The notes beneath the pieces were generated by a model. It was not told the DNA's origin, made no database searches, and saw only the letters and a list, made by a program, of their open reading frames with translations. A DNA stretch of 64,000 bases from Bacteroidaceae bacterium (lineage in GTDB: Bacteria; Bacteroidota; Bacteroidia; Bacteroidales; Bacteroidaceae): NCBI GenBank assembly GCA_045646965.1, contig JAZRLR010000006.1:234-64233 (forward strand). The letters are read 5' to 3'. Both the position numbers and the translations under genes were made by a program. This document shows, piece by piece, positions 1 through 64,000 of this stretch. Positions within the stretch are counted from its first letter, which is position 1, and each line of letters opens with the position of its first letter.

Positions 1-155
1 AGGCTGTTAAAGAGGCTTGTGGCCTTGGCTTGAAAGAGGCTAAAGACCTTGTAGATGGTGCTCCCAGCACATTGAAAGAGGGTATGGCAAAGGCAGAGGC
101 TGAGTCTTTGAAGAAGACTATCGAGGAGTCTGGTGCCGAGATCGAGCTTAAGTAA
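1..155 (+). CDS. rplL: 50S ribosomal protein L7/L12, C-terminal fragment (5' end outside window)
   Basis: Frame 3 reads without stops as [50 protein letters not shown], with stop TAA at 153-155. This is the conserved L7/L12 C-terminal domain. It sits directly upstream of rpoB, as in the conserved rplL-rpoB-rpoC order. Confidence 0.9.
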
Positions 156-184
156 GAAATCCCGCCCTGCACAAGGGTATCAAT

Positions 185-220
185 GGTTAAGAACCCCGCT
201 AAAAGGGTTCTTAACCTTTT
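185..220 (+). terminator. Rho-independent terminator/attenuator hairpin between rplL and rpoB
   Basis: Perfect 12-bp stem GGTTAAGAACCC (185-196) / GGGTTCTTAACC (205-216), 8-nt loop, followed by TTTT (217-220). Confidence 0.7.
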
Positions 221-260
221 GTGCGTAAAATAAAAGTAAGTTCTAAAACATTCTTCCACA

Positions 261-3200
261 ATGTCTCTAAAAACTGATAATCAAAGAATTAACTTTGCTT
301 CTATAAAAGATCCTATGCCTTGCCCGGACTTTTTGGAAGTACAATTGAAATCTTTCGAAGATTTCCTCCAATTGGATACTCCTCCCGAAAAAAGAGTGAA
401 TGACGGCCTTTACAAAGTATTTGCCGAAAACTTCCCTATAACCGATACGAGGAACAATTTTGTATTGGAGTTTCTTGACTATTACATCGATCCTCCCCGC
501 TACTCTATAAGCGAGTGTTTGGAGCGTGGTCTCACATATAGTGTTCCCCTTAAAGCAAAGTTGAAGCTCTATTGTACCGATCCCGACCACGAGGACTTCG
601 ATACAGTTATCCAGGATGTATTCCTTGGCCCCATCCCCTATATGACCAAGCAGGGTACATTCATCATCAATGGTGCAGAGCGCGTTGTGGTATCACAGTT
701 GCACCGTTCACCCGGTGTGTTCTTCGGTCAGAGTGTTCACGCTAACGGAACACCCTTGTATTCGGCTCGTATCATACCTTTCAAAGGTTCTTGGATTGAG
801 TTCGCTACCGACATCAACAATGTGATGTACGCATACATCGACCGTAAGAAGAAGTTGCCCGTAACAACACTGTTGCGTGCCATCGGTTTTGAGTCGGATA
901 AGGATATTCTTGAGATATTCGACCTTGCCGAGGATTTCAAAGTAACAAAGACAAGCCTGAAGAAGGCTATCGGCCGCAAGATGGCCGGTCGCGTGGTGAA
1001 GACAAAGCAAGAGGACTTTGTTGATCCCGATACAGGTGAGGTTGTATCTATCGAGCGTAGCGAGGTTATCATCGAGCGCGAGGCAATCCTTGACCAGGAT
1101 CTCGTAGATCGTATCCTCGACAGCGGTGTCGAGACTATCCTTCTCCATAAGGAGAGCGAGGGTAGCGACTCACTCGACTATTCGCTCATCTTCAACACTC
1201 TCGACAAGGATACAAGTAACTCGGAGCGTGAGGCGGTTAATTACATTTTCCGTCAGTTGCGTAACGCCGAGCCCGCCGACGACGCCAGCGCACGCGAGGT
1301 AATCAATAACCTTTTCTTCTCGGAGAAACGTTATGACCTTGGCGACGTAGGTCGTTACCGCATCAACCGCAAGCTCGGTCTTACAACCGATATGTCGGTA
1401 AGAGTGCTTACTAAAGAGGATATTATAGAGATTATCAAATATCTCATCGGACTTGTGAACTCAAAGGCTGTAGTCGATGATATCGACCACTTGAGCAACC
1501 GTCGCGTGCGTACCGTAGGCGAGCAGCTGTCTAACCAGTTTGCAATCGGTCTTGCGCGTATGGCCCGTACAATCCGTGAGAGAATGAACGTTCGCGACAA
1601 CGAGGTGTTTACACCCACCGACCTTATCAACGCAAAGACTGTGTCGGCTGTAATCAACACCTTCTTTGGTACAAATGCCTTGTCGCAGTTTATGGACCAA
1701 ACCAACCCCTTGGCCGAAATCACACACAAACGCCGTCTCTCGGCTCTCGGCCCCGGCGGTCTTTCGCGTGAGCGTGCAGGTTTCGAGGTTCGAGACGTTC
1801 ACTACACACACTATGGCCGTCTCTGTCCCATTGAGACTCCCGAGGGTCCCAACATTGGACTTATTTCGTCATTGTGTATTTATGCAAAGATTAACGAGCT
1901 CGGCTTTATTGTCACACCTTATAGAAAGGCCGGTGACTGCAAAGTTGATATAAATAATAATAATGTAGTTTACTACACCGCCGAGGAGGAGGAGGGCAAG
2001 ATTATCGCTCAGGGTAACGCTCCCCTTGACGAGAATGGTAACTTCATACTTAAAAAGGTAAAAACCCGTCAGGATGCAGATTACCCTGTTGTAACTCCCG
2101 ACCGCGTGGAGCTTATGGACGTTTCGCCCCAGCAGATTGCATCTATCGCTGCGTCGCTCATTCCCTTCCTTGAGCACGACGATGCCAACCGTGCGCTGAT
2201 GGGATCGAATATGATGCGCCAGGCTGTTCCCTTGCTCACCACCGAGGCTCCTATTGTGGGTACAGGTATTGAGCGTCAGCTTGTAGAGGACTCACGTACA
2301 CAGATTGTTGCCGAGGGCGACGGTGTAATTGAGTTTGTCGATGCATCGAGAATTGTAATTAAGTACGACCGCACCGACGAGGAGGAGTTCGTAAGCTTCG
2401 AGCCCGCTTCAAAGGAGTATATCATACCCAAGTTCCGTCGTACCAACCAGAATATGACCATCGACCTTCGTCCTATCTGCGACAAGGGCCAGAAGGTAAA
2501 AGCCGGTGATATCCTCACCGAGGGATATTCGACACAGGCCGGTGAGCTCGCTCTCGGAAAGAACCTCCTTGTAGCTTATATGCCGTGGAAGGGTTATAAC
2601 TATGAGGATGCTATCGTGCTCAACGAGAGAGTAGTACGCGAGGATGTGCTCACATCGGTACACGTCGATGAACTCTCTTTGGAGGTGCGCGAGACAAAAC
2701 GTGGTATGGAGGAGTTTACATACGATATTCCCAACGTGAACGAGGACGCTACAAAAGACCTCGACAAGAACGGTATCATCCGTGTGGGAGCCTATGTAAA
2801 ACCCGGTGATATCATCATCGGTAAGATCACTCCCAAGGGTGAGTCAGATCCCACTCCCGAGGAGAAACTGTTACGTGCCATCTTTGGTGACAAGGCAGGT
2901 GATGTGAAGGATGTGTCGTTGAAGGCATCTCCCTCTTTGCAGGGTGTTGTAATCGGTCGTCGTCTTTTCCAGAAGGCCGAGAAGACACGTTCGGCAAAAT
3001 TGGCGGACAAAGCCAAGTTGCCCAAGATCGACGACGAGTTTATGCAGAAGGTGGGCGCTCTCAAAGATGTGCTCGTAAACAAGCTGCTCACACTCATCGA
3101 CGGCCGTGTTTCACAGGGTGTTAAAGACTTTATGGGCACCGAGGTTATCGCCAAAGGCGCTAAATTTATGAAGGGTGAGCTCGAGGCTCTCGACTACGAT

Positions 3201-4079
3201 TCGATACAGTTGAGCAAGTGGACAGCCGATGCACACACCAACGACCTCATTCGTGCTCTCATCATAAACTATCTGCACAAGTACAAACAGCTCGATGCAG
3301 AGGTTAAACGCGAGAAGTTTGCTCTCACCATCGGTGACGAGCTTCCCTCGGGTACAATGAAGATGGCCAAGGTTTATGTTGCGAAGAAACGTAAAATTGG
3401 TGTCGGAGATAAGATGGCCGGTCGCCACGGTAACAAGGGTATCGTGTCACGCGTGGTTCGTCAGGAGGATATGCCTTTCTTGGCCGATGGTACTCCCGTT
3501 GATATTATCCTTAACCCTCTGGGTGTGCCTTCGCGTATGAACATCGGACAGATATTCGAGACTGTACTCGGTCGCGCAGGTAAAGAGCTCGGCGTTAAGT
3601 TTGCCACACCTATCTTCGATGGTGCGAAACTCGACGACCTTTGCACTTGGACAGACAAAGCCGGTATCCCCCGCTTCGGTAAGACATACCTCTACGACGG
3701 TGGTACAGGTGAGCAGTTTGACCAGCCTGCGACAGTGGGTGTGAGCTATATGCTCAAGCTCGGTCATATGGTCGAGGACAAGATGCACGCACGTTCTATC
3801 GGTCCTTACTCACTTATCACACAGCAGCCGCTCGGTGGTAAGGCACAGTTCGGAGGCCAGCGTTTCGGAGAGATGGAGGTTTGGGCACTCGAGGCATTCG
3901 GTGCAGCACACATCCTTCAGGAGATTCTGACCATCAAGTCGGACGACGTTGCAGGCCGTTCAAAGGCATACGAGGCTATTGTGAAGGGCGATGCAATGCC
4001 CACACCTTCACTGCCCGAGTCGTTGAACGTATTGCTCCACGAGCTTCGCGGATTAGGTTTGAGTATTTCATTTGAATAA
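261..4079 (+). CDS. rpoB: DNA-directed RNA polymerase subunit beta
   Basis: 1272-aa ORF with ATG start. Hallmark RpoB segments are present: [88 protein letters not shown]. Confidence 0.99.
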
Positions 4080-4110
4080 TTAATTCCATCACGTTTGTCA
4101 AAATACAACT

Positions 4111-7100
4111 ATGGCTTTTAGAAAAGAATCAAAGACAAAAACAAATTTTACGAAGATTACCATCGGTCTTGCTTCACCGCAGGAGATTTTGGGTAATTCG
4201 TGCGGCGAGGTGTTGAAACCCGAGACAATCAACTATCGTACCTATAAGCCCGAGCGTGACGGATTGTTCTGCGAGCGTATCTTCGGTCCTGTAAAGGATT
4301 ACGAGTGCCATTGCGGAAAATACAAACGCATCAGATATAAAGGCATCGTCTGCGACCGTTGCGGTGTAATGGTTACAGAGAAGAAAGTACGTCGTGAGCG
4401 TATGGGACACATCCAGTTGGTTGTTCCCGTGGCACACATCTGGTACTTCCGTTCTCTCCCCAACAAGATAGGTTATCTGTTGGGCTTGCCCACCAAGATG
4501 CTCGATGCAGTTATCTACTACGAGAAATATATAGTAATACAGCCCGGTGTGATGGCACGCAAGGAGGACGAGACACGTCAGGACGTTCCCGGCAAGGAGA
4601 ACGTGCTCGACGGTGTAAACGCCTACCAGTTGCTTTCAGAGGAGGAGTATTTGAACATTATGGACAACCTCCCCGAGGGCAACGAGTACCTCGAGGACAG
4701 CGACCCCAATAAGTTTATCGCCAAGATGGGTGCAGAGGCCATTCAGGACCTCTTGGCACGCATCGACCTCGACTCACTCTCTTACGAGTTGCGTAACCGC
4801 GCCAACACCGATATGTCGCAGCAGCGCAAGAACGAGGCTCTCAAACGCCTTCAGGTGGTAGAGTCGTTCCGTTCTTCTATGGCGGCATCAAACGGCAATA
4901 ACCGTCCCGAGTGGATGATTATGACCGTAATCCCCGTGATTCCCCCCGAATTGCGTCCTTTGGTGCCCCTCGATGGCGGCCGTTTCGCTACATCAGACCT
5001 CAACGACCTCTATCGTCGTGTAATCATCCGTAACAACCGCTTGAAGAAGCTCATCGAGATTAAGGCACCCGAGGTTATCTTGCGTAACGAGAAGCGTATG
5101 TTGCAGGAGGCTGTCGATTCACTCTTCGACAACTCACGCAAGGCAAGCGCATTGAAGTCAGAGGCTAACCGTCCTTTGAAATCACTCTCCGACAGTTTGA
5201 AGGGTAAGCAGGGACGTTTCCGTCAGAACCTTCTCGGTAAGCGTGTCGATTATTCAGCACGTTCGGTAATCGTCGTAGGCCCCGAGCTCAAGATGGGTGA
5301 ATGCGGTATCCCCAAACTGATGGCTGCCGAGCTCTACAAACCGTTCATCATCCGTAAGCTCATTGAGCGCGGTATTGTGAAGACCGTTAAATCGGCCAAG
5401 AAGTTTGTAGACCGTCGCGACCCCAAAATCTGGGATATCCTTGAGCACGTAATGAAGGGACACCCCGTGCTCCTCAACCGTGCGCCGACACTTCACCGTC
5501 TCGGTATCCAGGCGTTCCAGCCCAAGATGATCGAGGGTAAGGCTATCCAGCTCCACCCCCTTGCTTGTACCGCGTTCAACGCCGACTTCGACGGTGACCA
5601 GATGGCCGTTCACTTGCCTTTGAGCAACGAGGCTATCTTGGAGGCACAGATGCTTATGTTGCAGTCACACAATATCCTTAACCCCTCGAACGGTGCTCCT
5701 ATCACAGTGCCCTCGCAGGATATGGTACTCGGTTTGTACTACATCACCAAGCTGCGTGAGGGTGCCAAGGGTTCGGGTATGATATTCTATGGTCCCGAGG
5801 AGGCGCTTATCGCCTACAACCAGGGCCGTGTAGATATCCACGCACCTGTTAAGGTTATGGTAGAGGACCGCGACGAGAACGGTGACTATGTACAGGTGCT
5901 CCGTGAGACATCGGTAGGACGTGTGATAGTGAACCAGGTGGTGCCCCGCGAGATGGGATTCATAAACACCATCGTATCTAAAAAATCACTCCGTGATATC
6001 ATCACCGAGGTTATCAAACGCGTGGGAGTTGCCCGTTCGGCAGAGTTCCTCGACGGAATCAAGAACCTCGGATACTATATGGCCTTTAAGGGCGGTCTGT
6101 CGTTCAACCTCGACGATGTTATCATCCCCGAGGAGAAGGCAGAGCTCGTTCGCAAGGGTAACGAGAAGGTCGAGGAGATTCTTGCAGAGTATAACCTCGG
6201 TCTTATCACCGACAAAGAGCGTTATAACAAGGTGGTCGATGAGTGGACACACGTAAACAGCGACCTTGCCGACGTTCTTATGAAGACTATCTCGACCGAC
6301 GACCAGGGCTTCAACTCGGTATATATGATGCTCGATTCAGGTGCCCGTGGTTCTAAAGACCAGATTCGTCAGCTCTCGGGTATGCGTGGTCTTATGGCCA
6401 AGCCCCAGAAAGCCGGTTCAGAGGGTGCACAGATTATCGAGAACCCCATTCTTTCGAACTTTAAGGAGGGACTTTCGGTGCTTGAGTACTTTATCTCGTC
6501 TCACGGTGCCCGTAAGGGTCTTGCCGATACCGCGTTGAAGACAGCCGACGCCGGATACCTCACACGTCGTCTTGTGGACGTTTCACACGACGTAATTATC
6601 AACGAGGAGGATTGCGGCACATTGCGCGGACTTGTATGTACAGCACTCAAGAACGGCGACGAGACAATTGCAAAGCTCAGCGAGCGTATCCTTGGCCGTG
6701 TATCGGTACACGATGTGGTAGATCCCACAACAGGCAAGGTGCTTGTAGCTGCAGGCGAGCTCATCACAGAGGCTATTGCCGATGAGATTGAGAAGTCTCC
6801 CATCGAGAGCGTTGAGATACGTTCGGTACTCACCTGTGAGTCTAAACAGGGTGTTTGTGCAAAATGTTACGGACGCAACCTTGCTACCAGCCGTATGGTT
6901 GAGAAGGGTGAGGCTGTGGGTGTTATCGCGGCACAGTCTATCGGTGAGCCCGGTACACAGCTTACACTTCGTACCTTCCACGCCGGAGGTACCGCGGGTA
7001 ACGTTGCAGCCGATGCCACAATCAAGGCAAAGCACGCTTCGCGCTTGAGCTTCGAGGAGTTGCGTACAGTTGATACCATCGACACCGACGGTTCTCCCGT

Positions 7101-8460
7101 GAAGATTGTAGTGAGCCGCTTGAGTGAGGTACGTTTCGTGGATATAAACACAGGTATCGTTCTCTCTTCTCACAACATACCTTACGGTTCAAAACTCTTT
7201 GCCGCAGAGGGCGATGTAGTGGAGCCCGGCAAGGTCATCGCAATGTGGGACCCCTTCAACGCAGTTATCGTTACCGAGGTTGCGGGTAAGGTAGAGTTCG
7301 AGTCGGTTATCGACAACGTAACCTACAAGGTAGAGACCGACGAGAGTACAGGCTTGCACGAGATTGTGATTATCGAGTCTAAAGACAAGACCAAGATACC
7401 TACCGTGCGCATCAACGATGAGAACGGAGTTACCTTGCACACATACAACCTCCCCGTGGGCGGTCACGTCGTTATCGACGACAAACAGATGCTCAAGGCC
7501 GGAGATGTGCTTGTGAAGATTCCTCGTGTATTTGGTGGTGCAGGCGATATCACCGGTGGTCTTCCCCGTGTAACCGAGCTGTTTGAGGCTCGTAACCCCT
7601 CTAACCCCGCAGTTGTATCAGAAATCGACGGAGAGGTTTCTATGGGTAAGGTAAAACGTGGTAACCGCGAGATTATCGTAACATCAAAGGTGGGCGATGT
7701 CAAGAAATATCTTGTTGCGCTTTCTAAACAGATTCTTGTACAGGACGGCGACTATGTACGTGCCGGTACTCCTCTGTCAGACGGTGCCATCACTCCTTCT
7801 GATATCCTTGCAATCAAGGGTTCCACAGCCGTTCAGGAGTATATCGTGAACGAGGCACAGGATGTGTACCGCTCACAGGGTGTGAAGATTAACGACAAGC
7901 ACTTCGAGATTATCGTACGTCAGATGATGCGTAAGGTGCAAATCAACGAGCCCGGCGATACACGCTTCCTCGAGCTTCAGATTGTGGATAAGTTGCAGTT
8001 CCAGGAGGAGAACGACCGCATCTGGGGTAAGAAAGTGGTTGTCGATGCAGGTGACTCTGAAAACCTCAAGCCCGGTCAGATTATCACAGCCCGCAAGTTG
8101 CGCGACGAGAACAGTATGCTCAAACGCCGCGACCTCAAGCCCATTATCTCACGCGATGCACAGCCCGCTACATCTACACAGATTCTGCAGGGTATCACAC
8201 GTGCCGCATTGCAGACACAGAGCTTTATGTCGGCTGCATCGTTCCAGGAGACTACAAAGGTGCTCAACGAGGCTGCAATCAATATGAAGAGCGACTACCT
8301 CTTGGGTATGAAGGAGAACGTAATTTGCGGTCACCTCATTCCCGCCGGTACAGGACAGCGCGAGTTCAGCCGCATCATCGTAGGTTCAAAAGACGACTAC
8401 GAGCGCATACAGGCAAACAAAAGAACAGTGCTCGATTTCTCCGATTCGGCAGACGAGTAA
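4111..8460 (+). CDS. rpoC: DNA-directed RNA polymerase subunit beta'
   Basis: 1449-aa ORF starting 32 nt after rpoB. It has the zinc-finger region [20 protein letters not shown], the catalytic [12 protein letters not shown] motif and the [15 protein letters not shown] segment. Confidence 0.99.
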
Positions 8461-8481
8461 AAATAAATAGATAGAAAAGCA

Positions 8482-8514
8482 GGGTGGTGCCATAAAGCAC
8501 CACCCTATTTTTTT
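8482..8514 (+). terminator. Rho-independent terminator after rpoC
   Basis: Stem GGGTGGTGC (8482-8490) / GCACCACCC (8497-8505), loop CATAAA, then TATTTTTTT. Confidence 0.8.
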
Positions 8515-8572
8515 CTATCTACGCACGCGATATAAGTATTATATTTTTTTTTGATTTGTAAAAAATATAATC

Positions 8573-8580
8573 TAAATTTG
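8573..8580 (+). promoter_or_regulatory. Candidate Bacteroidota -7 box (TAAATTTG)
   Basis: Matches the TAnnTTTG consensus of Bacteroidetes sigma-A promoters. It lies 32 nt upstream of the ATG at 8612, in an AT-rich spacer. Confidence 0.4.
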
Positions 8581-8611
8581 CAATATAATCGTAAAATAGC
8601 ATAATAGGGCG

Positions 8612-9424
8612 ATGAGCGAAATGTTGCAGATTGATATAGATGCCATCTTGGCTGCAAAAGCCGGCAAAAAGGCGCGTTATGTACCGCGTTTCCTTGTCTC
8701 GTATCTCAAAAAGATAGTTCATCAGGACGAGATGAACGAGTTTCTGCGTGCTCACGGCGACAAGCGCGACCTTGCCTTCATAGGCGAGTTTATGAAATAC
8801 TTCAATAACTCGTTCGACGTGCAAGGGCTCGAGAATCTCCCCTCGGAGGGGCGTTACACCTTTGTGAGCAATCACCCCCTGGGTGCGCAGGACGGTCTCG
8901 GCCTCGCCTATATCCTCGGCAGCAAGTACGAGGGCAAGATAAAACTCCTTGTGAACGACCTGCTTATGAATATCCCCAATATAGCTTCGTTTTGGGTGCC
9001 CATAAACAAAACGGGCAAGCAGGCACGTAATTTCCCGCAGCAGGTGAACGCCGCTTTCGAGAGCGACAATAATATCGTAATGTTTCCCGCAGGAATATGC
9101 TCGCGTCGCACCAATGGCGTCATACGCGACCTTGAGTGGAAAAAGACCTTTATCACAAAGAGTGTGCAGACACAGCGCGACATCATCCCCATACACTTTG
9201 AGGGGCAGAACTCCGACTTTTTCTATCGCTTGGCTAATATAAACAAAATGCTCGGGCTCAAATTCAATATCGCGATGCTCTACTTGAGCGACGAGATGTT
9301 CAAGAACAAAAATAAAACATTTAAAGTAACAATAGGCAAGCCAATTCCCTGGCAAACATTCGACAAGAGCCGCAAGCCTGTCGAGTGGGCGCAGTATGTG
9401 AAAGAGTTGGTGTACCAATTGTAA
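8612..9424 (+). CDS. Lysophospholipid/1-acyl-glycerol-3-phosphate-type O-acyltransferase (glycine-lipid glsA-like)
   Basis: 270-aa ORF. Acyltransferase block FVSNHPLGAQDG (an H-x5-D variant of the PlsC HXXXXD box) and downstream FPAGICSRR (the PlsC-like FPEG(T)R block). The next gene is an OlsB-type N-acyltransferase. Confidence 0.7.
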   Translation: MSEMLQIDIDAILAAKAGKKARYVPRFLVSYLKKIVHQDEMNEFLRAHGDKRDLAFIGEFMKYFNNSFDVQGLENLPSEGRYTFVSNHPLGAQDGLGLAYILGSKYEGKIKLLVNDLLMNIPNIASFWVPINKTGKQARNFPQQVNAAFESDNNIVMFPAGICSRRTNGVIRDLEWKKTFITKSVQTQRDIIPIHFEGQNSDFFYRLANINKMLGLKFNIAMLYLSDEMFKNKNKTFKVTIGKPIPWQTFDKSRKPVEWAQYVKELVYQL

Positions 9425-9441
9425 TCTACGACATAAAATAT

Positions 9442-10440
9442 ATGGAAGAAATAATTGCTCCGGTTCCCAAAGAACTGCTCAAGGCCGAACTGACCGAAGA
9501 AAAACGTCTGCGTTTCACACATCGCAGCAATAATGAGATTTATATAGTTACGGCTTTCGACTCGCCCAATGTGATGCGAGAGATAGGTCGTCTGCGCGAG
9601 ATTGCTTTTCGTGCAGCGGGTGGCGGCACCGGCAAGTCGGTCGATATAGACGAGTTCGACACAATGGAGAATCCCTATAAACAGCTCATTGTGTGGAATC
9701 CCGAGTGCGACGATATCATAGGCGGTTATCGCTACATCTATGGCGGCGATGTGCGTATGGACGAGAATGGCGAGCCCGAGATTGCCACAGCGCACGGAAT
9801 GTTCCGTTTCTCCGACAAGTTTAAGCAGGAGATTCTTCCCCACACCGTGGAACTGGGCCGTGCCTTTGTGGCGCTCGAGTACCAGTCGTCGAAGATGGGC
9901 TCAAAGAGTATCTTTGCACTCGATAACCTGTGGGACGGTCTGGGTGCGCTCACCGTGGTGCTTCCCGGTGTGAAATACCTCTTCGGCAAGGTTACGATGT
10001 ATCCCTCATATCTCACAAAGGCACGAGATATGATACTCTATTTCCTCAAGAAACACTTCCCCGATCCCGAGGGGCTTGTGCTCCCCGTTACCCCTCTGCA
10101 GATAGAGACTCCCGAGGAGGAACTGCGCGTTCTCTTCTGCAAGGATAATTTCAAGGAAGACTACCGCATACTAAAGCAGGAGGTTCATCGCTACGGCTTG
10201 AGCATCCCCCCTATGGTGAACGCCTATATGGGCCTCTCGCCCACAATGAAGATATTCGGAACAGCTGTAAACAAGGGCTTTGGCAATGTCGAGGAGACAG
10301 GCCTTCTTATCGCTGTCGATGAATTGCAGGATGACAAGAGAATGCGATATATCGAATCGTTTGCCAAGGAGAACCCCGATGCCATCAAGTTCACATCCGG
10401 AGCAAACAAGGTTTTCTATCAATCGGATAATAAAATTTGA
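9442..10440 (+). CDS. GNAT-fold N-acyltransferase of the OlsB / N-acyl-amino-acid synthase type (glsB/choA-like, often annotated hemolysin)
   Basis: The listed ORF runs 9385-10440. It is trimmed to the in-frame ATG at 9442 (MEEIIAPVPKELL...), which removes the overlap with the upstream gene. Length (~332 aa), the LREIAFR...GG..GK..D.DEFD segment and pairing with an acyltransferase match the Bacteroidales glycine-lipid gene pair. Confidence 0.6.
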   Translation: MEEIIAPVPKELLKAELTEEKRLRFTHRSNNEIYIVTAFDSPNVMREIGRLREIAFRAAGGGTGKSVDIDEFDTMENPYKQLIVWNPECDDIIGGYRYIYGGDVRMDENGEPEIATAHGMFRFSDKFKQEILPHTVELGRAFVALEYQSSKMGSKSIFALDNLWDGLGALTVVLPGVKYLFGKVTMYPSYLTKARDMILYFLKKHFPDPEGLVLPVTPLQIETPEEELRVLFCKDNFKEDYRILKQEVHRYGLSIPPMVNAYMGLSPTMKIFGTAVNKGFGNVEETGLLIAVDELQDDKRMRYIESFAKENPDAIKFTSGANKVFYQSDNKI

Positions 10441-10457
10441 TAATAAGATACGAAGGG

Positions 10458-10490
10458 CTCCGAGAACAAACTGCGTTGCTCGGAGTTTTT
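10458..10490 (+). terminator. Rho-independent terminator
   Basis: Stem CTCCGAG (10458-10464) / CTCGGAG (10479-10485), followed by TTTTT. Confidence 0.55.
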
Positions 10491-10509
10491 CATTTAATGA
10501 AGTTAGTAT

Positions 10510-10941
10510 ATGAAAGTGCAGATAATAAATAAATCGAAACATCAGTTGCCTTCGTACGAGACAGTTTTGTCGGCAGGTATGGATTTGAGGGCAAATATCG
10601 ACGCTCCCATAGAACTGCAGCCCCTGCAGCGCACCCTCGTTCCCACAGGTCTTTTTATGGCCCTTCCCGCAGGCTACGAGGCGCAGGTGCGTCCCCGCAG
10701 CGGCCTTGCCATAAAGAAAGGAATCACCGTGCTCAACTCACCCGGAACCATCGACGCCGACTATCGCGGTGAGGTGTGCGTGATACTTGTAAACCTCTCT
10801 TCGGAGCCCTTTACCATCACCGACGGTGAGCGCATAGCGCAGATGGTAATTGCCCGCCACGAGCAGGTCGAGTGGAGCGAGGTCGAGGTGCTCGACGAGA
10901 CAGAGCGTGGAGCAGGCGGTTTTGGTCATACAGGAGTTTAA
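10510..10941 (+). CDS. dut: dUTP diphosphatase
   Basis: 143-aa ORF with the dUTPase motifs [23 protein letters not shown] and GGFGHTG. Confidence 0.95.
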
Positions 10942-10947
10942 GATAAT

Positions 10948-12678
10948 ATGTACCGTTTGTTGCGCATACTTCTTTTGTCGCTGCTGCTCCCCGTGGGGGC
11001 ATCGGCCGCGGCGGTGTGTCCGCCCGATTCCATAGAGCGTGCGCGCGCGGTCGATTACTTCTTTCTGCAGGCCCACTCTATGATTGAGCAGCAGAAATAC
11101 GATGCCGCATACGATATCCTGGAGCATTGCCGCTTCCTGCAGCCCGAATCCTCGGCCATACAATACGACCTTGCCAATCTCTATTACTTCCTCGGACGCA
11201 GGGAAAAGACCATTGAGATTCTGCGCGAGATAGTTACCGACAACCCGCACAATCACCAGTTCTGGCAGCACTATGTATATGCTCTCGACAGGGAGGGTAT
11301 GGTGGAAGAGCTTCTTGCCGCCTATGAAGAGATGCTTACGCTCTTCCCCGAAAAAAGCGAAAATTATATAAACCTTGCGTCGCGTTACACCGAGCGTGGC
11401 GACTATGCCAAGTCTATAGCTGTGCTCGAAAGATATGAGGCCGTGGAGGGTGCCGGTGAGATAGTGACTATGATGAAACATCACAACTATGTTATGATGG
11501 GCGACAAAGCCGCAGCCATATCCTCGGTGGAGTCTCTCATAGCCGAGAACCCCGCCTCCGACCAGTACCTCTCCCTGCTTGGCGATACATACGGCATATT
11601 TGGCGACGAGGCGCAGGCCATTGCCGTGCATAGCAAGGTGCTTGCCGAAACCCCCGACAGCTACAGCTCGTTGCTCACAATGACAAACCATAGCCGCGAA
11701 ACAAAAAACGACTCACTCTACACTCTGTATGCCGAGCGTCTCTTCAAGAGCGAGAAGTGTCCCGACGAATCCCGTGCCGAAGAGCTTAAAGAGTATGTCA
11801 ATTACAAAGACAGCCGTGAAGAGGTGCAGAGCGTGCTCTCGCTGCTCGACGAGCTTGTGGACATCCCCCACGCTTTCAATGCTGCATCTTTGGTTTTTAT
11901 GGCCTATACGCGCTATAGGGCACTCCCCGAGGAGCAGGCGCGCGGCACGCTGGAAAAGATACTCCGCTTGGAGCCCGACAACAAAGGAGCCCACCTGTAT
12001 CTGCTGCAGTATGCCGTGGCACGCAACGACTACAACGAAATCATCTCGCATTGCGATGCCGCGCTTATGTATTACCCCGATATGCTCACCCTCTATTTCT
12101 ACCGTGGCTTGAGCTGCGACCAGCTGGGCAGGAAAAAAGAGGCGATAGAGACCTATCTGAACGGAGTGACAAAATGCAGCGACAGTGCTGACACCGACGC
12201 TCTCTCCGACATATATGCGCTGCTTGGCGACACTTATCACGAGCTCGGTCAGAAAGACAAATCAATGTGTGCCTATGACAGCGCGCTCGTATACAACGCA
12301 AATAACACGGGTGTGCTCAATAATTACGCCTATTACCTTGCCCTCGATAACAGAGAGCTCGAAAAGGCACTCGATATGAGCGCACGCACCCTGCATATGG
12401 AGCCCGACGAGCCCATATATATAGACACATACGCTTGGATACTCTTTCTGCTTGAGCGTTACGACGAGGCGGCAGAGTATGCCGACAAACTGATGCAGAT
12501 GGAGGCCGAGCGCAGCGCGGTGGAATATCATCACTGCGGCGACATATATGCAAAGACGGGCGACATAGAGCGAGCCCTCGAGTGCTGGCAGACAGCCTTT
12601 GAGAAGGGCGACGACTCAAAGATTCTCAAACGCAAGATAAAAAAGAAACAATATATTCCCGATGGTAAGAAAAAGTAG
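10948..12678 (+). CDS. Tetratricopeptide-repeat protein with signal peptide
   Basis: 576-aa ORF with a hydrophobic N-terminus. It contains many 34-aa TPR-like units (for example AAYDILEHCRFLQPESSAIQYDLANLYYFLGRREKTIEIL and ALLGDTYHELGQKDKSMCAYDSALVYNANN). It follows dut, as in many Bacteroidales. Confidence 0.8.
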   Translation: MYRLLRILLLSLLLPVGASAAAVCPPDSIERARAVDYFFLQAHSMIEQQKYDAAYDILEHCRFLQPESSAIQYDLANLYYFLGRREKTIEILREIVTDNPHNHQFWQHYVYALDREGMVEELLAAYEEMLTLFPEKSENYINLASRYTERGDYAKSIAVLERYEAVEGAGEIVTMMKHHNYVMMGDKAAAISSVESLIAENPASDQYLSLLGDTYGIFGDEAQAIAVHSKVLAETPDSYSSLLTMTNHSRETKNDSLYTLYAERLFKSEKCPDESRAEELKEYVNYKDSREEVQSVLSLLDELVDIPHAFNAASLVFMAYTRYRALPEEQARGTLEKILRLEPDNKGAHLYLLQYAVARNDYNEIISHCDAALMYYPDMLTLYFYRGLSCDQLGRKKEAIETYLNGVTKCSDSADTDALSDIYALLGDTYHELGQKDKSMCAYDSALVYNANNTGVLNNYAYYLALDNRELEKALDMSARTLHMEPDEPIYIDTYAWILFLLERYDEAAEYADKLMQMEAERSAVEYHHCGDIYAKTGDIERALECWQTAFEKGDDSKILKRKIKKKQYIPDGKKK

Positions 12679-13471
12679 TATACTGATGCTTGTGGTTGCG
12701 GTGCTGTTTCTTGCAGGCTGCAAATCAAAGAAAGTAGTCGAGCAGGGCATCGCTCCTGCCGAGGTAGCTCTCATAAAGAGTCTCCCCGCGGTGTCGGGCA
12801 CGGCAGAGTCCTACTCGGCGACGGCGAAACTTGCGGTAGAGGCTACGGGCAAGAGTATATCCTCGTCGGGCAGAATCAAGGTGAAAGAGGGCGAGGGCAT
12901 ACAGATAGGCATCACCCCCCTGGGGCTCTTCGAGGCTGCCTGTATCGACTTCAGGCCCGGCGACCTCACCTATGTAAACAAGATGAAAGGGGAGTATGCG
13001 CGTGTCGATTATAACGCAGTTCCCCTGCTTGCCAAGTGCGGCATAAATTACGAGCTCCTCGAGTCTGTAATGCTCGGCAGGGTATTCCTGCCACAGGGTG
13101 TCTGCATAGAGGATATTGCGGCTGTGGGAGGTGTTTCGCACAGCGACGGCCTTCTCCTGCTCACAACAGAACGCGACGATATAAGATATAGTTTCTATAT
13201 CGATTCCACAGTGGGAACGCTTGTGAAAAGCTGCGGGGAGCGCAAGGGCGGTATCACGGTCACCTGTGTATATGGCGATTTCACCGATACAGCCGAGGGC
13301 AAGGCGCCTACCCGCATAATAATTTCGCTCGACTCTCCGTCGGTGGCCGCCACACTCACCCTCTCGTTGAGCAAGATAAAAACCCCCGCCACATTCAAAG
13401 CTACAACCCTCTCGCCCTCCTATAAGAGAGTTCTTGTGGGCGATTTACTCAAAGAGCTCGGCATTAAATAA
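12662..13471 (+). CDS. Lipoprotein, DUF4292-like (LolB-like fold family)
   Basis: 269-aa ORF overlapping the TPR gene by 17 nt. Lipobox VLFLAGC. Its position (dut-TPR-this-M23) matches the conserved Bacteroidetes arrangement. The family call is by context and recollection only. Confidence 0.55.
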   Translation: MVRKSSILMLVVAVLFLAGCKSKKVVEQGIAPAEVALIKSLPAVSGTAESYSATAKLAVEATGKSISSSGRIKVKEGEGIQIGITPLGLFEAACIDFRPGDLTYVNKMKGEYARVDYNAVPLLAKCGINYELLESVMLGRVFLPQGVCIEDIAAVGGVSHSDGLLLLTTERDDIRYSFYIDSTVGTLVKSCGERKGGITVTCVYGDFTDTAEGKAPTRIIISLDSPSVAATLTLSLSKIKTPATFKATTLSPSYKRVLVGDLLKELGIK

Positions 13472-13482
13472 GCAAATAAAGA

Positions 13483-14745
13483 ATGAAAAAACACATAAAG
13501 ATATTTCTTTCGCTGTTCCTCTTCACTCTCTGTTCCACAATGGCTGTGGCACAGACTAAAGAGATAAAGGAGATGCGCCTCAAAGTGGGTGCGTTGCAGA
13601 AAGAGATTGCGCAGAAAGAGAATATTCTCCTCTCGTCGAAAAAGGATATAAACGCAAAACTCCAGAACCTCGACCTGCTCACCGCCCGCATAAACGAACG
13701 CAAGAAGATTATAAAACTTCTCACAGCCGAGGTGGCAGCAGTGAACGGCGAGATAACGCTCCTCAACAAAGAGGTGGCGGCCAATGAGGCGCGTGTGGAG
13801 ACATCGAAACGCGAGTATGCCTCGTCGTTGCAGCGTGCCCGTCGTTACGGCGGTTTCCGCAATAAACTGGTGTTTATAATTTCTGCGGGCGACTTTAATA
13901 GTATGATGCGCCGTTACCGCTATGCCGGGCAGTATATGCAGGCATATAAGCAGAAGGGCGAGGAACTGAAAACAGCCATTGAGGAGCTGCAGGCGAAAAA
14001 AAATGAACTCGACAGCATCTTGTCGCTCAAGCGCGTCTCGCTCGACGAGCAGACACACCAGCGCAAGGCTATGCAGCAGCTCGAGGAGGAGCAGCGCAAC
14101 CTCGTCAAGGAGCTGCGCAAGGAGTCGCGCAAGGTGGAGAAGGAGCTCAAGTCGCAGCGCGCACAGCTGCAGAAACTGAACGCAGCCATAGAAAAGGCCA
14201 TCGACCGCGAGATAGAGGCGCAGAAGGCACGTGAGCGTGCCGCAGCCAAGAAGAAAACCCCTGCCGACAAGAAGAAACCCGAGAAAAACTCGGCCGTGGT
14301 TATGAAAGAGGATGAGGGTGTGCGCAAGATGACAGGCTCCTTTCTACAGAACAAGGGCAAGCTGCCTGCGCCCATCACAGGCCCCTTCCACGTAGTGGGT
14401 AACTTCGGCCCTCAAAAGGGTGTCGCAGGCAAGGGCACGGTGCAGATAGACTACGGCGGCATTACACTGGGCGGCGAGCGCGGAGCAAAGGCTCGTTGCG
14501 TCTTCGAGGGCAGGGTGACATCGGTTATACGTCAGGGCGATTTTGCCTTTGTGCTTGTGCGTCACGGCAAATATATCACGGTCTATTGCCGCCTCGACGA
14601 TATTACGGTAAAGGAGGGCGACAAGCTCAAGGCAGGCGATATAATTGGCACGGTGGCCACCGACGCTTCGGGGCACACACGCCTGCTCTTTCAGTTGCGC
14701 AATGAAAAGACAAAGCTCAATCCTATGCAGTGGTTAAAGATATAA
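13483..14745 (+). CDS. EnvC-like murein hydrolase activator (coiled coil plus degenerate LytM/M23 domain)
   Basis: 420-aa ORF with a signal peptide and a long Glu/Lys/Gln-rich coiled coil. The C-terminal M23-like domain reads GTVQIDYGG...VLVRHGKYITVYCRL...GDIIGTVATDASGHTRLLFQLR. The metal-binding His positions appear substituted. Confidence 0.75.
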   Translation: MKKHIKIFLSLFLFTLCSTMAVAQTKEIKEMRLKVGALQKEIAQKENILLSSKKDINAKLQNLDLLTARINERKKIIKLLTAEVAAVNGEITLLNKEVAANEARVETSKREYASSLQRARRYGGFRNKLVFIISAGDFNSMMRRYRYAGQYMQAYKQKGEELKTAIEELQAKKNELDSILSLKRVSLDEQTHQRKAMQQLEEEQRNLVKELRKESRKVEKELKSQRAQLQKLNAAIEKAIDREIEAQKARERAAAKKKTPADKKKPEKNSAVVMKEDEGVRKMTGSFLQNKGKLPAPITGPFHVVGNFGPQKGVAGKGTVQIDYGGITLGGERGAKARCVFEGRVTSVIRQGDFAFVLVRHGKYITVYCRLDDITVKEGDKLKAGDIIGTVATDASGHTRLLFQLRNEKTKLNPMQWLKI

Positions 14746-14767
14746 CTCCCTGCGGGCGGGTAGGCAT

Positions 14768-14803
14768 AAAAAAATGATTCAGCTTTTGCTGAATCATTTT
14801 TTT
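14768..14803. terminator. Bidirectional terminator between convergent genes
   Basis: Stem ATGATTCAGC (14774-14783), loop TTTT, stem GCTGAATCAT (14788-14797). An A-run precedes it and a T-run follows it. Confidence 0.8.
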
Positions 14804-14819
14804 ATGTAGTATGGGGATA

Positions 14820-15944
14820 TTATCCCAGAACTCTCTTGAAGCGCTCTATGAAGTCGGCGGCCTGCTCCATTGTGAGTGTGAGGGGCGGCAACAGACGTAT
14901 CACGTTTGTACCGCTTACGCCGGTAAACACGTGCTCCTCAAAGAGCAGGCGACGGCGTATATCCTTTATAGGCTCATCAAACTCCATACCTATCATAAGT
15001 CCGCAACCGCGCACCTCCTTTATCTGTGGCAGTTTCTTGAGCTCGCTCATTAGGTAGTTGCCCACGGCGTTCACATTGTCGAGCAGCTTCTCCTCCTGCA
15101 TAACCTCGAGCACTGCCTGCGCGGCCGCGCAGGCGAGGTGGTTACCGCCGAATGTGGTGCCGAGCTCTCCATATACAGCCTCGAATTTGGGGCTTATGAG
15201 CACGCAGCCCACGGGGAAACCGTTACCTATGCCCTTGGCCTGTGTTATGATATCGGGGCGTATGCCTGCCCACTGGTGGGCAAAGAACTTACCGCTGCGG
15301 CCACATCCGCTCTGTATCTCGTCGAGGATAAGGGTGGTGTTTGTGGCGTTACACTCCTTCTGCAATTCCTGCAGGAATGTAGCGTCGGGTATTCTGATAC
15401 CTCCTACTCCCTGTATTCCCTCAATTATAACAGCTGTGACATCGCCTTTTGCAATCTCGCGGCGCACTCCCTCTATATCTCCAAGTTGCAGATATGTGGT
15501 GTGTCCGTTGCTGTTTATGGGGGCAATTATTTTGGGGTTATCTGTAATCTCCACCGCAAGCGATGTGCGTCCGTGGAAAGCCTTGTTAAAAGCAATTACA
15601 CGGGTGCGTCCGTTCTTGAACGAAGAGAGTTTCAGAGCGTTCTCGTTGGCCTCGGCTCCCGAGTTTATGAAGAAGAGGTTGTAGTCTTCGTAACCGCTCA
15701 CCTTGCCCAGTAGCTCGGCTACATCGCTCTGCAGTTTGTTTATCACCGAGTTAGAGTAGAAGCCGAGTGTGGCTACCTGCTTGCTTATGTAATCGACATA
15801 CTTGGGGTGTGCGTGGCCTATCGAAATAACTGCGTGGCCTCCGTAGAGGTCGAGGTATTCTGTGCCTTTGTCGTCCCACACTCGACATCCTTCGCCCTTT
15901 ACGATGTTTATATCGAAGAGCGGATATACATCATACAATTTCAT
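14820..15944 (-). CDS. argD: Acetylornithine (or succinylornithine) aminotransferase, class III PLP enzyme
   Basis: The listed ORF runs 14820-16007. It is trimmed to the ATG at 15944 (MKLYDVYPLFDINIVKGEG...). Class-III aminotransferase blocks are present: LDLYGGHAVISIGHAHP, NSGAEANE, LILDEIQSGCGRSGK, DIITQAKGIGNGFP. It is the last gene of the arg operon. Confidence 0.9.
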   Translation of the reverse strand: MKLYDVYPLFDINIVKGEGCRVWDDKGTEYLDLYGGHAVISIGHAHPKYVDYISKQVATLGFYSNSVINKLQSDVAELLGKVSGYEDYNLFFINSGAEANENALKLSSFKNGRTRVIAFNKAFHGRTSLAVEITDNPKIIAPINSNGHTTYLQLGDIEGVRREIAKGDVTAVIIEGIQGVGGIRIPDATFLQELQKECNATNTTLILDEIQSGCGRSGKFFAHQWAGIRPDIITQAKGIGNGFPVGCVLISPKFEAVYGELGTTFGGNHLACAAAQAVLEVMQEEKLLDNVNAVGNYLMSELKKLPQIKEVRGCGLMIGMEFDEPIKDIRRRLLFEEHVFTGVSGTNVIRLLPPLTLTMEQAADFIERFKRVLG

Positions 15945-15957
15945 CTTTCTTCTCTTT

Positions 15958-16926
15958 TTAGAATGCCGAGGGTTTGAGTTTGAGTCCCACTGTCTCCTCG
16001 AGGCCAAAGAGCAGGTTCATATTGTGCACCGCCTGTCCGCTGGCACCCTTCAACAGGTTGTCGATGATTGAGGTGATGAGCAGTTTGTTGCCGTGCTTCT
16101 CAAGGTGTATGAGACACTTGTTTGTGTTCACAACCTGCTTGAGGTCGAGGGGCTTGTTTATAATGTGTGTGAAAGAGTCGCGCTCGTAGTAGCTCTCGTA
16201 GAGCTTGTACACGGTCTCAATGTCGAGGTCGCACTTCAGAACTATTGTGGTGAATATTCCGCGGGGGAAGTCGCCACGATAGGGGATGAAGTCAATTTCG
16301 CCGTCGAAGTCGGGCTGCAACTGTTTCACGCATTGCAGAATCTCGGGCAGGTGCTGGTGTGTGAAAGGCTTGTAGATGCTTATATTGTTATTACGCCAGC
16401 TGTAGTGTGTCGTTGCCGAGGGTTTTACACCCGCGCCAGTGCTTCCTGTGATGGCGTTTACCGAGATATCGCCCTTGAGCAGGTGCTCCTTTGCCAAAGG
16501 CAGAAGACCGAGCTCTATGCAGGTGGCGAAACAGCCGGGGTTTGCCACATAGCGGCTCTTGCAGGTGGCGCGACGGTTAAGTTCGGGCAAGCCGTATATG
16601 AAGTCGTGGTCACACGACTTTATTCTGTAGTCCATAGAGAGGTCGATGACCTTGAGTTCGTCGGGCAACTGTGTGCACTCGAGGAACTTGCGTGTGTCGC
16701 CGTGTGCTGTGCAGAAATAGAGCAGGTCAATCTCTTCAAAGGGCATCTTGTCGGTGAAGACAAGGTCGGTCTCGCCAAGCAGGCCCGCGTGAACGTCTGT
16801 TATGCGATTGCCGGCATTGCTGCTGCTGTGTACAAATTTTATCTCAACTTCGGGGTGTCCGAGCAGGAGGCGGAGCAACTCTCCAGCCGTGTATCCGGCA
16901 CCGCCGATAATTCCAACTTTTATCAT
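15958..16926 (-). CDS. argC: N-acetyl-gamma-glutamyl-phosphate reductase
   Basis: The listed ORF runs 15958-17040. It is trimmed to the ATG at 16926 (MIKVGIIGGAGYTAGELLRLL...). Contains the Rossmann GxxGxxG motif and the active-site segment NPGCFAT. Confidence 0.92.
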   Translation of the reverse strand: MIKVGIIGGAGYTAGELLRLLLGHPEVEIKFVHSSSNAGNRITDVHAGLLGETDLVFTDKMPFEEIDLLYFCTAHGDTRKFLECTQLPDELKVIDLSMDYRIKSCDHDFIYGLPELNRRATCKSRYVANPGCFATCIELGLLPLAKEHLLKGDISVNAITGSTGAGVKPSATTHYSWRNNNISIYKPFTHQHLPEILQCVKQLQPDFDGEIDFIPYRGDFPRGIFTTIVLKCDLDIETVYKLYESYYERDSFTHIINKPLDLKQVVNTNKCLIHLEKHGNKLLITSIIDNLLKGASGQAVHNMNLLFGLEETVGLKLKPSAF

Positions 16927-16949
16927 TGTATGGTGTGTGTCGATGGTTA

Positions 16950-18152
16950 TTAAATCTTCTCGTCGGGGTGGTTGGCATAGTAGGCGCGCAAGGGGGTAGA
17001 TGTAACCTTGATAAAGCCTTTGGCCTCCTCGGCTGTCCATCCCTTCTGTGTCTCGCCATATTCTCCCAACTTGTTCTTCACAAGGTCGTTGGGCGAGTCT
17101 ACACCCACAGTCTCAAAGTGCTTGGGCATCAGCTTGAGGATTGCTGTACCTGTTACGTTGCGCTGTGAGCTCTCGAGCATAGCCTCGATGTCGCGCATAA
17201 CGGGCTCCAGGTACTGGCTCTCGTGCAGGAACATACCATACCAGTTGGCTACCTGGTCTTTCCAGTACTGCTGCCATTTGCTCAATGTATATTTCTCGAG
17301 GAATTTGTGTGCTGCGATGATGAGCATAGGTGCTGCGGCCTCAAAGCCCACGCGTCCCTTGATACCCACGATGGTATCTCCAACGTGCATATCGCGTCCG
17401 ATGCCGTAGGCTGCTCCAATCTCCTCTACCTTCTGAATGGCTTTGATTGCGTCGTCGAACTTCTCGCCGTTTACAGCCTTGAGCTCGCCGTTCTCGAATG
17501 TGAGGTGCAACTCCTCCTCGCCGCTCTTTGTCACCTGCTTCAGGTAGGCTGTCTCGGGGAGTCCCTGTTTAGAGTCGAGAATCTCGCCACCGCAGATGCT
17601 TGTGCCCCATATACCCACGTTATATGAGTATTTAAGCTTTGTAAAGTCGGCGCTGAAGCCGTGCTCGTTCAGGTAGTTAATCTCGTACTCGCGTGTGAGT
17701 GTCATATCGCGTGTGAGGGTGATAATCTCTACGCCGGGGGCACACACAAGGAAAGTCATATCGAAACGTATCTGGTCGTTGCCTGCGCCTGTAGAGCCGT
17801 GTGCAATGGCCTCTGCGCCTATCTCGTTGGCATAGCGGGCGATGGCAAGCGCCTGAAAGATGCGCTCCGACGATACAGAGATAGGGTATGTGCCGTTGCG
17901 CAGCACGTTACCATATATCATATAGCGGAGGCTCTTGTCGTAATACTCCTGTGTAACATCGAGTGTCACATATTTTGTTGCGCCCAGCTTGTAGGCGTTC
18001 TCTTCGTTCTGTTTCAACTGTTCGGGGCTGAATCCTCCCGTGTTGGCGCAAGCGGCGTAAACCTCGTAGCCCTTCTCTTTGGCAAGGTACATAACGGTGA
18101 ACGATGTGTCGAGTCCTCCGCTGAATGCTACAACTACTTTTTTCTTTTCCAT
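16950..18152 (-). CDS. argG: Argininosuccinate synthase
   Basis: 400-aa ORF with the N-terminal PP-loop AFSGGLDTS, plus HGSTGAGNDQIRF and GRVGFEAAAP. Confidence 0.95.
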   Translation of the reverse strand: MEKKKVVVAFSGGLDTSFTVMYLAKEKGYEVYAACANTGGFSPEQLKQNEENAYKLGATKYVTLDVTQEYYDKSLRYMIYGNVLRNGTYPISVSSERIFQALAIARYANEIGAEAIAHGSTGAGNDQIRFDMTFLVCAPGVEIITLTRDMTLTREYEINYLNEHGFSADFTKLKYSYNVGIWGTSICGGEILDSKQGLPETAYLKQVTKSGEEELHLTFENGELKAVNGEKFDDAIKAIQKVEEIGAAYGIGRDMHVGDTIVGIKGRVGFEAAAPMLIIAAHKFLEKYTLSKWQQYWKDQVANWYGMFLHESQYLEPVMRDIEAMLESSQRNVTGTAILKLMPKHFETVGVDSPNDLVKNKLGEYGETQKGWTAEEAKGFIKVTSTPLRAYYANHPDEKI

Positions 18153-18183
18153 ATTATAATGTATATTATTTTATTGTTAATTT

Positions 18184-18741
18184 TTACTTATGTTTTGCGG
18201 GGTCGTAGAGCATAGCTGTGCAGATGCAGTAGCGACGGTCTGTGCGCTCAAGTACATCGTGGTTTATGCAACCCTCACAGCCTTTCCAGAAGGCGTCGTC
18301 GTCGGTGAGCTCCGAGAAGGGTACGGGCACATAGCCAAGCTCTGTGTTTATCTTCATTACCGCACCGCCGCTTGTGAGACCAAAGAGCTTTGCCTCGGGC
18401 CAGAGCTTGCGCGAGAGGTCGAATGCGGTCTTTTTAATGCGCTTTGCAAGGCCGTGACGGCGGAACTTGTCCACCACGATGAGGCCCGAATTGGCTACGT
18501 AGTGCTTGTTTCCCCAGCTCTCTATGTAGCAGAAACCTGCAAACTCCTCTCCGCAGAGGGCTATAATTGCCTTGCCCTCTTTCATCTTCTGCGCAACGTA
18601 GTCGTGTGTGCGCTCGGCGATACCTGTGCCGCGCACCTTTGCCGCTGCTCTGATTGTGTCGAGTATCTCATCGACATATTTCTCGTGTGAGGCATTGGCT
18701 ATGATTACCTCAATGCCGTCATCATATATTACATTTTCCAT
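18184..18741 (-). CDS. GNAT-family acyltransferase embedded in the arg operon (candidate N-acyl-glutamate synthase)
   Basis: 185-aa ORF between argR and argG (2-nt and 31-nt gaps). The acyl-CoA-binding-like segment is VVDKFRRHGLAKRI. Confidence 0.7.
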   Translation of the reverse strand: MENVIYDDGIEVIIANASHEKYVDEILDTIRAAAKVRGTGIAERTHDYVAQKMKEGKAIIALCGEEFAGFCYIESWGNKHYVANSGLIVVDKFRRHGLAKRIKKTAFDLSRKLWPEAKLFGLTSGGAVMKINTELGYVPVPFSELTDDDAFWKGCEGCINHDVLERTDRRYCICTAMLYDPAKHK

Positions 18742-18742
18742 T

Positions 18743-19225
18743 TTATATATTGGGTATAATAGTTCTTAATGCTCGGAGTACAGCTCCACGGCTTGCGTCC
18801 TCTGCTATAATAAGCATCACTGTGTCGTCGCCCGCAAGGGTTCCTATAATCTCGGGGAACTCGTAGTTATCGATGTGATAGGCGAGTGTGCTTGCGTAGC
18901 TGGGCTTTGTGTGTATGACAGCTATGTTACCCGAGAATTTTATGGACAGAAAACCGTTTACCTCTTGCACTGGGGTGATGGGGCGCATTTCGCCGCTCTC
19001 TCCCTCGTGACGATATTGATGTGGGCGTGTCAGAACATATCGGTAACGCCCTTGAACACCTACGCTCTTCACAACCCGCAGCTGGTGAAGGTCGCGCGAC
19101 AGGGTGGCCTGTGTGAGCTTGAAACCCTCTTTGGCAAGCTCGCTCAACAGCTCCTCCTGGCTGCCTATCTCCTGCGTAGAGAGTATGAGGCGTATGGCGT
19201 CGAGACGTGAATTTTTTATCTTCAT
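18743..19225 (-). CDS. argR: Arginine repressor
   Basis: The listed ORF runs 18743-19273. It is trimmed to the ATG at 19225 (MKIKNSRLDAIRLILSTQEIGSQEELLSELAKEGFKLTQATLSRDLHQL...). It has the winged-helix N-domain and the C-terminal GTLAGDDTV oligomerisation/arginine-binding motif. Confidence 0.9.
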   Translation of the reverse strand: MKIKNSRLDAIRLILSTQEIGSQEELLSELAKEGFKLTQATLSRDLHQLRVVKSVGVQGRYRYVLTRPHQYRHEGESGEMRPITPVQEVNGFLSIKFSGNIAVIHTKPSYASTLAYHIDNYEFPEIIGTLAGDDTVMLIIAEDASRGAVLRALRTIIPNI

Positions 19226-19251
19226 AATTGTATATTTATTCTTGCGAGCTG

Positions 19252-19284
19252 CAAAAGTAGTATATTTACACAATTATGCATAAT
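19252..19284 (-). promoter_or_regulatory. Candidate arg operon promoter (-7 box TACTTTTG) with an adjacent 12-bp perfect palindrome ATTATGCATAAT
   Basis: On the minus strand, TACTTTTG (19259-19252) lies 27 nt upstream of the argR ATG. ATTATGCATAAT (19273-19284) is self-complementary, AT-rich and placed where a -33 element would be. Confidence 0.35.
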
Positions 19285-19322
19285 AATTTTACCGTTTTTT
19301 GCAAGAAATAGCAATAAAACGG

Positions 19323-19357
19323 TAAAAAATATGCAACAAAAGTTCTTTGCTGCATAT
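19323..19357 (-). terminator. Rho-independent terminator after the inositol-3-phosphate synthase gene
   Basis: The minus strand reads ATATGCAGCAAAG-AACT-TTTGTTGCATAT followed by TTTTTT. It lies 9 nt after the stop codon. Confidence 0.7.
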
Positions 19358-19365
19358 TTTGTCTG

Positions 19366-20667
19366 TCAATCGAGCTCCTGGTCGGCTTCGTACCCTGCAA
19401 ATTCCCTTATCTTGTTCTTGAGCATTGCAAACTGCTTGAACAGGTCGTGAACGGGTTTATCGCCATCTTTGTGCATAGGCGCCTTGCAGTAGAACGACAT
19501 AAATTCCTGTATGCCGCACTCGCCTGCGCGCAGTGCAATGTCGCTGAAGAGCACGAGGTCGAGCACCAGTGGGGCTGCAAGAATGGAGTCTCGGCAAAGG
19601 AAGTTCACCTTAATTGTCATAGGGTAGCCCATCCATCCGAAAATATCTATATTGTCCCAGCTCTCCTTCTCGTCGCCGCGGGGAGGGTAGTAGTTAATTC
19701 TCACCTTGTGATATATGTCCGAGTAGAGGTCGGGGTAGACGTCGCTGTCGAGGATATTGTCGAGAGCCGATGTCTTGCTGCGGCGTTTGGTCTCAAAGTT
19801 CTCGGGGTTGTCGAGCACCACGCCGTCGCGGTTGCCCAGGATATTTGTCGAGAACCAGCCTGTCACACCCAACTGACGGGTGAAGAAGGCAGGCGCAAGC
19901 ACTGTCTTCATCATTGTCTGGCCGCTCTTGAAGTCCTTGCCTGTGATGGGGACTTTTGTCTCCTCGGCAAGCTCCCACATTGCGGGTATGTCTATGCACA
20001 GGTTGGGCGCACCCATCACATAGGGGCATCCCTCGCGCATAGCTGCGTAGGCGTAGCACATACTTGGTGCGATGCGTGCTGTGTCGTCGGCTTTCATAGC
20101 CTCTTCAAAGGCTGCAACGCTGCCGTGAACCTGCTCGTCGCGGGGTATATATTTTTCAGTGCTCGCAATCCATATAACGACCACTCTGTCGCAATTGTTT
20201 TCTTTCTTAAAACTGCGTATATCCTCGCGCAACTGCTCGGTGAGCTCCCATCGGCTGCCGCCGGTTTTTACATTGGGGCCGTCTATGTTTGTGGCATAGC
20301 TCTTGTCAAAGAGGGCCTTGTATGGGCGAATGGCCTTCAGCTCCTCTTTCACGGGCTCGATGTCCTGCTGCTTGAGTACGCCCGCCTTTACAGCCGCGTC
20401 GTATGCGTCATCTTCGTATAAATCCCACGCTCCGAACACAATGTCGTCGAGTGAGGCAACGGGCACAATATCCTTCACCTCCTTATACACTTTTTCGCTG
20501 CCGCGTCCCAAGCGCATAATGCCCTCGCAGGCAAACGAGCCGGTGGGGCGTGAAAGTCCCTTGCGTGCCATCAACGTACCAATTATTGTAGTAGTGGTAA
20601 CTGCTCCCAGTCCCACGCACATAACTCCTAATTTTCCGTTTGCGGGTTTTACCCTGTTTCCTTTCAT
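19366..20667 (-). CDS. myo-Inositol-1-phosphate (inositol-3-phosphate) synthase
   Basis: 433-aa ORF. The N-terminal NAD-binding segment is LGVMCVGLGAVTTTTIIG. Overall length and internal blocks (GQTMMKTVLAPAF, NILGNRDG, SWDNIDIFGWMGYPM) fit bacterial/archaeal MIPS. Confidence 0.85.
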   Translation of the reverse strand: MKGNRVKPANGKLGVMCVGLGAVTTTTIIGTLMARKGLSRPTGSFACEGIMRLGRGSEKVYKEVKDIVPVASLDDIVFGAWDLYEDDAYDAAVKAGVLKQQDIEPVKEELKAIRPYKALFDKSYATNIDGPNVKTGGSRWELTEQLREDIRSFKKENNCDRVVVIWIASTEKYIPRDEQVHGSVAAFEEAMKADDTARIAPSMCYAYAAMREGCPYVMGAPNLCIDIPAMWELAEETKVPITGKDFKSGQTMMKTVLAPAFFTRQLGVTGWFSTNILGNRDGVVLDNPENFETKRRSKTSALDNILDSDVYPDLYSDIYHKVRINYYPPRGDEKESWDNIDIFGWMGYPMTIKVNFLCRDSILAAPLVLDLVLFSDIALRAGECGIQEFMSFYCKAPMHKDGDKPVHDLFKQFAMLKNKIREFAGYEADQELD

Positions 20668-20684
20668 AATTTTATATTATTCTT

Positions 20685-20735
20685 CCAAATATTAGGCAAA
20701 GGAACTGCTTTTTATTGAACTTACCTAATATTTGG
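20685..20735. repeat. 12-bp perfect inverted repeat CCAAATATTAGG / CCTAATATTTGG with a 27-bp spacer
   Basis: The arms are at 20685-20696 and 20724-20735, in the 112-bp gap between the lpdA stop and the MIPS start. The proximal arm lies 18 nt from the MIPS ATG. Confidence 0.6.
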
Positions 20736-20779
20736 CCGATTGTTCGCCGTTTTTTTTAAAATATCTCAAAAAGTTTCCG

Positions 20780-22141
20780 TCAGGCAAGGCCGAAGAGTCC
20801 CTCTTTTATAATCTCGCTCACCGTGGGGTGGGGGAATATCGTGCGGCGCAGATTCTCCACCGTAAGCCCGTTTGTTATGGCCATACAGGCTGCGCAGATA
20901 AATTCTCCCGAGGGGTTGCCGAGCATCTGCACGCCGATGATTTTATCTTCTTTGTCGGCGAGTATCTTACACAAACCCATCTGCCCCTCGTTCTCGGCCA
21001 CGAAGCGCCCCGAGAAGGTCATCGGCAGCTTGCTTATGCGGTACTCTATGCCCTGCGCGGTTGCCTGCTCCTCGGTGAGGCCCACGCTGCTCACCTCGGG
21101 GTTGGTATATACTATGCCTGGGATGGCGTTATACTCCATTTTGTCCTCTATGCCCACGATGTGGTTCACTGCCACCTCGGCCTCGCGGCTTGCGGTGTGG
21201 GCGAGGAGCGAGAAGCCTGTGACATCGCCTGCGGCATAGACATTGGGCATTGTAGTCTGCATATATTCGTTTACTTTTATGCCGCGGTCGGCCTCCACGG
21301 CAAGGTTCTCGAGCCCGAATCCGCCGAGCACGGCGCGTCGTCCCACGCTCATAAGAATCTTCTCTCCCTCGGCGGTGAGCGCGTTGCCCTCGCTGTCGGT
21401 GTAGTGTACGGTGCTACCCTCTATGGCTGTCACCTTGCATCCGAGGCAGAATTTAACCCCTTTCTTGGCATATATGCCGCGTAGCATTTCTGCAATCTCC
21501 TTGTCCATTCCTCCCAGAATCTCGGGCAACATCTCTATCACCGTCACGGGTATTCCCAAGCTGTTGTAGAAACTTGCAAACTCCATACCTATGACTCCGC
21601 CGCCTATTACCACAAGGCTCTCGGGTGCTGCGGTGAGTGCGAGTATCTCGCGGTTTGTGAGCACAGCCTCGTTACCTTCTACGCCGGGGATAGGGGGCAC
21701 AAAGGCCTCGCTACCCGTGCAGATGAGCAGGCGTGCAGCTTCGTAGCTCTCTCCGTTGCAGGATATGACTATGCGGCACTCGTTGCCGCTCTCTATGAAC
21801 GCATCGCCACGCACCACCTCCACGTTGTGTTGCTCCATCTTCATTTTTATGCCCGCTACGAGCTTGCGCACTACCTTTGTTTTGCGGTCGGCAATCTTTT
21901 TGTAGTCGTAGGCGGCGTTTTCTGCCGTCACGCCATACTTCTTGCCACCTTGCGCGTGCTCATACATCTTTGCGCTGTAAAGCAGGGTTTTTGTGGGAAT
22001 GCATCCCTCGTTGAGGCACACGCCGCCAAGTTCCTTTTTTTCGAAGAGGATTGTCTTTAATCCTTTTGCTCCTGCGTTTTCTGCTGCCACGTATCCGGCA
22101 GGGCCGCCGCCGATTATTGCAATGTCGTACATAGTTGTCAT
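20780..22141 (-). CDS. lpdA: Dihydrolipoyl dehydrogenase
   Basis: 453-aa ORF with the FAD-binding IIGGGPAGY motif, the redox-active disulfide GGVCLNEGCIPTK, the NAD-binding VIGGGVIGMEF motif and the C-terminal HPTVSE interface motif. Confidence 0.95.
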   Translation of the reverse strand: MTTMYDIAIIGGGPAGYVAAENAGAKGLKTILFEKKELGGVCLNEGCIPTKTLLYSAKMYEHAQGGKKYGVTAENAAYDYKKIADRKTKVVRKLVAGIKMKMEQHNVEVVRGDAFIESGNECRIVISCNGESYEAARLLICTGSEAFVPPIPGVEGNEAVLTNREILALTAAPESLVVIGGGVIGMEFASFYNSLGIPVTVIEMLPEILGGMDKEIAEMLRGIYAKKGVKFCLGCKVTAIEGSTVHYTDSEGNALTAEGEKILMSVGRRAVLGGFGLENLAVEADRGIKVNEYMQTTMPNVYAAGDVTGFSLLAHTASREAEVAVNHIVGIEDKMEYNAIPGIVYTNPEVSSVGLTEEQATAQGIEYRISKLPMTFSGRFVAENEGQMGLCKILADKEDKIIGVQMLGNPSGEFICAACMAITNGLTVENLRRTIFPHPTVSEIIKEGLFGLA

Positions 22142-22159
22142 ATAGTTGTTATGAGTTTT

Positions 22160-23185
22160 TTAGTGTGCTTTAATCCAATGCCTTATAACGTCGATAAGCT
22201 CTGCCTGCATATATGTGCCATCGCTTCCTGCAGCATTTTGTTGAAAATCATCGATGCGCCACCCGCCAGCTTCGGAGACTATATACACCGTCAAGTCGAA
22301 GCTCCGCTCAAAGGTATCGTCGATGTAGTGCTTTGCTGTCACCACAGCACTGTACCTCGCGCACCCGGCGTCGTCTGTTTTTTTTGCAGGTGTCACGCTG
22401 TAGTTTACGGTGGTCTCATCTTGCAAAGCTCCCCACACGCTGCCGCCCCAAATCATTTCGCCAAGTTTGCACTCCCAGTATCGCACTTCGTTGTATATGC
22501 TTTTAAAGTGCTGTGAGCAGAATCTGTTTACAAAATCCTGTTCGTCATAGCAGCCTTTAGTGCTGTTGTGGTTTTTTTCAATCTCGTTGAACACATTTTT
22601 CAGGTGTGTGGTAATCTCTTTCTCCGCGTTTGGGGTGCGGGTAATGCCTTCTGCATACGGTTCCCTTTTTGGGGGAAATAAATCGCAGGCCTCGAGCAGA
22701 GTCTCTTTCATCAGCTCCGTGTCGGGGACTTCGTCTTCTATGAAGTCGTCGATGCACCAACCCTCGCCGTCGGGTATTACAAGCACATCATACTTTATCT
22801 GTTGTATATCTTTGTCGGTGTACTCGGCGACGATGGTTGCGCGGTAACTCTTTTTGGTGTCGCTGTCGCTTTTGCGCACATTAACCACCTTGTATGCAGC
22901 TGTTGCAAAATAGTCGTTTGTGCGGTACCAAATATCGCCACCGCCGAAGCGGAAAAGGCACTCTCTTATAATCTCTGTTTCCCAACGACGTGTCTCGTGG
23001 TAGAACTCTTTGTAGCGTTCCGAGCAATATTCTTCGAGCAATAGGCTGTCTCCCGTGCACAGGTTATTAGCGCAGTGCTCCACACGGTTATATACTTTTT
23101 GCAGAAAACACTCCACAGCCTTCTCGTTCTGCGCACATACGGGCAGAGCAAGAAACAGCGCGAGGATGATTGCTTGTTTTTTCAT
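22160..23185 (-). CDS. Secreted/lipoprotein of unknown function with an internal tandem duplication (DUF3828-like x2)
   Basis: 341-aa ORF with signal peptide MKKQAIILALFLALPVCAQ. The two ~135-aa halves align by eye: EKAVECFLQKVYNRVE...YCSERYKEFYHETRRWE...GEGWCIDDFIED versus EKEITTHLKNVFNEIE...FCSQHFKSIYNEVRYWE...AGGWRIDDFQQN. Confidence 0.6.
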   Translation of the reverse strand: MKKQAIILALFLALPVCAQNEKAVECFLQKVYNRVEHCANNLCTGDSLLLEEYCSERYKEFYHETRRWETEIIRECLFRFGGGDIWYRTNDYFATAAYKVVNVRKSDSDTKKSYRATIVAEYTDKDIQQIKYDVLVIPDGEGWCIDDFIEDEVPDTELMKETLLEACDLFPPKREPYAEGITRTPNAEKEITTHLKNVFNEIEKNHNSTKGCYDEQDFVNRFCSQHFKSIYNEVRYWECKLGEMIWGGSVWGALQDETTVNYSVTPAKKTDDAGCARYSAVVTAKHYIDDTFERSFDLTVYIVSEAGGWRIDDFQQNAAGSDGTYMQAELIDVIRHWIKAH

Positions 23186-23190
23186 ATTAA

Positions 23191-23844
23191 TTACTTGTTT
23201 TTTCTCTCAAAGCGCTCCTCTTTCCACGCAATCTTTCCGGCGTGCAGCGCAAATATGATATACAAATATACCGCAGCGTCTATAATAACCATAATAAATC
23301 CGTGGTATATACCCCACACCAAGAGAACTATATCGCCTAAAAGGAGCAGTACAAAAAATACTCTCCAAGTATTTAGCTCCTTCGATGTGTGGGAGTAGCG
23401 CAGAGCCATCTGTGTGGGTAGTTTGGTGTGTGGCAGGGCTGCGAGGAATATGAGGTTTGTAGCAATGGCCAAGTATGCAGTGAGTACCAGCGCAACATAT
23501 ATGCCGAACATAAGAAACTCATCGTTGGAGGTAAAGCGCTCGTGTACTATCTGTGCCAAGAGAGCTGTTATATGTGCGATGTTCAGCAGCAGGAAAAGTT
23601 TCCACCCCTCTATTGCTTTTATTCTTGCGAAATGCTCCCACTTCCTTATCTTGAAAGCCATTTGAAACAGGGTAAAAACCACACCTGTGGTGAGTATACC
23701 CACGCCGAAATTAAGTATGTCGCAGCCAAGTATTACCTGTGTGGAACCCTCGTTGATAAATGCGATGCCTGTGGGAATGGCGGTAGCTCCTGCCAGGAGC
23801 AGCAGAGCGGCTGCCGCGATGGGGGATGTGAGATTCTTGAACAT
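23191..23844 (-). CDS. Integral membrane protein, unknown function (about 6 predicted TM segments)
   Basis: The listed ORF runs 23191-23883. The likely start is the ATG at 23844 (MFKNLTSPIAAAALLLLAG...). It has repeated hydrophobic ~20-aa stretches and ends 5 nt before the downstream gene. Confidence 0.55.
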   Translation of the reverse strand: MFKNLTSPIAAAALLLLAGATAIPTGIAFINEGSTQVILGCDILNFGVGILTTGVVFTLFQMAFKIRKWEHFARIKAIEGWKLFLLLNIAHITALLAQIVHERFTSNDEFLMFGIYVALVLTAYLAIATNLIFLAALPHTKLPTQMALRYSHTSKELNTWRVFFVLLLLGDIVLLVWGIYHGFIMVIIDAAVYLYIIFALHAGKIAWKEERFERKNK

Positions 23845-23943
23845 AACGCAAAATTTTCTTCTTGTGCGAATATAGTGAATCACTTTCTCAAATGCAAAGC
23901 AAACGGCAAATTTGTTGTGAAACCCTGCTGTGACAGAGCAGGT

Positions 23944-23984
23944 AAAAAATAGCCCGGCGAGCTCTTTGAAAGCTCGCCGGGGCT
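23944..23984 (-). terminator. Rho-independent terminator after the 2489-aa glycosidase gene
   Basis: Stem CCCGGCGAGCT (23953-23963) / AGCTCGCCGGG (23971-23981). On the minus strand it is followed by CTATTTTTT. Confidence 0.8.
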
Positions 23985-24005
23985 GTTTAAATGGAGTGTA
24001 TGCTT

Positions 24006-27000
24006 TTAAAATATCACTTTTTTGTTCTTGTAGATGAAGATACCCTTTGCTGGGGTGTTCACCTTGCGTCCGAAGAGGTCGTATACACTCTCCTCGTCTG
24101 CAGCCTCGTCGGTGATATCCTCAATGCCGGTGGTGCCGTTGAAGCGGAAGAAGAGAGCCTCTGCTGCGTCGCTCACATTCATATACATCTTGAATGCGTT
24201 GATGTGTGTGCCGTTGTATCTGCGCAGAACTATGCCGTTCTCTGCATCTGCGTCTGTCTGCAGGGTGTAGGGGTTGCCGAGCGAGCTTGTGGCAATCTTC
24301 TCAATGGTTCCCTCGAGCACATTGTCGGCAATTGTCGCCTCGCTCTTTGTTATGGCAAAGTTGTGGGTGCCCTGTGCAGCTTTCAATATCACGGCTGTGT
24401 TTGCGGGAATCACGCCATCCTCGATTGCTGCGAGGTCGATGTATTCGCCGTTGCGCACAGCGGTGTAGGCTGTCACCTCGGCAGGAATCTCAAGTGCCAC
24501 GGGGGCATAGAGGGTTGAATAGCCTGTGGTGCCCACTTTCACGGGAAGCTCTTTAACCTCAATAACCTTCCAGTCGCAGTTGTTTGGGGCGTAGTTGGTG
24601 TTGCGGTCTACACGGTTGCCGTTGTCATATACATACTTTGCTGCGCCGCTGTAGTCGGTGTGCAATGTGAAGTAGTTGTAGTTGCCGCTCTCGGCGTTGC
24701 GGAACTCTATGGTCTGTCCGTTGCTTGCGCCTATACCTCCGATGCAGCGTGTGCCGTTGGTGTATGTACCCTCGCTGTAGCTCAAGAGCTTGCTCTGGGC
24801 GGTGAGGTAGAAGATTGTGGTGGCTGTTGTGCCGTCGGCAATCATAGACATCTGTCCCGATGCTGTGTCGTAGGGGTTGGCACCATTCATATAGTTACCC
24901 GATACACGGCCCTGCAGACGGTAGAACGCTTCGCTCTTGGGGGCGGGGAAGGCTGCTGCCTTCACCTCATCGCTCATAACCTCGGAGAGGTCGATGGGTA
25001 CATATACGATATTATAGGCAAATGTGCCGTCGTCGGGGTCCTCCTCAAAGAGGAAACCTATGGTCTTTCCGTCGGGCAGAAGAGTCATTGTAGAGTAGGC
25101 CGAGCCTATGTGTGACACCTGAATGAGCTCTGACCATCCTGTGGCAATCTCGGCCGAGGTGTACTTCTTGTCTTCTATTACCTTATAATATATAGCTACG
25201 TTACTACGGTCTTTGCCCTGATAGCCGCGCTTGGGTATAGACTGCAAGAGCACGTTGCCCACACGCATAAGCTCGCCGTTGCAGTCGCTCGCGCCGAAGT
25301 TGCTCGAAGCCACGCCGTTCCAGCTACCCTCGCCATTGGCCTTGTCGGTGAAACTGAACACGTTGAAGTAGCGGCCGCCGCCTCTGCGCACGCTCACCAT
25401 AAGGTCGCCGTTGGGCAGCTCCTCCACCTTGGTCTCGTTACCCGCCGAGCAGGCCATACCGTTCTCTATGCCTCCCAGAATGTTCCAGCTCTCGCCGAAG
25501 TTATCCGAGTAAACCACATAGTTGGGGTAGCTGTTGTTTCCGTCGTCGTTGAGCACCACAACGCCGTATATACGATAATACTCGGCACCCTCTTTCTTGT
25601 AGCTCGACTGCAGCAGACGTCCCGAAGTGAGGAACAAACTGTATGCAGTGGGGAAGAGGGCATCCTCCTGTCCCAGGAAGTCGCCTGTTACATCGCTTAT
25701 CTCCCAGGTATCGCCGTCGTCTATTGTAACGATGCGTGCCACGCTGTTGTGGCTTGTAGATGTAGCCCAGTTGAAGCGCTGTTTACCTGCTACGGCCATA
25801 ACGAGGGTTTTGTTACTCTCGCGGTCGCTCACCACGGCTGCGTCGCCAAAGCCCACGTTAAAGACATTGCTGTTTCCGCCCTGTCCGTCGGCTACATAGT
25901 CCTCCTCGGTCCAGCTTATGCCGTCCCAGTCGAAGTAGCTTGCCGTGCTGCGGCGGAACATAATATCAACCTCTCCCATACCTATATCGTCGCCGCAGGT
26001 GCGGTAGTCGCTTATGGCGATAACCTTGCCGCTCTTTGTGACGGTTATCGCAGGTATGCGGTAGGGAGCGTTTGTGCTCTCCTTGCGATACCAGAAGAGA
26101 TACTGATATTTATTTTCGGTGTCTATGCCGTACTTGGCGGTTATAGTGAGGTCGCCGTCAAATGTGTAGTTTGTGAAATCGGTGGCTGTGGTCTCCTCGC
26201 CCTTGAAGAAACCTGTGTGGGTGTATCCACGGTAGAGCCAGGGCTCTGTGAGGGTGAAGGTACCCAGAGGCAGGTACACTGTTTTGCTTGTCTCGCCCAG
26301 CTTTAATATGGCATTTCCTGTTGTGCCGTTGCTGCTGAACGCCACCTCGGCTATGCGGGTGTTTGTGGGCAGGGGCTGTGTGCCATCTACCGCGACATTC
26401 AGTGTGAGGCAGCCCAGAACCTCAAAGTTCCACCAACCGCCGGTGTCTCCTGCGTTATACAATTTTATGTTGTAGCCCTTGCCGCCGTAGGCGTTCAAGG
26501 TCATATTTGTGTTTTCGCTCGGAACGATGGCATATCCGCTGGTTTTCTTTACAAGTTTCCAGGTTGTGGCGTTGGCAACTGCGGTCATTGTGGCTGCTGT
26601 GCCCTCGGTAGTTGCCGACACGTTGAGGGCGTATGCGCTGCCTGCTGCCTCGTTCTGCAGTTTGAAGCCGTCGGCAGTGCCCACAAGGTACCACACCTCG
26701 CGTGCGCTCTGTATGTTTGCAGGGTGTGTAGTTCCTGCCGCACCGTCGAAGTTGGTCTGGTTTGCTATTCCTGCGGTGTAGTTGTTATCGTTCACCATTC
26801 TCATACGCACCTTCTTTTCGCCAAAAGCCGAGGAGAATACCGCGAGCTCAAATTTCGCATATATAACTTGGTCGGCGGTGAGCTCGCTTATCTCGGTGAC
26901 AGGTACGCTGTGTGCCTCGTCGCTGAAGAAGCCTACGAAGCTGTATATGGGGTTGCACGATACCATATTAAGTGCGGGCGATGTAACGCTCCCGCCGTCA

Positions 27001-30000
27001 AATGTGGTGCTGTATGTGAACTCCTCGCCATTCCAGCTAAACACCGCGTCGGCGTTTGTCATATTGCTCTGTATGGTGAGGCTGCTGCCGAGGTAAGCGT
27101 CTATGGGTACGAAGACAAAGTCGGTACAGTAGTTCGAGTTTGTCTGGTCGTATGTTACAGAAGATTGGTCAAAACCTCCGTCGGCGTTTCTTATAACAAA
27201 GTAGTTGCTGCCGGCTGTGTGCAGGGTTACACCTGCGTGGCGTGTGCTTGCTGCAACAGTGAAATTGTGTTTACTGTCGCTCATACCTTTGTGGGCAAGG
27301 TAACGTCCTGCTTTATTTGCGAAATTGTACTTGCCGTCGCTCTCCACCGCAGCTGTCCAGATGTAGTTGTCGTTATTGCGGTACAGGGTAGTGCCGAGTG
27401 TGAGCGTGCCGCCGTTGCTATAGAGATAACGGTTGAGGAAGGCTCCGTCTTTGTATGTGTCGGCATATATATAGTGCTCGTGTCCCTCGATGGGCGAGCC
27501 CTCGGTGAGACCTTTGTTCCACTTATATACGCTGTTGAGCGCAGTGGCCTGCTCTGCGGTGGGGCTTTGCGCTGTGCGGTAGGCACGCACTGCGTCAAAT
27601 GTCTGTGCTACCTTTTCGTTGTTTGGCAGAATGTAGAACTCCGAGAAGGTGTAGAATACGGTGTTGTTATTTGTAGTGTTTACTGTGAAACGCAGATATT
27701 TGTATGCTGTTTCGGTGCTTATAAGCTCGCTGTAGTAGTCGAGCACGCTGCTGCTTGTGGGGAAACCGCTGCTTATAACGGTGATATTCTCCCAAGCGTC
27801 GCCGTCGGCAGAGCCCTGAATGGTTATCTTCGTGGGGCGGTTATTGTCGTTCTGACTGCGTTTCTTGAAATAGAAACGCCAGCTCTTTGCAGGGTTGTTG
27901 AGGGTTGCCTGCAGGTAGTGGCTTCCCTCTCCTATAGTGTTTCCATATCCGCTGTGGAAGAAGGTGGTGTAGTTGCCGTCGATGAGGTTTGCGTATGCGT
28001 TGCCGCTCTCCTGACTTGTGCTTGCGGGGTAGTTGCAGACAAACTGTCCGTCGCCCGCGATGCCTGTGCCCGCGTTTTTCACGAGGCCGTAGAAACGCTG
28101 CAAACCATATATGTTTATGTTTGCGTTCGACTCTACCGCTTCGTTAAGGGCTATGTCCTCGTCGGTAGCGGGGTACTCTATCTGTGAAACCTTTGCCGCA
28201 TTGAATGCCTCGTCAAAGAACTGCACCGAGCGCACCGAGCCTGCAAAAGTGTCCCAGCTTGTGGTGCTGTTTACCACGCCTGCGCCGATGTATATCTTTG
28301 CGTTCTCACTTGTGGCCTCGTTTGTGGCAATGTGTGCAAAGTCCTGAAAGGCGTTGCCCGGTGAGGCGGTGTTTCCGAGTGTACCGTTTATGTATGAGCT
28401 GAAGGTGTTATTGTCCTTGTCGAGCACAAATACCACCTTGTAGCTTGTAGATGCGTTCAAGGATGTGGAACCCGAGTATACATCTCCGCCGCGTGACGAT
28501 GTGATATAGGCGAGTTTGTTTCCGTTGAAGCCTGCGGCCACATAAGGTGAGGCTCCCGAGCCTATGGCCGAGGTCACGGGAGCTTTAGTAGGGTCGGCTG
28601 CGCACACAAGTACCTGACGGCCGCTCAATGAGGCGGGTGTCACAAGGTCGATGGCAATTGTGAGGTTTCTCTTTGAGAAAATCTTTGCCGCGGTTTCGTC
28701 GTCTATGGCAAAGGGGTAGGTGGCGTCGCGCAGCTGCTCAATCTTTGCAAAGGGCTGCGGGGCGATGTCGTCGGTCACATCGATGAAACGGTACTGACAG
28801 CCGTCGTCGTTTGTGTTTGTTCCGCTACCCCAGTTGAGGAGCTGGTAGCTGCCGTCTTTCTGCTGGTTGAACTGCGATGAGCCGCTCACAACTATCACAT
28901 AGCCGTTTGTTGCAGCTTTTTTAATTGTCCAGCCTGCCGAGGGGGTGGCTGTGACGCACTTCAGGGGTGAGCCGCTTGTGGTGATATATGTGCCGTCGGC
29001 GATGTTTACGATGTTATATGAGCCGTCGCCGCGTGACTCGAATCGCCATATAGAGGCTTTTGTGGTTGCCTCTGTGGGGCCTGTGATGGCTGCGTCGGCG
29101 CCGTTGCCTGTGGCATAGCGGTTGGCACGCAGAGGGGTACACATTCGATAGCAGTGTCCGTCCACGGGTTTGTTCATATTCTCGTTTGTGAGCGTTGCGA
29201 CAAAGGCTGTCCAAACCTGCTCAAGTGCGTTTATCTGCTCGTCGCGCTCGTCGGCTGTCATTGTAGCCGAATAGGTCGCCTCTATCTCTGCAATTTTTGC
29301 ATCTACGGCCTGTGCGGCGCTCTCGGGCCACATACCCACCGCTGTGCCTATGTATGAGCCGCGGTCGCGTTTCATCTGGCTTATCTTGGCTGCTACCTGC
29401 TCGGTGGCGTCGTCCTTGCACTGGTTGGGTGAGTAGATGAGGTTCTCCACGGCGTTCTTGCCCTGCTTGTCGGTAAACACACAGGTGAAGAGCCATTTGT
29501 TGAGGCGCACGCCGTTGGCTGAAACGTAGGGGAGTTTGATAAATACTTTGTTCCAGCCGGCTTTCAGAGTTATGGTAATGGGCTCGCGGGCGCTGAAGTT
29601 CTCGTTGCCGAGGTCTACTTCGCTGCCAATACCCTTGCCTGCATTTGTCCAGGTGGGGGGATTCACTCTCACGCCGTTAATCCAGATGTTGGAGCCTTTT
29701 CGGTCCCAGTTGCCGTTGTCGGGAGCTTTGTCGTTTTCGCTGCGTCCGTAGTTCTGGAACTCAATCTGTGCTCCCACCTCCTGCTCTGTGGGGCTGTAAA
29801 CGTATGTCCACGCATAGGCGGTGCGGTTCTCGTAGTTTGTTGTGCCGTAGTAGGTGGGGATGATACCGTTGCCCCAGGTGTGACGCAAGTAGATACCCGC
29901 ACCTGTTGCCATACCTGTGTAGTAGGTCACGCCGTCGTGTGTGAAGCTCTCTGCCATAAGGTCGGTGCTTGTGCTCTTGCCTTCCTCCTCGGGCGGGAAG

Positions 30001-31475
30001 ATAGCCGAAGCGTCGCCGTTATTGGGGAAAGCGTCTGTGATGCGCCAGCGCACGTTGGTCTGTTTTACATAGGGGATGGGCTCGTTCTTCAAAGAATTAG
30101 CCTTGTGGAAGAGGAAGCGACGCTCCCAGTCGGCAAACTCGTCAAACTCTTCGCCGCTGTTGGGAAGCATAGTTCCGCCTTTTTCTATGTAGAGCTTGCC
30201 ACCGCCTATCCAGGCACGCTCGGCGCTTGCAATCACGTTGGCATACATATTGTTTTGCTTCACGATGTCGCTCTCTGTGGGTGTCTTGCGGTCGTTCCAG
30301 TAGGCCGATATGGTTCCTGCAACCTCGCTGTTTCCCTGTTGCACATAGTAGATATTACTGCGGTAGATTCCCACTACATCGGCAAACACGTCGAAGTGGT
30401 TGGTGTAGTTGTATCGGCAGTCGATATTGGGTATGCCGCCGACTTTTGCGCCGCTGCTGCTCCACATCTGTGTCATATCGGCTGTGTTGCTGTTTATTGA
30501 GACGCCGCGTATGGGGTTCCACACAACTACCTTCTTGCCCAGGTTGTGTATGGTGTCGTTCATAATCTGGAGGAAGTTGGGATAGGTGATGCTCTCCTCG
30601 TCGGCACCTATGTGTATGTAGGGTGCGTCGGGGAACACATCTGCCACCTGTGTGAGGGTTGTGAGAAGCACCTGCACGCCCTGGTCTGTCTGCATAGAGA
30701 AGCCCATAGCACGGTCAAAGGCGTCGCTGTGTCCGGGCATATCAATCTCGGGAATTACAATCACACCGCGCTCTTTGGCATAAGCGGCCACATCGCGGCA
30801 CTGCTCCTGTGTGTAGTATTTTCCTGCGAAGCGTGTCATTGTGGAGTCGGCAGTGAGCTGGGGGTAGCCCATAACCTCGAAACGCCACGCCTGATTCTCG
30901 GTAAAGTGCCAGTGGAAACAGTTTACCTTGAAGCGCGACAGCAGGTTGATGTGTTTCTTTAGCTCCTCTACGCTGATAAATGAACGGCCTACGTCGTGCA
31001 TATAACCGCGCAGTTTGAAGGCTGCCCAGTCTTTTATCTGCACTGTCTCGATGGCCTCCGAGCCTTCGGCATATCCTTCGGCGAGCTGTGCGAGTGTCTG
31101 CGCTGCGCGTATCACTCCCGTGGGTGTCACGGCGGTGATATTTATTGCGTCGGCGGTAACGGTGAGTGTGTAGGCCTCGTTTTCAAAGCCCTCGAGCTCG
31201 TAGTCGTATGCTCCCTCGATGCTTTCTACAATCTGCACGTTTACGGGGGCACCGCCGGCTGTTATTTCGCAGCCGTATGTAGTGAATAAATTGCGCAATA
31301 GTGTGCTGCCTGTTGCGTCGCTGATTGTCACGGGACGGTTAAGTGCGAAGGCTGTTCCGCCTGTCTCTGTAACCGAGTGGGGTTTAGGCAGCAGGTGCGT
31401 TACCTTTGCCTGTGTCGCTGCCGGCATAAGAAGTGCCATTGCGGCAACGAGCGTTGCAATTAATTGTTTTCTCAT
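24006..31475 (-). CDS. Giant secreted bifunctional glycosidase: N-terminal GH20 beta-N-acetylhexosaminidase, lectin-like/LamG/discoidin/Listeria-Bacteroides-repeat modules, GH33 sialidase, T9SS-type C-terminal tail
   Basis: 2489-aa uninterrupted ORF with ATG start and signal peptide MRKQLIATLVAAMALLMPAATQA.
- GH20 motifs: HWHFTENQAWRFE, IPEIDMPGHSDAF, YIHIGADEES (D292, E293).
- GH33 motifs: YRIPAI (R1806), Asp boxes TIDDGDTW and SDNFGESW, GSAYSTMTLLPDG (Y2127).
- C-terminus: VYDLFGRKVNTPAKGIFIYKNKKVIF. Confidence 0.85.
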   Translation of the reverse strand: MRKQLIATLVAAMALLMPAATQAKVTHLLPKPHSVTETGGTAFALNRPVTISDATGSTLLRNLFTTYGCEITAGGAPVNVQIVESIEGAYDYELEGFENEAYTLTVTADAINITAVTPTGVIRAAQTLAQLAEGYAEGSEAIETVQIKDWAAFKLRGYMHDVGRSFISVEELKKHINLLSRFKVNCFHWHFTENQAWRFEVMGYPQLTADSTMTRFAGKYYTQEQCRDVAAYAKERGVIVIPEIDMPGHSDAFDRAMGFSMQTDQGVQVLLTTLTQVADVFPDAPYIHIGADEESITYPNFLQIMNDTIHNLGKKVVVWNPIRGVSINSNTADMTQMWSSSGAKVGGIPNIDCRYNYTNHFDVFADVVGIYRSNIYYVQQGNSEVAGTISAYWNDRKTPTESDIVKQNNMYANVIASAERAWIGGGKLYIEKGGTMLPNSGEEFDEFADWERRFLFHKANSLKNEPIPYVKQTNVRWRITDAFPNNGDASAIFPPEEEGKSTSTDLMAESFTHDGVTYYTGMATGAGIYLRHTWGNGIIPTYYGTTNYENRTAYAWTYVYSPTEQEVGAQIEFQNYGRSENDKAPDNGNWDRKGSNIWINGVRVNPPTWTNAGKGIGSEVDLGNENFSAREPITITLKAGWNKVFIKLPYVSANGVRLNKWLFTCVFTDKQGKNAVENLIYSPNQCKDDATEQVAAKISQMKRDRGSYIGTAVGMWPESAAQAVDAKIAEIEATYSATMTADERDEQINALEQVWTAFVATLTNENMNKPVDGHCYRMCTPLRANRYATGNGADAAITGPTEATTKASIWRFESRGDGSYNIVNIADGTYITTSGSPLKCVTATPSAGWTIKKAATNGYVIVVSGSSQFNQQKDGSYQLLNWGSGTNTNDDGCQYRFIDVTDDIAPQPFAKIEQLRDATYPFAIDDETAAKIFSKRNLTIAIDLVTPASLSGRQVLVCAADPTKAPVTSAIGSGASPYVAAGFNGNKLAYITSSRGGDVYSGSTSLNASTSYKVVFVLDKDNNTFSSYINGTLGNTASPGNAFQDFAHIATNEATSENAKIYIGAGVVNSTTSWDTFAGSVRSVQFFDEAFNAAKVSQIEYPATDEDIALNEAVESNANINIYGLQRFYGLVKNAGTGIAGDGQFVCNYPASTSQESGNAYANLIDGNYTTFFHSGYGNTIGEGSHYLQATLNNPAKSWRFYFKKRSQNDNNRPTKITIQGSADGDAWENITVISSGFPTSSSVLDYYSELISTETAYKYLRFTVNTTNNNTVFYTFSEFYILPNNEKVAQTFDAVRAYRTAQSPTAEQATALNSVYKWNKGLTEGSPIEGHEHYIYADTYKDGAFLNRYLYSNGGTLTLGTTLYRNNDNYIWTAAVESDGKYNFANKAGRYLAHKGMSDSKHNFTVAASTRHAGVTLHTAGSNYFVIRNADGGFDQSSVTYDQTNSNYCTDFVFVPIDAYLGSSLTIQSNMTNADAVFSWNGEEFTYSTTFDGGSVTSPALNMVSCNPIYSFVGFFSDEAHSVPVTEISELTADQVIYAKFELAVFSSAFGEKKVRMRMVNDNNYTAGIANQTNFDGAAGTTHPANIQSAREVWYLVGTADGFKLQNEAAGSAYALNVSATTEGTAATMTAVANATTWKLVKKTSGYAIVPSENTNMTLNAYGGKGYNIKLYNAGDTGGWWNFEVLGCLTLNVAVDGTQPLPTNTRIAEVAFSSNGTTGNAILKLGETSKTVYLPLGTFTLTEPWLYRGYTHTGFFKGEETTATDFTNYTFDGDLTITAKYGIDTENKYQYLFWYRKESTNAPYRIPAITVTKSGKVIAISDYRTCGDDIGMGEVDIMFRRSTASYFDWDGISWTEEDYVADGQGGNSNVFNVGFGDAAVVSDRESNKTLVMAVAGKQRFNWATSTSHNSVARIVTIDDGDTWEISDVTGDFLGQEDALFPTAYSLFLTSGRLLQSSYKKEGAEYYRIYGVVVLNDDGNNSYPNYVVYSDNFGESWNILGGIENGMACSAGNETKVEELPNGDLMVSVRRGGGRYFNVFSFTDKANGEGSWNGVASSNFGASDCNGELMRVGNVLLQSIPKRGYQGKDRSNVAIYYKVIEDKKYTSAEIATGWSELIQVSHIGSAYSTMTLLPDGKTIGFLFEEDPDDGTFAYNIVYVPIDLSEVMSDEVKAAAFPAPKSEAFYRLQGRVSGNYMNGANPYDTASGQMSMIADGTTATTIFYLTAQSKLLSYSEGTYTNGTRCIGGIGASNGQTIEFRNAESGNYNYFTLHTDYSGAAKYVYDNGNRVDRNTNYAPNNCDWKVIEVKELPVKVGTTGYSTLYAPVALEIPAEVTAYTAVRNGEYIDLAAIEDGVIPANTAVILKAAQGTHNFAITKSEATIADNVLEGTIEKIATSSLGNPYTLQTDADAENGIVLRRYNGTHINAFKMYMNVSDAAEALFFRFNGTTGIEDITDEAADEESVYDLFGRKVNTPAKGIFIYKNKKVIF
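24009..24134 (-). other. T9SS-type C-terminal sorting tail of the GH20-GH33 protein
   Basis: aa 2448-2489 read TGIEDITDEAADEESVYDLFGRKVNTPAKGIFIYKNKKVIF. This resembles Por_Secre_tail/TIGR04183-type endings (Y-D-L-x-G-R-x-V ... G-I-Y-I ... K-K-V-I). Confidence 0.65.
24996..26108 (-). other. GH33 sialidase (exo-alpha-sialidase) beta-propeller module
   Basis: aa ~1790-2160. It contains the Y-R-I-P motif, two recognisable Asp boxes, ELPNGDLMVSVR, and the nucleophile-type Tyr in GSAYSTM followed by LLPDGKTIGFLFEED. Confidence 0.8.
27621..28103 (-). other. F5/8 type C (discoidin, CBM32-like) module
   Basis: aa ~1125-1285 read NLIDGNYTTFFHSGY...HYLQATLNNPAKSWRFYFKKR...RPTKITIQGSADGDAWENI...YKYLRFTV. 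Confidence 0.6.
28206..28673 (-). other. LamG/concanavalin-like lectin module
   Basis: aa ~935-1090 read LTIAIDLVTPASLSGRQVLVCAAD...YKVVFVLDKDNNTFSSYINGTLG...IYIGAG...FAGSVRSVQFFDEAF. This is a typical laminin-G_3-like pattern. Confidence 0.5.
30096..31037 (-). other. GH20 catalytic (beta/alpha)8 module
   Basis: aa ~147-460 contain RGYMHDVGRSF, HWHFTENQAW, PEIDMPGH and HIGADE (the catalytic D-E pair). Confidence 0.85.
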
Positions 31476-31529
31476 AAAAGTTATGTATTATATTTTTCTC
31501 TTTCTCGCGGTAAGCGGCTTAATATTTCA

Positions 31530-31564
31530 CTGCGGCAGGGTGCTATGCTTGCGCCCTGCCGCAG
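31530..31564 (-). terminator. GC-rich hairpin between the two same-strand glycosidase genes (weak terminator or processing site)
   Basis: Stem CTGCGGCAGGG (31530-31540) / CCCTGCCGCAG (31554-31564), 13-nt loop. No clean T-run follows on the minus strand. Confidence 0.35.
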
Positions 31565-31581
31565 TCTATCTATGTAGTTTC

Positions 31582-34500
31582 TTATTTTACAAGAACTTTC
31601 TCGCCGTTTACGATGTAGAGGCCGGGAGACGAAATGCTCTCCACTTTGTTTCCTCGTATGTCGTAGATGGCGCTGTTGCCGTTGCACTCCTCAACTTCCA
31701 CAATCTCGGTGGGCACCTGCACGTCGCTCTTCTGGAACTCCCAAGTACAAGCTCCCCAGAAGGGCTTTGTGAGTATATAGTTCCACGATGCGGGGTTGGT
31801 GTACCAGCTTGTGCTTCCGCTCTTGTCGATGATGCAGATACCTGTCTTGCCGTCGAGGTTACGCTCCTCGAGGCTCCACGCATACTCCTCGCCAAGTTTT
31901 ATGGCCTGCTCGCCGTTGTGCGCTGTGGGGTAGGCTGCGGTGCCTGTGGCTTTGTTGTAGATGTAGATAGTGCCGTCGTTGTTTTTCACGATGCTCCACA
32001 GCATATAGTCGTTGCTGCTCTTTGCCATAGGAGCCACAATTTCGTTTCCGCTGTTGTAGCCTGCATACTTGCCGAACCACACATTGTAGATGTAATAGTA
32101 GTAATCCTCGCTCATACTCTGCGCGATGCTTGCCTTCTCCATCATTTGGAATGTGTGGTAGAGCGCAACGTATGCGTTGTACTGCGCCTCGCTCACTGCA
32201 CCGCTCTTGAGAGTCTCCTTGGCAGGGGTGATAACACTGTTCTGCAGGTAGTCGAGCGCCTCGGCTGTGTAGGAGTTCATCTCGCCGGGAGTTGTGGTGA
32301 GCAGAATAATCTCGCCCTTCTTTACAAGGCCCTGCAGCTGTGCGGTGAAGTCGTTCACCTCCACAATCTTCCAGGTACCGTTGTAGCAGAGCGCGGCGTT
32401 GTCCTTGGCATATACATCGCCCGATACCTCGGCGCTCAATCGTTTCACGCTGCCTGTCACCTGCTCGCTATAGCCCTCTACCGCCGAAATTGTGACAACT
32501 CCGGGGATATATGTGAAGTTCTGTGTGGCGATGGTCGCTTTGTCTATTCTCACGGGAGTTCCATTCTCCGAGAGTGACACGGTGCTGTTATATGCTCCCA
32601 TTGTGAGCTGCTCGCCGCTGTATGCGTTGGTTATAATGTAGCCGCCGTCGGTTGCGGTGAAGCTCCACAGTTCTTCGGGCTCTGTCTGTGGGGTGTAATG
32701 GAAACGCACGCCGTTGCCTTTCTGATACATTGTAGAGCCCACATACTGACGTTCATATTGTGTAGATGCAGAAACAATCTGATAGTATTTGCCCTCCTGC
32801 GGCATTGTCACGGGAGCGTTCTTATAGTTCTCTATCGCCTCGGCAAGAGCCTCTACATCCTCGCCGTTGCACAGGCTGTAAAGCATCTCAAGAGCGTCGT
32901 AGAGCTCTGCTCCGGGGTAGCCTATGCCGCCGCGCACGCTGCCTGCGAGAATCTCTTTGGCCTCGTTCATAACCTTCTCGGCGTCGCTGTACTTTGTGGG
33001 CTCGATGTAGTGCTTTGCATACTTGTAGTCGAGCAACTCAAATATCTCGTCGTGGCTCTGCAAGCGCTTGTAGAACGAAGTCCAGTTCTTCTGCACTGTG
33101 GGCAACCAGCCAATCTCGGCGAGAGCGAGCAGACGGGGAAGCAACTGATACTCCACCTCGTCGATGTCGTTTGTAGTCTCGGTCCACATATTTCCCTGCA
33201 CACCCAGAGCATAGCTCTCGCGTCCCTGCAAGTTGCTCACGGGGTTGAGGCCGTAAATTTCCTCCAAGGTGTTCACGCCCCAGCCGCCGTTGTAGAGCTC
33301 GTCCACAAAGCGGTTGTTTGCGTCACTCTGCATAAAATCGAGGTAGAGGTGGCTGTAGGGCACAATAATTGATTTCATTCCTCTGTCGGCAGCTGTGGCG
33401 CTGTAGCCTATGCCGTTCCACGCCATAATCACGGGCTTTATTTTGTTATTGTCGTTCCAGTGGCTCAGAAGCTCGTCCCACACCACAATGTCCTTGCCGT
33501 GCTTCTCTTTTACATAGGTTCCGAGTTCCTCTACAAGCCACGACTGCAGCTGGTTCACGCCGTTGAGGCCGAGCTGTTCCACTCTTGCAAGGCACTGCGC
33601 GTTGGTGCTCCACTGTCCCGTGGGGCACTCGTCGCCGCCGAAGTGTATGTACTTGTGGGGGAAGATGGCTGCAAGGTTGTCCATAATGCACTTGAGGAAG
33701 TCGATGACACGGTCGTCACCTATGTTGAGCACGTCGTGCGAGATACCGCCGTCTACGCGCACCTCGTATTTCTTTGAGGGGTCGCAGCTGAACTCGGGGT
33801 AGGCTGTCACGGCTGCCACCATATGTCCGGGGAGGTCTATCTCGGGCATAATCTCGATGTTACGCGCAAGGGCATACGCCACAACCTCTTTCAGGTCTTC
33901 CTGTGAGTACCACATTCCGCGTCCATACTCTGTGTCGTCGTAGAAGTTTTGTCCGTCGCTTGCGTTGCTGAACGAGGCCTTGCGTATAGAACCAACCTCG
34001 GTGAGCTTGGGATATTCGGGTATCTCGATGCGCCATCCCTGGTCGTCGGTGAGGTGCCAATGGAAACGGTTCATCTTGTAGAACGCAAGAATGTCGAGCA
34101 CTTTTTTAACTTCCTCTTTATTAAAGAAGTGGCGTGCGATGTCGAGCATATATCCGCGGTGACCGAGTGTGGGGCGGTCGTTTATATCGAGGTAGGGGAT
34201 GTCCCACTCTGTGCCGCTCTGCAACTTGTCGGCAAAGAAGGCGCGGGGCAGCATCTGCTTCAATGTCTGCAAGGCGTAGAAATATCCTGCAAAGCCCGAA
34301 GCCTTTATCTCGATGCTCTTCTCGCCCACGGTAAGCGTGTAGGCCTCCTCGGGCAGGGTGCTGTCGCTGCCGAACCATATCTCGCCCTCGCAGCAGCTCT
34401 CGCCGGCGCTCTTCATCTGCAGTGCGATGCCCGACACCTTGGCAAGCTGTGTGGCAAACTCGTTGAGGTGTGCCTGCATCTGCGCGTCGTTGCAGGCGAT

Positions 34501-35103
34501 GGCGTTGAGGCTGCTCAATGCGAAGCGTCCCTCCTTTATCACTTCGAGCTGTGTGGGCTGTGGTATGATAGAAATCTTGCCAAGCTCGGCAAATGTAGCT
34601 GCATCGACAAATGTCACGGGGTTATTGGGGTCGTTTGAACTGTTCCACAAACCCACGCCGCGGTTGTCGGTGGGGCCGCCCCACAGGTTCATAGAGATGC
34701 CTGTGTTGCCCTTGGGGTGAATCTCAAATGCACCGTTGAATTCACTGTAGGGTGTGGGGGTGATGAAGAAATCGCACACGCCCTCGCTGCCTGCTGTGGT
34801 GTTGCGCACCTTCTCGTTGAGGCTTGCCGAGTTTACATAGAGTGTGTAACCCTTTTTGTTTGTGAAGCGGTATCCGTCGGTGTCGTTACCTGTGATTTTC
34901 CACTGCTCCTCGTCGCTTCCGGTGGGCATAGCAACCTTCGCTTCGCCTCTGTCGCTTGTCGAAGCGATGGCCTTTCCGCCGTTCATAAACTGTATGATAT
35001 ACCACTTGACGTTGTCGCCGTCACTTACGACGGGAAACCCTTGTGCGCATAGCGATGTGAGCCCTGCGCAAAGTAAAAGAATTGCTGAAAAAAGCTTTTT
35101 CAT
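31582..35103 (-). CDS. Secreted GH20 beta-N-acetylhexosaminidase with three lectin-like modules and a T9SS-type C-terminal tail
   Basis: 1173-aa ORF with signal peptide MKKLFSAILLLCAGLTSLCAQ. GH20 motifs: RGYMLDIARHF, HWHLTDDQGWRIE, MPEIDLPGH, YIHFGGDECP (D491, E492). C-terminus: IYDIRGNKVESISSPGLYIVNGEKVLVK. Confidence 0.9.
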   Translation of the reverse strand: MKKLFSAILLLCAGLTSLCAQGFPVVSDGDNVKWYIIQFMNGGKAIASTSDRGEAKVAMPTGSDEEQWKITGNDTDGYRFTNKKGYTLYVNSASLNEKVRNTTAGSEGVCDFFITPTPYSEFNGAFEIHPKGNTGISMNLWGGPTDNRGVGLWNSSNDPNNPVTFVDAATFAELGKISIIPQPTQLEVIKEGRFALSSLNAIACNDAQMQAHLNEFATQLAKVSGIALQMKSAGESCCEGEIWFGSDSTLPEEAYTLTVGEKSIEIKASGFAGYFYALQTLKQMLPRAFFADKLQSGTEWDIPYLDINDRPTLGHRGYMLDIARHFFNKEEVKKVLDILAFYKMNRFHWHLTDDQGWRIEIPEYPKLTEVGSIRKASFSNASDGQNFYDDTEYGRGMWYSQEDLKEVVAYALARNIEIMPEIDLPGHMVAAVTAYPEFSCDPSKKYEVRVDGGISHDVLNIGDDRVIDFLKCIMDNLAAIFPHKYIHFGGDECPTGQWSTNAQCLARVEQLGLNGVNQLQSWLVEELGTYVKEKHGKDIVVWDELLSHWNDNNKIKPVIMAWNGIGYSATAADRGMKSIIVPYSHLYLDFMQSDANNRFVDELYNGGWGVNTLEEIYGLNPVSNLQGRESYALGVQGNMWTETTNDIDEVEYQLLPRLLALAEIGWLPTVQKNWTSFYKRLQSHDEIFELLDYKYAKHYIEPTKYSDAEKVMNEAKEILAGSVRGGIGYPGAELYDALEMLYSLCNGEDVEALAEAIENYKNAPVTMPQEGKYYQIVSASTQYERQYVGSTMYQKGNGVRFHYTPQTEPEELWSFTATDGGYIITNAYSGEQLTMGAYNSTVSLSENGTPVRIDKATIATQNFTYIPGVVTISAVEGYSEQVTGSVKRLSAEVSGDVYAKDNAALCYNGTWKIVEVNDFTAQLQGLVKKGEIILLTTTPGEMNSYTAEALDYLQNSVITPAKETLKSGAVSEAQYNAYVALYHTFQMMEKASIAQSMSEDYYYYIYNVWFGKYAGYNSGNEIVAPMAKSSNDYMLWSIVKNNDGTIYIYNKATGTAAYPTAHNGEQAIKLGEEYAWSLEERNLDGKTGICIIDKSGSTSWYTNPASWNYILTKPFWGACTWEFQKSDVQVPTEIVEVEECNGNSAIYDIRGNKVESISSPGLYIVNGEKVLVK
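31585..31719 (-). other. T9SS-type C-terminal sorting tail of the GH20 protein
   Basis: aa 1129-1173 read QVPTEIVEVEECNGNSAIYDIRGNKVESISSPGLYIVNGEKVLVK. Confidence 0.65.
33064..34185 (-). other. GH20 catalytic module
   Basis: aa ~307-680. See the motifs listed for the parent CDS. Confidence 0.85.
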
Positions 35104-35234
35104 ACTCTGTATTTATTTAATAGGTTATATTTCTGCTCGATAAAGGTATGAAAAAAGTGTCATATAAGGTTAATTTTTTATTTATTTTTTGTTTTAAAAA
35201 AGATAAAAAAGAGCTGTTAATCAACTAAAATGCC

Positions 35235-35262
35235 TATATTTGATGCAAAAACCTCGAATATA
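35235..35262. promoter_or_regulatory. Back-to-back -7-like boxes in the divergent glycosidase intergenic region
   Basis: TATATTTG lies on the plus strand at 35235-35242. CGAATATA at 35255-35262 reads TATATTCG on the minus strand. Both are in the 264-bp AT-rich spacer between the 1173-aa and 2309-aa genes. Confidence 0.35.
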
Positions 35263-35319
35263 CATTAGCTCGCTGTGAAAATATTCAAGTAAACTTGATA
35301 TTTCTCGCTCGCTTATCTG

Positions 35320-35327
35320 TATATTTG
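35320..35327 (+). promoter_or_regulatory. Candidate -7 box (TATATTTG) for the GH84-GH2 gene
   Basis: Exact TAnnTTTG match 40 nt upstream of the ATG at 35368. It is preceded by the imperfect palindrome ATATTCAAGTAAACTTGATAT (35281-35301). Confidence 0.45.
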
Positions 35328-35355
35328 CAGAATACGAAACCGAGAGAATTTATAA

Positions 35356-42297
<6,942 letters not shown>

Positions 42298-42321
42298 ATC
42301 CTTTTGCAGGTAAGATAAGAA

Positions 42322-42355
42322 ATAGGCACCCCGCGCGGGGTGCCTATTTTGTTTT
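42322..42355. terminator. Bidirectional terminator between convergent genes
   Basis: Perfect 26-nt palindrome ATAGGCACCCCGCGCGGGGTGCCTAT (42322-42347), followed by TTTTGTTTT. The other strand also has a T-rich tail. Confidence 0.85.
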
Positions 42356-42373
42356 ATATATGTGTGCTTTCGG

Positions 42374-43252
42374 TTACAGGTAGTGCGAGGAGCGTTTCCT
42401 GTTTATGCGGCGGTATTTTATGACGCTCGGGGCCTTTGCAAGCAGCTTGCCCATAATGCGCAGGTAGTCGATGCTCTGTCGGCGGGGTAGCGCGGCGATG
42501 CTCTTCTTTGCCACGGCTGCAATGCCGTAGGCCGCAGCCTTGAGCAGTGAGTGTCTCACATTGGCACACTCGGCAAGGTGGTAGATGTATTCGGCACGCA
42601 TAAACCTCTCGTAGCCGCCGGGGCGGTCGTCGCGGTCGTGGTGTGCAAACGACTGTGGGCAGTAGCCTATCTTGTAGCCGTGGAAAAGGAGTCGGTTCGC
42701 AAAATCCACATCCTCGCCGTAGTGGTAGAAGAGCGGGCAGAAACCTCCTATGCTCTGGAGCAGGGAGGTGGGAATGAACCAAAAGGCGGCGTTCACAAAA
42801 TTTGTGTTTACAAGGGCACACTCGGGCAGTTGTGCACACTCCTTTATCCCTGTGTAGTGCGAGAAGCCTCTGTCGGGGCGGTCGCCCTTGCCTGTCAGGT
42901 GCACGGGCGAAATAATTCCATATTCGGGGTGCTCCCTGCACTCCTTTGCGAGGCGGGCTATGGTGTCGGGCTTTATCCAAGCGTCCTGGTTCATAAGAAA
43001 TACCGCGTCGTAGCCCTCGGCAAGGGCTATCTCAAGCCCTTGGTTGTTTGCCTTGCCGAAGCCTCGGTTCTCGCTGTTTGCAATGAGGCGCACTTCGGGG
43101 TACTCGCGCTTTATGCGCTCCACGGTACTGTCGTGTGAGCAATTATCTATGACTACGGTGTCTATGGGGTGCTGCGACTCTCGCAGGCTGCCGAGACATC
43201 TCTCTATCCACCGCTCGAAATTGTACGATACTATAATGACAAGTGTTTTCAT
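42374..43252 (-). CDS. Family 2 glycosyltransferase (rhamnosyltransferase-like)
   Basis: The listed ORF runs 42374-43315. It is trimmed to the ATG at 43252 (MKTLVIIVSYNFERWIERCLGSL...VVIDNCSHD...NRGFGKANNQG...NQDAW). This is the GT2 DXD-type N-terminal Rossmann pattern. Confidence 0.8.
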   Translation of the reverse strand: MKTLVIIVSYNFERWIERCLGSLRESQHPIDTVVIDNCSHDSTVERIKREYPEVRLIANSENRGFGKANNQGLEIALAEGYDAVFLMNQDAWIKPDTIARLAKECREHPEYGIISPVHLTGKGDRPDRGFSHYTGIKECAQLPECALVNTNFVNAAFWFIPTSLLQSIGGFCPLFYHYGEDVDFANRLLFHGYKIGYCPQSFAHHDRDDRPGGYERFMRAEYIYHLAECANVRHSLLKAAAYGIAAVAKKSIAALPRRQSIDYLRIMGKLLAKAPSVIKYRRINRKRSSHYL

Positions 43253-43429
43253 CTCTTTGGAATGTGAGTGCAATATTAGAACAAAAAAATATTTTACACA
43301 AATGCCGCGCCGCAAAGCTTGCTCTCTTTATCCTCTCAATGCCCGATAAATGGCTACACAGCAGTTGTATATAAATACTTTTTATTAATTTTGCGCGATT
43401 TCTTATCGGAATTTAAATTTTATAGATAT

Positions 43430-44914
43430 ATGACATTCTTTACCTCGGAGAATATAATGTTTATAGGCTCCATTTTGGTTTTTTGCAGTATTCTTATCAC
43501 AAAGGCCGGCGGACGTTTCGGTTTGCCCGCCCTTTTGCTTTTTCTTGTGGCGGGTATGCTGTTTGGCAACGACGGCCTGGGCATACATTTCGACAATGTG
43601 GGGCAGGCGCAGTTTGTGGGTATGGTGGCGCTCTGTGTCATTCTGTTCACAGGCGGTCTCGAGACTAAACTCGACGATATAAAGCCGGTGCTCGGGCCCG
43701 GTCTCACGCTCTCCACGGTGGGTGTGCTGCTCACTACCACTTTTACGGGCTTCTTCATATATGGCCTCACAAAGTGGGACGCTATGTCGCTCGAGCTACC
43801 GTTTGTTACCTGTTTCCTGCTTGCGGCAACGATGTCTTCGACCGACTCGGCTTCGGTGTTCAACATCTTGAGAAGCAAGAATATAAATCTTAAGAATAAC
43901 CTGCAGCCGCTGCTCGAGCTCGAGAGCGGAAGTAACGACCCTATGGCCTACATACTCACAATTGTGCTCATACAGCTTGCGCTCACATTGGGCGGGCCGG
44001 GTGCCGTGGCCATAGAGACACCTGTGCTTGTGGTCGATTCGCTCAAGGTGCTTGTGCAGCAGTTTGCGTCGGGTGCTATGATAGGCGCGGCGGCGGGCTT
44101 CGGCACTGTGTGGTTTATAAACAAGGTGAATCTCAATAATATCCCCCTCTTGTCGATAATGCTTATGAGCATTGTCTTCTTCACCTTCTCTTTCACCGAT
44201 ATGCTCGACGGCAACGGCTATCTGGCGGTATATATATCGGGTATCATAGTTGGTAATAACAAGATGAGAAACCGCAGGCAGGTGGTTGCTTTCTTCGACG
44301 GAATGACCTGGATAATGCAGATAGGTATGTTCTTGCTGCTTGGCTTGCTTGTGGTGCCGAGCGAGATGTGGAAAACAGCCGTAGCGGCTCTTTTCATAGG
44401 TCTCTTTGTTATGGTTGCGGCCCGTCCGTTGAGTGTATTCATCTCTTTACTGCCGTTCAAAGAGCTGACGCTAAAGTCGCGCCTCTTTGCTTCGTGGGTG
44501 GGCCTGCGCGGTGCGGTGCCCATAATCTTTGCGATATATCCCGTGGTGGAGAATGTGCCGGGTAGTGGTGAGATTTTCAATATAGTATTTTTTATAACCC
44601 TGCTCTCGCTTGTGTTGCAGGGCAGCAGCATAGTGATTGCCGCAAAGAAGTTCGACCTTTTGCTGCCCGCCAAGGAGGAGCGCCGTTTCGACGTGGAGCT
44701 GCCCGAGGAGGCCGGTGAGCAGAAAGAGATTACCGTCACCGCCGAGATTCTTGCCGAGCGCGGAAACACTCTCACCTCGTTTGGTTTTCCCAAGGGTGTA
44801 CTTGTGATATTTATCAAGCGCGGCGACAAATATATAGTTCCCAACGGTTCGGTGGTGTTGCAGGAAGGCGACCATCTGCTCACCATAGCAAGCTCCGAGA
44901 TTGACGAGGAGTGA
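43430..44914 (+). CDS. K+/H+ antiporter, CPA1 family (NhaP2/CvrA type) with a C-terminal TrkA-C/RCK_C domain
   Basis: The listed ORF runs 43319-44914. It is trimmed to the ATG at 43430 (MTFFTSENIMFIGSILVF...). It has many TM segments and the motifs TDSASVF and LESGSNDPMA. The C-terminal soluble domain reads ITVTAEILAERGNTL...LQEGDHLLTIAS. Confidence 0.8.
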   Translation: MTFFTSENIMFIGSILVFCSILITKAGGRFGLPALLLFLVAGMLFGNDGLGIHFDNVGQAQFVGMVALCVILFTGGLETKLDDIKPVLGPGLTLSTVGVLLTTTFTGFFIYGLTKWDAMSLELPFVTCFLLAATMSSTDSASVFNILRSKNINLKNNLQPLLELESGSNDPMAYILTIVLIQLALTLGGPGAVAIETPVLVVDSLKVLVQQFASGAMIGAAAGFGTVWFINKVNLNNIPLLSIMLMSIVFFTFSFTDMLDGNGYLAVYISGIIVGNNKMRNRRQVVAFFDGMTWIMQIGMFLLLGLLVVPSEMWKTAVAALFIGLFVMVAARPLSVFISLLPFKELTLKSRLFASWVGLRGAVPIIFAIYPVVENVPGSGEIFNIVFFITLLSLVLQGSSIVIAAKKFDLLLPAKEERRFDVELPEEAGEQKEITVTAEILAERGNTLTSFGFPKGVLVIFIKRGDKYIVPNGSVVLQEGDHLLTIASSEIDEE

Positions 44915-44986
44915 GCCGCAGAGGGTGTAAAAAGAAATCGGGAGCATCACACGACGCTCCCGATTTTTGTATCCTGTGAGAGTGGA

Positions 44987-47122
44987 TTATTTTATGATTG
45001 TCATCTCGTCGATGAGGCGTGTGCAACCACCGAACTTGTCGATGATAAAGAGCACATACCTGATGTCCACGTTTATACAACGCTGCATCTTCTTGTCGAA
45101 GTTGATGTCGCTGCTCAAAGACTCCCAGTTTCCGTCGAAGGCAAGGCCGATGAGCTCGCCGCGTGCGTTCATTACGGGGCTTCCGCTGTTACCGCCGGTG
45201 ATGTCGTTTGTGCTCAAGAAGGCAACGGGCATATCGCCGTTGGGCATTGCATAGCAGCCATAGTCCTTTGAGAGGTAGAGCTCTTTGAGACGTGCGGGAA
45301 CGGTGAACTCGCTGCTTGTGTTGTCCTCTTTCTCCATAACACCCTTGAGGGTTGTGTAGTGGTTGTATGTGACACCGTCTTTGGGCTGATAAGGCTTCAC
45401 GCTACCATATGTGAGGCGCATTGTGAAGTTTGCGTCGGGAGCCATAGGCGCGCCGTCGGCCATCTCCATAAGTCCTTTGAGGTAGGTCTTGTGCAAGGGG
45501 TTGATTACAGAGTCGAATGCTGCCTTCTCTGCTGCGAGCTCGGCATATTTGTCGTAGATGGCTTCGCGCAACTGTGTGGCGGCATCCTTTGCGAGGCTCT
45601 TCTCTGTACCCTTCTTGTAGTATTTGTCAAAGTTCTTTTTATTAGAGATAATAGAGTTGTCATATACGTGGTCGATGTACTTCTCCATATCTCCCTTGTA
45701 CTTCTTGCTCATTTCGTTGAGCAGGGCGGGGCGCTCGCTCTCCTCGGTGAGTGACATATAGAGCGGGAGCACTTTCTTGGCTACGCGACGGTCTACCTCG
45801 TGGTTGTAGTCGCGGTTATGTACCCAGTCGTAAACAGCTTTGGCTGTAGCTCTCACCTTCTCGGTGTCGTCGCTGTTTATGGGATAGATGTTACGCTGTA
45901 TGAACTCTACGTTGCTTATAATCTCGGTGATGAGTGTCATAAGATACTCCTTGCGGCTGCGTGCGTTCACGGCGTTGTTTATATTCTCGACAACGGTCTC
46001 ATACTCTTTGTTGCCCACCTTTTGTGCAAATTGCTTGAAGGCTGCCTCTTTCTCGAGCTTTGTCTCCACAACTTTGTTGTCCACGATAGCTTTGTTCATA
46101 CCTATAGAGTTCTTCCAATAGTTGCTTATGCGTGCCATCTTACTTGCATACTGTATGTTTACAGCCTCGTCTTTCTCCATCTCCTCGCGAAGAATTGTGA
46201 GCGATGCGTCGCGTATTGCGATGCGGGGCTCGTTCTGTGAGAACATACGGTGTTTCACTTCGTCGCCTGTGAGGTAGCGCGATGTGCTGCCGGGGAAGCC
46301 CATAATCATAGAGAAGTCGTTGTACTCAATGCCTGCAAGAGAAATCTTCAGGTATTTGGGTGTGCTCAAGGGGATGTTTGTCTCGCTGTAGGGAGCGGGG
46401 TTGCCCTGTGCGTCGCCATATACGCGGAATACCGAGAAGTCGCAGGTGTGACGGGGCCACATCCAGTTGTCGGTCTCGCCGCCGAACTTACCGATGGAGC
46501 TGGGAGGTGTGCCCACGAGGCGTACGTCGGTATATTTTTTGTAATATACGAGATAGTATCTGTTACCCTCGAAGTAGGGGAGCAACTGGGGGGTGAGATA
46601 CTCTTTACCCGAAATTGTGTCGGCTGCGAACATCTCTGCCGCAATGTTTTTGAGAACATTTCTGTTGAAAGACTCCTGCTCGGTGAGTGTGCCGGCTGCG
46701 ATGCGGTTGTTTATATCCTCGGTGACATCCTTTATCTCGGCAACGAATGTGAAGTTGATGTCTTTGCAGGGTAGCTCCTCGGCGTAGCTCTTGCTCCAGA
46801 AACCGTCGCGCAGGTAGTTGTGCTCCACGGCGCTCAACTGCTGTATGTAGCTATATCCGCAGTGGTGGTTGGTGAGGATAAGGCCGTTGGGCGATACAAT
46901 CTCTCCTGTACATCCGCCACCGAAGATTCCTATCGCATCCTTCAACGAGGGTGCGCCGGGTGCATAGATGTCGTCGGCTGTGAGCTCGAGACCAAGCTCG
47001 CGCATAGGTCTTTCAAGGTTCTGGCTGCGCATTAACTGCAAAAGCCACATACCCTCGTCGGCAAGAAGCTGTGTGGGGAGGGTGGTTGCTGCGATAATCA
47101 GCGTCAATAAAAATTTTCTCAT
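44987..47122 (-). CDS. S46-family dipeptidyl-peptidase (DPP7/DPP11 family)
   Basis: The listed ORF runs 44987-47428. It is trimmed to the ATG at 47122 (MRKFLLTLIIAATTLPTQLLADEGMWLL...). It has the signature DEGMWL after the signal peptide, the catalytic-His region TNHHCG and the catalytic-Ser region GGNSGSPVMN. AFDGNWES suggests a DPP7-like Gly at the P1-specificity position, but this is tentative. Confidence 0.85.
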   Translation of the reverse strand: MRKFLLTLIIAATTLPTQLLADEGMWLLQLMRSQNLERPMRELGLELTADDIYAPGAPSLKDAIGIFGGGCTGEIVSPNGLILTNHHCGYSYIQQLSAVEHNYLRDGFWSKSYAEELPCKDINFTFVAEIKDVTEDINNRIAAGTLTEQESFNRNVLKNIAAEMFAADTISGKEYLTPQLLPYFEGNRYYLVYYKKYTDVRLVGTPPSSIGKFGGETDNWMWPRHTCDFSVFRVYGDAQGNPAPYSETNIPLSTPKYLKISLAGIEYNDFSMIMGFPGSTSRYLTGDEVKHRMFSQNEPRIAIRDASLTILREEMEKDEAVNIQYASKMARISNYWKNSIGMNKAIVDNKVVETKLEKEAAFKQFAQKVGNKEYETVVENINNAVNARSRKEYLMTLITEIISNVEFIQRNIYPINSDDTEKVRATAKAVYDWVHNRDYNHEVDRRVAKKVLPLYMSLTEESERPALLNEMSKKYKGDMEKYIDHVYDNSIISNKKNFDKYYKKGTEKSLAKDAATQLREAIYDKYAELAAEKAAFDSVINPLHKTYLKGLMEMADGAPMAPDANFTMRLTYGSVKPYQPKDGVTYNHYTTLKGVMEKEDNTSSEFTVPARLKELYLSKDYGCYAMPNGDMPVAFLSTNDITGGNSGSPVMNARGELIGLAFDGNWESLSSDINFDKKMQRCINVDIRYVLFIIDKFGGCTRLIDEMTIIK

Positions 47123-47159
47123 TGTTTTACTTATTTTTAGGTTTTGAAATTTCTCGCTG

Positions 47160-47167
47160 CGAAGATA
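47160..47167 (-). promoter_or_regulatory. Candidate -7 box (TATCTTCG on the minus strand) for the S46 peptidase gene
   Basis: CGAAGATA on the plus strand, 38 nt upstream of the ATG at 47122. It differs from TAnnTTTG at one position. Confidence 0.35.
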
Positions 47168-47304
47168 CGTTAAAAAAAGCACTTTCCTTGTGCCGTGGAC
47201 GGGTAAACTTGCGGCGGCACATCTTTTTTTGTTACAAAATGTTATCTCTCGGCAATATTTTATAAATATGCCCTCTCTGTTTGTGCGCGACAGATAATTA
47301 TTGC

Positions 47305-47312
47305 TATCTTCG
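47305..47312 (+). promoter_or_regulatory. Candidate -7 box (TATCTTCG) for the DUF4369-like lipoprotein gene
   Basis: It lies 31 nt upstream of the ATG at 47343. The same octamer variant occurs upstream of ddh and, on the opposite strand, upstream of the S46 gene. Confidence 0.35.
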
Positions 47313-47342
47313 TGCTCCCAACCCATATAAGTGAAAAATACT

Positions 47343-48059
47343 ATGAAAAATTTTCTGGCGGCACTCTCTTTGCTGCTTCTTCTGCCTGCGTGCGGAAATA
47401 AATTCAGTGTGAAAGGAACACTTGCCACCGATATTCTCGACGGCGAATATGCCTATGTGAAAGGCACGGTGGGCAGCGATGTGTTTACCATAGATTCGTG
47501 CAAGGTGCTACACGGAGCCTTTGAGTTTGCGGGCGCAGCCGATTCTGTGCAGATTGTATCACTCTACATAGGCTCTACGCCCATTATGCCTTTTGTGCTC
47601 GAGAATGGCGCCATAGCCATAGACATCGCTCCAAACAGTATCTCTGTGGGCGGTACTCCGCTCAACGATGAGCTTGGTCGTCTTATGTGTGAAAAGGCCT
47701 CGCACGAGGCGCGTCTCGTGGAGATAGGTTCTCTGGAGGCGTCGATGATTCTCGACGGACACACTTCAGAGGCTGCAGCCGACTTTGTGCGCGACTCCAT
47801 TGCGGCGGTTGGCGTCTCTATGGAAAATATGATAAACAGCTACATAAGACGCAACTACGACAATGTGCTTGCGCCCTGTTTCTTTGCACTGCTCTATAGC
47901 GAGGTGTCTGTTCCCATCCTCTCTCCCGAGCTCGAGAAACTCTACGACGAGGCTCCCGAGTCTTTCCGCAACGATGCTTTTGTGAGTGAGTATTACAACG
48001 TGGCGCGCGAGAATATGAACCGTATGCAACGGGCTGCCGAAGAGGAAAAAAATAACTGA
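47343..48059 (+). CDS. Lipoprotein, DUF4369-like N-domain plus helical region, no thioredoxin domain
   Basis: The listed ORF starts at GTG 47331. The ATG at 47343 (MKNFLAALSLLLLLPACGNKFSVKGTL...) is preferred. It has the lipobox LPAC and the opening FSVKG..., which resembles the N-terminal half of the TlpA-like protein at 52242-53420. Confidence 0.55.
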   Translation: MKNFLAALSLLLLLPACGNKFSVKGTLATDILDGEYAYVKGTVGSDVFTIDSCKVLHGAFEFAGAADSVQIVSLYIGSTPIMPFVLENGAIAIDIAPNSISVGGTPLNDELGRLMCEKASHEARLVEIGSLEASMILDGHTSEAAADFVRDSIAAVGVSMENMINSYIRRNYDNVLAPCFFALLYSEVSVPILSPELEKLYDEAPESFRNDAFVSEYYNVARENMNRMQRAAEEEKNN

Positions 48060-48088
48060 AAAAGATGGCCACGGCCATCTTTTTTCAG
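48056..48088. terminator. Bidirectional terminator overlapping the stop codon of the upstream gene
   Basis: CTGAAAAAGATGG (48056-48068), loop CCACGG, CCATCTTTTTTCAG (48075-48088). Confidence 0.75.
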
Positions 48089-48125
48089 TTATTGTGCCTT
48101 GTAAGAGGCGGCTATCGTCGGCAGG

Positions 48126-48854
48126 TTACTCGCCGAGTGTCTTTGCGATGGCCTCTCTCGATTTCTCCATCAGATAGTCTACGTTCTCACTGCCACGGCC
48201 CTCGCATTTGATGGGAGCGTGGAAGGTGAGTGTCACGGGCGACCAGTGAAGGAAATGTGCGCCCACGGGCATAATATCGTATGAGCCCTGTATAGCCACG
48301 GGGATAACAGGTACTTGTGTCATATTTGCAACTGCAAAAGCACCCTTCTTGAAAGCGCCCAGCTTGCCGTCGCGGCAACGTGTGCCCTCGGGGAAGATAG
48401 CCATACACTTACCGCTGCGTATGATATTTATCGCCTTGCGGAAAATATCTTTCTGGGGCGATGTGCGGTTTACATATATGTGGTCGGTCATCTCACACGC
48501 CTTGCCCAGCAAAGGTATCTTGCGCAGAGAGTCTTTTATCATCCATTTGAAGTTTCTCATTACATAACCATACATTACAAAAATGTCGAATGTACCCTGG
48601 TGGTTTGCCACAAATACATAGCTCTTGTCTTTCTCTACATATTTCTCACGGTCTACCACCTTCACGGGAATGAGGAACACCCAGCAGGTGAGTCGGCACC
48701 AGATTACGGCAGGCCAGTAGTCGCCGTTTTTTATTTTAAGGATACCGCCGAAAAAGCTGATAGCCAAGCTCGCAAGAGCCGCCAGAAGAATGCCTGCCCA
48801 CCAAGCAAAACATATCTGATAAAGCGCGTAAAGGGGGTGGAGTAATTTTCTCAT
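48126..48854 (-). CDS. plsC: 1-acyl-sn-glycerol-3-phosphate acyltransferase
   Basis: The listed ORF runs 48126-49001. It is trimmed to the ATG at 48854 (MRKLLHPLYALYQ...). It has an N-terminal TM segment, the canonical NHQGTFD (HXXXXD) box, and IFPEGTR. Confidence 0.85.
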   Translation of the reverse strand: MRKLLHPLYALYQICFAWWAGILLAALASLAISFFGGILKIKNGDYWPAVIWCRLTCWVFLIPVKVVDREKYVEKDKSYVFVANHQGTFDIFVMYGYVMRNFKWMIKDSLRKIPLLGKACEMTDHIYVNRTSPQKDIFRKAINIIRSGKCMAIFPEGTRCRDGKLGAFKKGAFAVANMTQVPVIPVAIQGSYDIMPVGAHFLHWSPVTLTFHAPIKCEGRGSENVDYLMEKSREAIAKTLGE

Positions 48855-48933
48855 AATCTGTCTTGTTTTAGTTATTTGTCGCACAAATATAGTTCTCTTT
48901 TTCGATTTTTTCACAGCCCGTCGGGCAAAAGAG

Positions 48934-49749
48934 TCAAATTTGGATGTTTTTGTACAAAAAACGGTGCAAATCTTCGGGCGGCAGGCCGCGTCGTTGTGCA
49001 TAGTCGTGCAGCTGCTCTTCGCTTATCTTGCCCACGGCAAAATAACGTGCCGCAGGGTGTGCAAGCATAAGGCCGCATACCGATGCGTGCGGTATCATAG
49101 CGCCGTTGGGGGTGAGTGAGATGCCTGCCTCGCACAGCCCGAGCAGCTTGTCTATAATAAATATTACCGACTGGTCGGGCAGTGAGGGGTAGCCCACGGC
49201 AGGGCGTATGCCGCAGTATCTCTCGGCGTTTAGCTCGTGGGGGGTGAGCTCCTCGTCGGGGGCGTATCCCCACAGTGCGGCGTTGCGTCGCACGTCGCGG
49301 TGCAGCAGCGTGGCGGCAGCCTCGGCAAGGCGCGAGGCTATGGTCTGCGTGAGCAGTGAGCGGTAGGTGTCGTCGCTCTCCTTTGCGCTAAACAGCGGGC
49401 TCACCGCTGTGGCAAAGAGTCCTATCTTATCGCCGCGGGGCGATATGAAATCGTTCAGGCACAGGTTGGGCTCTCCTGCGCGGGCGTGCTGCTGTCGCAG
49501 CAAGGGAAATGTTTCCCCTTCAATTAAAATATCATCGCCACACGAGCGGGCGTCGCACAGGGCAAAGAGCGCGGTGGCTGCAACGGCATCGCTGTGCTCG
49601 CGCAACAACTCCTCGGCGTCGTGCTGCACCTCACGGGCTTTCTCGCTCTCGCTCTCTCGTGGTGCTATGCCCCAGGCGTGGAAGAAATAGCTCCAGTCGA
49701 TGAAGGGGAGCAATTGCCACACCGTGTAGCTGAATTTGTGCCTTTTCAT
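48934..49749 (-). CDS. Stand-alone methionine synthase (MetH) activation-domain protein (Met_synt_B12 family)
   Basis: The listed ORF runs 48934-49812. It is trimmed to the ATG at 49749, which overlaps the upstream stop as ATGA. Segments typical of the AdoMet-binding reactivation domain: LPFIDWSYFFHAWG, GIRPAVGYPSLPDQS, SVCGLMLAHPAARYF. Confidence 0.75.
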   Translation of the reverse strand: MKRHKFSYTVWQLLPFIDWSYFFHAWGIAPRESESEKAREVQHDAEELLREHSDAVAATALFALCDARSCGDDILIEGETFPLLRQQHARAGEPNLCLNDFISPRGDKIGLFATAVSPLFSAKESDDTYRSLLTQTIASRLAEAAATLLHRDVRRNAALWGYAPDEELTPHELNAERYCGIRPAVGYPSLPDQSVIFIIDKLLGLCEAGISLTPNGAMIPHASVCGLMLAHPAARYFAVGKISEEQLHDYAQRRGLPPEDLHRFLYKNIQI

Positions 49750-51083
49750 CGGTTGAAAGTGAGCTTCTTGCCCTTTGCACCCTCGACTATCTTGCCGTTC
49801 TTGTAGGCGCACTCGCCGTTTACCCAGGTTTGTGCCACCTCCCAGTCAAAGGTGGTACCCTCAAATGGGCTCCACGCGCATTTGCTTATCACATCCTCTT
49901 TTGTGATTGTGTGGGGGCTGCCGGGACGCAGTAGCACAAGGTCGGCGAAATATCCTTTTCTTATGTATCCTCTTTTGTTCACGGCAAATAGCTCCGCAGG
50001 GGCGTGGCACATTCTCTGCACCATTGTCTCAATGGAAATTACACCCTCGTTTACAAGCTGCAGCATAGCGGGCATAGTGAACTGTATGCTCGGCATACCC
50101 GAGGCGGCTGTCAGTGCGCCGCCCTCCTTGTCCTGTAGCAGGTGGGGTGCGTGGTCGGTGCCCACGAGGTCTATTCGGCCGTCGGCGAGGGCTGTGCGCA
50201 GTGCCTCGCGGTCGTCGCTTCCTTTTATGGCGGGGTTACATTTTATGCGTGTGCCCAGGCGTGCGTAGTCGTCGTTGCAAAAGGTGAGGTGGGCGGGTGT
50301 CACCTCGGCGGTGATATTCTTCTCGCTTATGCTCTTGTCGCTCAACAGCGCAAGCTCCTCCTTTGTGCTTATGTGCATTATGTGCAGCTTTGTGCCGAAT
50401 CGGCGTGCAAGCTCCACGGCGCACTCGGTGCTCTTGTAGCAGGCTTCACTGCTTCTTATCACAGGGTGATACTCCACGGGTGGGTTCTCCCCTGCCTCGG
50501 CAATTGCCTTTTGTGTGTTTGCGGCGATGATTGAGCTCTCTTCGCAGTGTACGGCCACGGGCATCTTTGCTGTGGCGAAAATCTTTTCGAGCATCTCTTT
50601 CTTATCGACAAGCATATTGCCTGTGCTCGAACCCATAAAGAGTTTTATGCCACACACCTGCGTGGGGTTTAGCTGTGCAAACTGTTCGCAGTTGTCGTTG
50701 GTCGCTCCAAAGTAGAATGAGTAGTTGGCGATGCTGTCGCGTGCCGCAATTCTGAACTTCTCGGTCAGCGCCTTGAGTGTGGTTGTCTGTGGGTTTGTGT
50801 TTGGCATTTCCATATATGATGTGACGCCGCCTGCCACCGCGGCACGGCTCTCGCTTGCTATGGTGGCCTTGTGTGTGAGCCCCGGCTCACGGAAGTGAAC
50901 GTGTGCGTCTATGGCTCCGGGTACGAGGTACATTCCGCCGGCTTCCACAATCTGCTCTATCTCGCCGCGCGGCAGTTCGTCTCCGCGCAGAATCTCTGTT
51001 ATGCGTCCGTTGTTTATGACTACCGAGCCGCGAAAGCTCTTGCCCTCGTTCACAATTATGGGGTTGCTTATAAGTGTTCTCAT
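49746..51083 (-). CDS. pyrC: Dihydroorotase (cyclic amidohydrolase superfamily)
   Basis: 445-aa ORF with the metal-binding DAHVHFREPG motif, followed by GGVTSYMEMPNT, the carboxylated-Lys region IKLFMGSS, and GTDHAPH. Confidence 0.75.
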   Translation of the reverse strand: MRTLISNPIIVNEGKSFRGSVVINNGRITEILRGDELPRGEIEQIVEAGGMYLVPGAIDAHVHFREPGLTHKATIASESRAAVAGGVTSYMEMPNTNPQTTTLKALTEKFRIAARDSIANYSFYFGATNDNCEQFAQLNPTQVCGIKLFMGSSTGNMLVDKKEMLEKIFATAKMPVAVHCEESSIIAANTQKAIAEAGENPPVEYHPVIRSSEACYKSTECAVELARRFGTKLHIMHISTKEELALLSDKSISEKNITAEVTPAHLTFCNDDYARLGTRIKCNPAIKGSDDREALRTALADGRIDLVGTDHAPHLLQDKEGGALTAASGMPSIQFTMPAMLQLVNEGVISIETMVQRMCHAPAELFAVNKRGYIRKGYFADLVLLRPGSPHTITKEDVISKCAWSPFEGTTFDWEVAQTWVNGECAYKNGKIVEGAKGKKLTFNR

Positions 51084-51161
51084 ATATTTTGTTTTTTCTC
51101 TTGTGGCGAAGATAATGAAAATTTGTTTTCTTTGCGGTTGTTTCTCTGCCTTTTGTGGAAT

Positions 51162-51195
51162 AAAAAAAGGAGATTGCTTGGTTAAGCAATCTCCT
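51162..51195 (-). terminator. Rho-independent terminator whose 5' arm is the end of the HIT coding sequence
   Basis: The minus strand reads AGGAGATTGCTT-AACC-AAGCAATCTCCT followed by TTTTTTT. The stop codon TAA lies across the end of the 5' arm and the start of the loop. Confidence 0.75.
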
Positions 51196-51577
51196 TTCTA
51201 ATGTTCTCGGCAATTTCGTTGAACTCTTCGGGCGACAATTGCAGCTTGGGGTTTGTAAAGAGCATATCGCGCTCGCTCTGCATAGGCACCAGGTGTATGT
51301 GTGCGTGTGCCACTTCGAGCCCTAACACAGCCTGCCCCACCTTGCGGCAGGGGTATGCGCGCATAATGGCTTCTGCCACTTTCTTTGCGAAAATCTGCAT
51401 AGCACCTATCTCTTCGTCGGTGAGATCGAAGAAATAATCTACTTCGCGCTTGGGTATTACAAGCGTGTGTCCCTTTGCAAGCGGGTTTATATCGAGAAAG
51501 GCATAGAACTGCTCGTTCTCGGCTATCTTGTAGCTGGGAATCTCGCCTGCGACTATTTTGCTGAATATCGTTGCCAT
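51182..51577 (-). CDS. HIT-family (histidine triad) nucleotide hydrolase
   Basis: 131-aa ORF with HTLVIPKRE and the histidine triad HAHIHLVP. Confidence 0.9.
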   Translation of the reverse strand: MATIFSKIVAGEIPSYKIAENEQFYAFLDINPLAKGHTLVIPKREVDYFFDLTDEEIGAMQIFAKKVAEAIMRAYPCRKVGQAVLGLEVAHAHIHLVPMQSERDMLFTNPKLQLSPEEFNEIAENIRKEIA

Positions 51578-51589
51578 AGTTCCTGTTTT

Positions 51590-52051
51590 TTAAAGCTCAA
51601 TGCTTGTAATCTCGAGTGACAACTTGCCCTGGGGAACGGTAATCTCGGCAACGTCGCCCACCTTCTTGCCCAGGAGGCCCTTGGCGATGGGGGTGTTGAT
51701 TGAGATTTTTGCTTCACGCAGGTTGGCCTCGCTCTCGGGAACGATTGTATATTGCATTGTGGCGCCTGTCTTTGTGTTCTTCAAGCCCACTTTTGTAAGT
51801 ACCTGAACGCTGTCGGTGCTCAATTTAGACGAGTCGATAATCTTTGCGTCGGCAATTATCATCTTGAGCTCGTTAATCTTCATCTCCAACAGTCCCTGCG
51901 CCTCTTTTGCCGCATCATACTCTGCATTCTCCGAAAGGTCGCCTTTGTCGCGTGCTTCTGCAATCTGACGAACTATTTCGGGGCGTTTCGCCTCCAACTC
52001 TTTTAAATCGGCTAACAGTTTTTTGTAGCCCTCTTCGGACATATAACCCAT
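51590..52051 (-). CDS. greA: Transcription elongation factor GreA
   Basis: 153-aa ORF with the N-terminal coiled coil (GYKKLLADLKELE...RPEI...A...GDLSENAEYDAAKE) and the C-terminal FKBP-like domain. Confidence 0.93.
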   Translation of the reverse strand: MGYMSEEGYKKLLADLKELEAKRPEIVRQIAEARDKGDLSENAEYDAAKEAQGLLEMKINELKMIIADAKIIDSSKLSTDSVQVLTKVGLKNTKTGATMQYTIVPESEANLREAKISINTPIAKGLLGKKVGDVAEITVPQGKLSLEITSIEL

Positions 52052-52086
52052 TTCTTTATATAATTTAATTGATTTAAAATAATACT

Positions 52087-52120
52087 AAAACAAAGGATTC
52101 CAACACGAGTGCTGGAACCC
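52087..52120 (-). terminator. Rho-independent terminator after the TlpA-like gene
   Basis: The minus strand reads GGGTTCCAGCA-CTCG-TGTTGGAATCC (11 bp including two G-U pairs), followed by TTTGTTTT. Confidence 0.55.
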
Positions 52121-52140
52121 ATCTTTTCTCCTTATGCTTG

Positions 52141-52148
52141 CAAAGATA
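52141..52148 (-). promoter_or_regulatory. Candidate -7 box (TATCTTTG on the minus strand) for greA-HIT
   Basis: CAAAGATA on the plus strand, an exact TAnnTTTG match on the minus strand, about 90 nt upstream of the greA ATG. Confidence 0.4.
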
Positions 52149-52241
52149 GCTCTTAAAAATTGAAAAGCAAATTAAAAGCAAAAAATTTTACTTTTATTTT
52201 ACAATTGCTAACATCTTTTTTTTATGCTGTTTAGCTCTTTG

Positions 52242-53420
52242 TCACTTGCCGAGCAGTTGCTCTATGGAGGCCTCCAAATCTTCTATCTGGTTGTCGCGGC
52301 TTACTATTTCGTTCTCTCTGTTTATGAGGTAGAAGGCGGGGAGCTTCGCAAGGTTGTAGAGCAGGCGGTTTTTCGACTCAAGCCCCTCGCCGTCGCGCAC
52401 ACAGAGCCAGGGAAGGTTGCCTGCCGAATTGCTCCAGAAATTCTCGTTCCCGTCGAACGATACCTGGAATATTTCGAACCCGCGCTCGTGGTATTTCTCA
52501 TATATCTCGCGCAGCTTTATGTTGCGGCTGCTCATCTCGGGCACGGCATAGAGGGTGAAGTCGAGAAGCACTACCTTGCCCGCAAGAGAGCGCAGGCTCA
52601 AGGTGTCGCCGTTTATGTCGGGCAGCTCTATATTGTAGAGGCCTATCTTTTCAATCTTGTCGCTTGTGAGGTCTATGGTGTCCCGGGGTGTGGCAGGGCG
52701 TGTGTAGGCCAGTCCTTTTATGGCGATATTATATAAATGTATCGCGCGCGTCGCGTGTGGGTGCTCGTTGTTCAGGGCTGTTGCCACGGCGGCAAAGCAT
52801 TTGCTGTCGAAGCGGTTGCTTGTGGGGACAAACAGGGGTTCACCGTTCAGGCGCAGAAAGAGCGAGTAGTATGCGCTCGCCTTGTGGGGCGCTGCCGCAA
52901 TGTATTGTGTAAAAATGTTTCTCTTGAACTCCCCAATGAGGTTGTACACCGTTTCGCGTGTGTTGCCCACTGCAGCCGACGAGTTTTTCAATATGGCGTT
53001 CACCTGTTGTTGCAGCGATTTCTCGAGGGCGGCAATTTCGCGTAAGCGAAGGCTTTCGGGAGAGCCCTCGATGAGGGCGCTGTCGGCAAAGTGTGTGGCT
53101 GTGGTTGTCACGCGCACCGTCTCGGTGGAGTCGATGGCTATGGTTATGCGTCGCGGCGAGTCGTGCAGTTGCAGTGCATAGAAATCGTAGCATTCGGGGC
53201 GGGGCTGCTCAAATGAGAAACTACCCTCCTTGCCGAGCTTTACCGAATCGACTGTCACGGTTTTGTTTGTGGTTATGTGAGAGAGGTATAGAGTCTTGCC
53301 TTGCGAGCCCGATACGGTTCCCTCAATAGTGAAATGTGGCTCTTGGCTGCAGGCGAAAAAAAGTGTTGCCGCAGCGGCCACGATGCTGTTTTTTAGTATG
53401 TAGTTGCGCAAATTCTTCAT
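52242..53420 (-). CDS. Lipoprotein with a DUF4369-like N-domain and a TlpA/AhpC-type thioredoxin fold lacking the CXXC motif
   Basis: The listed ORF runs 52242-53444. It is trimmed to the ATG at 53420 (MKNLRNYILKNSIVAAAATLFFACSQ). The thioredoxin-fold segment GKVVLLDFTLYAVPEMSSRN occupies the place of the usual LIDFWASWCGPCR. No Cys pair is present. Confidence 0.65.
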   Translation of the reverse strand: MKNLRNYILKNSIVAAAATLFFACSQEPHFTIEGTVSGSQGKTLYLSHITTNKTVTVDSVKLGKEGSFSFEQPRPECYDFYALQLHDSPRRITIAIDSTETVRVTTTATHFADSALIEGSPESLRLREIAALEKSLQQQVNAILKNSSAAVGNTRETVYNLIGEFKRNIFTQYIAAAPHKASAYYSLFLRLNGEPLFVPTSNRFDSKCFAAVATALNNEHPHATRAIHLYNIAIKGLAYTRPATPRDTIDLTSDKIEKIGLYNIELPDINGDTLSLRSLAGKVVLLDFTLYAVPEMSSRNIKLREIYEKYHERGFEIFQVSFDGNENFWSNSAGNLPWLCVRDGEGLESKNRLLYNLAKLPAFYLINRENEIVSRDNQIEDLEASIEQLLGK

Positions 53421-53441
53421 ATAATAGGTAAAAATACGGGG

Positions 53442-53449
53442 CAAAGATA
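53442..53449 (-). promoter_or_regulatory. Candidate -7 box (TATCTTTG on the minus strand) for the TlpA-like gene
   Basis: CAAAGATA on the plus strand, 22 nt upstream of the ATG at 53420. Confidence 0.4.
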
Positions 53450-53470
53450 GTTAAAATGTGGAAATTTGTA

Positions 53471-53478
53471 TATCTTTG
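53471..53478 (+). promoter_or_regulatory. Candidate -7 box (TATCTTTG) for pnp
   Basis: Exact TAnnTTTG match 44 nt upstream of the ATG at 53522. Confidence 0.45.
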
Positions 53479-53521
53479 CGAGAATATAAGAAGTTTAAAA
53501 ATATTTTTAACGAATAAAAAG

Positions 53522-55687
53522 ATGAATGTTGTAACAAAAAATGTGGCTTTACCCGATGGCCGCGTTATCACTATTGAGACCGGTAAGCTCGCAAAACAGG
53601 CCGACGGTTCTGTGATGCTGCGCCTTGGTAACACAATGCTGCTGGCTACCGTGTGTGCGGCAAAGGACGCTGTTCCCGGTACCGATTTTATGCCTTTGCA
53701 GGTAGAGTATAAAGAGAAATATGCATCGTTCGGCCGTTTCCCCGGTGGTTTTACAAAACGCGAGGGTAAGGCGTCAGACTATGAGATTCTTACCTGCCGC
53801 TTGGTCGATCGCGCCTTGCGTCCCCTTTTCCCCGATAACTACCACGCAGAAGTTTATGTAAATATCGTGCTCTTCTCGGCCGACGGCGTAGATATGCCCG
53901 ATGCACTTGCTGGTCTTGCAGCTTCTGCGGCACTTGCAGTTTCTGATATCCCCTTCGGAGGCCCCATTTCAGAGGTACGCGTTGCACGCATCGGCGGTGA
54001 GTTTGTGGTGAACCCCACATTTGCACAGCTCGAGGAGGCAGATATGGATATTATGGTAGCCGCTACCTACGACAATATTATGATGGTCGAGGGTGAGATG
54101 AAAGAGGTTTCAGAGGCCGACCTTTTGGAGGCTATGAAGGTTGCTCACGAGGCTATCAAAGTTCACTGCACAGCGCAGATGGAACTTATGGAAGAGGTAG
54201 GAAAGACCGTGAAACGCGAATATTGTCACGAGGTGAACGACGAGGAGCTCCGCTCACAGGTTCACGAGGCTTGCTATGCAAAGGCTTACGCAGTTGCAGC
54301 AAGCGGAAACAACGACAAACACGGCCGTGCCGCTGCTTTCGATGCAATTAAAGAGGAGTTCAAGGCACAGTTCACCGAGGAGGAACTCGAGGAGAAGGGT
54401 GCACTCATCGACCGCTACTACCACGATGTAGAGAAAGAGGCTATGCGTCGTTGCATTCTCGACGAGGGTAAGCGTCTCGACGGTCGTACAACAACCGAGA
54501 TTCGCCCCATCTGGTGCGAGGCCGGTTATCTGCCCGGCCCCCACGGTTCTGCAGTCTTTACACGTGGTGAGACACAGTCGCTCACAACCGTTACACTCGG
54601 TACAAAGCGCGACGAGAAGATTATCGACGATGTTATGAACCAGGGCACAGAGCGTTTCCTTTTGCACTACAACTTCCCTCCCTTCTCAACAGGTGAGGCA
54701 CGTGCACAGCGCGGTGTAGGTCGTCGTGAGATTGGTCACGGTAACCTCGCTTGTCGTGCGCTCAAGAATATGATTCCTGCCGACTATCCCTATTGCGTTC
54801 GTGTAGTATCGGATATCCTTGAGTCTAATGGTTCTTCGTCAATGGCTACCGTGTGTGCAGGTACTCTCGCTCTTATGGACGCCGGTGTGAAAATTAAGAA
54901 ACCTGTATCGGGTATCGCTATGGGCCTTATCAAGAACGCAGGCGAGGACAAATATGCTGTGTTGAGCGATATTCTCGGCGACGAGGATCACTTGGGCGAT
55001 ATGGATTTCAAGGTGACAGGTACAGTCGATGGTATCACAGCCACACAGATGGATATTAAGGTAGACGGTCTTTCATACGATATCCTCGAGAAAGCCCTCA
55101 ACCAGGCACGCGAAGGTCGTATGCACATCCTCGGCAAGATTACCGAGTGCATCGCCGAGCCCCGTGCAGAACTTAAACCCCACGCTCCCCGCATTGAGAC
55201 AATGCGCATTCCCAAGGAGTTTATCGGTGCAGTTATCGGCCCCGGCGGAAAGATTATCCAGGGTATGCAGGAGGAGACAGGTGCTACCATCTCTATCGAG
55301 GAAATCGATGGCGAGGGCGTTATCGAGATTGCAGCAACCAACGGTCACGCAATCAACGAGGTTATTGCCAAAATCAAGGCTATCGTTGCAATCCCCGAGG
55401 CTGGAGAGGTTTACGAGGGTACAGTGCGCAGCGTAATGCCCTATGGCGCATTCGTTGAGTTTATGCCCGGCAAGGATGGTCTCTTGCACATTTCAGAGAT
55501 TGACTGGAAACGCTTCGAGACAATGGAAGAGGCTGGCATCAAAGAGGGTGACAAGCTGCAGGTGAAACTTGTGGAGATCGACCCCAAGACCGGTAAGTTC
55601 AAGCTCTCACGTCGTGCTTTGATTGAGAAGCCCGAGGGTTATGAGGAGCGTGAGCGTCGTCCCCGTCGCGAGCCCCGCAAGTCTTAA
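53522..55687 (+). CDS. pnp: Polyribonucleotide nucleotidyltransferase (PNPase)
   Basis: The listed ORF runs 53456-55687. It is trimmed to the ATG at 53522 ([30 protein letters not shown]...). It has two RNase PH domains, the [12 protein letters not shown] motif, a KH domain ([13 protein letters not shown]) and an S1 domain ([17 protein letters not shown]). Confidence 0.97.
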
Positions 55688-55710
55688 TCTGGTTTGAGAT
55701 ATTTCCTAAA

Positions 55711-55748
55711 AGGAGGCTGTGTCGCAATTTGCGGCAGCCTCCTTTTTT
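55711..55748 (+). terminator. Rho-independent terminator after pnp
   Basis: Stem AGGAGGCTG (55711-55719) / CAGCCTCCT (55735-55743), followed by TTTTTT. Confidence 0.8.
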
Positions 55749-55831
55749 ATTTGCCGCGGCGGTGCGCAGCTTTTTTTTTCTCGACGCATAAAAAAACGCT
55801 CTATATTTAGAAAATAAAAAAGAGATTTTTA

Positions 55832-55839
55832 TATCTTCG
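55832..55839 (+). promoter_or_regulatory. Candidate -7 box (TATCTTCG) for ddh
   Basis: It lies 22 nt upstream of the ATG at 55861. Confidence 0.35.
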
Positions 55840-55860
55840 CATCGCTAAAATATAACTGTT

Positions 55861-56760
55861 ATGAAAAAGATAAGAGCAGCCATAGTAGGTTATGGCAATA
55901 TTGGAAAATATACATTGCAGGCGCTCACTGCGGCTCCCGATTTCGAGGTGGCAGGCGTGGTGCGTCGTTCGGGTGCCGAGAACTTGCCCGCAGAGCTTGT
56001 CGGCTACAATGTGGTGAAAGATATACGCGAGCTTGGCGACGTAGATGTGGCCATTCTCTCAACCCCCACACGCAGCGTCGAGAAGTATGCAAAGGATATC
56101 CTCGCCCTCGGAATAAACACTGTAGACAGCTTCGACATACACTCTAAAATTGTGGAGCTGCGCCGCTCGCTCACCGAGAGCGCGCAGGCGGGCAATGCCG
56201 TTTCTATTATCTCGGCAGGCTGGGACCCCGGTAGCGACTCTGTGGTGCGTGCTTTGCTTCAGGCAATCGCTCCCAAGGGTATCACATACACAAACTTCGG
56301 CCCGGGTATGAGTATGGGACACACCGTGGCGGTGAAAGCTGTCGAGGGTGTGAAAGCCGCTCTCTCTATGACAATTCCCGTGGGCACGGGTATACATCGC
56401 CGTATGGTGTATGTGGAGATAGAGGAGGGTTATGACTTTGCGCAGGTAGCTGCCGCAATAAAGGCCGACCCTTATTTTGTGAACGACGAGACACACGTTA
56501 TGAACGTACCTTGTGTAGATGACCTTCTCGATATGGGACACGGTGTAAACCTCACCCGCAAGGGCGTTTCGGGTACAACACAGAACCAGCTCTTCGAGTT
56601 TAATATGAAAATTAACAATCCTGCACTCACAGCGCAGGTGCTTGTGTGCTGCGCACGCGCTACAATGCGTCTGCAGCCCGGCTGTTACACAATGATTGAG
56701 GTTCCCATTATCGACCTCCTCTATGGCGAGCGCGAGGAACTCATCGCTCACCTCGTATAA
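55861..56760 (+). CDS. ddh: meso-Diaminopimelate D-dehydrogenase
   Basis: 299-aa ORF with the N-terminal Rossmann segment [17 protein letters not shown]. Its length and the blocks WDPGSDS and GPGMSMGHT match Ddh of Bacteroides and Corynebacterium. Confidence 0.85.
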
Positions 56761-56771
56761 AAGATATCATT

Positions 56772-56810
56772 TACCGCAAACAGGCTGCTGTCAGCAGTCC
56801 GTTTGCGGTA
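56772..56810 (+). terminator. Hairpin after ddh (terminator-like, weak T-tract)
   Basis: TACCGCAAAC (56772-56781) pairs with GTTTGCGGTA (56801-56810), with an inner CTGCTG/CAGCAG stem. No immediate T-run follows. Confidence 0.45.
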
Positions 56811-56885
56811 GCGCGCAATGCTTTTTGCTTTTGCGCTCAAAGGGGGGGTATCTCCCTTTTGCGTTTTTATAAAGTTGCAATTACA

Positions 56886-58133
56886 ATGAAAAACAGATAT
56901 AAACACAGCAGCTTGCGCTTGGTAGGGCTGTTGCTTTCGCTCTTGTTTTGCTCGCTTATAACCTCTTGTGCCGACGACGACGGCGGAGAGGAGAATCTCG
57001 GCTTACCGCAGGTTTATATAAACACACCCGACGCGACTCCCATCACAAGCAAGGTCGATTGGGTGAAGGGCGGCACCTTGCGCATCCTCGACTCACGAGG
57101 CAAAGAGGTGCTTCACACAGCCTCCGACTTTAGGGGGCGCGGCAATACAACGTGGTACAATATGCCCAAGAAACCCTACGCCATAAAGCTCGCTTCGCGT
57201 GCAAAGGTTTTGGGTATGCCTGCCCACAAACGCTGGGTTCTGCTTGCCAATTGGATGGACAGGACCCTTATGCGCAACGCAGTCTCTTTTGAGGTGGCCC
57301 GTCGCTGTATGAGCTACACGCCGCGCGGCAAGTTTGTCGAGCTATATGTAAACGATGTGCACCAAGGCAATTATTACCTGTGTGAGCACGTAAAGATAGA
57401 CCGCTACAGGGTAGACATCGACGAGATAGAAGAGGATACCCCACTGCAGGATATCACAGGTGGTTATATCCTTGAGTTTGACAAATTTGCCAACTCCGAG
57501 CCCGTCTATTTCTACACAAGCATAAATAACTATGCGGTGGCTATAAAGGAGCCTGACGAAGATATTATAATTGACTCGCAGCACCCGGCCTTCAGCTACA
57601 TAAAAGGGTATGTCGATAACCTTGAGGCGCTCTTTGAGAGCGACGACTATGCGGCGGTGTGCAATCTCATCGACATAGAATCCTTTATAGACTCCTGGCT
57701 TGTGTATAACCTGACGGGCAACCAGGAACCGGCGCACCCGAAGAGCTTCTTTATGCACAAGAAACGCAACGGCAAGCTCTATGCAGGGCCTGTGTGGGAC
57801 TTCGATTGGGGTACCTTTGTTCCGGGCCTGAAGGGTGCCATTCTGCAAAATGCCTTTTATTACCGCTATCTCTTTGCAAATGTCGAGTTTAAACAGGAGG
57901 TGAAAAAGAGATGGGAAAAACTGAAGCCAGCCTTTGAGGAGGTGCCCTATTTTATAGACGAGACCGCCTTATATATAGCCGAGTCCAACGCAATAAACAG
58001 CGTTATGTGGCCCATCTCCCTGACGGTAAACGGCGACGAGGAGATGACTTTTGAAGAGGCTGTTGCCCGTATGTATGCCGCCTATATGGAACGTATAGAT
58101 GAACTCGACCGAGTTATAATGGGCTCCTTTTGA
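56886..58133 (+). CDS. CotH-family (atypical kinase fold) lipoprotein
   Basis: The listed ORF runs 56859-58133. It is trimmed to the ATG at 56886 (MKNRYKHSSLRLVGLLLSLLFCSLITSCADDD, lipobox ITSC). CotH-like blocks: GNTTW..PKKPY.IK, NWMDRTLMRN, GGYILEFD, WDFDWGTF. Confidence 0.7.
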   Translation: MKNRYKHSSLRLVGLLLSLLFCSLITSCADDDGGEENLGLPQVYINTPDATPITSKVDWVKGGTLRILDSRGKEVLHTASDFRGRGNTTWYNMPKKPYAIKLASRAKVLGMPAHKRWVLLANWMDRTLMRNAVSFEVARRCMSYTPRGKFVELYVNDVHQGNYYLCEHVKIDRYRVDIDEIEEDTPLQDITGGYILEFDKFANSEPVYFYTSINNYAVAIKEPDEDIIIDSQHPAFSYIKGYVDNLEALFESDDYAAVCNLIDIESFIDSWLVYNLTGNQEPAHPKSFFMHKKRNGKLYAGPVWDFDWGTFVPGLKGAILQNAFYYRYLFANVEFKQEVKKRWEKLKPAFEEVPYFIDETALYIAESNAINSVMWPISLTVNGDEEMTFEEAVARMYAAYMERIDELDRVIMGSF

Positions 58134-58151
58134 TTTTTAACCGATATACAG

Positions 58152-58192
58152 CTTTGCTACCTGCAGAATCCTGCAGGTAGCAAAGTTTTTTT
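58152..58192 (+). terminator. Strong Rho-independent terminator after the CotH-like gene
   Basis: Perfect 15-bp stem CTTTGCTACCTGCAG (58152-58166) / CTGCAGGTAGCAAAG (58171-58185), loop AATC, then TTTTTTT. Confidence 0.9.
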
Positions 58193-58322
58193 GTAGGTGC
58201 TGTTTGCGAGGGTGTAACGACATATTTAGGGCTACAATCTTGCGTTTTTTGCATATTATTTATATTTTTGTGAGATTGCAAACAAAAGAGTATATTTACG
58301 CATCTTTTCACCTATATCGCAA

Positions 58323-59453
58323 ATGTCAGTAGAAATAAAAAAAGTGGATTCGGAGAGCTTGCTCAAGCAATTTGTGCGTTACAACTACACCTTGTACAAG
58401 GATTGTCCCTATGCGGTGCCCGAGCTCTACGAGGATACTCTCGCCACGTTGCGCAAGAAAAGCAACGCCGCATTTGAGTTTTGCGATGCCGACTATTTCC
58501 TAGCCTTTCGCGACGGCAAGATTGTGGGGCGTGTAGCTGCAATTATAAACCACAAGGCCAACGAGCTTTGGGGCAAGAAGGCGGCCCGCTTCGGCTGGAT
58601 TGATTTCGTGGACGATGCCGAGGTCTCTTCTGCGCTTATGAACGCCGTGGAGGAGTGGGCTCGCGAGAGAGGAATGACAGAACTGCACGGCCCTCTCGGC
58701 TTCACCGACTTCGATCCCGAGGGTATGCTTGTCGAGGGCTTCGACCGTCTGGGTACTATGGCCACAATATACAACTACCCCTACTATCCCCGCCACATTG
58801 AGCGTTTGGGCTTTGAGAAGGATGTCGATTGGGTGGAATACCTCATAAAAGTGCCCGAAAAGAACTGGGAAAAGGCCGAGCGACTCTCGGCTGTCGTGGC
58901 GCGTAAATATAAGTTGCGTGTGGTGCAGTGCGGCTCAACCCGTGAACTTGCCCGCAGATATGGCAAGGCGCTCTTTGAGCTTGTGAACGAGTGCTACGCT
59001 CCGTTATATGGCTTTTCGCCGTTGAGCGAGAAGCAGATTGCACAGTTTATAAAACAGTATCTGCCTGTGATAGACCTGCGTCTGGCCTCTGCCGTGGTGG
59101 ACGAGAATGACAACCTTGTGGCGATAGGTGTGAGCCTTGTATCGCTCTCCGAGGCGTTGCAAAAGGCCAAGGGCAAGATGTTTCCCTTTGGCTGGTGGCA
59201 CTTGGCAAAGGCGCTGTTTGTGAAGCGTCCCACACGACTCGATTTTCTGCTTGTGGCAGTGAAACCCGAGTATCAGAGCAAAGGCGTCATTTCGTTGCTC
59301 TTCAACGACCTTATGCCCCGATACATCTCTATGGGATTCAAAGATGTGGAGACAAACCCCGAACTTGAGACAAATAACAAGATACAGGCGCAGTGGGAGA
59401 GTTTCGAGAGAGAGCAACACAAACGTCGCAGGGCGTTCAAAAAATCAATTTAA
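58323..59453 (+). CDS. Two-lobed GNAT-like acyltransferase, substrate unknown
   Basis: 376-aa ORF. The N-lobe reads [35 protein letters not shown]...[17 protein letters not shown]. The C-lobe reads [19 protein letters not shown], a Q/RxxGxG/A-like acyl-CoA site variant. It ends 5 nt before parE. A TATTTTTG box lies at 58263-58270. Confidence 0.5.
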
Positions 59454-59458
59454 GAGTT

Positions 59459-61414
59459 ATGAGTGAGGAAAAAGACCTTATTTTCGATAATGCGGCTCCT
59501 GTGGAGCAGGTAGAATATAACGAAGAAAATATTCGACATCTCGATGATATGGAGCACATACGCACCCGCCCCGGTATGTATATCGGTAAGTTGGGCGACG
59601 GCTCGCAGAGCGACGACGGTATCTATGTGCTTCTCAAGGAGGTGATGGACAACAGTATCGACGAGTTCAAGATGGGTGGCGGCAAGCGCATCGAGATTGA
59701 CATCGACGAGAACCGCTCTGTGGTGGTGCGCGACTATGGTCGAGGCATACCGCAGGGAAAGATGATTGAGGCGGTGAGCAAGCTCAATACCGGTGGAAAG
59801 TATGATAACAAGGCTTTCAAGAAATCGGTAGGTCTCAACGGTGTGGGCCTAAAGGCCGTGAATGCGTTGAGCTCGCGTTTCGAGGTGCGCAGTTACCGCG
59901 ACGGAGTGGTGCGTACAGCCTCGTTTGAGGGAGGTATCCTTGTGAGCGACACCACCGAAAAAACAGCCGACGAAACAGGCACATACATCTCCTTCACTCC
60001 CGACTCTACACTCTTTCGCAACTACGAGTTTCGCCCGGCGTTCATTGAGACGCTGCTGCGCAACTACACCTATCTTAACACAGGTCTTGCCATAATGTTC
60101 AACGGCAAGCGCATTTTGTCGCGCAACGGTCTCGCCGACCTCCTTTCCGACAATATGACAGCCGAGAGCCTCTATCCCATCATACACCTCAAGGGCGAGG
60201 ATATAGAGATAGCCTTCACCCACGCGCAGCAGTATGGCGAGGAGTATTACTCTTTTGTGAACGGACAGCACACCTCGCAAGGCGGTACACACCAGAGCGC
60301 CTTCAAGGAGATGGTGGCGTCTACCATACACGACTTCTTCTCGGCCAAGAACTTTGAGTATTGCGACATACGCAACGGAATTGTGGCGGCCATAGCCGTG
60401 AATATTCAGGAACCTGTGTTCGAGAGCCAGACAAAGGTGCGCCTCGGCTCCACAACCATAGCACCCGAAGAGGGTAGTATGAGCGTGAAGAAATTCATTG
60501 GAGATTTTGTGAAGGAGGAGCTCGATAACTTCCTGCACAAGAACCCCGACATCAGCGATGTGATGCTTGTGAAGATACAGGCCTCCGAGAAGGAGCGCAA
60601 GGAACTTGCAGGTCTCACAAAACAGGTGCGCGAGAAGGCAAAGAAGGTGAATATCCACAACCGCAAGCTGCGCGATTGCCGCATACACTACAACGACAGC
60701 AAAGGCGACCGCATAGACGAGAGCTGCATCTTCATTACCGAGGGAGACTCTGCGAGCGGCTCCATCACAAAGAGCCGCGACGCCAATACCCAAGCGGTCT
60801 TCAGCCTTCGCGGAAAGCCGCTCAACTGCTTCGGCTTGAGCCGTGCGGTAGTCTATCAGAACGAAGAGTTCAACCTGCTGCAGGCGGCACTTAACATTGA
60901 GGACGGCCTCGAGGGGCTTCGCTATAACAAAGTAATTGTGGCAACCGATGCCGATGTCGATGGTATGCACATCCGCCTTTTGATGATAAGTTTCTTTCTG
61001 CAATTCTTCCCCGAGCTCATCAAGAAGGGGCACGTTTACATATTGCAGACACCGCTATTTCGCGTGCGTAACAAGCGCAAGCAGCCACGCGGAAAAAAGT
61101 CGGGCGACGAGAAAGGGGGCTCAAAAGGCGATTTCGAAACAATTTACTGCTATTCCGAGGAAGAGCGCATAGCTGCCATAGAGAAGCTCTCGCCCAACCC
61201 CGAGATTACACGATTTAAGGGACTTGGTGAGATTTCTCCCGACGAGTTCCGCAATTTCATCGGTGCCGATATGCGCCTGGAGCGCGTTACAATGCACAAA
61301 GATGATAAAGTGGAAGAACTGCTCTGTTACTATATGGGTAAAAACACAATGGAGAGACAGAATTTTATTATTGACAACCTCGTTGTAGAGGAAGATAAGA
61401 CAAATGAAATTTAA
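59459..61414 (+). CDS. parE: DNA topoisomerase IV subunit B (type IIA topoisomerase ATPase subunit)
   Basis: The listed ORF runs 59393-61414. It is trimmed to the ATG at 59459 ([48 protein letters not shown]...). It has the GHKL ATPase blocks ([23 protein letters not shown]), the Toprim EGDSA motif and the DADVDGMHI motif. The N-terminal pattern fits Bacteroidetes ParE better than GyrB. Confidence 0.8.
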
Positions 61415-61420
61415 GCAGTT

Positions 61421-61858
61421 ATGAAAACAGTTGTTTTTGCGGGTACATTTGCCCCTTACACCCGTGGACACCACGCCATTGTGGAACGCGCCCTTTCGAT
61501 GTTCGACAAAGTGGTTGTCGCAATAGGAAACAATGTGGAGAAAGCTATGATGCTCACACCCGAGCAGCGCAAGGCCTTCATTGAGAGCGTGTATGTCGAT
61601 GAACCCCGTGTGGAGGTTGCCGTTTACGACGGTCTCACGGTGGACTTTGCCCGTTCAATAGGTGCTACGGCTCTTTTGCGCGGTGTGCGCAGCGTTAAGG
61701 ACTTTGAATATGAACGCGACCTTGCCGACGTGAATATGCGCATCGGCGGCATAGAAACGGTTATCCTCATAAGCTCGCCCGAATATGCCGTTGTGAGCAG
61801 TAGTCTTGTGCGCGAGCTCATTTCACACGGCAAGGATGTATCGGAATTCCTACCCTAA
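61421..61858 (+). CDS. coaD: Phosphopantetheine adenylyltransferase
   Basis: 145-aa ORF with GTFAPYTRGHHAIVERA (the T/HxGH nucleotidyltransferase motif) and the SSSLVRE motif. Confidence 0.92.
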   Translation: MKTVVFAGTFAPYTRGHHAIVERALSMFDKVVVAIGNNVEKAMMLTPEQRKAFIESVYVDEPRVEVAVYDGLTVDFARSIGATALLRGVRSVKDFEYERDLADVNMRIGGIETVILISSPEYAVVSSSLVRELISHGKDVSEFLP

Positions 61859-61873
61859 TTTTAAAATTAAAAA

Positions 61874-63460
61874 ATGAAAAGACTTTTACTGCTATCGTTA
61901 ATTTCGATTTTACTCTCGGGCGTGTCGGCACAGAACCAGATGCCCGCGTCTCTTTATAAGTTGCTCACAGCAGGCAATGTGATAAATCGCTGCTATGTGG
62001 ACAGTGTCGATGAAGCAAAGGTTGTGGAAGAGGGCGTGAAGGCGATGCTCAAACAGCTCGACCCCCACTCGACCTACACCGACCCGCAGGAGACCAAAAC
62101 CCTTCTCGAGGAGATGGAGGGCAGCTTCGGCGGCATAGGTATACAGTTCAATGTGCTCGACGACTCGCTCTATGTTATACGCGTCACAAAAGACGGCCCC
62201 TCGGAGCGTGCAGGCTTGCAGGCGGGCGACAGAATAGTCACTGTGAACGACACCCTCATTTCGGGCGTTAAGATGGAGCGCTCCGATATTATGAATCGTC
62301 TGCGTGGCCGTGAGGGAACCTCTGTCGTTGTGGGCGTGAAACGTGCCGGCGAGGCCGAGCTCCTGAAGTTCAATCTTGTGCGTTCACAGATATCTACGGC
62401 AACCGTCGATGTGGCCTATATGGTCGATAAGCAGGTGGGCTACATAAGAATTACCTCTTTCGGCGCAAAAACCTACAAGGAATTTGTCACAAAGCTCGAC
62501 TCTCTGAAGTCGTGCGGTATGAAGCACCTTATGCTCGACCTGCAGGGCAACGGCGGCGGATATTTGTCGGCAGCCGTGGACATAGCAAACGAGTTTCTCG
62601 AGGAGTCGAACCTCGTCGTTTACACCGAGGGACGCATCTCGCCCCGCTACGATTACAAGTCAAAGGGCGGCGGTCGTTTCACAAAGGGCAACCTCGTGGT
62701 GCTTGTGGACGAGACATCGGCCTCGGCCTCGGAGATTCTCGCAGGTGCACTTCAAGACTGGGACCGCGGTGTGATTGTGGGGCGTCGCACCTTCGGCAAA
62801 GGCCTTGTGCAGCGTCCTTTCCCTCTGCCCGACAACTCAATGATACGCCTCACCATAGCGCGTTACTACACTCCCACAGGCCGCAGCATACAAAAGCCTT
62901 ATGGTGACTCTATAAACTATCAGGACGACCTTATGAACCGCTACAACAGCGGTGAGCTCACCAATGCCGACAGCATACACTTCCCCGATTCTCTCAAGTT
63001 TCACACAAAGCGTCTGGGACGCGTCGTTTACGGTGGCGGAGGTATTATGCCCGACTACTTTGTACCGCTCGATACGATGCGTTACACAGCGTTCCATCGC
63101 GAGCTTGCGCGCAAGGGTTCTATTGTGCTTGCCGCGCTGCGTTACGTCGATGCACACCGCAAGTCTCTGCTTGCCGACTATCCCTCGATACAGGAGTTCG
63201 ATAAGAATTTCGTGGCCGATGAGGCTGTTATGAAGGTGCTGCATCTGCAGGCCGAGCTCGACAGCGTGAAGATACCCGAGGCCGAGGAATTTGAGAAGTC
63301 CTTGCCCGAGATTACACGCCAGCTCAAAGCGCTTGTGGCGCGTGACATTTGGGACACTACCGAGGCTATGCAGGTGCTCAATCCCGACAACGACTTTTTC
63401 AAAAAAGGTTACGCTATAATAAAAGAGCGTAATATGGATAAACTGCTCAAGAAAAAGTGA
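61874..63460 (+). CDS. S41-family C-terminal processing peptidase
   Basis: 528-aa ORF with a signal peptide, a PDZ segment (GGIGIQFNVLDDSLYVIRVTKDGPSERAGLQAGDRIV), the catalytic-Ser block ETSASASEILAGAL and the Lys block GRRTFGKGLVQ. Confidence 0.9.
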   Translation: MKRLLLLSLISILLSGVSAQNQMPASLYKLLTAGNVINRCYVDSVDEAKVVEEGVKAMLKQLDPHSTYTDPQETKTLLEEMEGSFGGIGIQFNVLDDSLYVIRVTKDGPSERAGLQAGDRIVTVNDTLISGVKMERSDIMNRLRGREGTSVVVGVKRAGEAELLKFNLVRSQISTATVDVAYMVDKQVGYIRITSFGAKTYKEFVTKLDSLKSCGMKHLMLDLQGNGGGYLSAAVDIANEFLEESNLVVYTEGRISPRYDYKSKGGGRFTKGNLVVLVDETSASASEILAGALQDWDRGVIVGRRTFGKGLVQRPFPLPDNSMIRLTIARYYTPTGRSIQKPYGDSINYQDDLMNRYNSGELTNADSIHFPDSLKFHTKRLGRVVYGGGGIMPDYFVPLDTMRYTAFHRELARKGSIVLAALRYVDAHRKSLLADYPSIQEFDKNFVADEAVMKVLHLQAELDSVKIPEAEEFEKSLPEITRQLKALVARDIWDTTEAMQVLNPDNDFFKKGYAIIKERNMDKLLKKK

Positions 63461-63472
63461 TAGAAGTTAGAC

Positions 63473-63518
63473 AAAAATCAAGCGGCTAGTTCCAAAAAAC
63501 CAGCCGCTTGATTTTTTT
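63473..63518. terminator. Bidirectional terminator between convergent genes
   Basis: Stem ATCAAGCGGCT (63477-63487) / AGCCGCTTGAT (63502-63512). An A-run precedes it and TTTTTTT follows it. It abuts the stop of the minus-strand gene. Confidence 0.8.
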
Positions 63519-64000
63519 ATTGCGCCTTGCTGCAAAGAATCAGGGCTCTGTGCTCGTCGGCAAGTGTGGTGGCAAAAATGTATGTGTCGCCGCCGTCGGC
63601 AAGTTTAAGTCTCTTGCGCAGCGCCTGCACACTGTCGGGGTAGTTGCGAGTTGTGATATTAGCCTTCTTCAGCTCCGACACTCTCTTTATATCGCTCTTG
63701 GTAAAGCCCAATACCTCGGTCACCTTAAATGTGCGGCCGGGGAAGTTCTCTATAAGCTCGTGCGATGTGTAGAGGTGGCTGTTTGGGTGTAGTTTGCGTG
63801 TGCCTGTAGCCTGTGCCAGCCTTCTGTAGCAGCCGCCTTTCTGTATTGAGGCGTTGGGCTCGTATAGGTAAGCGCCTATCTCACTTGTATATACTACTGT
63901 GGAGTTCTGCTCTTCGTCGGCGGTGAATGTGAAACACTCTGTGCCGCCTTTCGTAATGTTTACACAGTGTGTCGCAGGGCTCTCGCGCCTCTCTCTCTCT
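63517..64000 (-). CDS. Class I SAM-dependent methyltransferase, C-terminal THUMP-like domain fragment (5' end outside window)
   Basis: The minus-strand frame is open from the window edge to the stop at 63517. Hand translation gives ...GAYLYEPNASIQKGGCYRRLAQATGTRKLHPNSHLYTSHELIENFPGRTFKVTEVLGFTKSDIKRVSELKKANITTRNYPDSVQALRKRLKLADGGDTYIFATT.... This resembles the PG_1098-type THUMP-like C-terminal domain. The listed 68-aa ORF (63517-63723) is only its GTG-initiated tail. Confidence 0.6.
   Translation of the reverse strand, partial: ERERRESPATHCVNITKGGTECFTFTADEEQNSTVVYTSEIGAYLYEPNASIQKGGCYRRLAQATGTRKLHPNSHLYTSHELIENFPGRTFKVTEVLGFTKSDIKRVSELKKANITTRNYPDSVQALRKRLKLADGGDTYIFATTLADEHRALILCSKAQ

Follow-up and report, generated by a model that had tools for sequence, protein, structure and literature searches.

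A 2489-residue GH20–GH33 fusion, a predicted secreted modular exo-glycosidase of uncultured herbivore-hindgut Bacteroidales

The gene described here occupies positions 24006..31475 of the minus strand in a window of 64 kb (the whole stretch of DNA that was analyzed). It encodes a multi-modular glycosidase with a GH20 module and a GH33 module in a single open reading frame, which translates into 2489 codons with a terminal stop only. The one uninterrupted frame claimed in the sequence-only reading is found again, without an indel, in an independent assembly (L047), and a single continuous frame is kept in about 120 homologues. The terminator-like hairpin at 23953..23981 of the minus strand (a 13-bp stem followed by a T-run) stands 25 nt past the stop codon. 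The protein is predicted to be secreted and comes from an uncultured herbivore-hindgut member of the Bacteroidales (Prevotella/Alloprevotella group).

Two other glycosidase genes are adjacent. Upstream and co-directional lies a gene for a canonical GH20 of 1173 aa (31582..35103, minus strand; PF00728, E 2e-104, and PF02838) with a ricin-B module (PF14200) and a C-terminal tail of the same type as in the 2489-aa protein. The divergent gene (35368..42297, plus strand) encodes a 2309-aa fusion of a GH84 (β-GlcNAcase; PF07555, E 7e-112), a ricin-B module and a GH2 (LacZ-type β-galactosidase; PF02836, E 4e-80). That fusion carries a T9SS type A sorting domain (TIGR04183, 23.8 bits vs. a 23-bit cut-off) and also matches NF041654 and NF052611. 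The genes flanking this cluster in the window are housekeeping genes; no nan catabolic genes are found near it, and no SusC/SusD-like gene is found among the ~30 large ORFs of the window.

The features of the 2489-aa protein given below are all on the minus strand. At the N-terminus, a Sec-type signal peptide can be read from the sequence (aa 1–23, MRKQLIATLVAAMALLMPAATQA followed by KV; 31407..31475), with a basic n-region, a hydrophobic core, A-T-Q-A before K, and no lipobox Cys. This N-terminus is conserved among the homologues and has an AF2 pLDDT below 50 at aa 1–21. At the other end, a conserved tail of ~27 aa (VYDLFGRKVNTPAKGIFIYKNKKVIF; 24009..24089), common to the 1173-aa GH20 and to the unfused relatives, is a candidate sorting signal. 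The T9SS sorting-domain models TIGR04183 and PF18962 gave no match at E ≤ 1 or at E ≤ 10 with this tail, with 14 homologous tails or with the tails of unfused relatives, and no T9SS machinery genes are present within the window. Since those models do not recognize the tail, an extracellular or surface location is only what we infer; the earlier designation as a surface protein agrees with the signal peptide and the conserved tail, but finds no backing in TIGR04183 or PF18962.

The GH20 module consists of an N-terminal domain (GH20b, aa 27–150; 31026..31397; PF02838, E 3e-13) and a catalytic (β/α)8 barrel (aa 153–470; 30066..31019; PF00728, E 4e-37), both above the Pfam cut-offs. The best sequence match is 3GH4, the Hex1 of Paenibacillus sp. 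TS12 (phmmer E 4e-40, aa 11–343), and the alignment with 4PYS reaches aa 432. The AF2 model (pLDDT 83) retrieves with Foldseek (E 1e-29) the same Hex1, BT0459 and Akkermansia GH20s, with moderate confidence for residues 320–470 (pLDDT 62–89). The C-terminal half is divergent, and Pfam covers only 116 of the 348 profile positions. Across 119 homologues (60%–91% identity) there is no variation at D292 or E293, at R156 (the putative substrate-binding Arg), at W319, W338 and W393 (the putative Trp cage) or at D395, the acidic residue behind the last Trp. The HIGADEE motif, with D292-E293, aligns with IHLGGDES of 3GH4 (the motif is likewise present in 4PYS, 7CBN and 6EZR), and W393-x-D395 aligns with W-t-D of 4PYS. 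For the active-site tyrosine there are three candidates, Y355, Y357 and Y371, each invariant, and the choice among them is ambiguous. Such a module would act as a β-N-acetylhexosaminidase of the substrate-assisted retaining type, with D292 orienting the 2-acetamido group and E293 as the acid/base.

Behind the barrel, and always behind a GH20 of this type, stands a β-sandwich (aa 471–690; 29406..30065; AF2 strands 476–668) without a Pfam match. It is 62%–95% identical across the family and retained even in unfused relatives of 690 aa. Hex1 (3GH4/3GH7/3SUR) is the closest relative of the GH20 module in both sequence and fold and shares the H-x-G-x-D-E motif, but the identity is only ~24% over the fold, the barrel diverges in its C-terminal half, and the conserved 220-aa sandwich is specific to the GH20–GH33 family. 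According to PMC12856340, Hex1 acts on the glycolipids GA2 and Gb4.

A helical linker (aa ~695–770; 29166..29393; AF2 helix from 689, with a weak DUF1542-like match only) leads to a first β-trefoil (ricin-B-like) module (aa ~780–905; 28761..29138; PF14200, 32 bits, above cut-off). Next come a LamG/ConA-like module (aa ~935–1097; 28185..28673; PF13385, E 2.3e-6) and an F5/8 type C module (discoidin, CBM32-like; aa ~1125–1285; 27621..28103; PF00754, E 1e-11; PDB 3F2Z and 2J7M). Both had been proposed from the sequence and both pass the Pfam cut-offs, the first marginally (Laminin_G_3 at aa 969–1097, 28.3 vs. 27.6 bits), the second over aa 1151–1275. A second trefoil (aa ~1325–1475; 27051..27503) is weak (PF14200, E 0.056 only; 29% identity to the first over 82 aa). 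It is followed by a small β-rich module with a Listeria–Bacteroides-repeat-like motif (aa ~1476–1545; 26841..27050; motif only) and by a third trefoil (aa ~1555–1700; 26376..26813; PF14200, E 1.4e-5, 26.2 vs. a 25.6-bit cut-off). Past the sialidase propeller, a fourth trefoil (aa ~2183–2315; 24531..24929), with no Pfam match, appears in the AF2 model (pLDDT ~80–90) and gives Foldseek matches to SeviL, BEL and the CBM13 of Ct1,3Gal43A (TMt 0.6). The PF14200 profile thus places two trefoils above its cut-off and one as weak, the fourth coming from AF2 and Foldseek. The last domain is a β-sandwich (aa ~2319–2445; 24141..24521; AF2 strands with pLDDT ~90) that matches nothing in the profile library and recurs as the C-terminus in many homologues. 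By fold family, the trefoil, LamG-like and F5/8-C modules are putative carbohydrate-binding modules; with the post-GH20 sandwich, four trefoils, the LamG-like and the F5/8-C modules, the count of about seven putative binding modules given earlier is reproduced. The sequence-only reading did not include the signal peptide, the sandwich behind the GH20, the last of the four trefoils, the C-terminal sandwich with its tail or the neighboring genes.

The GH33 exo-α-sialidase propeller (aa ~1790–2165; 24981..26108) is recognized through the Td-NanH structure 10QF, the NCBIfam model NF052328 and six invariant residues. The match to 10QF (E ~5e-47 to 1e-46, 420 aa aligned) and that to NF052328 (NeuramTDE0471, E 4e-62) both cover aa 1739–2171; other PDB matches of the region are 8GN6, 8FEB and 1EUR. 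These homologies to solved sialidases predict a six-bladed β-propeller. PF13088 has no match in the module at E ≤ 0.01, and the equivalog cut-off of NF052328 is not reached (210 vs. 900 bits), which makes the module a divergent GH33 and no orthologue of TDE0471. Residues R1806, D1830, E2014, R2030, R2090 and Y2127, invariant in 119 homologues (38%–95% identity), correspond in that order to R140, D165, E338, R354, R423 and Y463 of the published catalytic set of Td-NanH (PDB 10QF), and D1830 is aligned to the residue changed in the Td-NanH D165A structure. The residues quoted in the sequence-only reading are in place, D292-E293 within HIGADEE, R1806 within YRIP (aa 1805–1808) and Y2127 within SAYSTM. 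The module would be a Td-NanH-like exo-α-sialidase with Y2127/E2014 as nucleophile pair, D1830 as acid/base and R1806/R2030/R2090 as the Arg triad.

Among solved structures, Td-NanH (TDE0471 of Treponema denticola; 10QF/10QG/10QH) comes closest to the GH33 module, with an identity of about 35%–40%, but it is a single enzyme of 543 aa. Both have few Asp-boxes, and a small pfam09479/InlB-like domain directly preceding the propeller is a putative further common feature. Two loose Asp-boxes, at 1917 (TIDDGDTW) and 1990 (SDNFGESW), are seen in the GH33 module, and three only are described in Td-NanH, the N-terminal domain of which was annotated as pfam09479/InlB-like by its authors (PMC12889680). 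The putatively homologous pre-sialidase domain (aa ~1701–1785; 26121..26375), without a Pfam match, is touched by the phmmer alignment to 10QF, which begins at aa 1745 (chain residue 66); aa 1745–1785 face residues ~66–110 of Td-NanH at the margin of this longer alignment, where confidence is low. Two Listeria–Bacteroides repeats had been proposed. The strings exist (aa 1513–1542 and 1750–1782), but PF09479 (Flg_new) has no match at E ≤ 1 in aa 1470–1560 or 1690–1800, and the second string aligns, within that low-confidence margin, with the N-terminal domain of Td-NanH.

Ruminant hindgut MAGs contain the GH20–GH33 fusion in more than 100 protein clusters, with the middle modules shuffled. All 46 of the related loci are MAGs, and the titles that state a source name the ruminant gut. 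The shared GH20 block (60%–80% identity) pairs with two types of GH33 that are only ~40% identical mutually; members of the family differ in the trefoil, LamG and F5/8-C modules that they carry; and a metzincin protease is added in 39 of the 120 best homologues, in proteins of 2600–2830 aa. The search for orthologues in which the halves are separate, suggested earlier, brought up both kinds: unfused GH20 cores in proteins of 690–1100 aa with the same tail, and the GH33 half without GH20 in proteins of 3000 aa (L042 and L045). In public records, these proteins bear the name "family 20 glycosylhydrolase" only. Judged on its sequences, the fusion is no singular event and belongs to a widespread, previously unstudied mosaic family.

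As a whole, the reading frame, the domain identities, the conserved catalytic residues, the purifying selection (see below), the family spread and the neighboring genes are best explained by a Sec-exported giant modular exo-glycosidase with two competent modules that strips host glycans, an explanation that we hold to be probable. The lectin-like modules would keep the chain bound to sialylated glycoconjugates of the host (such as mucins and shed glycoproteins or glycolipids). The sialidase would take off Neu5Ac or Neu5Gc and the tethered GH20 would act next, on β-GlcNAc or β-GalNAc. The β-HexNAc may be exposed directly, as in Sd(a)/GM2-type GalNAc-β-1,4[Neu5Ac-α-2,3]Gal or in sialyl-LacdiNAc, or otherwise following the action of the β-galactosidase of the adjacent GH84–GH2 fusion. 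The most common sialoglycans have a galactose between Neu5Ac and the β-HexNAc, which makes sialidase and hexosaminidase non-consecutive on ordinary Neu5Ac-Gal-GlcNAc termini. The idea that the two activities serve successive steps on the same glycan holds only for epitopes such as Sd(a)/GM2 (with SiaBb3, described below, as precedent for Sd(a)) or sialyl-LacdiNAc, where they follow each other directly or work at a single branch point. The β-galactosidase absent from the 2489-aa chain is encoded next door, fused to GH84.

The three genes could together supply sialidase, β-galactosidase and β-HexNAc-ase activities as an extracellular, PUL-independent kit. Sequential deglycosylation of complex host glycans is performed by NanA/BgaA/StrH in Streptococcus pneumoniae and by the products of the nanH-nahA/B/C operon in Bacteroides fragilis. 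Those sets bring like activities on separate proteins, whereas the three adjacent genes of the window contain the paired fusions GH20–GH33 and GH84–GH2. A build like that of the 2489-aa protein, with catalytic and carbohydrate-binding modules combined in a very large secreted chain and no PUL around the gene, is known from the T9SS-secreted multi-catalytic CAZymes of rumen Bacteroidota yet to be cultured (for example, the cellulases of "Candidatus Paraporphyromonas polyenzymogenes") and from Clostridium perfringens, in its multi-modular GH84/GH33 toxins that bear CBM32/CBM40. The rumen CAZymes target plant polysaccharides and have a recognizable TIGR04183, unlike the tail of the 2489-aa protein; the clostridial toxins have a single catalytic module apiece, against two here. 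The ability of a gut bacterium to feed on host mucus depends on sialidase and β-hexosaminidase, among other activities.

How far the two modules depend on each other is a separate matter, and the mosaic evolution fits opportunistic shuffling equally well as selected substrate-level synergy. GH20 and GH33 could both be active, independently and on different glycans, with the fusion a by-product of module shuffling; we regard this as possible but somewhat unlikely. The strongly mosaic make-up of the family (two GH33 types, variable modules, the metzincin in a third or so of the best homologues) speaks for it, as do the GH33 halves without GH20, the GH20 cores standing alone with the same tail, and the adjacent gene, which is itself another fusion of two enzymes. 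Retention of the fusion might then, just as tentatively, be ascribed to the export of several enzymes at fixed stoichiometry through a shared signal peptide and sorting tail. Against such independence, almost every one of the 120 best homologues keeps GH20 and GH33 together while the modules between them shuffle, which argues for selection on the pair, and the analogous pair in SiaBb3 is functionally coupled. Even if the modules do not cooperate, the family clearly illustrates how secreted CAZymes shuffle their modules combinatorially; if they do, it would offer enzymes ready for multi-step deglycosylation, a way to study how livestock hindgut bacteria erode or recycle mucus, and a natural experiment on why exo-glycosidases fuse.

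SiaBb3 of Bifidobacterium bifidum unites a GH33 α-sialidase and a GH123 β-N-acetylgalactosaminidase in one polypeptide (J Biol Chem 2025, PMC12856340). On Sd(a)/GM2 it acts sequentially, removing Neu5Ac first and GalNAc second, and its bifunctionality was called "unique" in December 2025 (PMC12856340). It comes from a gut mucin forager and joins an exo-sialidase to a substrate-assisted β-HexNAc-ase on one secreted chain, which makes it the closest functional precedent. The HexNAc-ase is, however, a GH123 in SiaBb3 and a GH20 in the 2489-aa protein, in which Pfam and profile searches detected no GH123. The SiaBb3 sialidase is described as highly divergent, whereas that of the 2489-aa protein is a canonical Td-NanH-like GH33; the domain order may be reversed; extra binding modules make up ~1300 aa of the 2489-aa protein; and the hosts are Actinomycetota for SiaBb3 and Bacteroidota for the 2489-aa protein, with the specificity of the latter a predicted one. 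Since no homology is seen between the two fusions, a resemblance would be due to convergence. The GH20–GH33 family would then be a convergent Bacteroidota counterpart of SiaBb3, a two-step machine for the branched or directly capped sialyl-β-HexNAc of colonic mucins and glycolipids (Sd(a)/Cad/GM2, sialyl-LacdiNAc) with a mechanistically required tether, a more specific proposal that we consider doubtful. If true, each galactose or GalNAc would carry both targets, the removal of one giving access to the second, the metzincin-bearing relatives of 2600–2830 aa would be self-contained trifunctional "mucinases," and Prevotella-like bacteria of the herbivore hindgut would harvest host glycans with PUL-independent fused enzymes. 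As an architecture, the SiaBb3 idea in a non-homologous GH20 + GH33 version is common among uncultured ruminant-hindgut Bacteroidales.

Returning to the intact exo-glycosidase as the preferred explanation, the chain could instead be a secreted polyprotein, cut after export into GH20, GH33 and adhesin-like fragments. The gingipain/HagA polyproteins of Porphyromonas gingivalis, which are processed after export, provide the model. Helical or low-complexity linkers join the modules (aa ~695–770 and ~1285–1320), relatives have a protease module on the same chain, and the organism uses T9SS-type cargo. But the 2489-aa protein has neither a recognizable processing site nor a protease, and multi-modular CAZymes mostly remain intact, so that processing of this kind looks quite improbable.

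Very improbable, in our judgment, is a chain in which one of the "enzymes" is a catalytically dead lectin, leaving a single activity, although the C-terminal half of the GH20 is atypical and the GH33 falls under the curated family thresholds. The canonical catalytic residues assigned in GH20 and GH33 are all present and invariant in the 119 homologues. In the counterpart ORF of L047 (7470 nt, 98.5% nucleotide identity, no indels), 78 codons differ synonymously and 31 non-synonymously, and the non-synonymous changes are few in either module (synonymous to non-synonymous, 22:3 in GH20 and 4:1 in GH33); both catalytic modules are, on this codon comparison, under purifying selection. The earlier view that both active sites look intact and that neither module appears to be a degenerate lectin is supported by these residues and by this selection, and the two modules of the chain are predicted to be catalytically competent.

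An assembly chimera or a hidden frameshift, by which two adjacent genes would have been falsely joined, deserves little credit even for a contig that is evidently metagenome-assembled (since all of its relatives are MAGs): the reading frame and the gene order around it are identical in the independent assembly L047, and the continuous architecture recurs in more than 100 clusters across different studies and host species.

At the N terminus of the fusion protein, a Sec-type signal peptide without a lipobox (aa 1–23, read from the sequence) precedes a GH20b domain (aa 27–150) and the GH20 catalytic domain, which starts at aa 153 (Pfam). The best solved relative is Hex1 of Paenibacillus TS12 (3GH4; E 4e-40, aa 11–343), and 4PYS of B. 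fragilis aligns through to aa 432 in the family-profile search. The AlphaFold2 (AF2) model of aa 1–700 (pLDDT 83, pTM 0.87; less confident at aa 320–470) matches GH20 crystal structures in Foldseek (E 1e-29). In the alignment of 119 homologues (60–91% identity), R156, D292, E293, W319, W338, W393, and D395 are invariant; for the active-site Tyr there is more than one candidate (Y355, Y357, and Y371, all invariant). The beta-sandwich that follows in the model (aa 471–690) is as conserved as the barrel and is kept even in the shortest relatives.

The Pfam model BNR_2 stays below threshold for the GH33 module, which is probably why records name homologues only "family 20 glycosylhydrolase." About 420 residues of the module align with the NCBIfam model of the TDE0471 neuraminidase (E 4e-62) and with the crystal structure of that Treponema denticola enzyme, Td-NanH (10QF; E 5e-47). 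The catalytic set of 10QF is, according to its authors, R140, D165, E338, R354, R423, and Y463 (PMC12889680); R1806, D1830, E2014, R2030, R2090, and Y2127 of the fusion protein align with these, in that order. None of the six varies among 119 homologues in which the module is only 38–95% identical. The residues quoted in the sequence-only reading are where it had placed them (D292–E293 in HIGADEE, R1806 in YRIP, and Y2127 in SAYSTM).

Between the two catalytic modules, a helical linker (aa ~695–770, AF2 model) leads to a first beta-trefoil (aa ~780–905, Pfam), a LamG-like module (aa ~935–1097, marginal in Pfam), an F5/8-C module (aa 1151–1275, Pfam), a second trefoil (aa ~1325–1475, weak in Pfam and 29% identical to the first), a small module recognized by motif only (aa ~1476–1545), a third trefoil (aa ~1555–1700, Pfam), and a pre-sialidase domain (aa ~1701–1785). 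Past the sialidase there are a fourth trefoil (aa ~2183–2315), seen only by AF2 plus Foldseek, and an unclassified beta-sandwich (aa ~2319–2445, AF2 model). The earlier estimate of at least seven binding modules is about right as a module count, with sugar binding putative. Two strings had been called Listeria–Bacteroides repeats and are indeed located at aa 1513–1542 and 1750–1782. The name has partial support at most: the N-domain of Td-NanH, annotated as pfam09479/InlB-like, aligns with the pre-sialidase domain at the low-confidence edge of a longer alignment, but PF09479 itself matches neither string at E ≤ 1.

The protein ends with a 27-residue tail, VYDLFGRKVNTPAKGIFIYKNKKVIF (aa 2463–2489, window 24009–24089 (-)), of the pattern Y-D-L-x-G-R-x-V-x(2-5)-K-G-I-Y-I-x-N-G-K-K-V (~27 aa). 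The same kind of tail occurs in the GH20 encoded upstream (window 31582–31665 (-)) and in unfused relatives at three related loci (L026, L031, and L032). Its sequence is reminiscent of the final strands in a T9SS sorting domain, as if truncated. Neither TIGR04183 nor PF18962 matches any of 25 tails (among them the fusion protein, 14 homologues, and five unfused relatives), with a match in the positive control, the neighboring GH84–GH2 protein. The label of T9SS cargo was dropped, and, because both models miss the tail, outer-membrane export or surface attachment of the fusion protein is taken as presumptive. The C-terminal 180 aa searched against a 5.8-billion-protein set gave only six unnamed fragments and were uninformative.

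In the mechanism that we favor, the chain would be exported and kept by its lectin-like modules on sialylated host glycoconjugates; the sialidase would take the cap off the glycan and the tethered GH20 would then cleave off beta-HexNAc. The original proposal of uncapping followed by trimming would hold as direct coupling only where the epitope is of a type like Sd(a)/GM2 or sialyl-LacdiNAc. It does not stand for ordinary Neu5Ac-Gal-GlcNAc termini, in which a Gal intervenes; the enzyme predicted to remove that Gal is encoded by a neighboring gene. For Sd(a)/GM2 there is a precedent: in SiaBb3 of B. bifidum, a GH33 and a GH123 beta-GalNAc-ase share a single polypeptide, and the enzyme breaks this epitope down in an obligatory sequence (PMC12856340). 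In the same work, a Paenibacillus GH20 is cited as active on GA2 and Gb4 (PMC12856340), and it is the closest solved relative of the GH20 studied here. By analogy the fusion enzyme might have a SiaBb3-like Sd(a)/GM2 specificity, although we consider this unlikely. Candidate specificities of its GH20 module are GlcNAc, GalNAc, 6-sulfo-GlcNAc, and that of a lacto-N-biosidase.

Alternatively, the modules could act independently without coupling, and the mosaic evolution of the family is in favor of this. Among the candidates scored, the protein search gave 432 matches at E ≤ 1e-10, and nearly all of the best 120 homologues (1800–2830 aa) have both GH20 and GH33. The 46 related genomic loci are all from MAGs, labeled Bacteroidaceae, Alloprevotella, or Prevotellaceae, and the sources, where titles name one, are sheep, goat, cattle, yak, buffalo, or deer gut. 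The orthologue check proposed earlier, for the halves as separate genes, finds each without its partner. The GH20 core and its sandwich are found by themselves (~690 aa; L030, L038, and L039), and the core is also found with one trefoil and the tail (~950–1100 aa; L026, L029, and L031–L034). The half from F5/8-C to GH33 occurs without GH20 in proteins of ~3000 aa from goat and other hindgut MAGs (L042 1757–10717 and L045 11252–20275), with a sialidase 53–54% identical to that of the window. A 2133-aa GH89 (alpha-N-acetylglucosaminidase) protein adjoins the second of these (L045 4379–10780), and giant host-glycan enzymes seem a general habit of the clade.

Compared with the fusion protein, homologues of the P0015 type are 74% identical in GH20 and 41% in GH33, and homologues P0018, P0025, and P0055 are 61–74% identical in GH20 and 74–77% in GH33; both GH33 types of the fused family are closest to Td-NanH. 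These mosaic identities point to a probable history in which modules were exchanged several times around a GH20 block that itself stayed stable. In 39 of the 120 best homologues, an intact HExxHxxGxxH metzincin is added after the sialidase (reprolysin-like in P0048, aa 2172–2322, with HELGHMFGAVH; such relatives have 2600–2830 aa). With GH20, GH33, and a metalloprotease on one chain, these could be self-contained mucinases. At one locus (L022), the fusion gene is present twice in convergent orientation, 9292–14574 (+) and 15095–20377 (-). Each domain is as similar to the query in one copy as in the other, and the pair reflects an inverted duplication or else a palindromic artefact of assembly. 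At four others, a second, smaller trefoil–GH33 gene adjoins the fusion gene (L003 21551–23329, L006 24140–26854, L027 10499–12961, and L036 10598–12367). A further rival to coupled action on one chain is a polyprotein cleaved after export.

That one catalytic module is dead is poorly supported. The codons of the window and of L047, an independent ENA assembly, differ by 78 synonymous and 31 non-synonymous changes, of which GH20 has 22 and 3 and GH33 has 4 and 1, respectively; most amino-acid replacements are located in the binding modules. Because catalytic residues are invariant and replacements rare in the catalytic modules, both look constrained and functional, with activity predicted from sequence; a degenerate, lectin-like module was rejected on the evidence of the invariant catalytic residues in 119 homologues.

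That the fusion is an artefact is also poorly supported. Window 24006..31475 (-) translates as one ORF of 2489 codons, whose only stop is the terminal one, and such a length in DNA of 52–54% G+C is not a chance event. L047 has the same 7470-nt frame without indel at 98.5% nucleotide identity, and its flanking genes match those of the window; the fusion ORF is therefore no assembly accident, and a chimera was rejected. The uninterrupted frame of the sequence-only reading is confirmed. An exact look-up found no database record of the same protein sequence, and a recorded protein with 99% identity (P0001) served in its place.

Upstream and co-directional, after a 106-nt spacer, lies a canonical GH20 gene (window 31582–35103 (-); 1173 aa, full-length Pfam match at E 2e-104) with a ricin-B module; its N-terminal stretch of ~175 aa has no family assignment. 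Divergently from it is transcribed a GH84–ricin-B–GH2 fusion (window 35368–42297 (+), 2309 aa, by family matches), with a GH84 beta-GlcNAcase (aa 153–443), ricin-B (~956–1027), a LacZ-type GH2 beta-galactosidase (aa 1207–2221), and a T9SS type A sorting domain. The GH84 and GH2 activities, in contrast to those of GH20–GH33, are consecutive on LacNAc. The three genes, with a sialidase, a beta-galactosidase, and three beta-HexNAc-ases, form a predicted full exo-glycosidase set for sialylated LacNAc-type host glycans. All three occur together only in L047 (same species); related locus L002 is syntenic only in the downstream genes, and we did not find synteny of the cluster in other species among the related loci. 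Since only L047 keeps the trio, the cluster is lineage-specific rather than a conserved operon.

CAZymes with many modules or several catalytic activities are familiar, and a bifunctional sialidase/beta-GalNAc-ase has by now been described too. In the published literature we found nothing on a GH20–GH33, sialidase–hexosaminidase, or GH84–GH2 fusion, and ruminant MAG papers give CAZy family counts without describing a GH20–GH33 fusion. The GH20 and GH33 pairing therefore appears undescribed, as do its size, its occurrence across herbivore hindgut MAGs, and the trifunctional relatives.

A strong hairpin with a 13-bp stem and a T-run, 25 nt past the fusion stop (window 23953–23981 (-)), is a likely terminator; the 106-nt spacer contains another hairpin (window 31530–31565 (-)), perfect over 11 bp and with no T-run. 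Directly downstream, two ORFs without family match encode a 230-aa membrane-like protein (window 23191–23883 (-)) and a protein of 341 aa that has a signal peptide (window 22160–23185 (-)); both keep their position in L002 and L047. No SusC/D gene was found in the 64-kb window, and assignment to a PUL was rejected. The other genes across the 64 kb are described as housekeeping (rpoB/C, arginine genes, PNPase, parE, and others), and amid them is a CotH kinase-like protein (window 56859–58133 (+); PF08757, E 2e-33).
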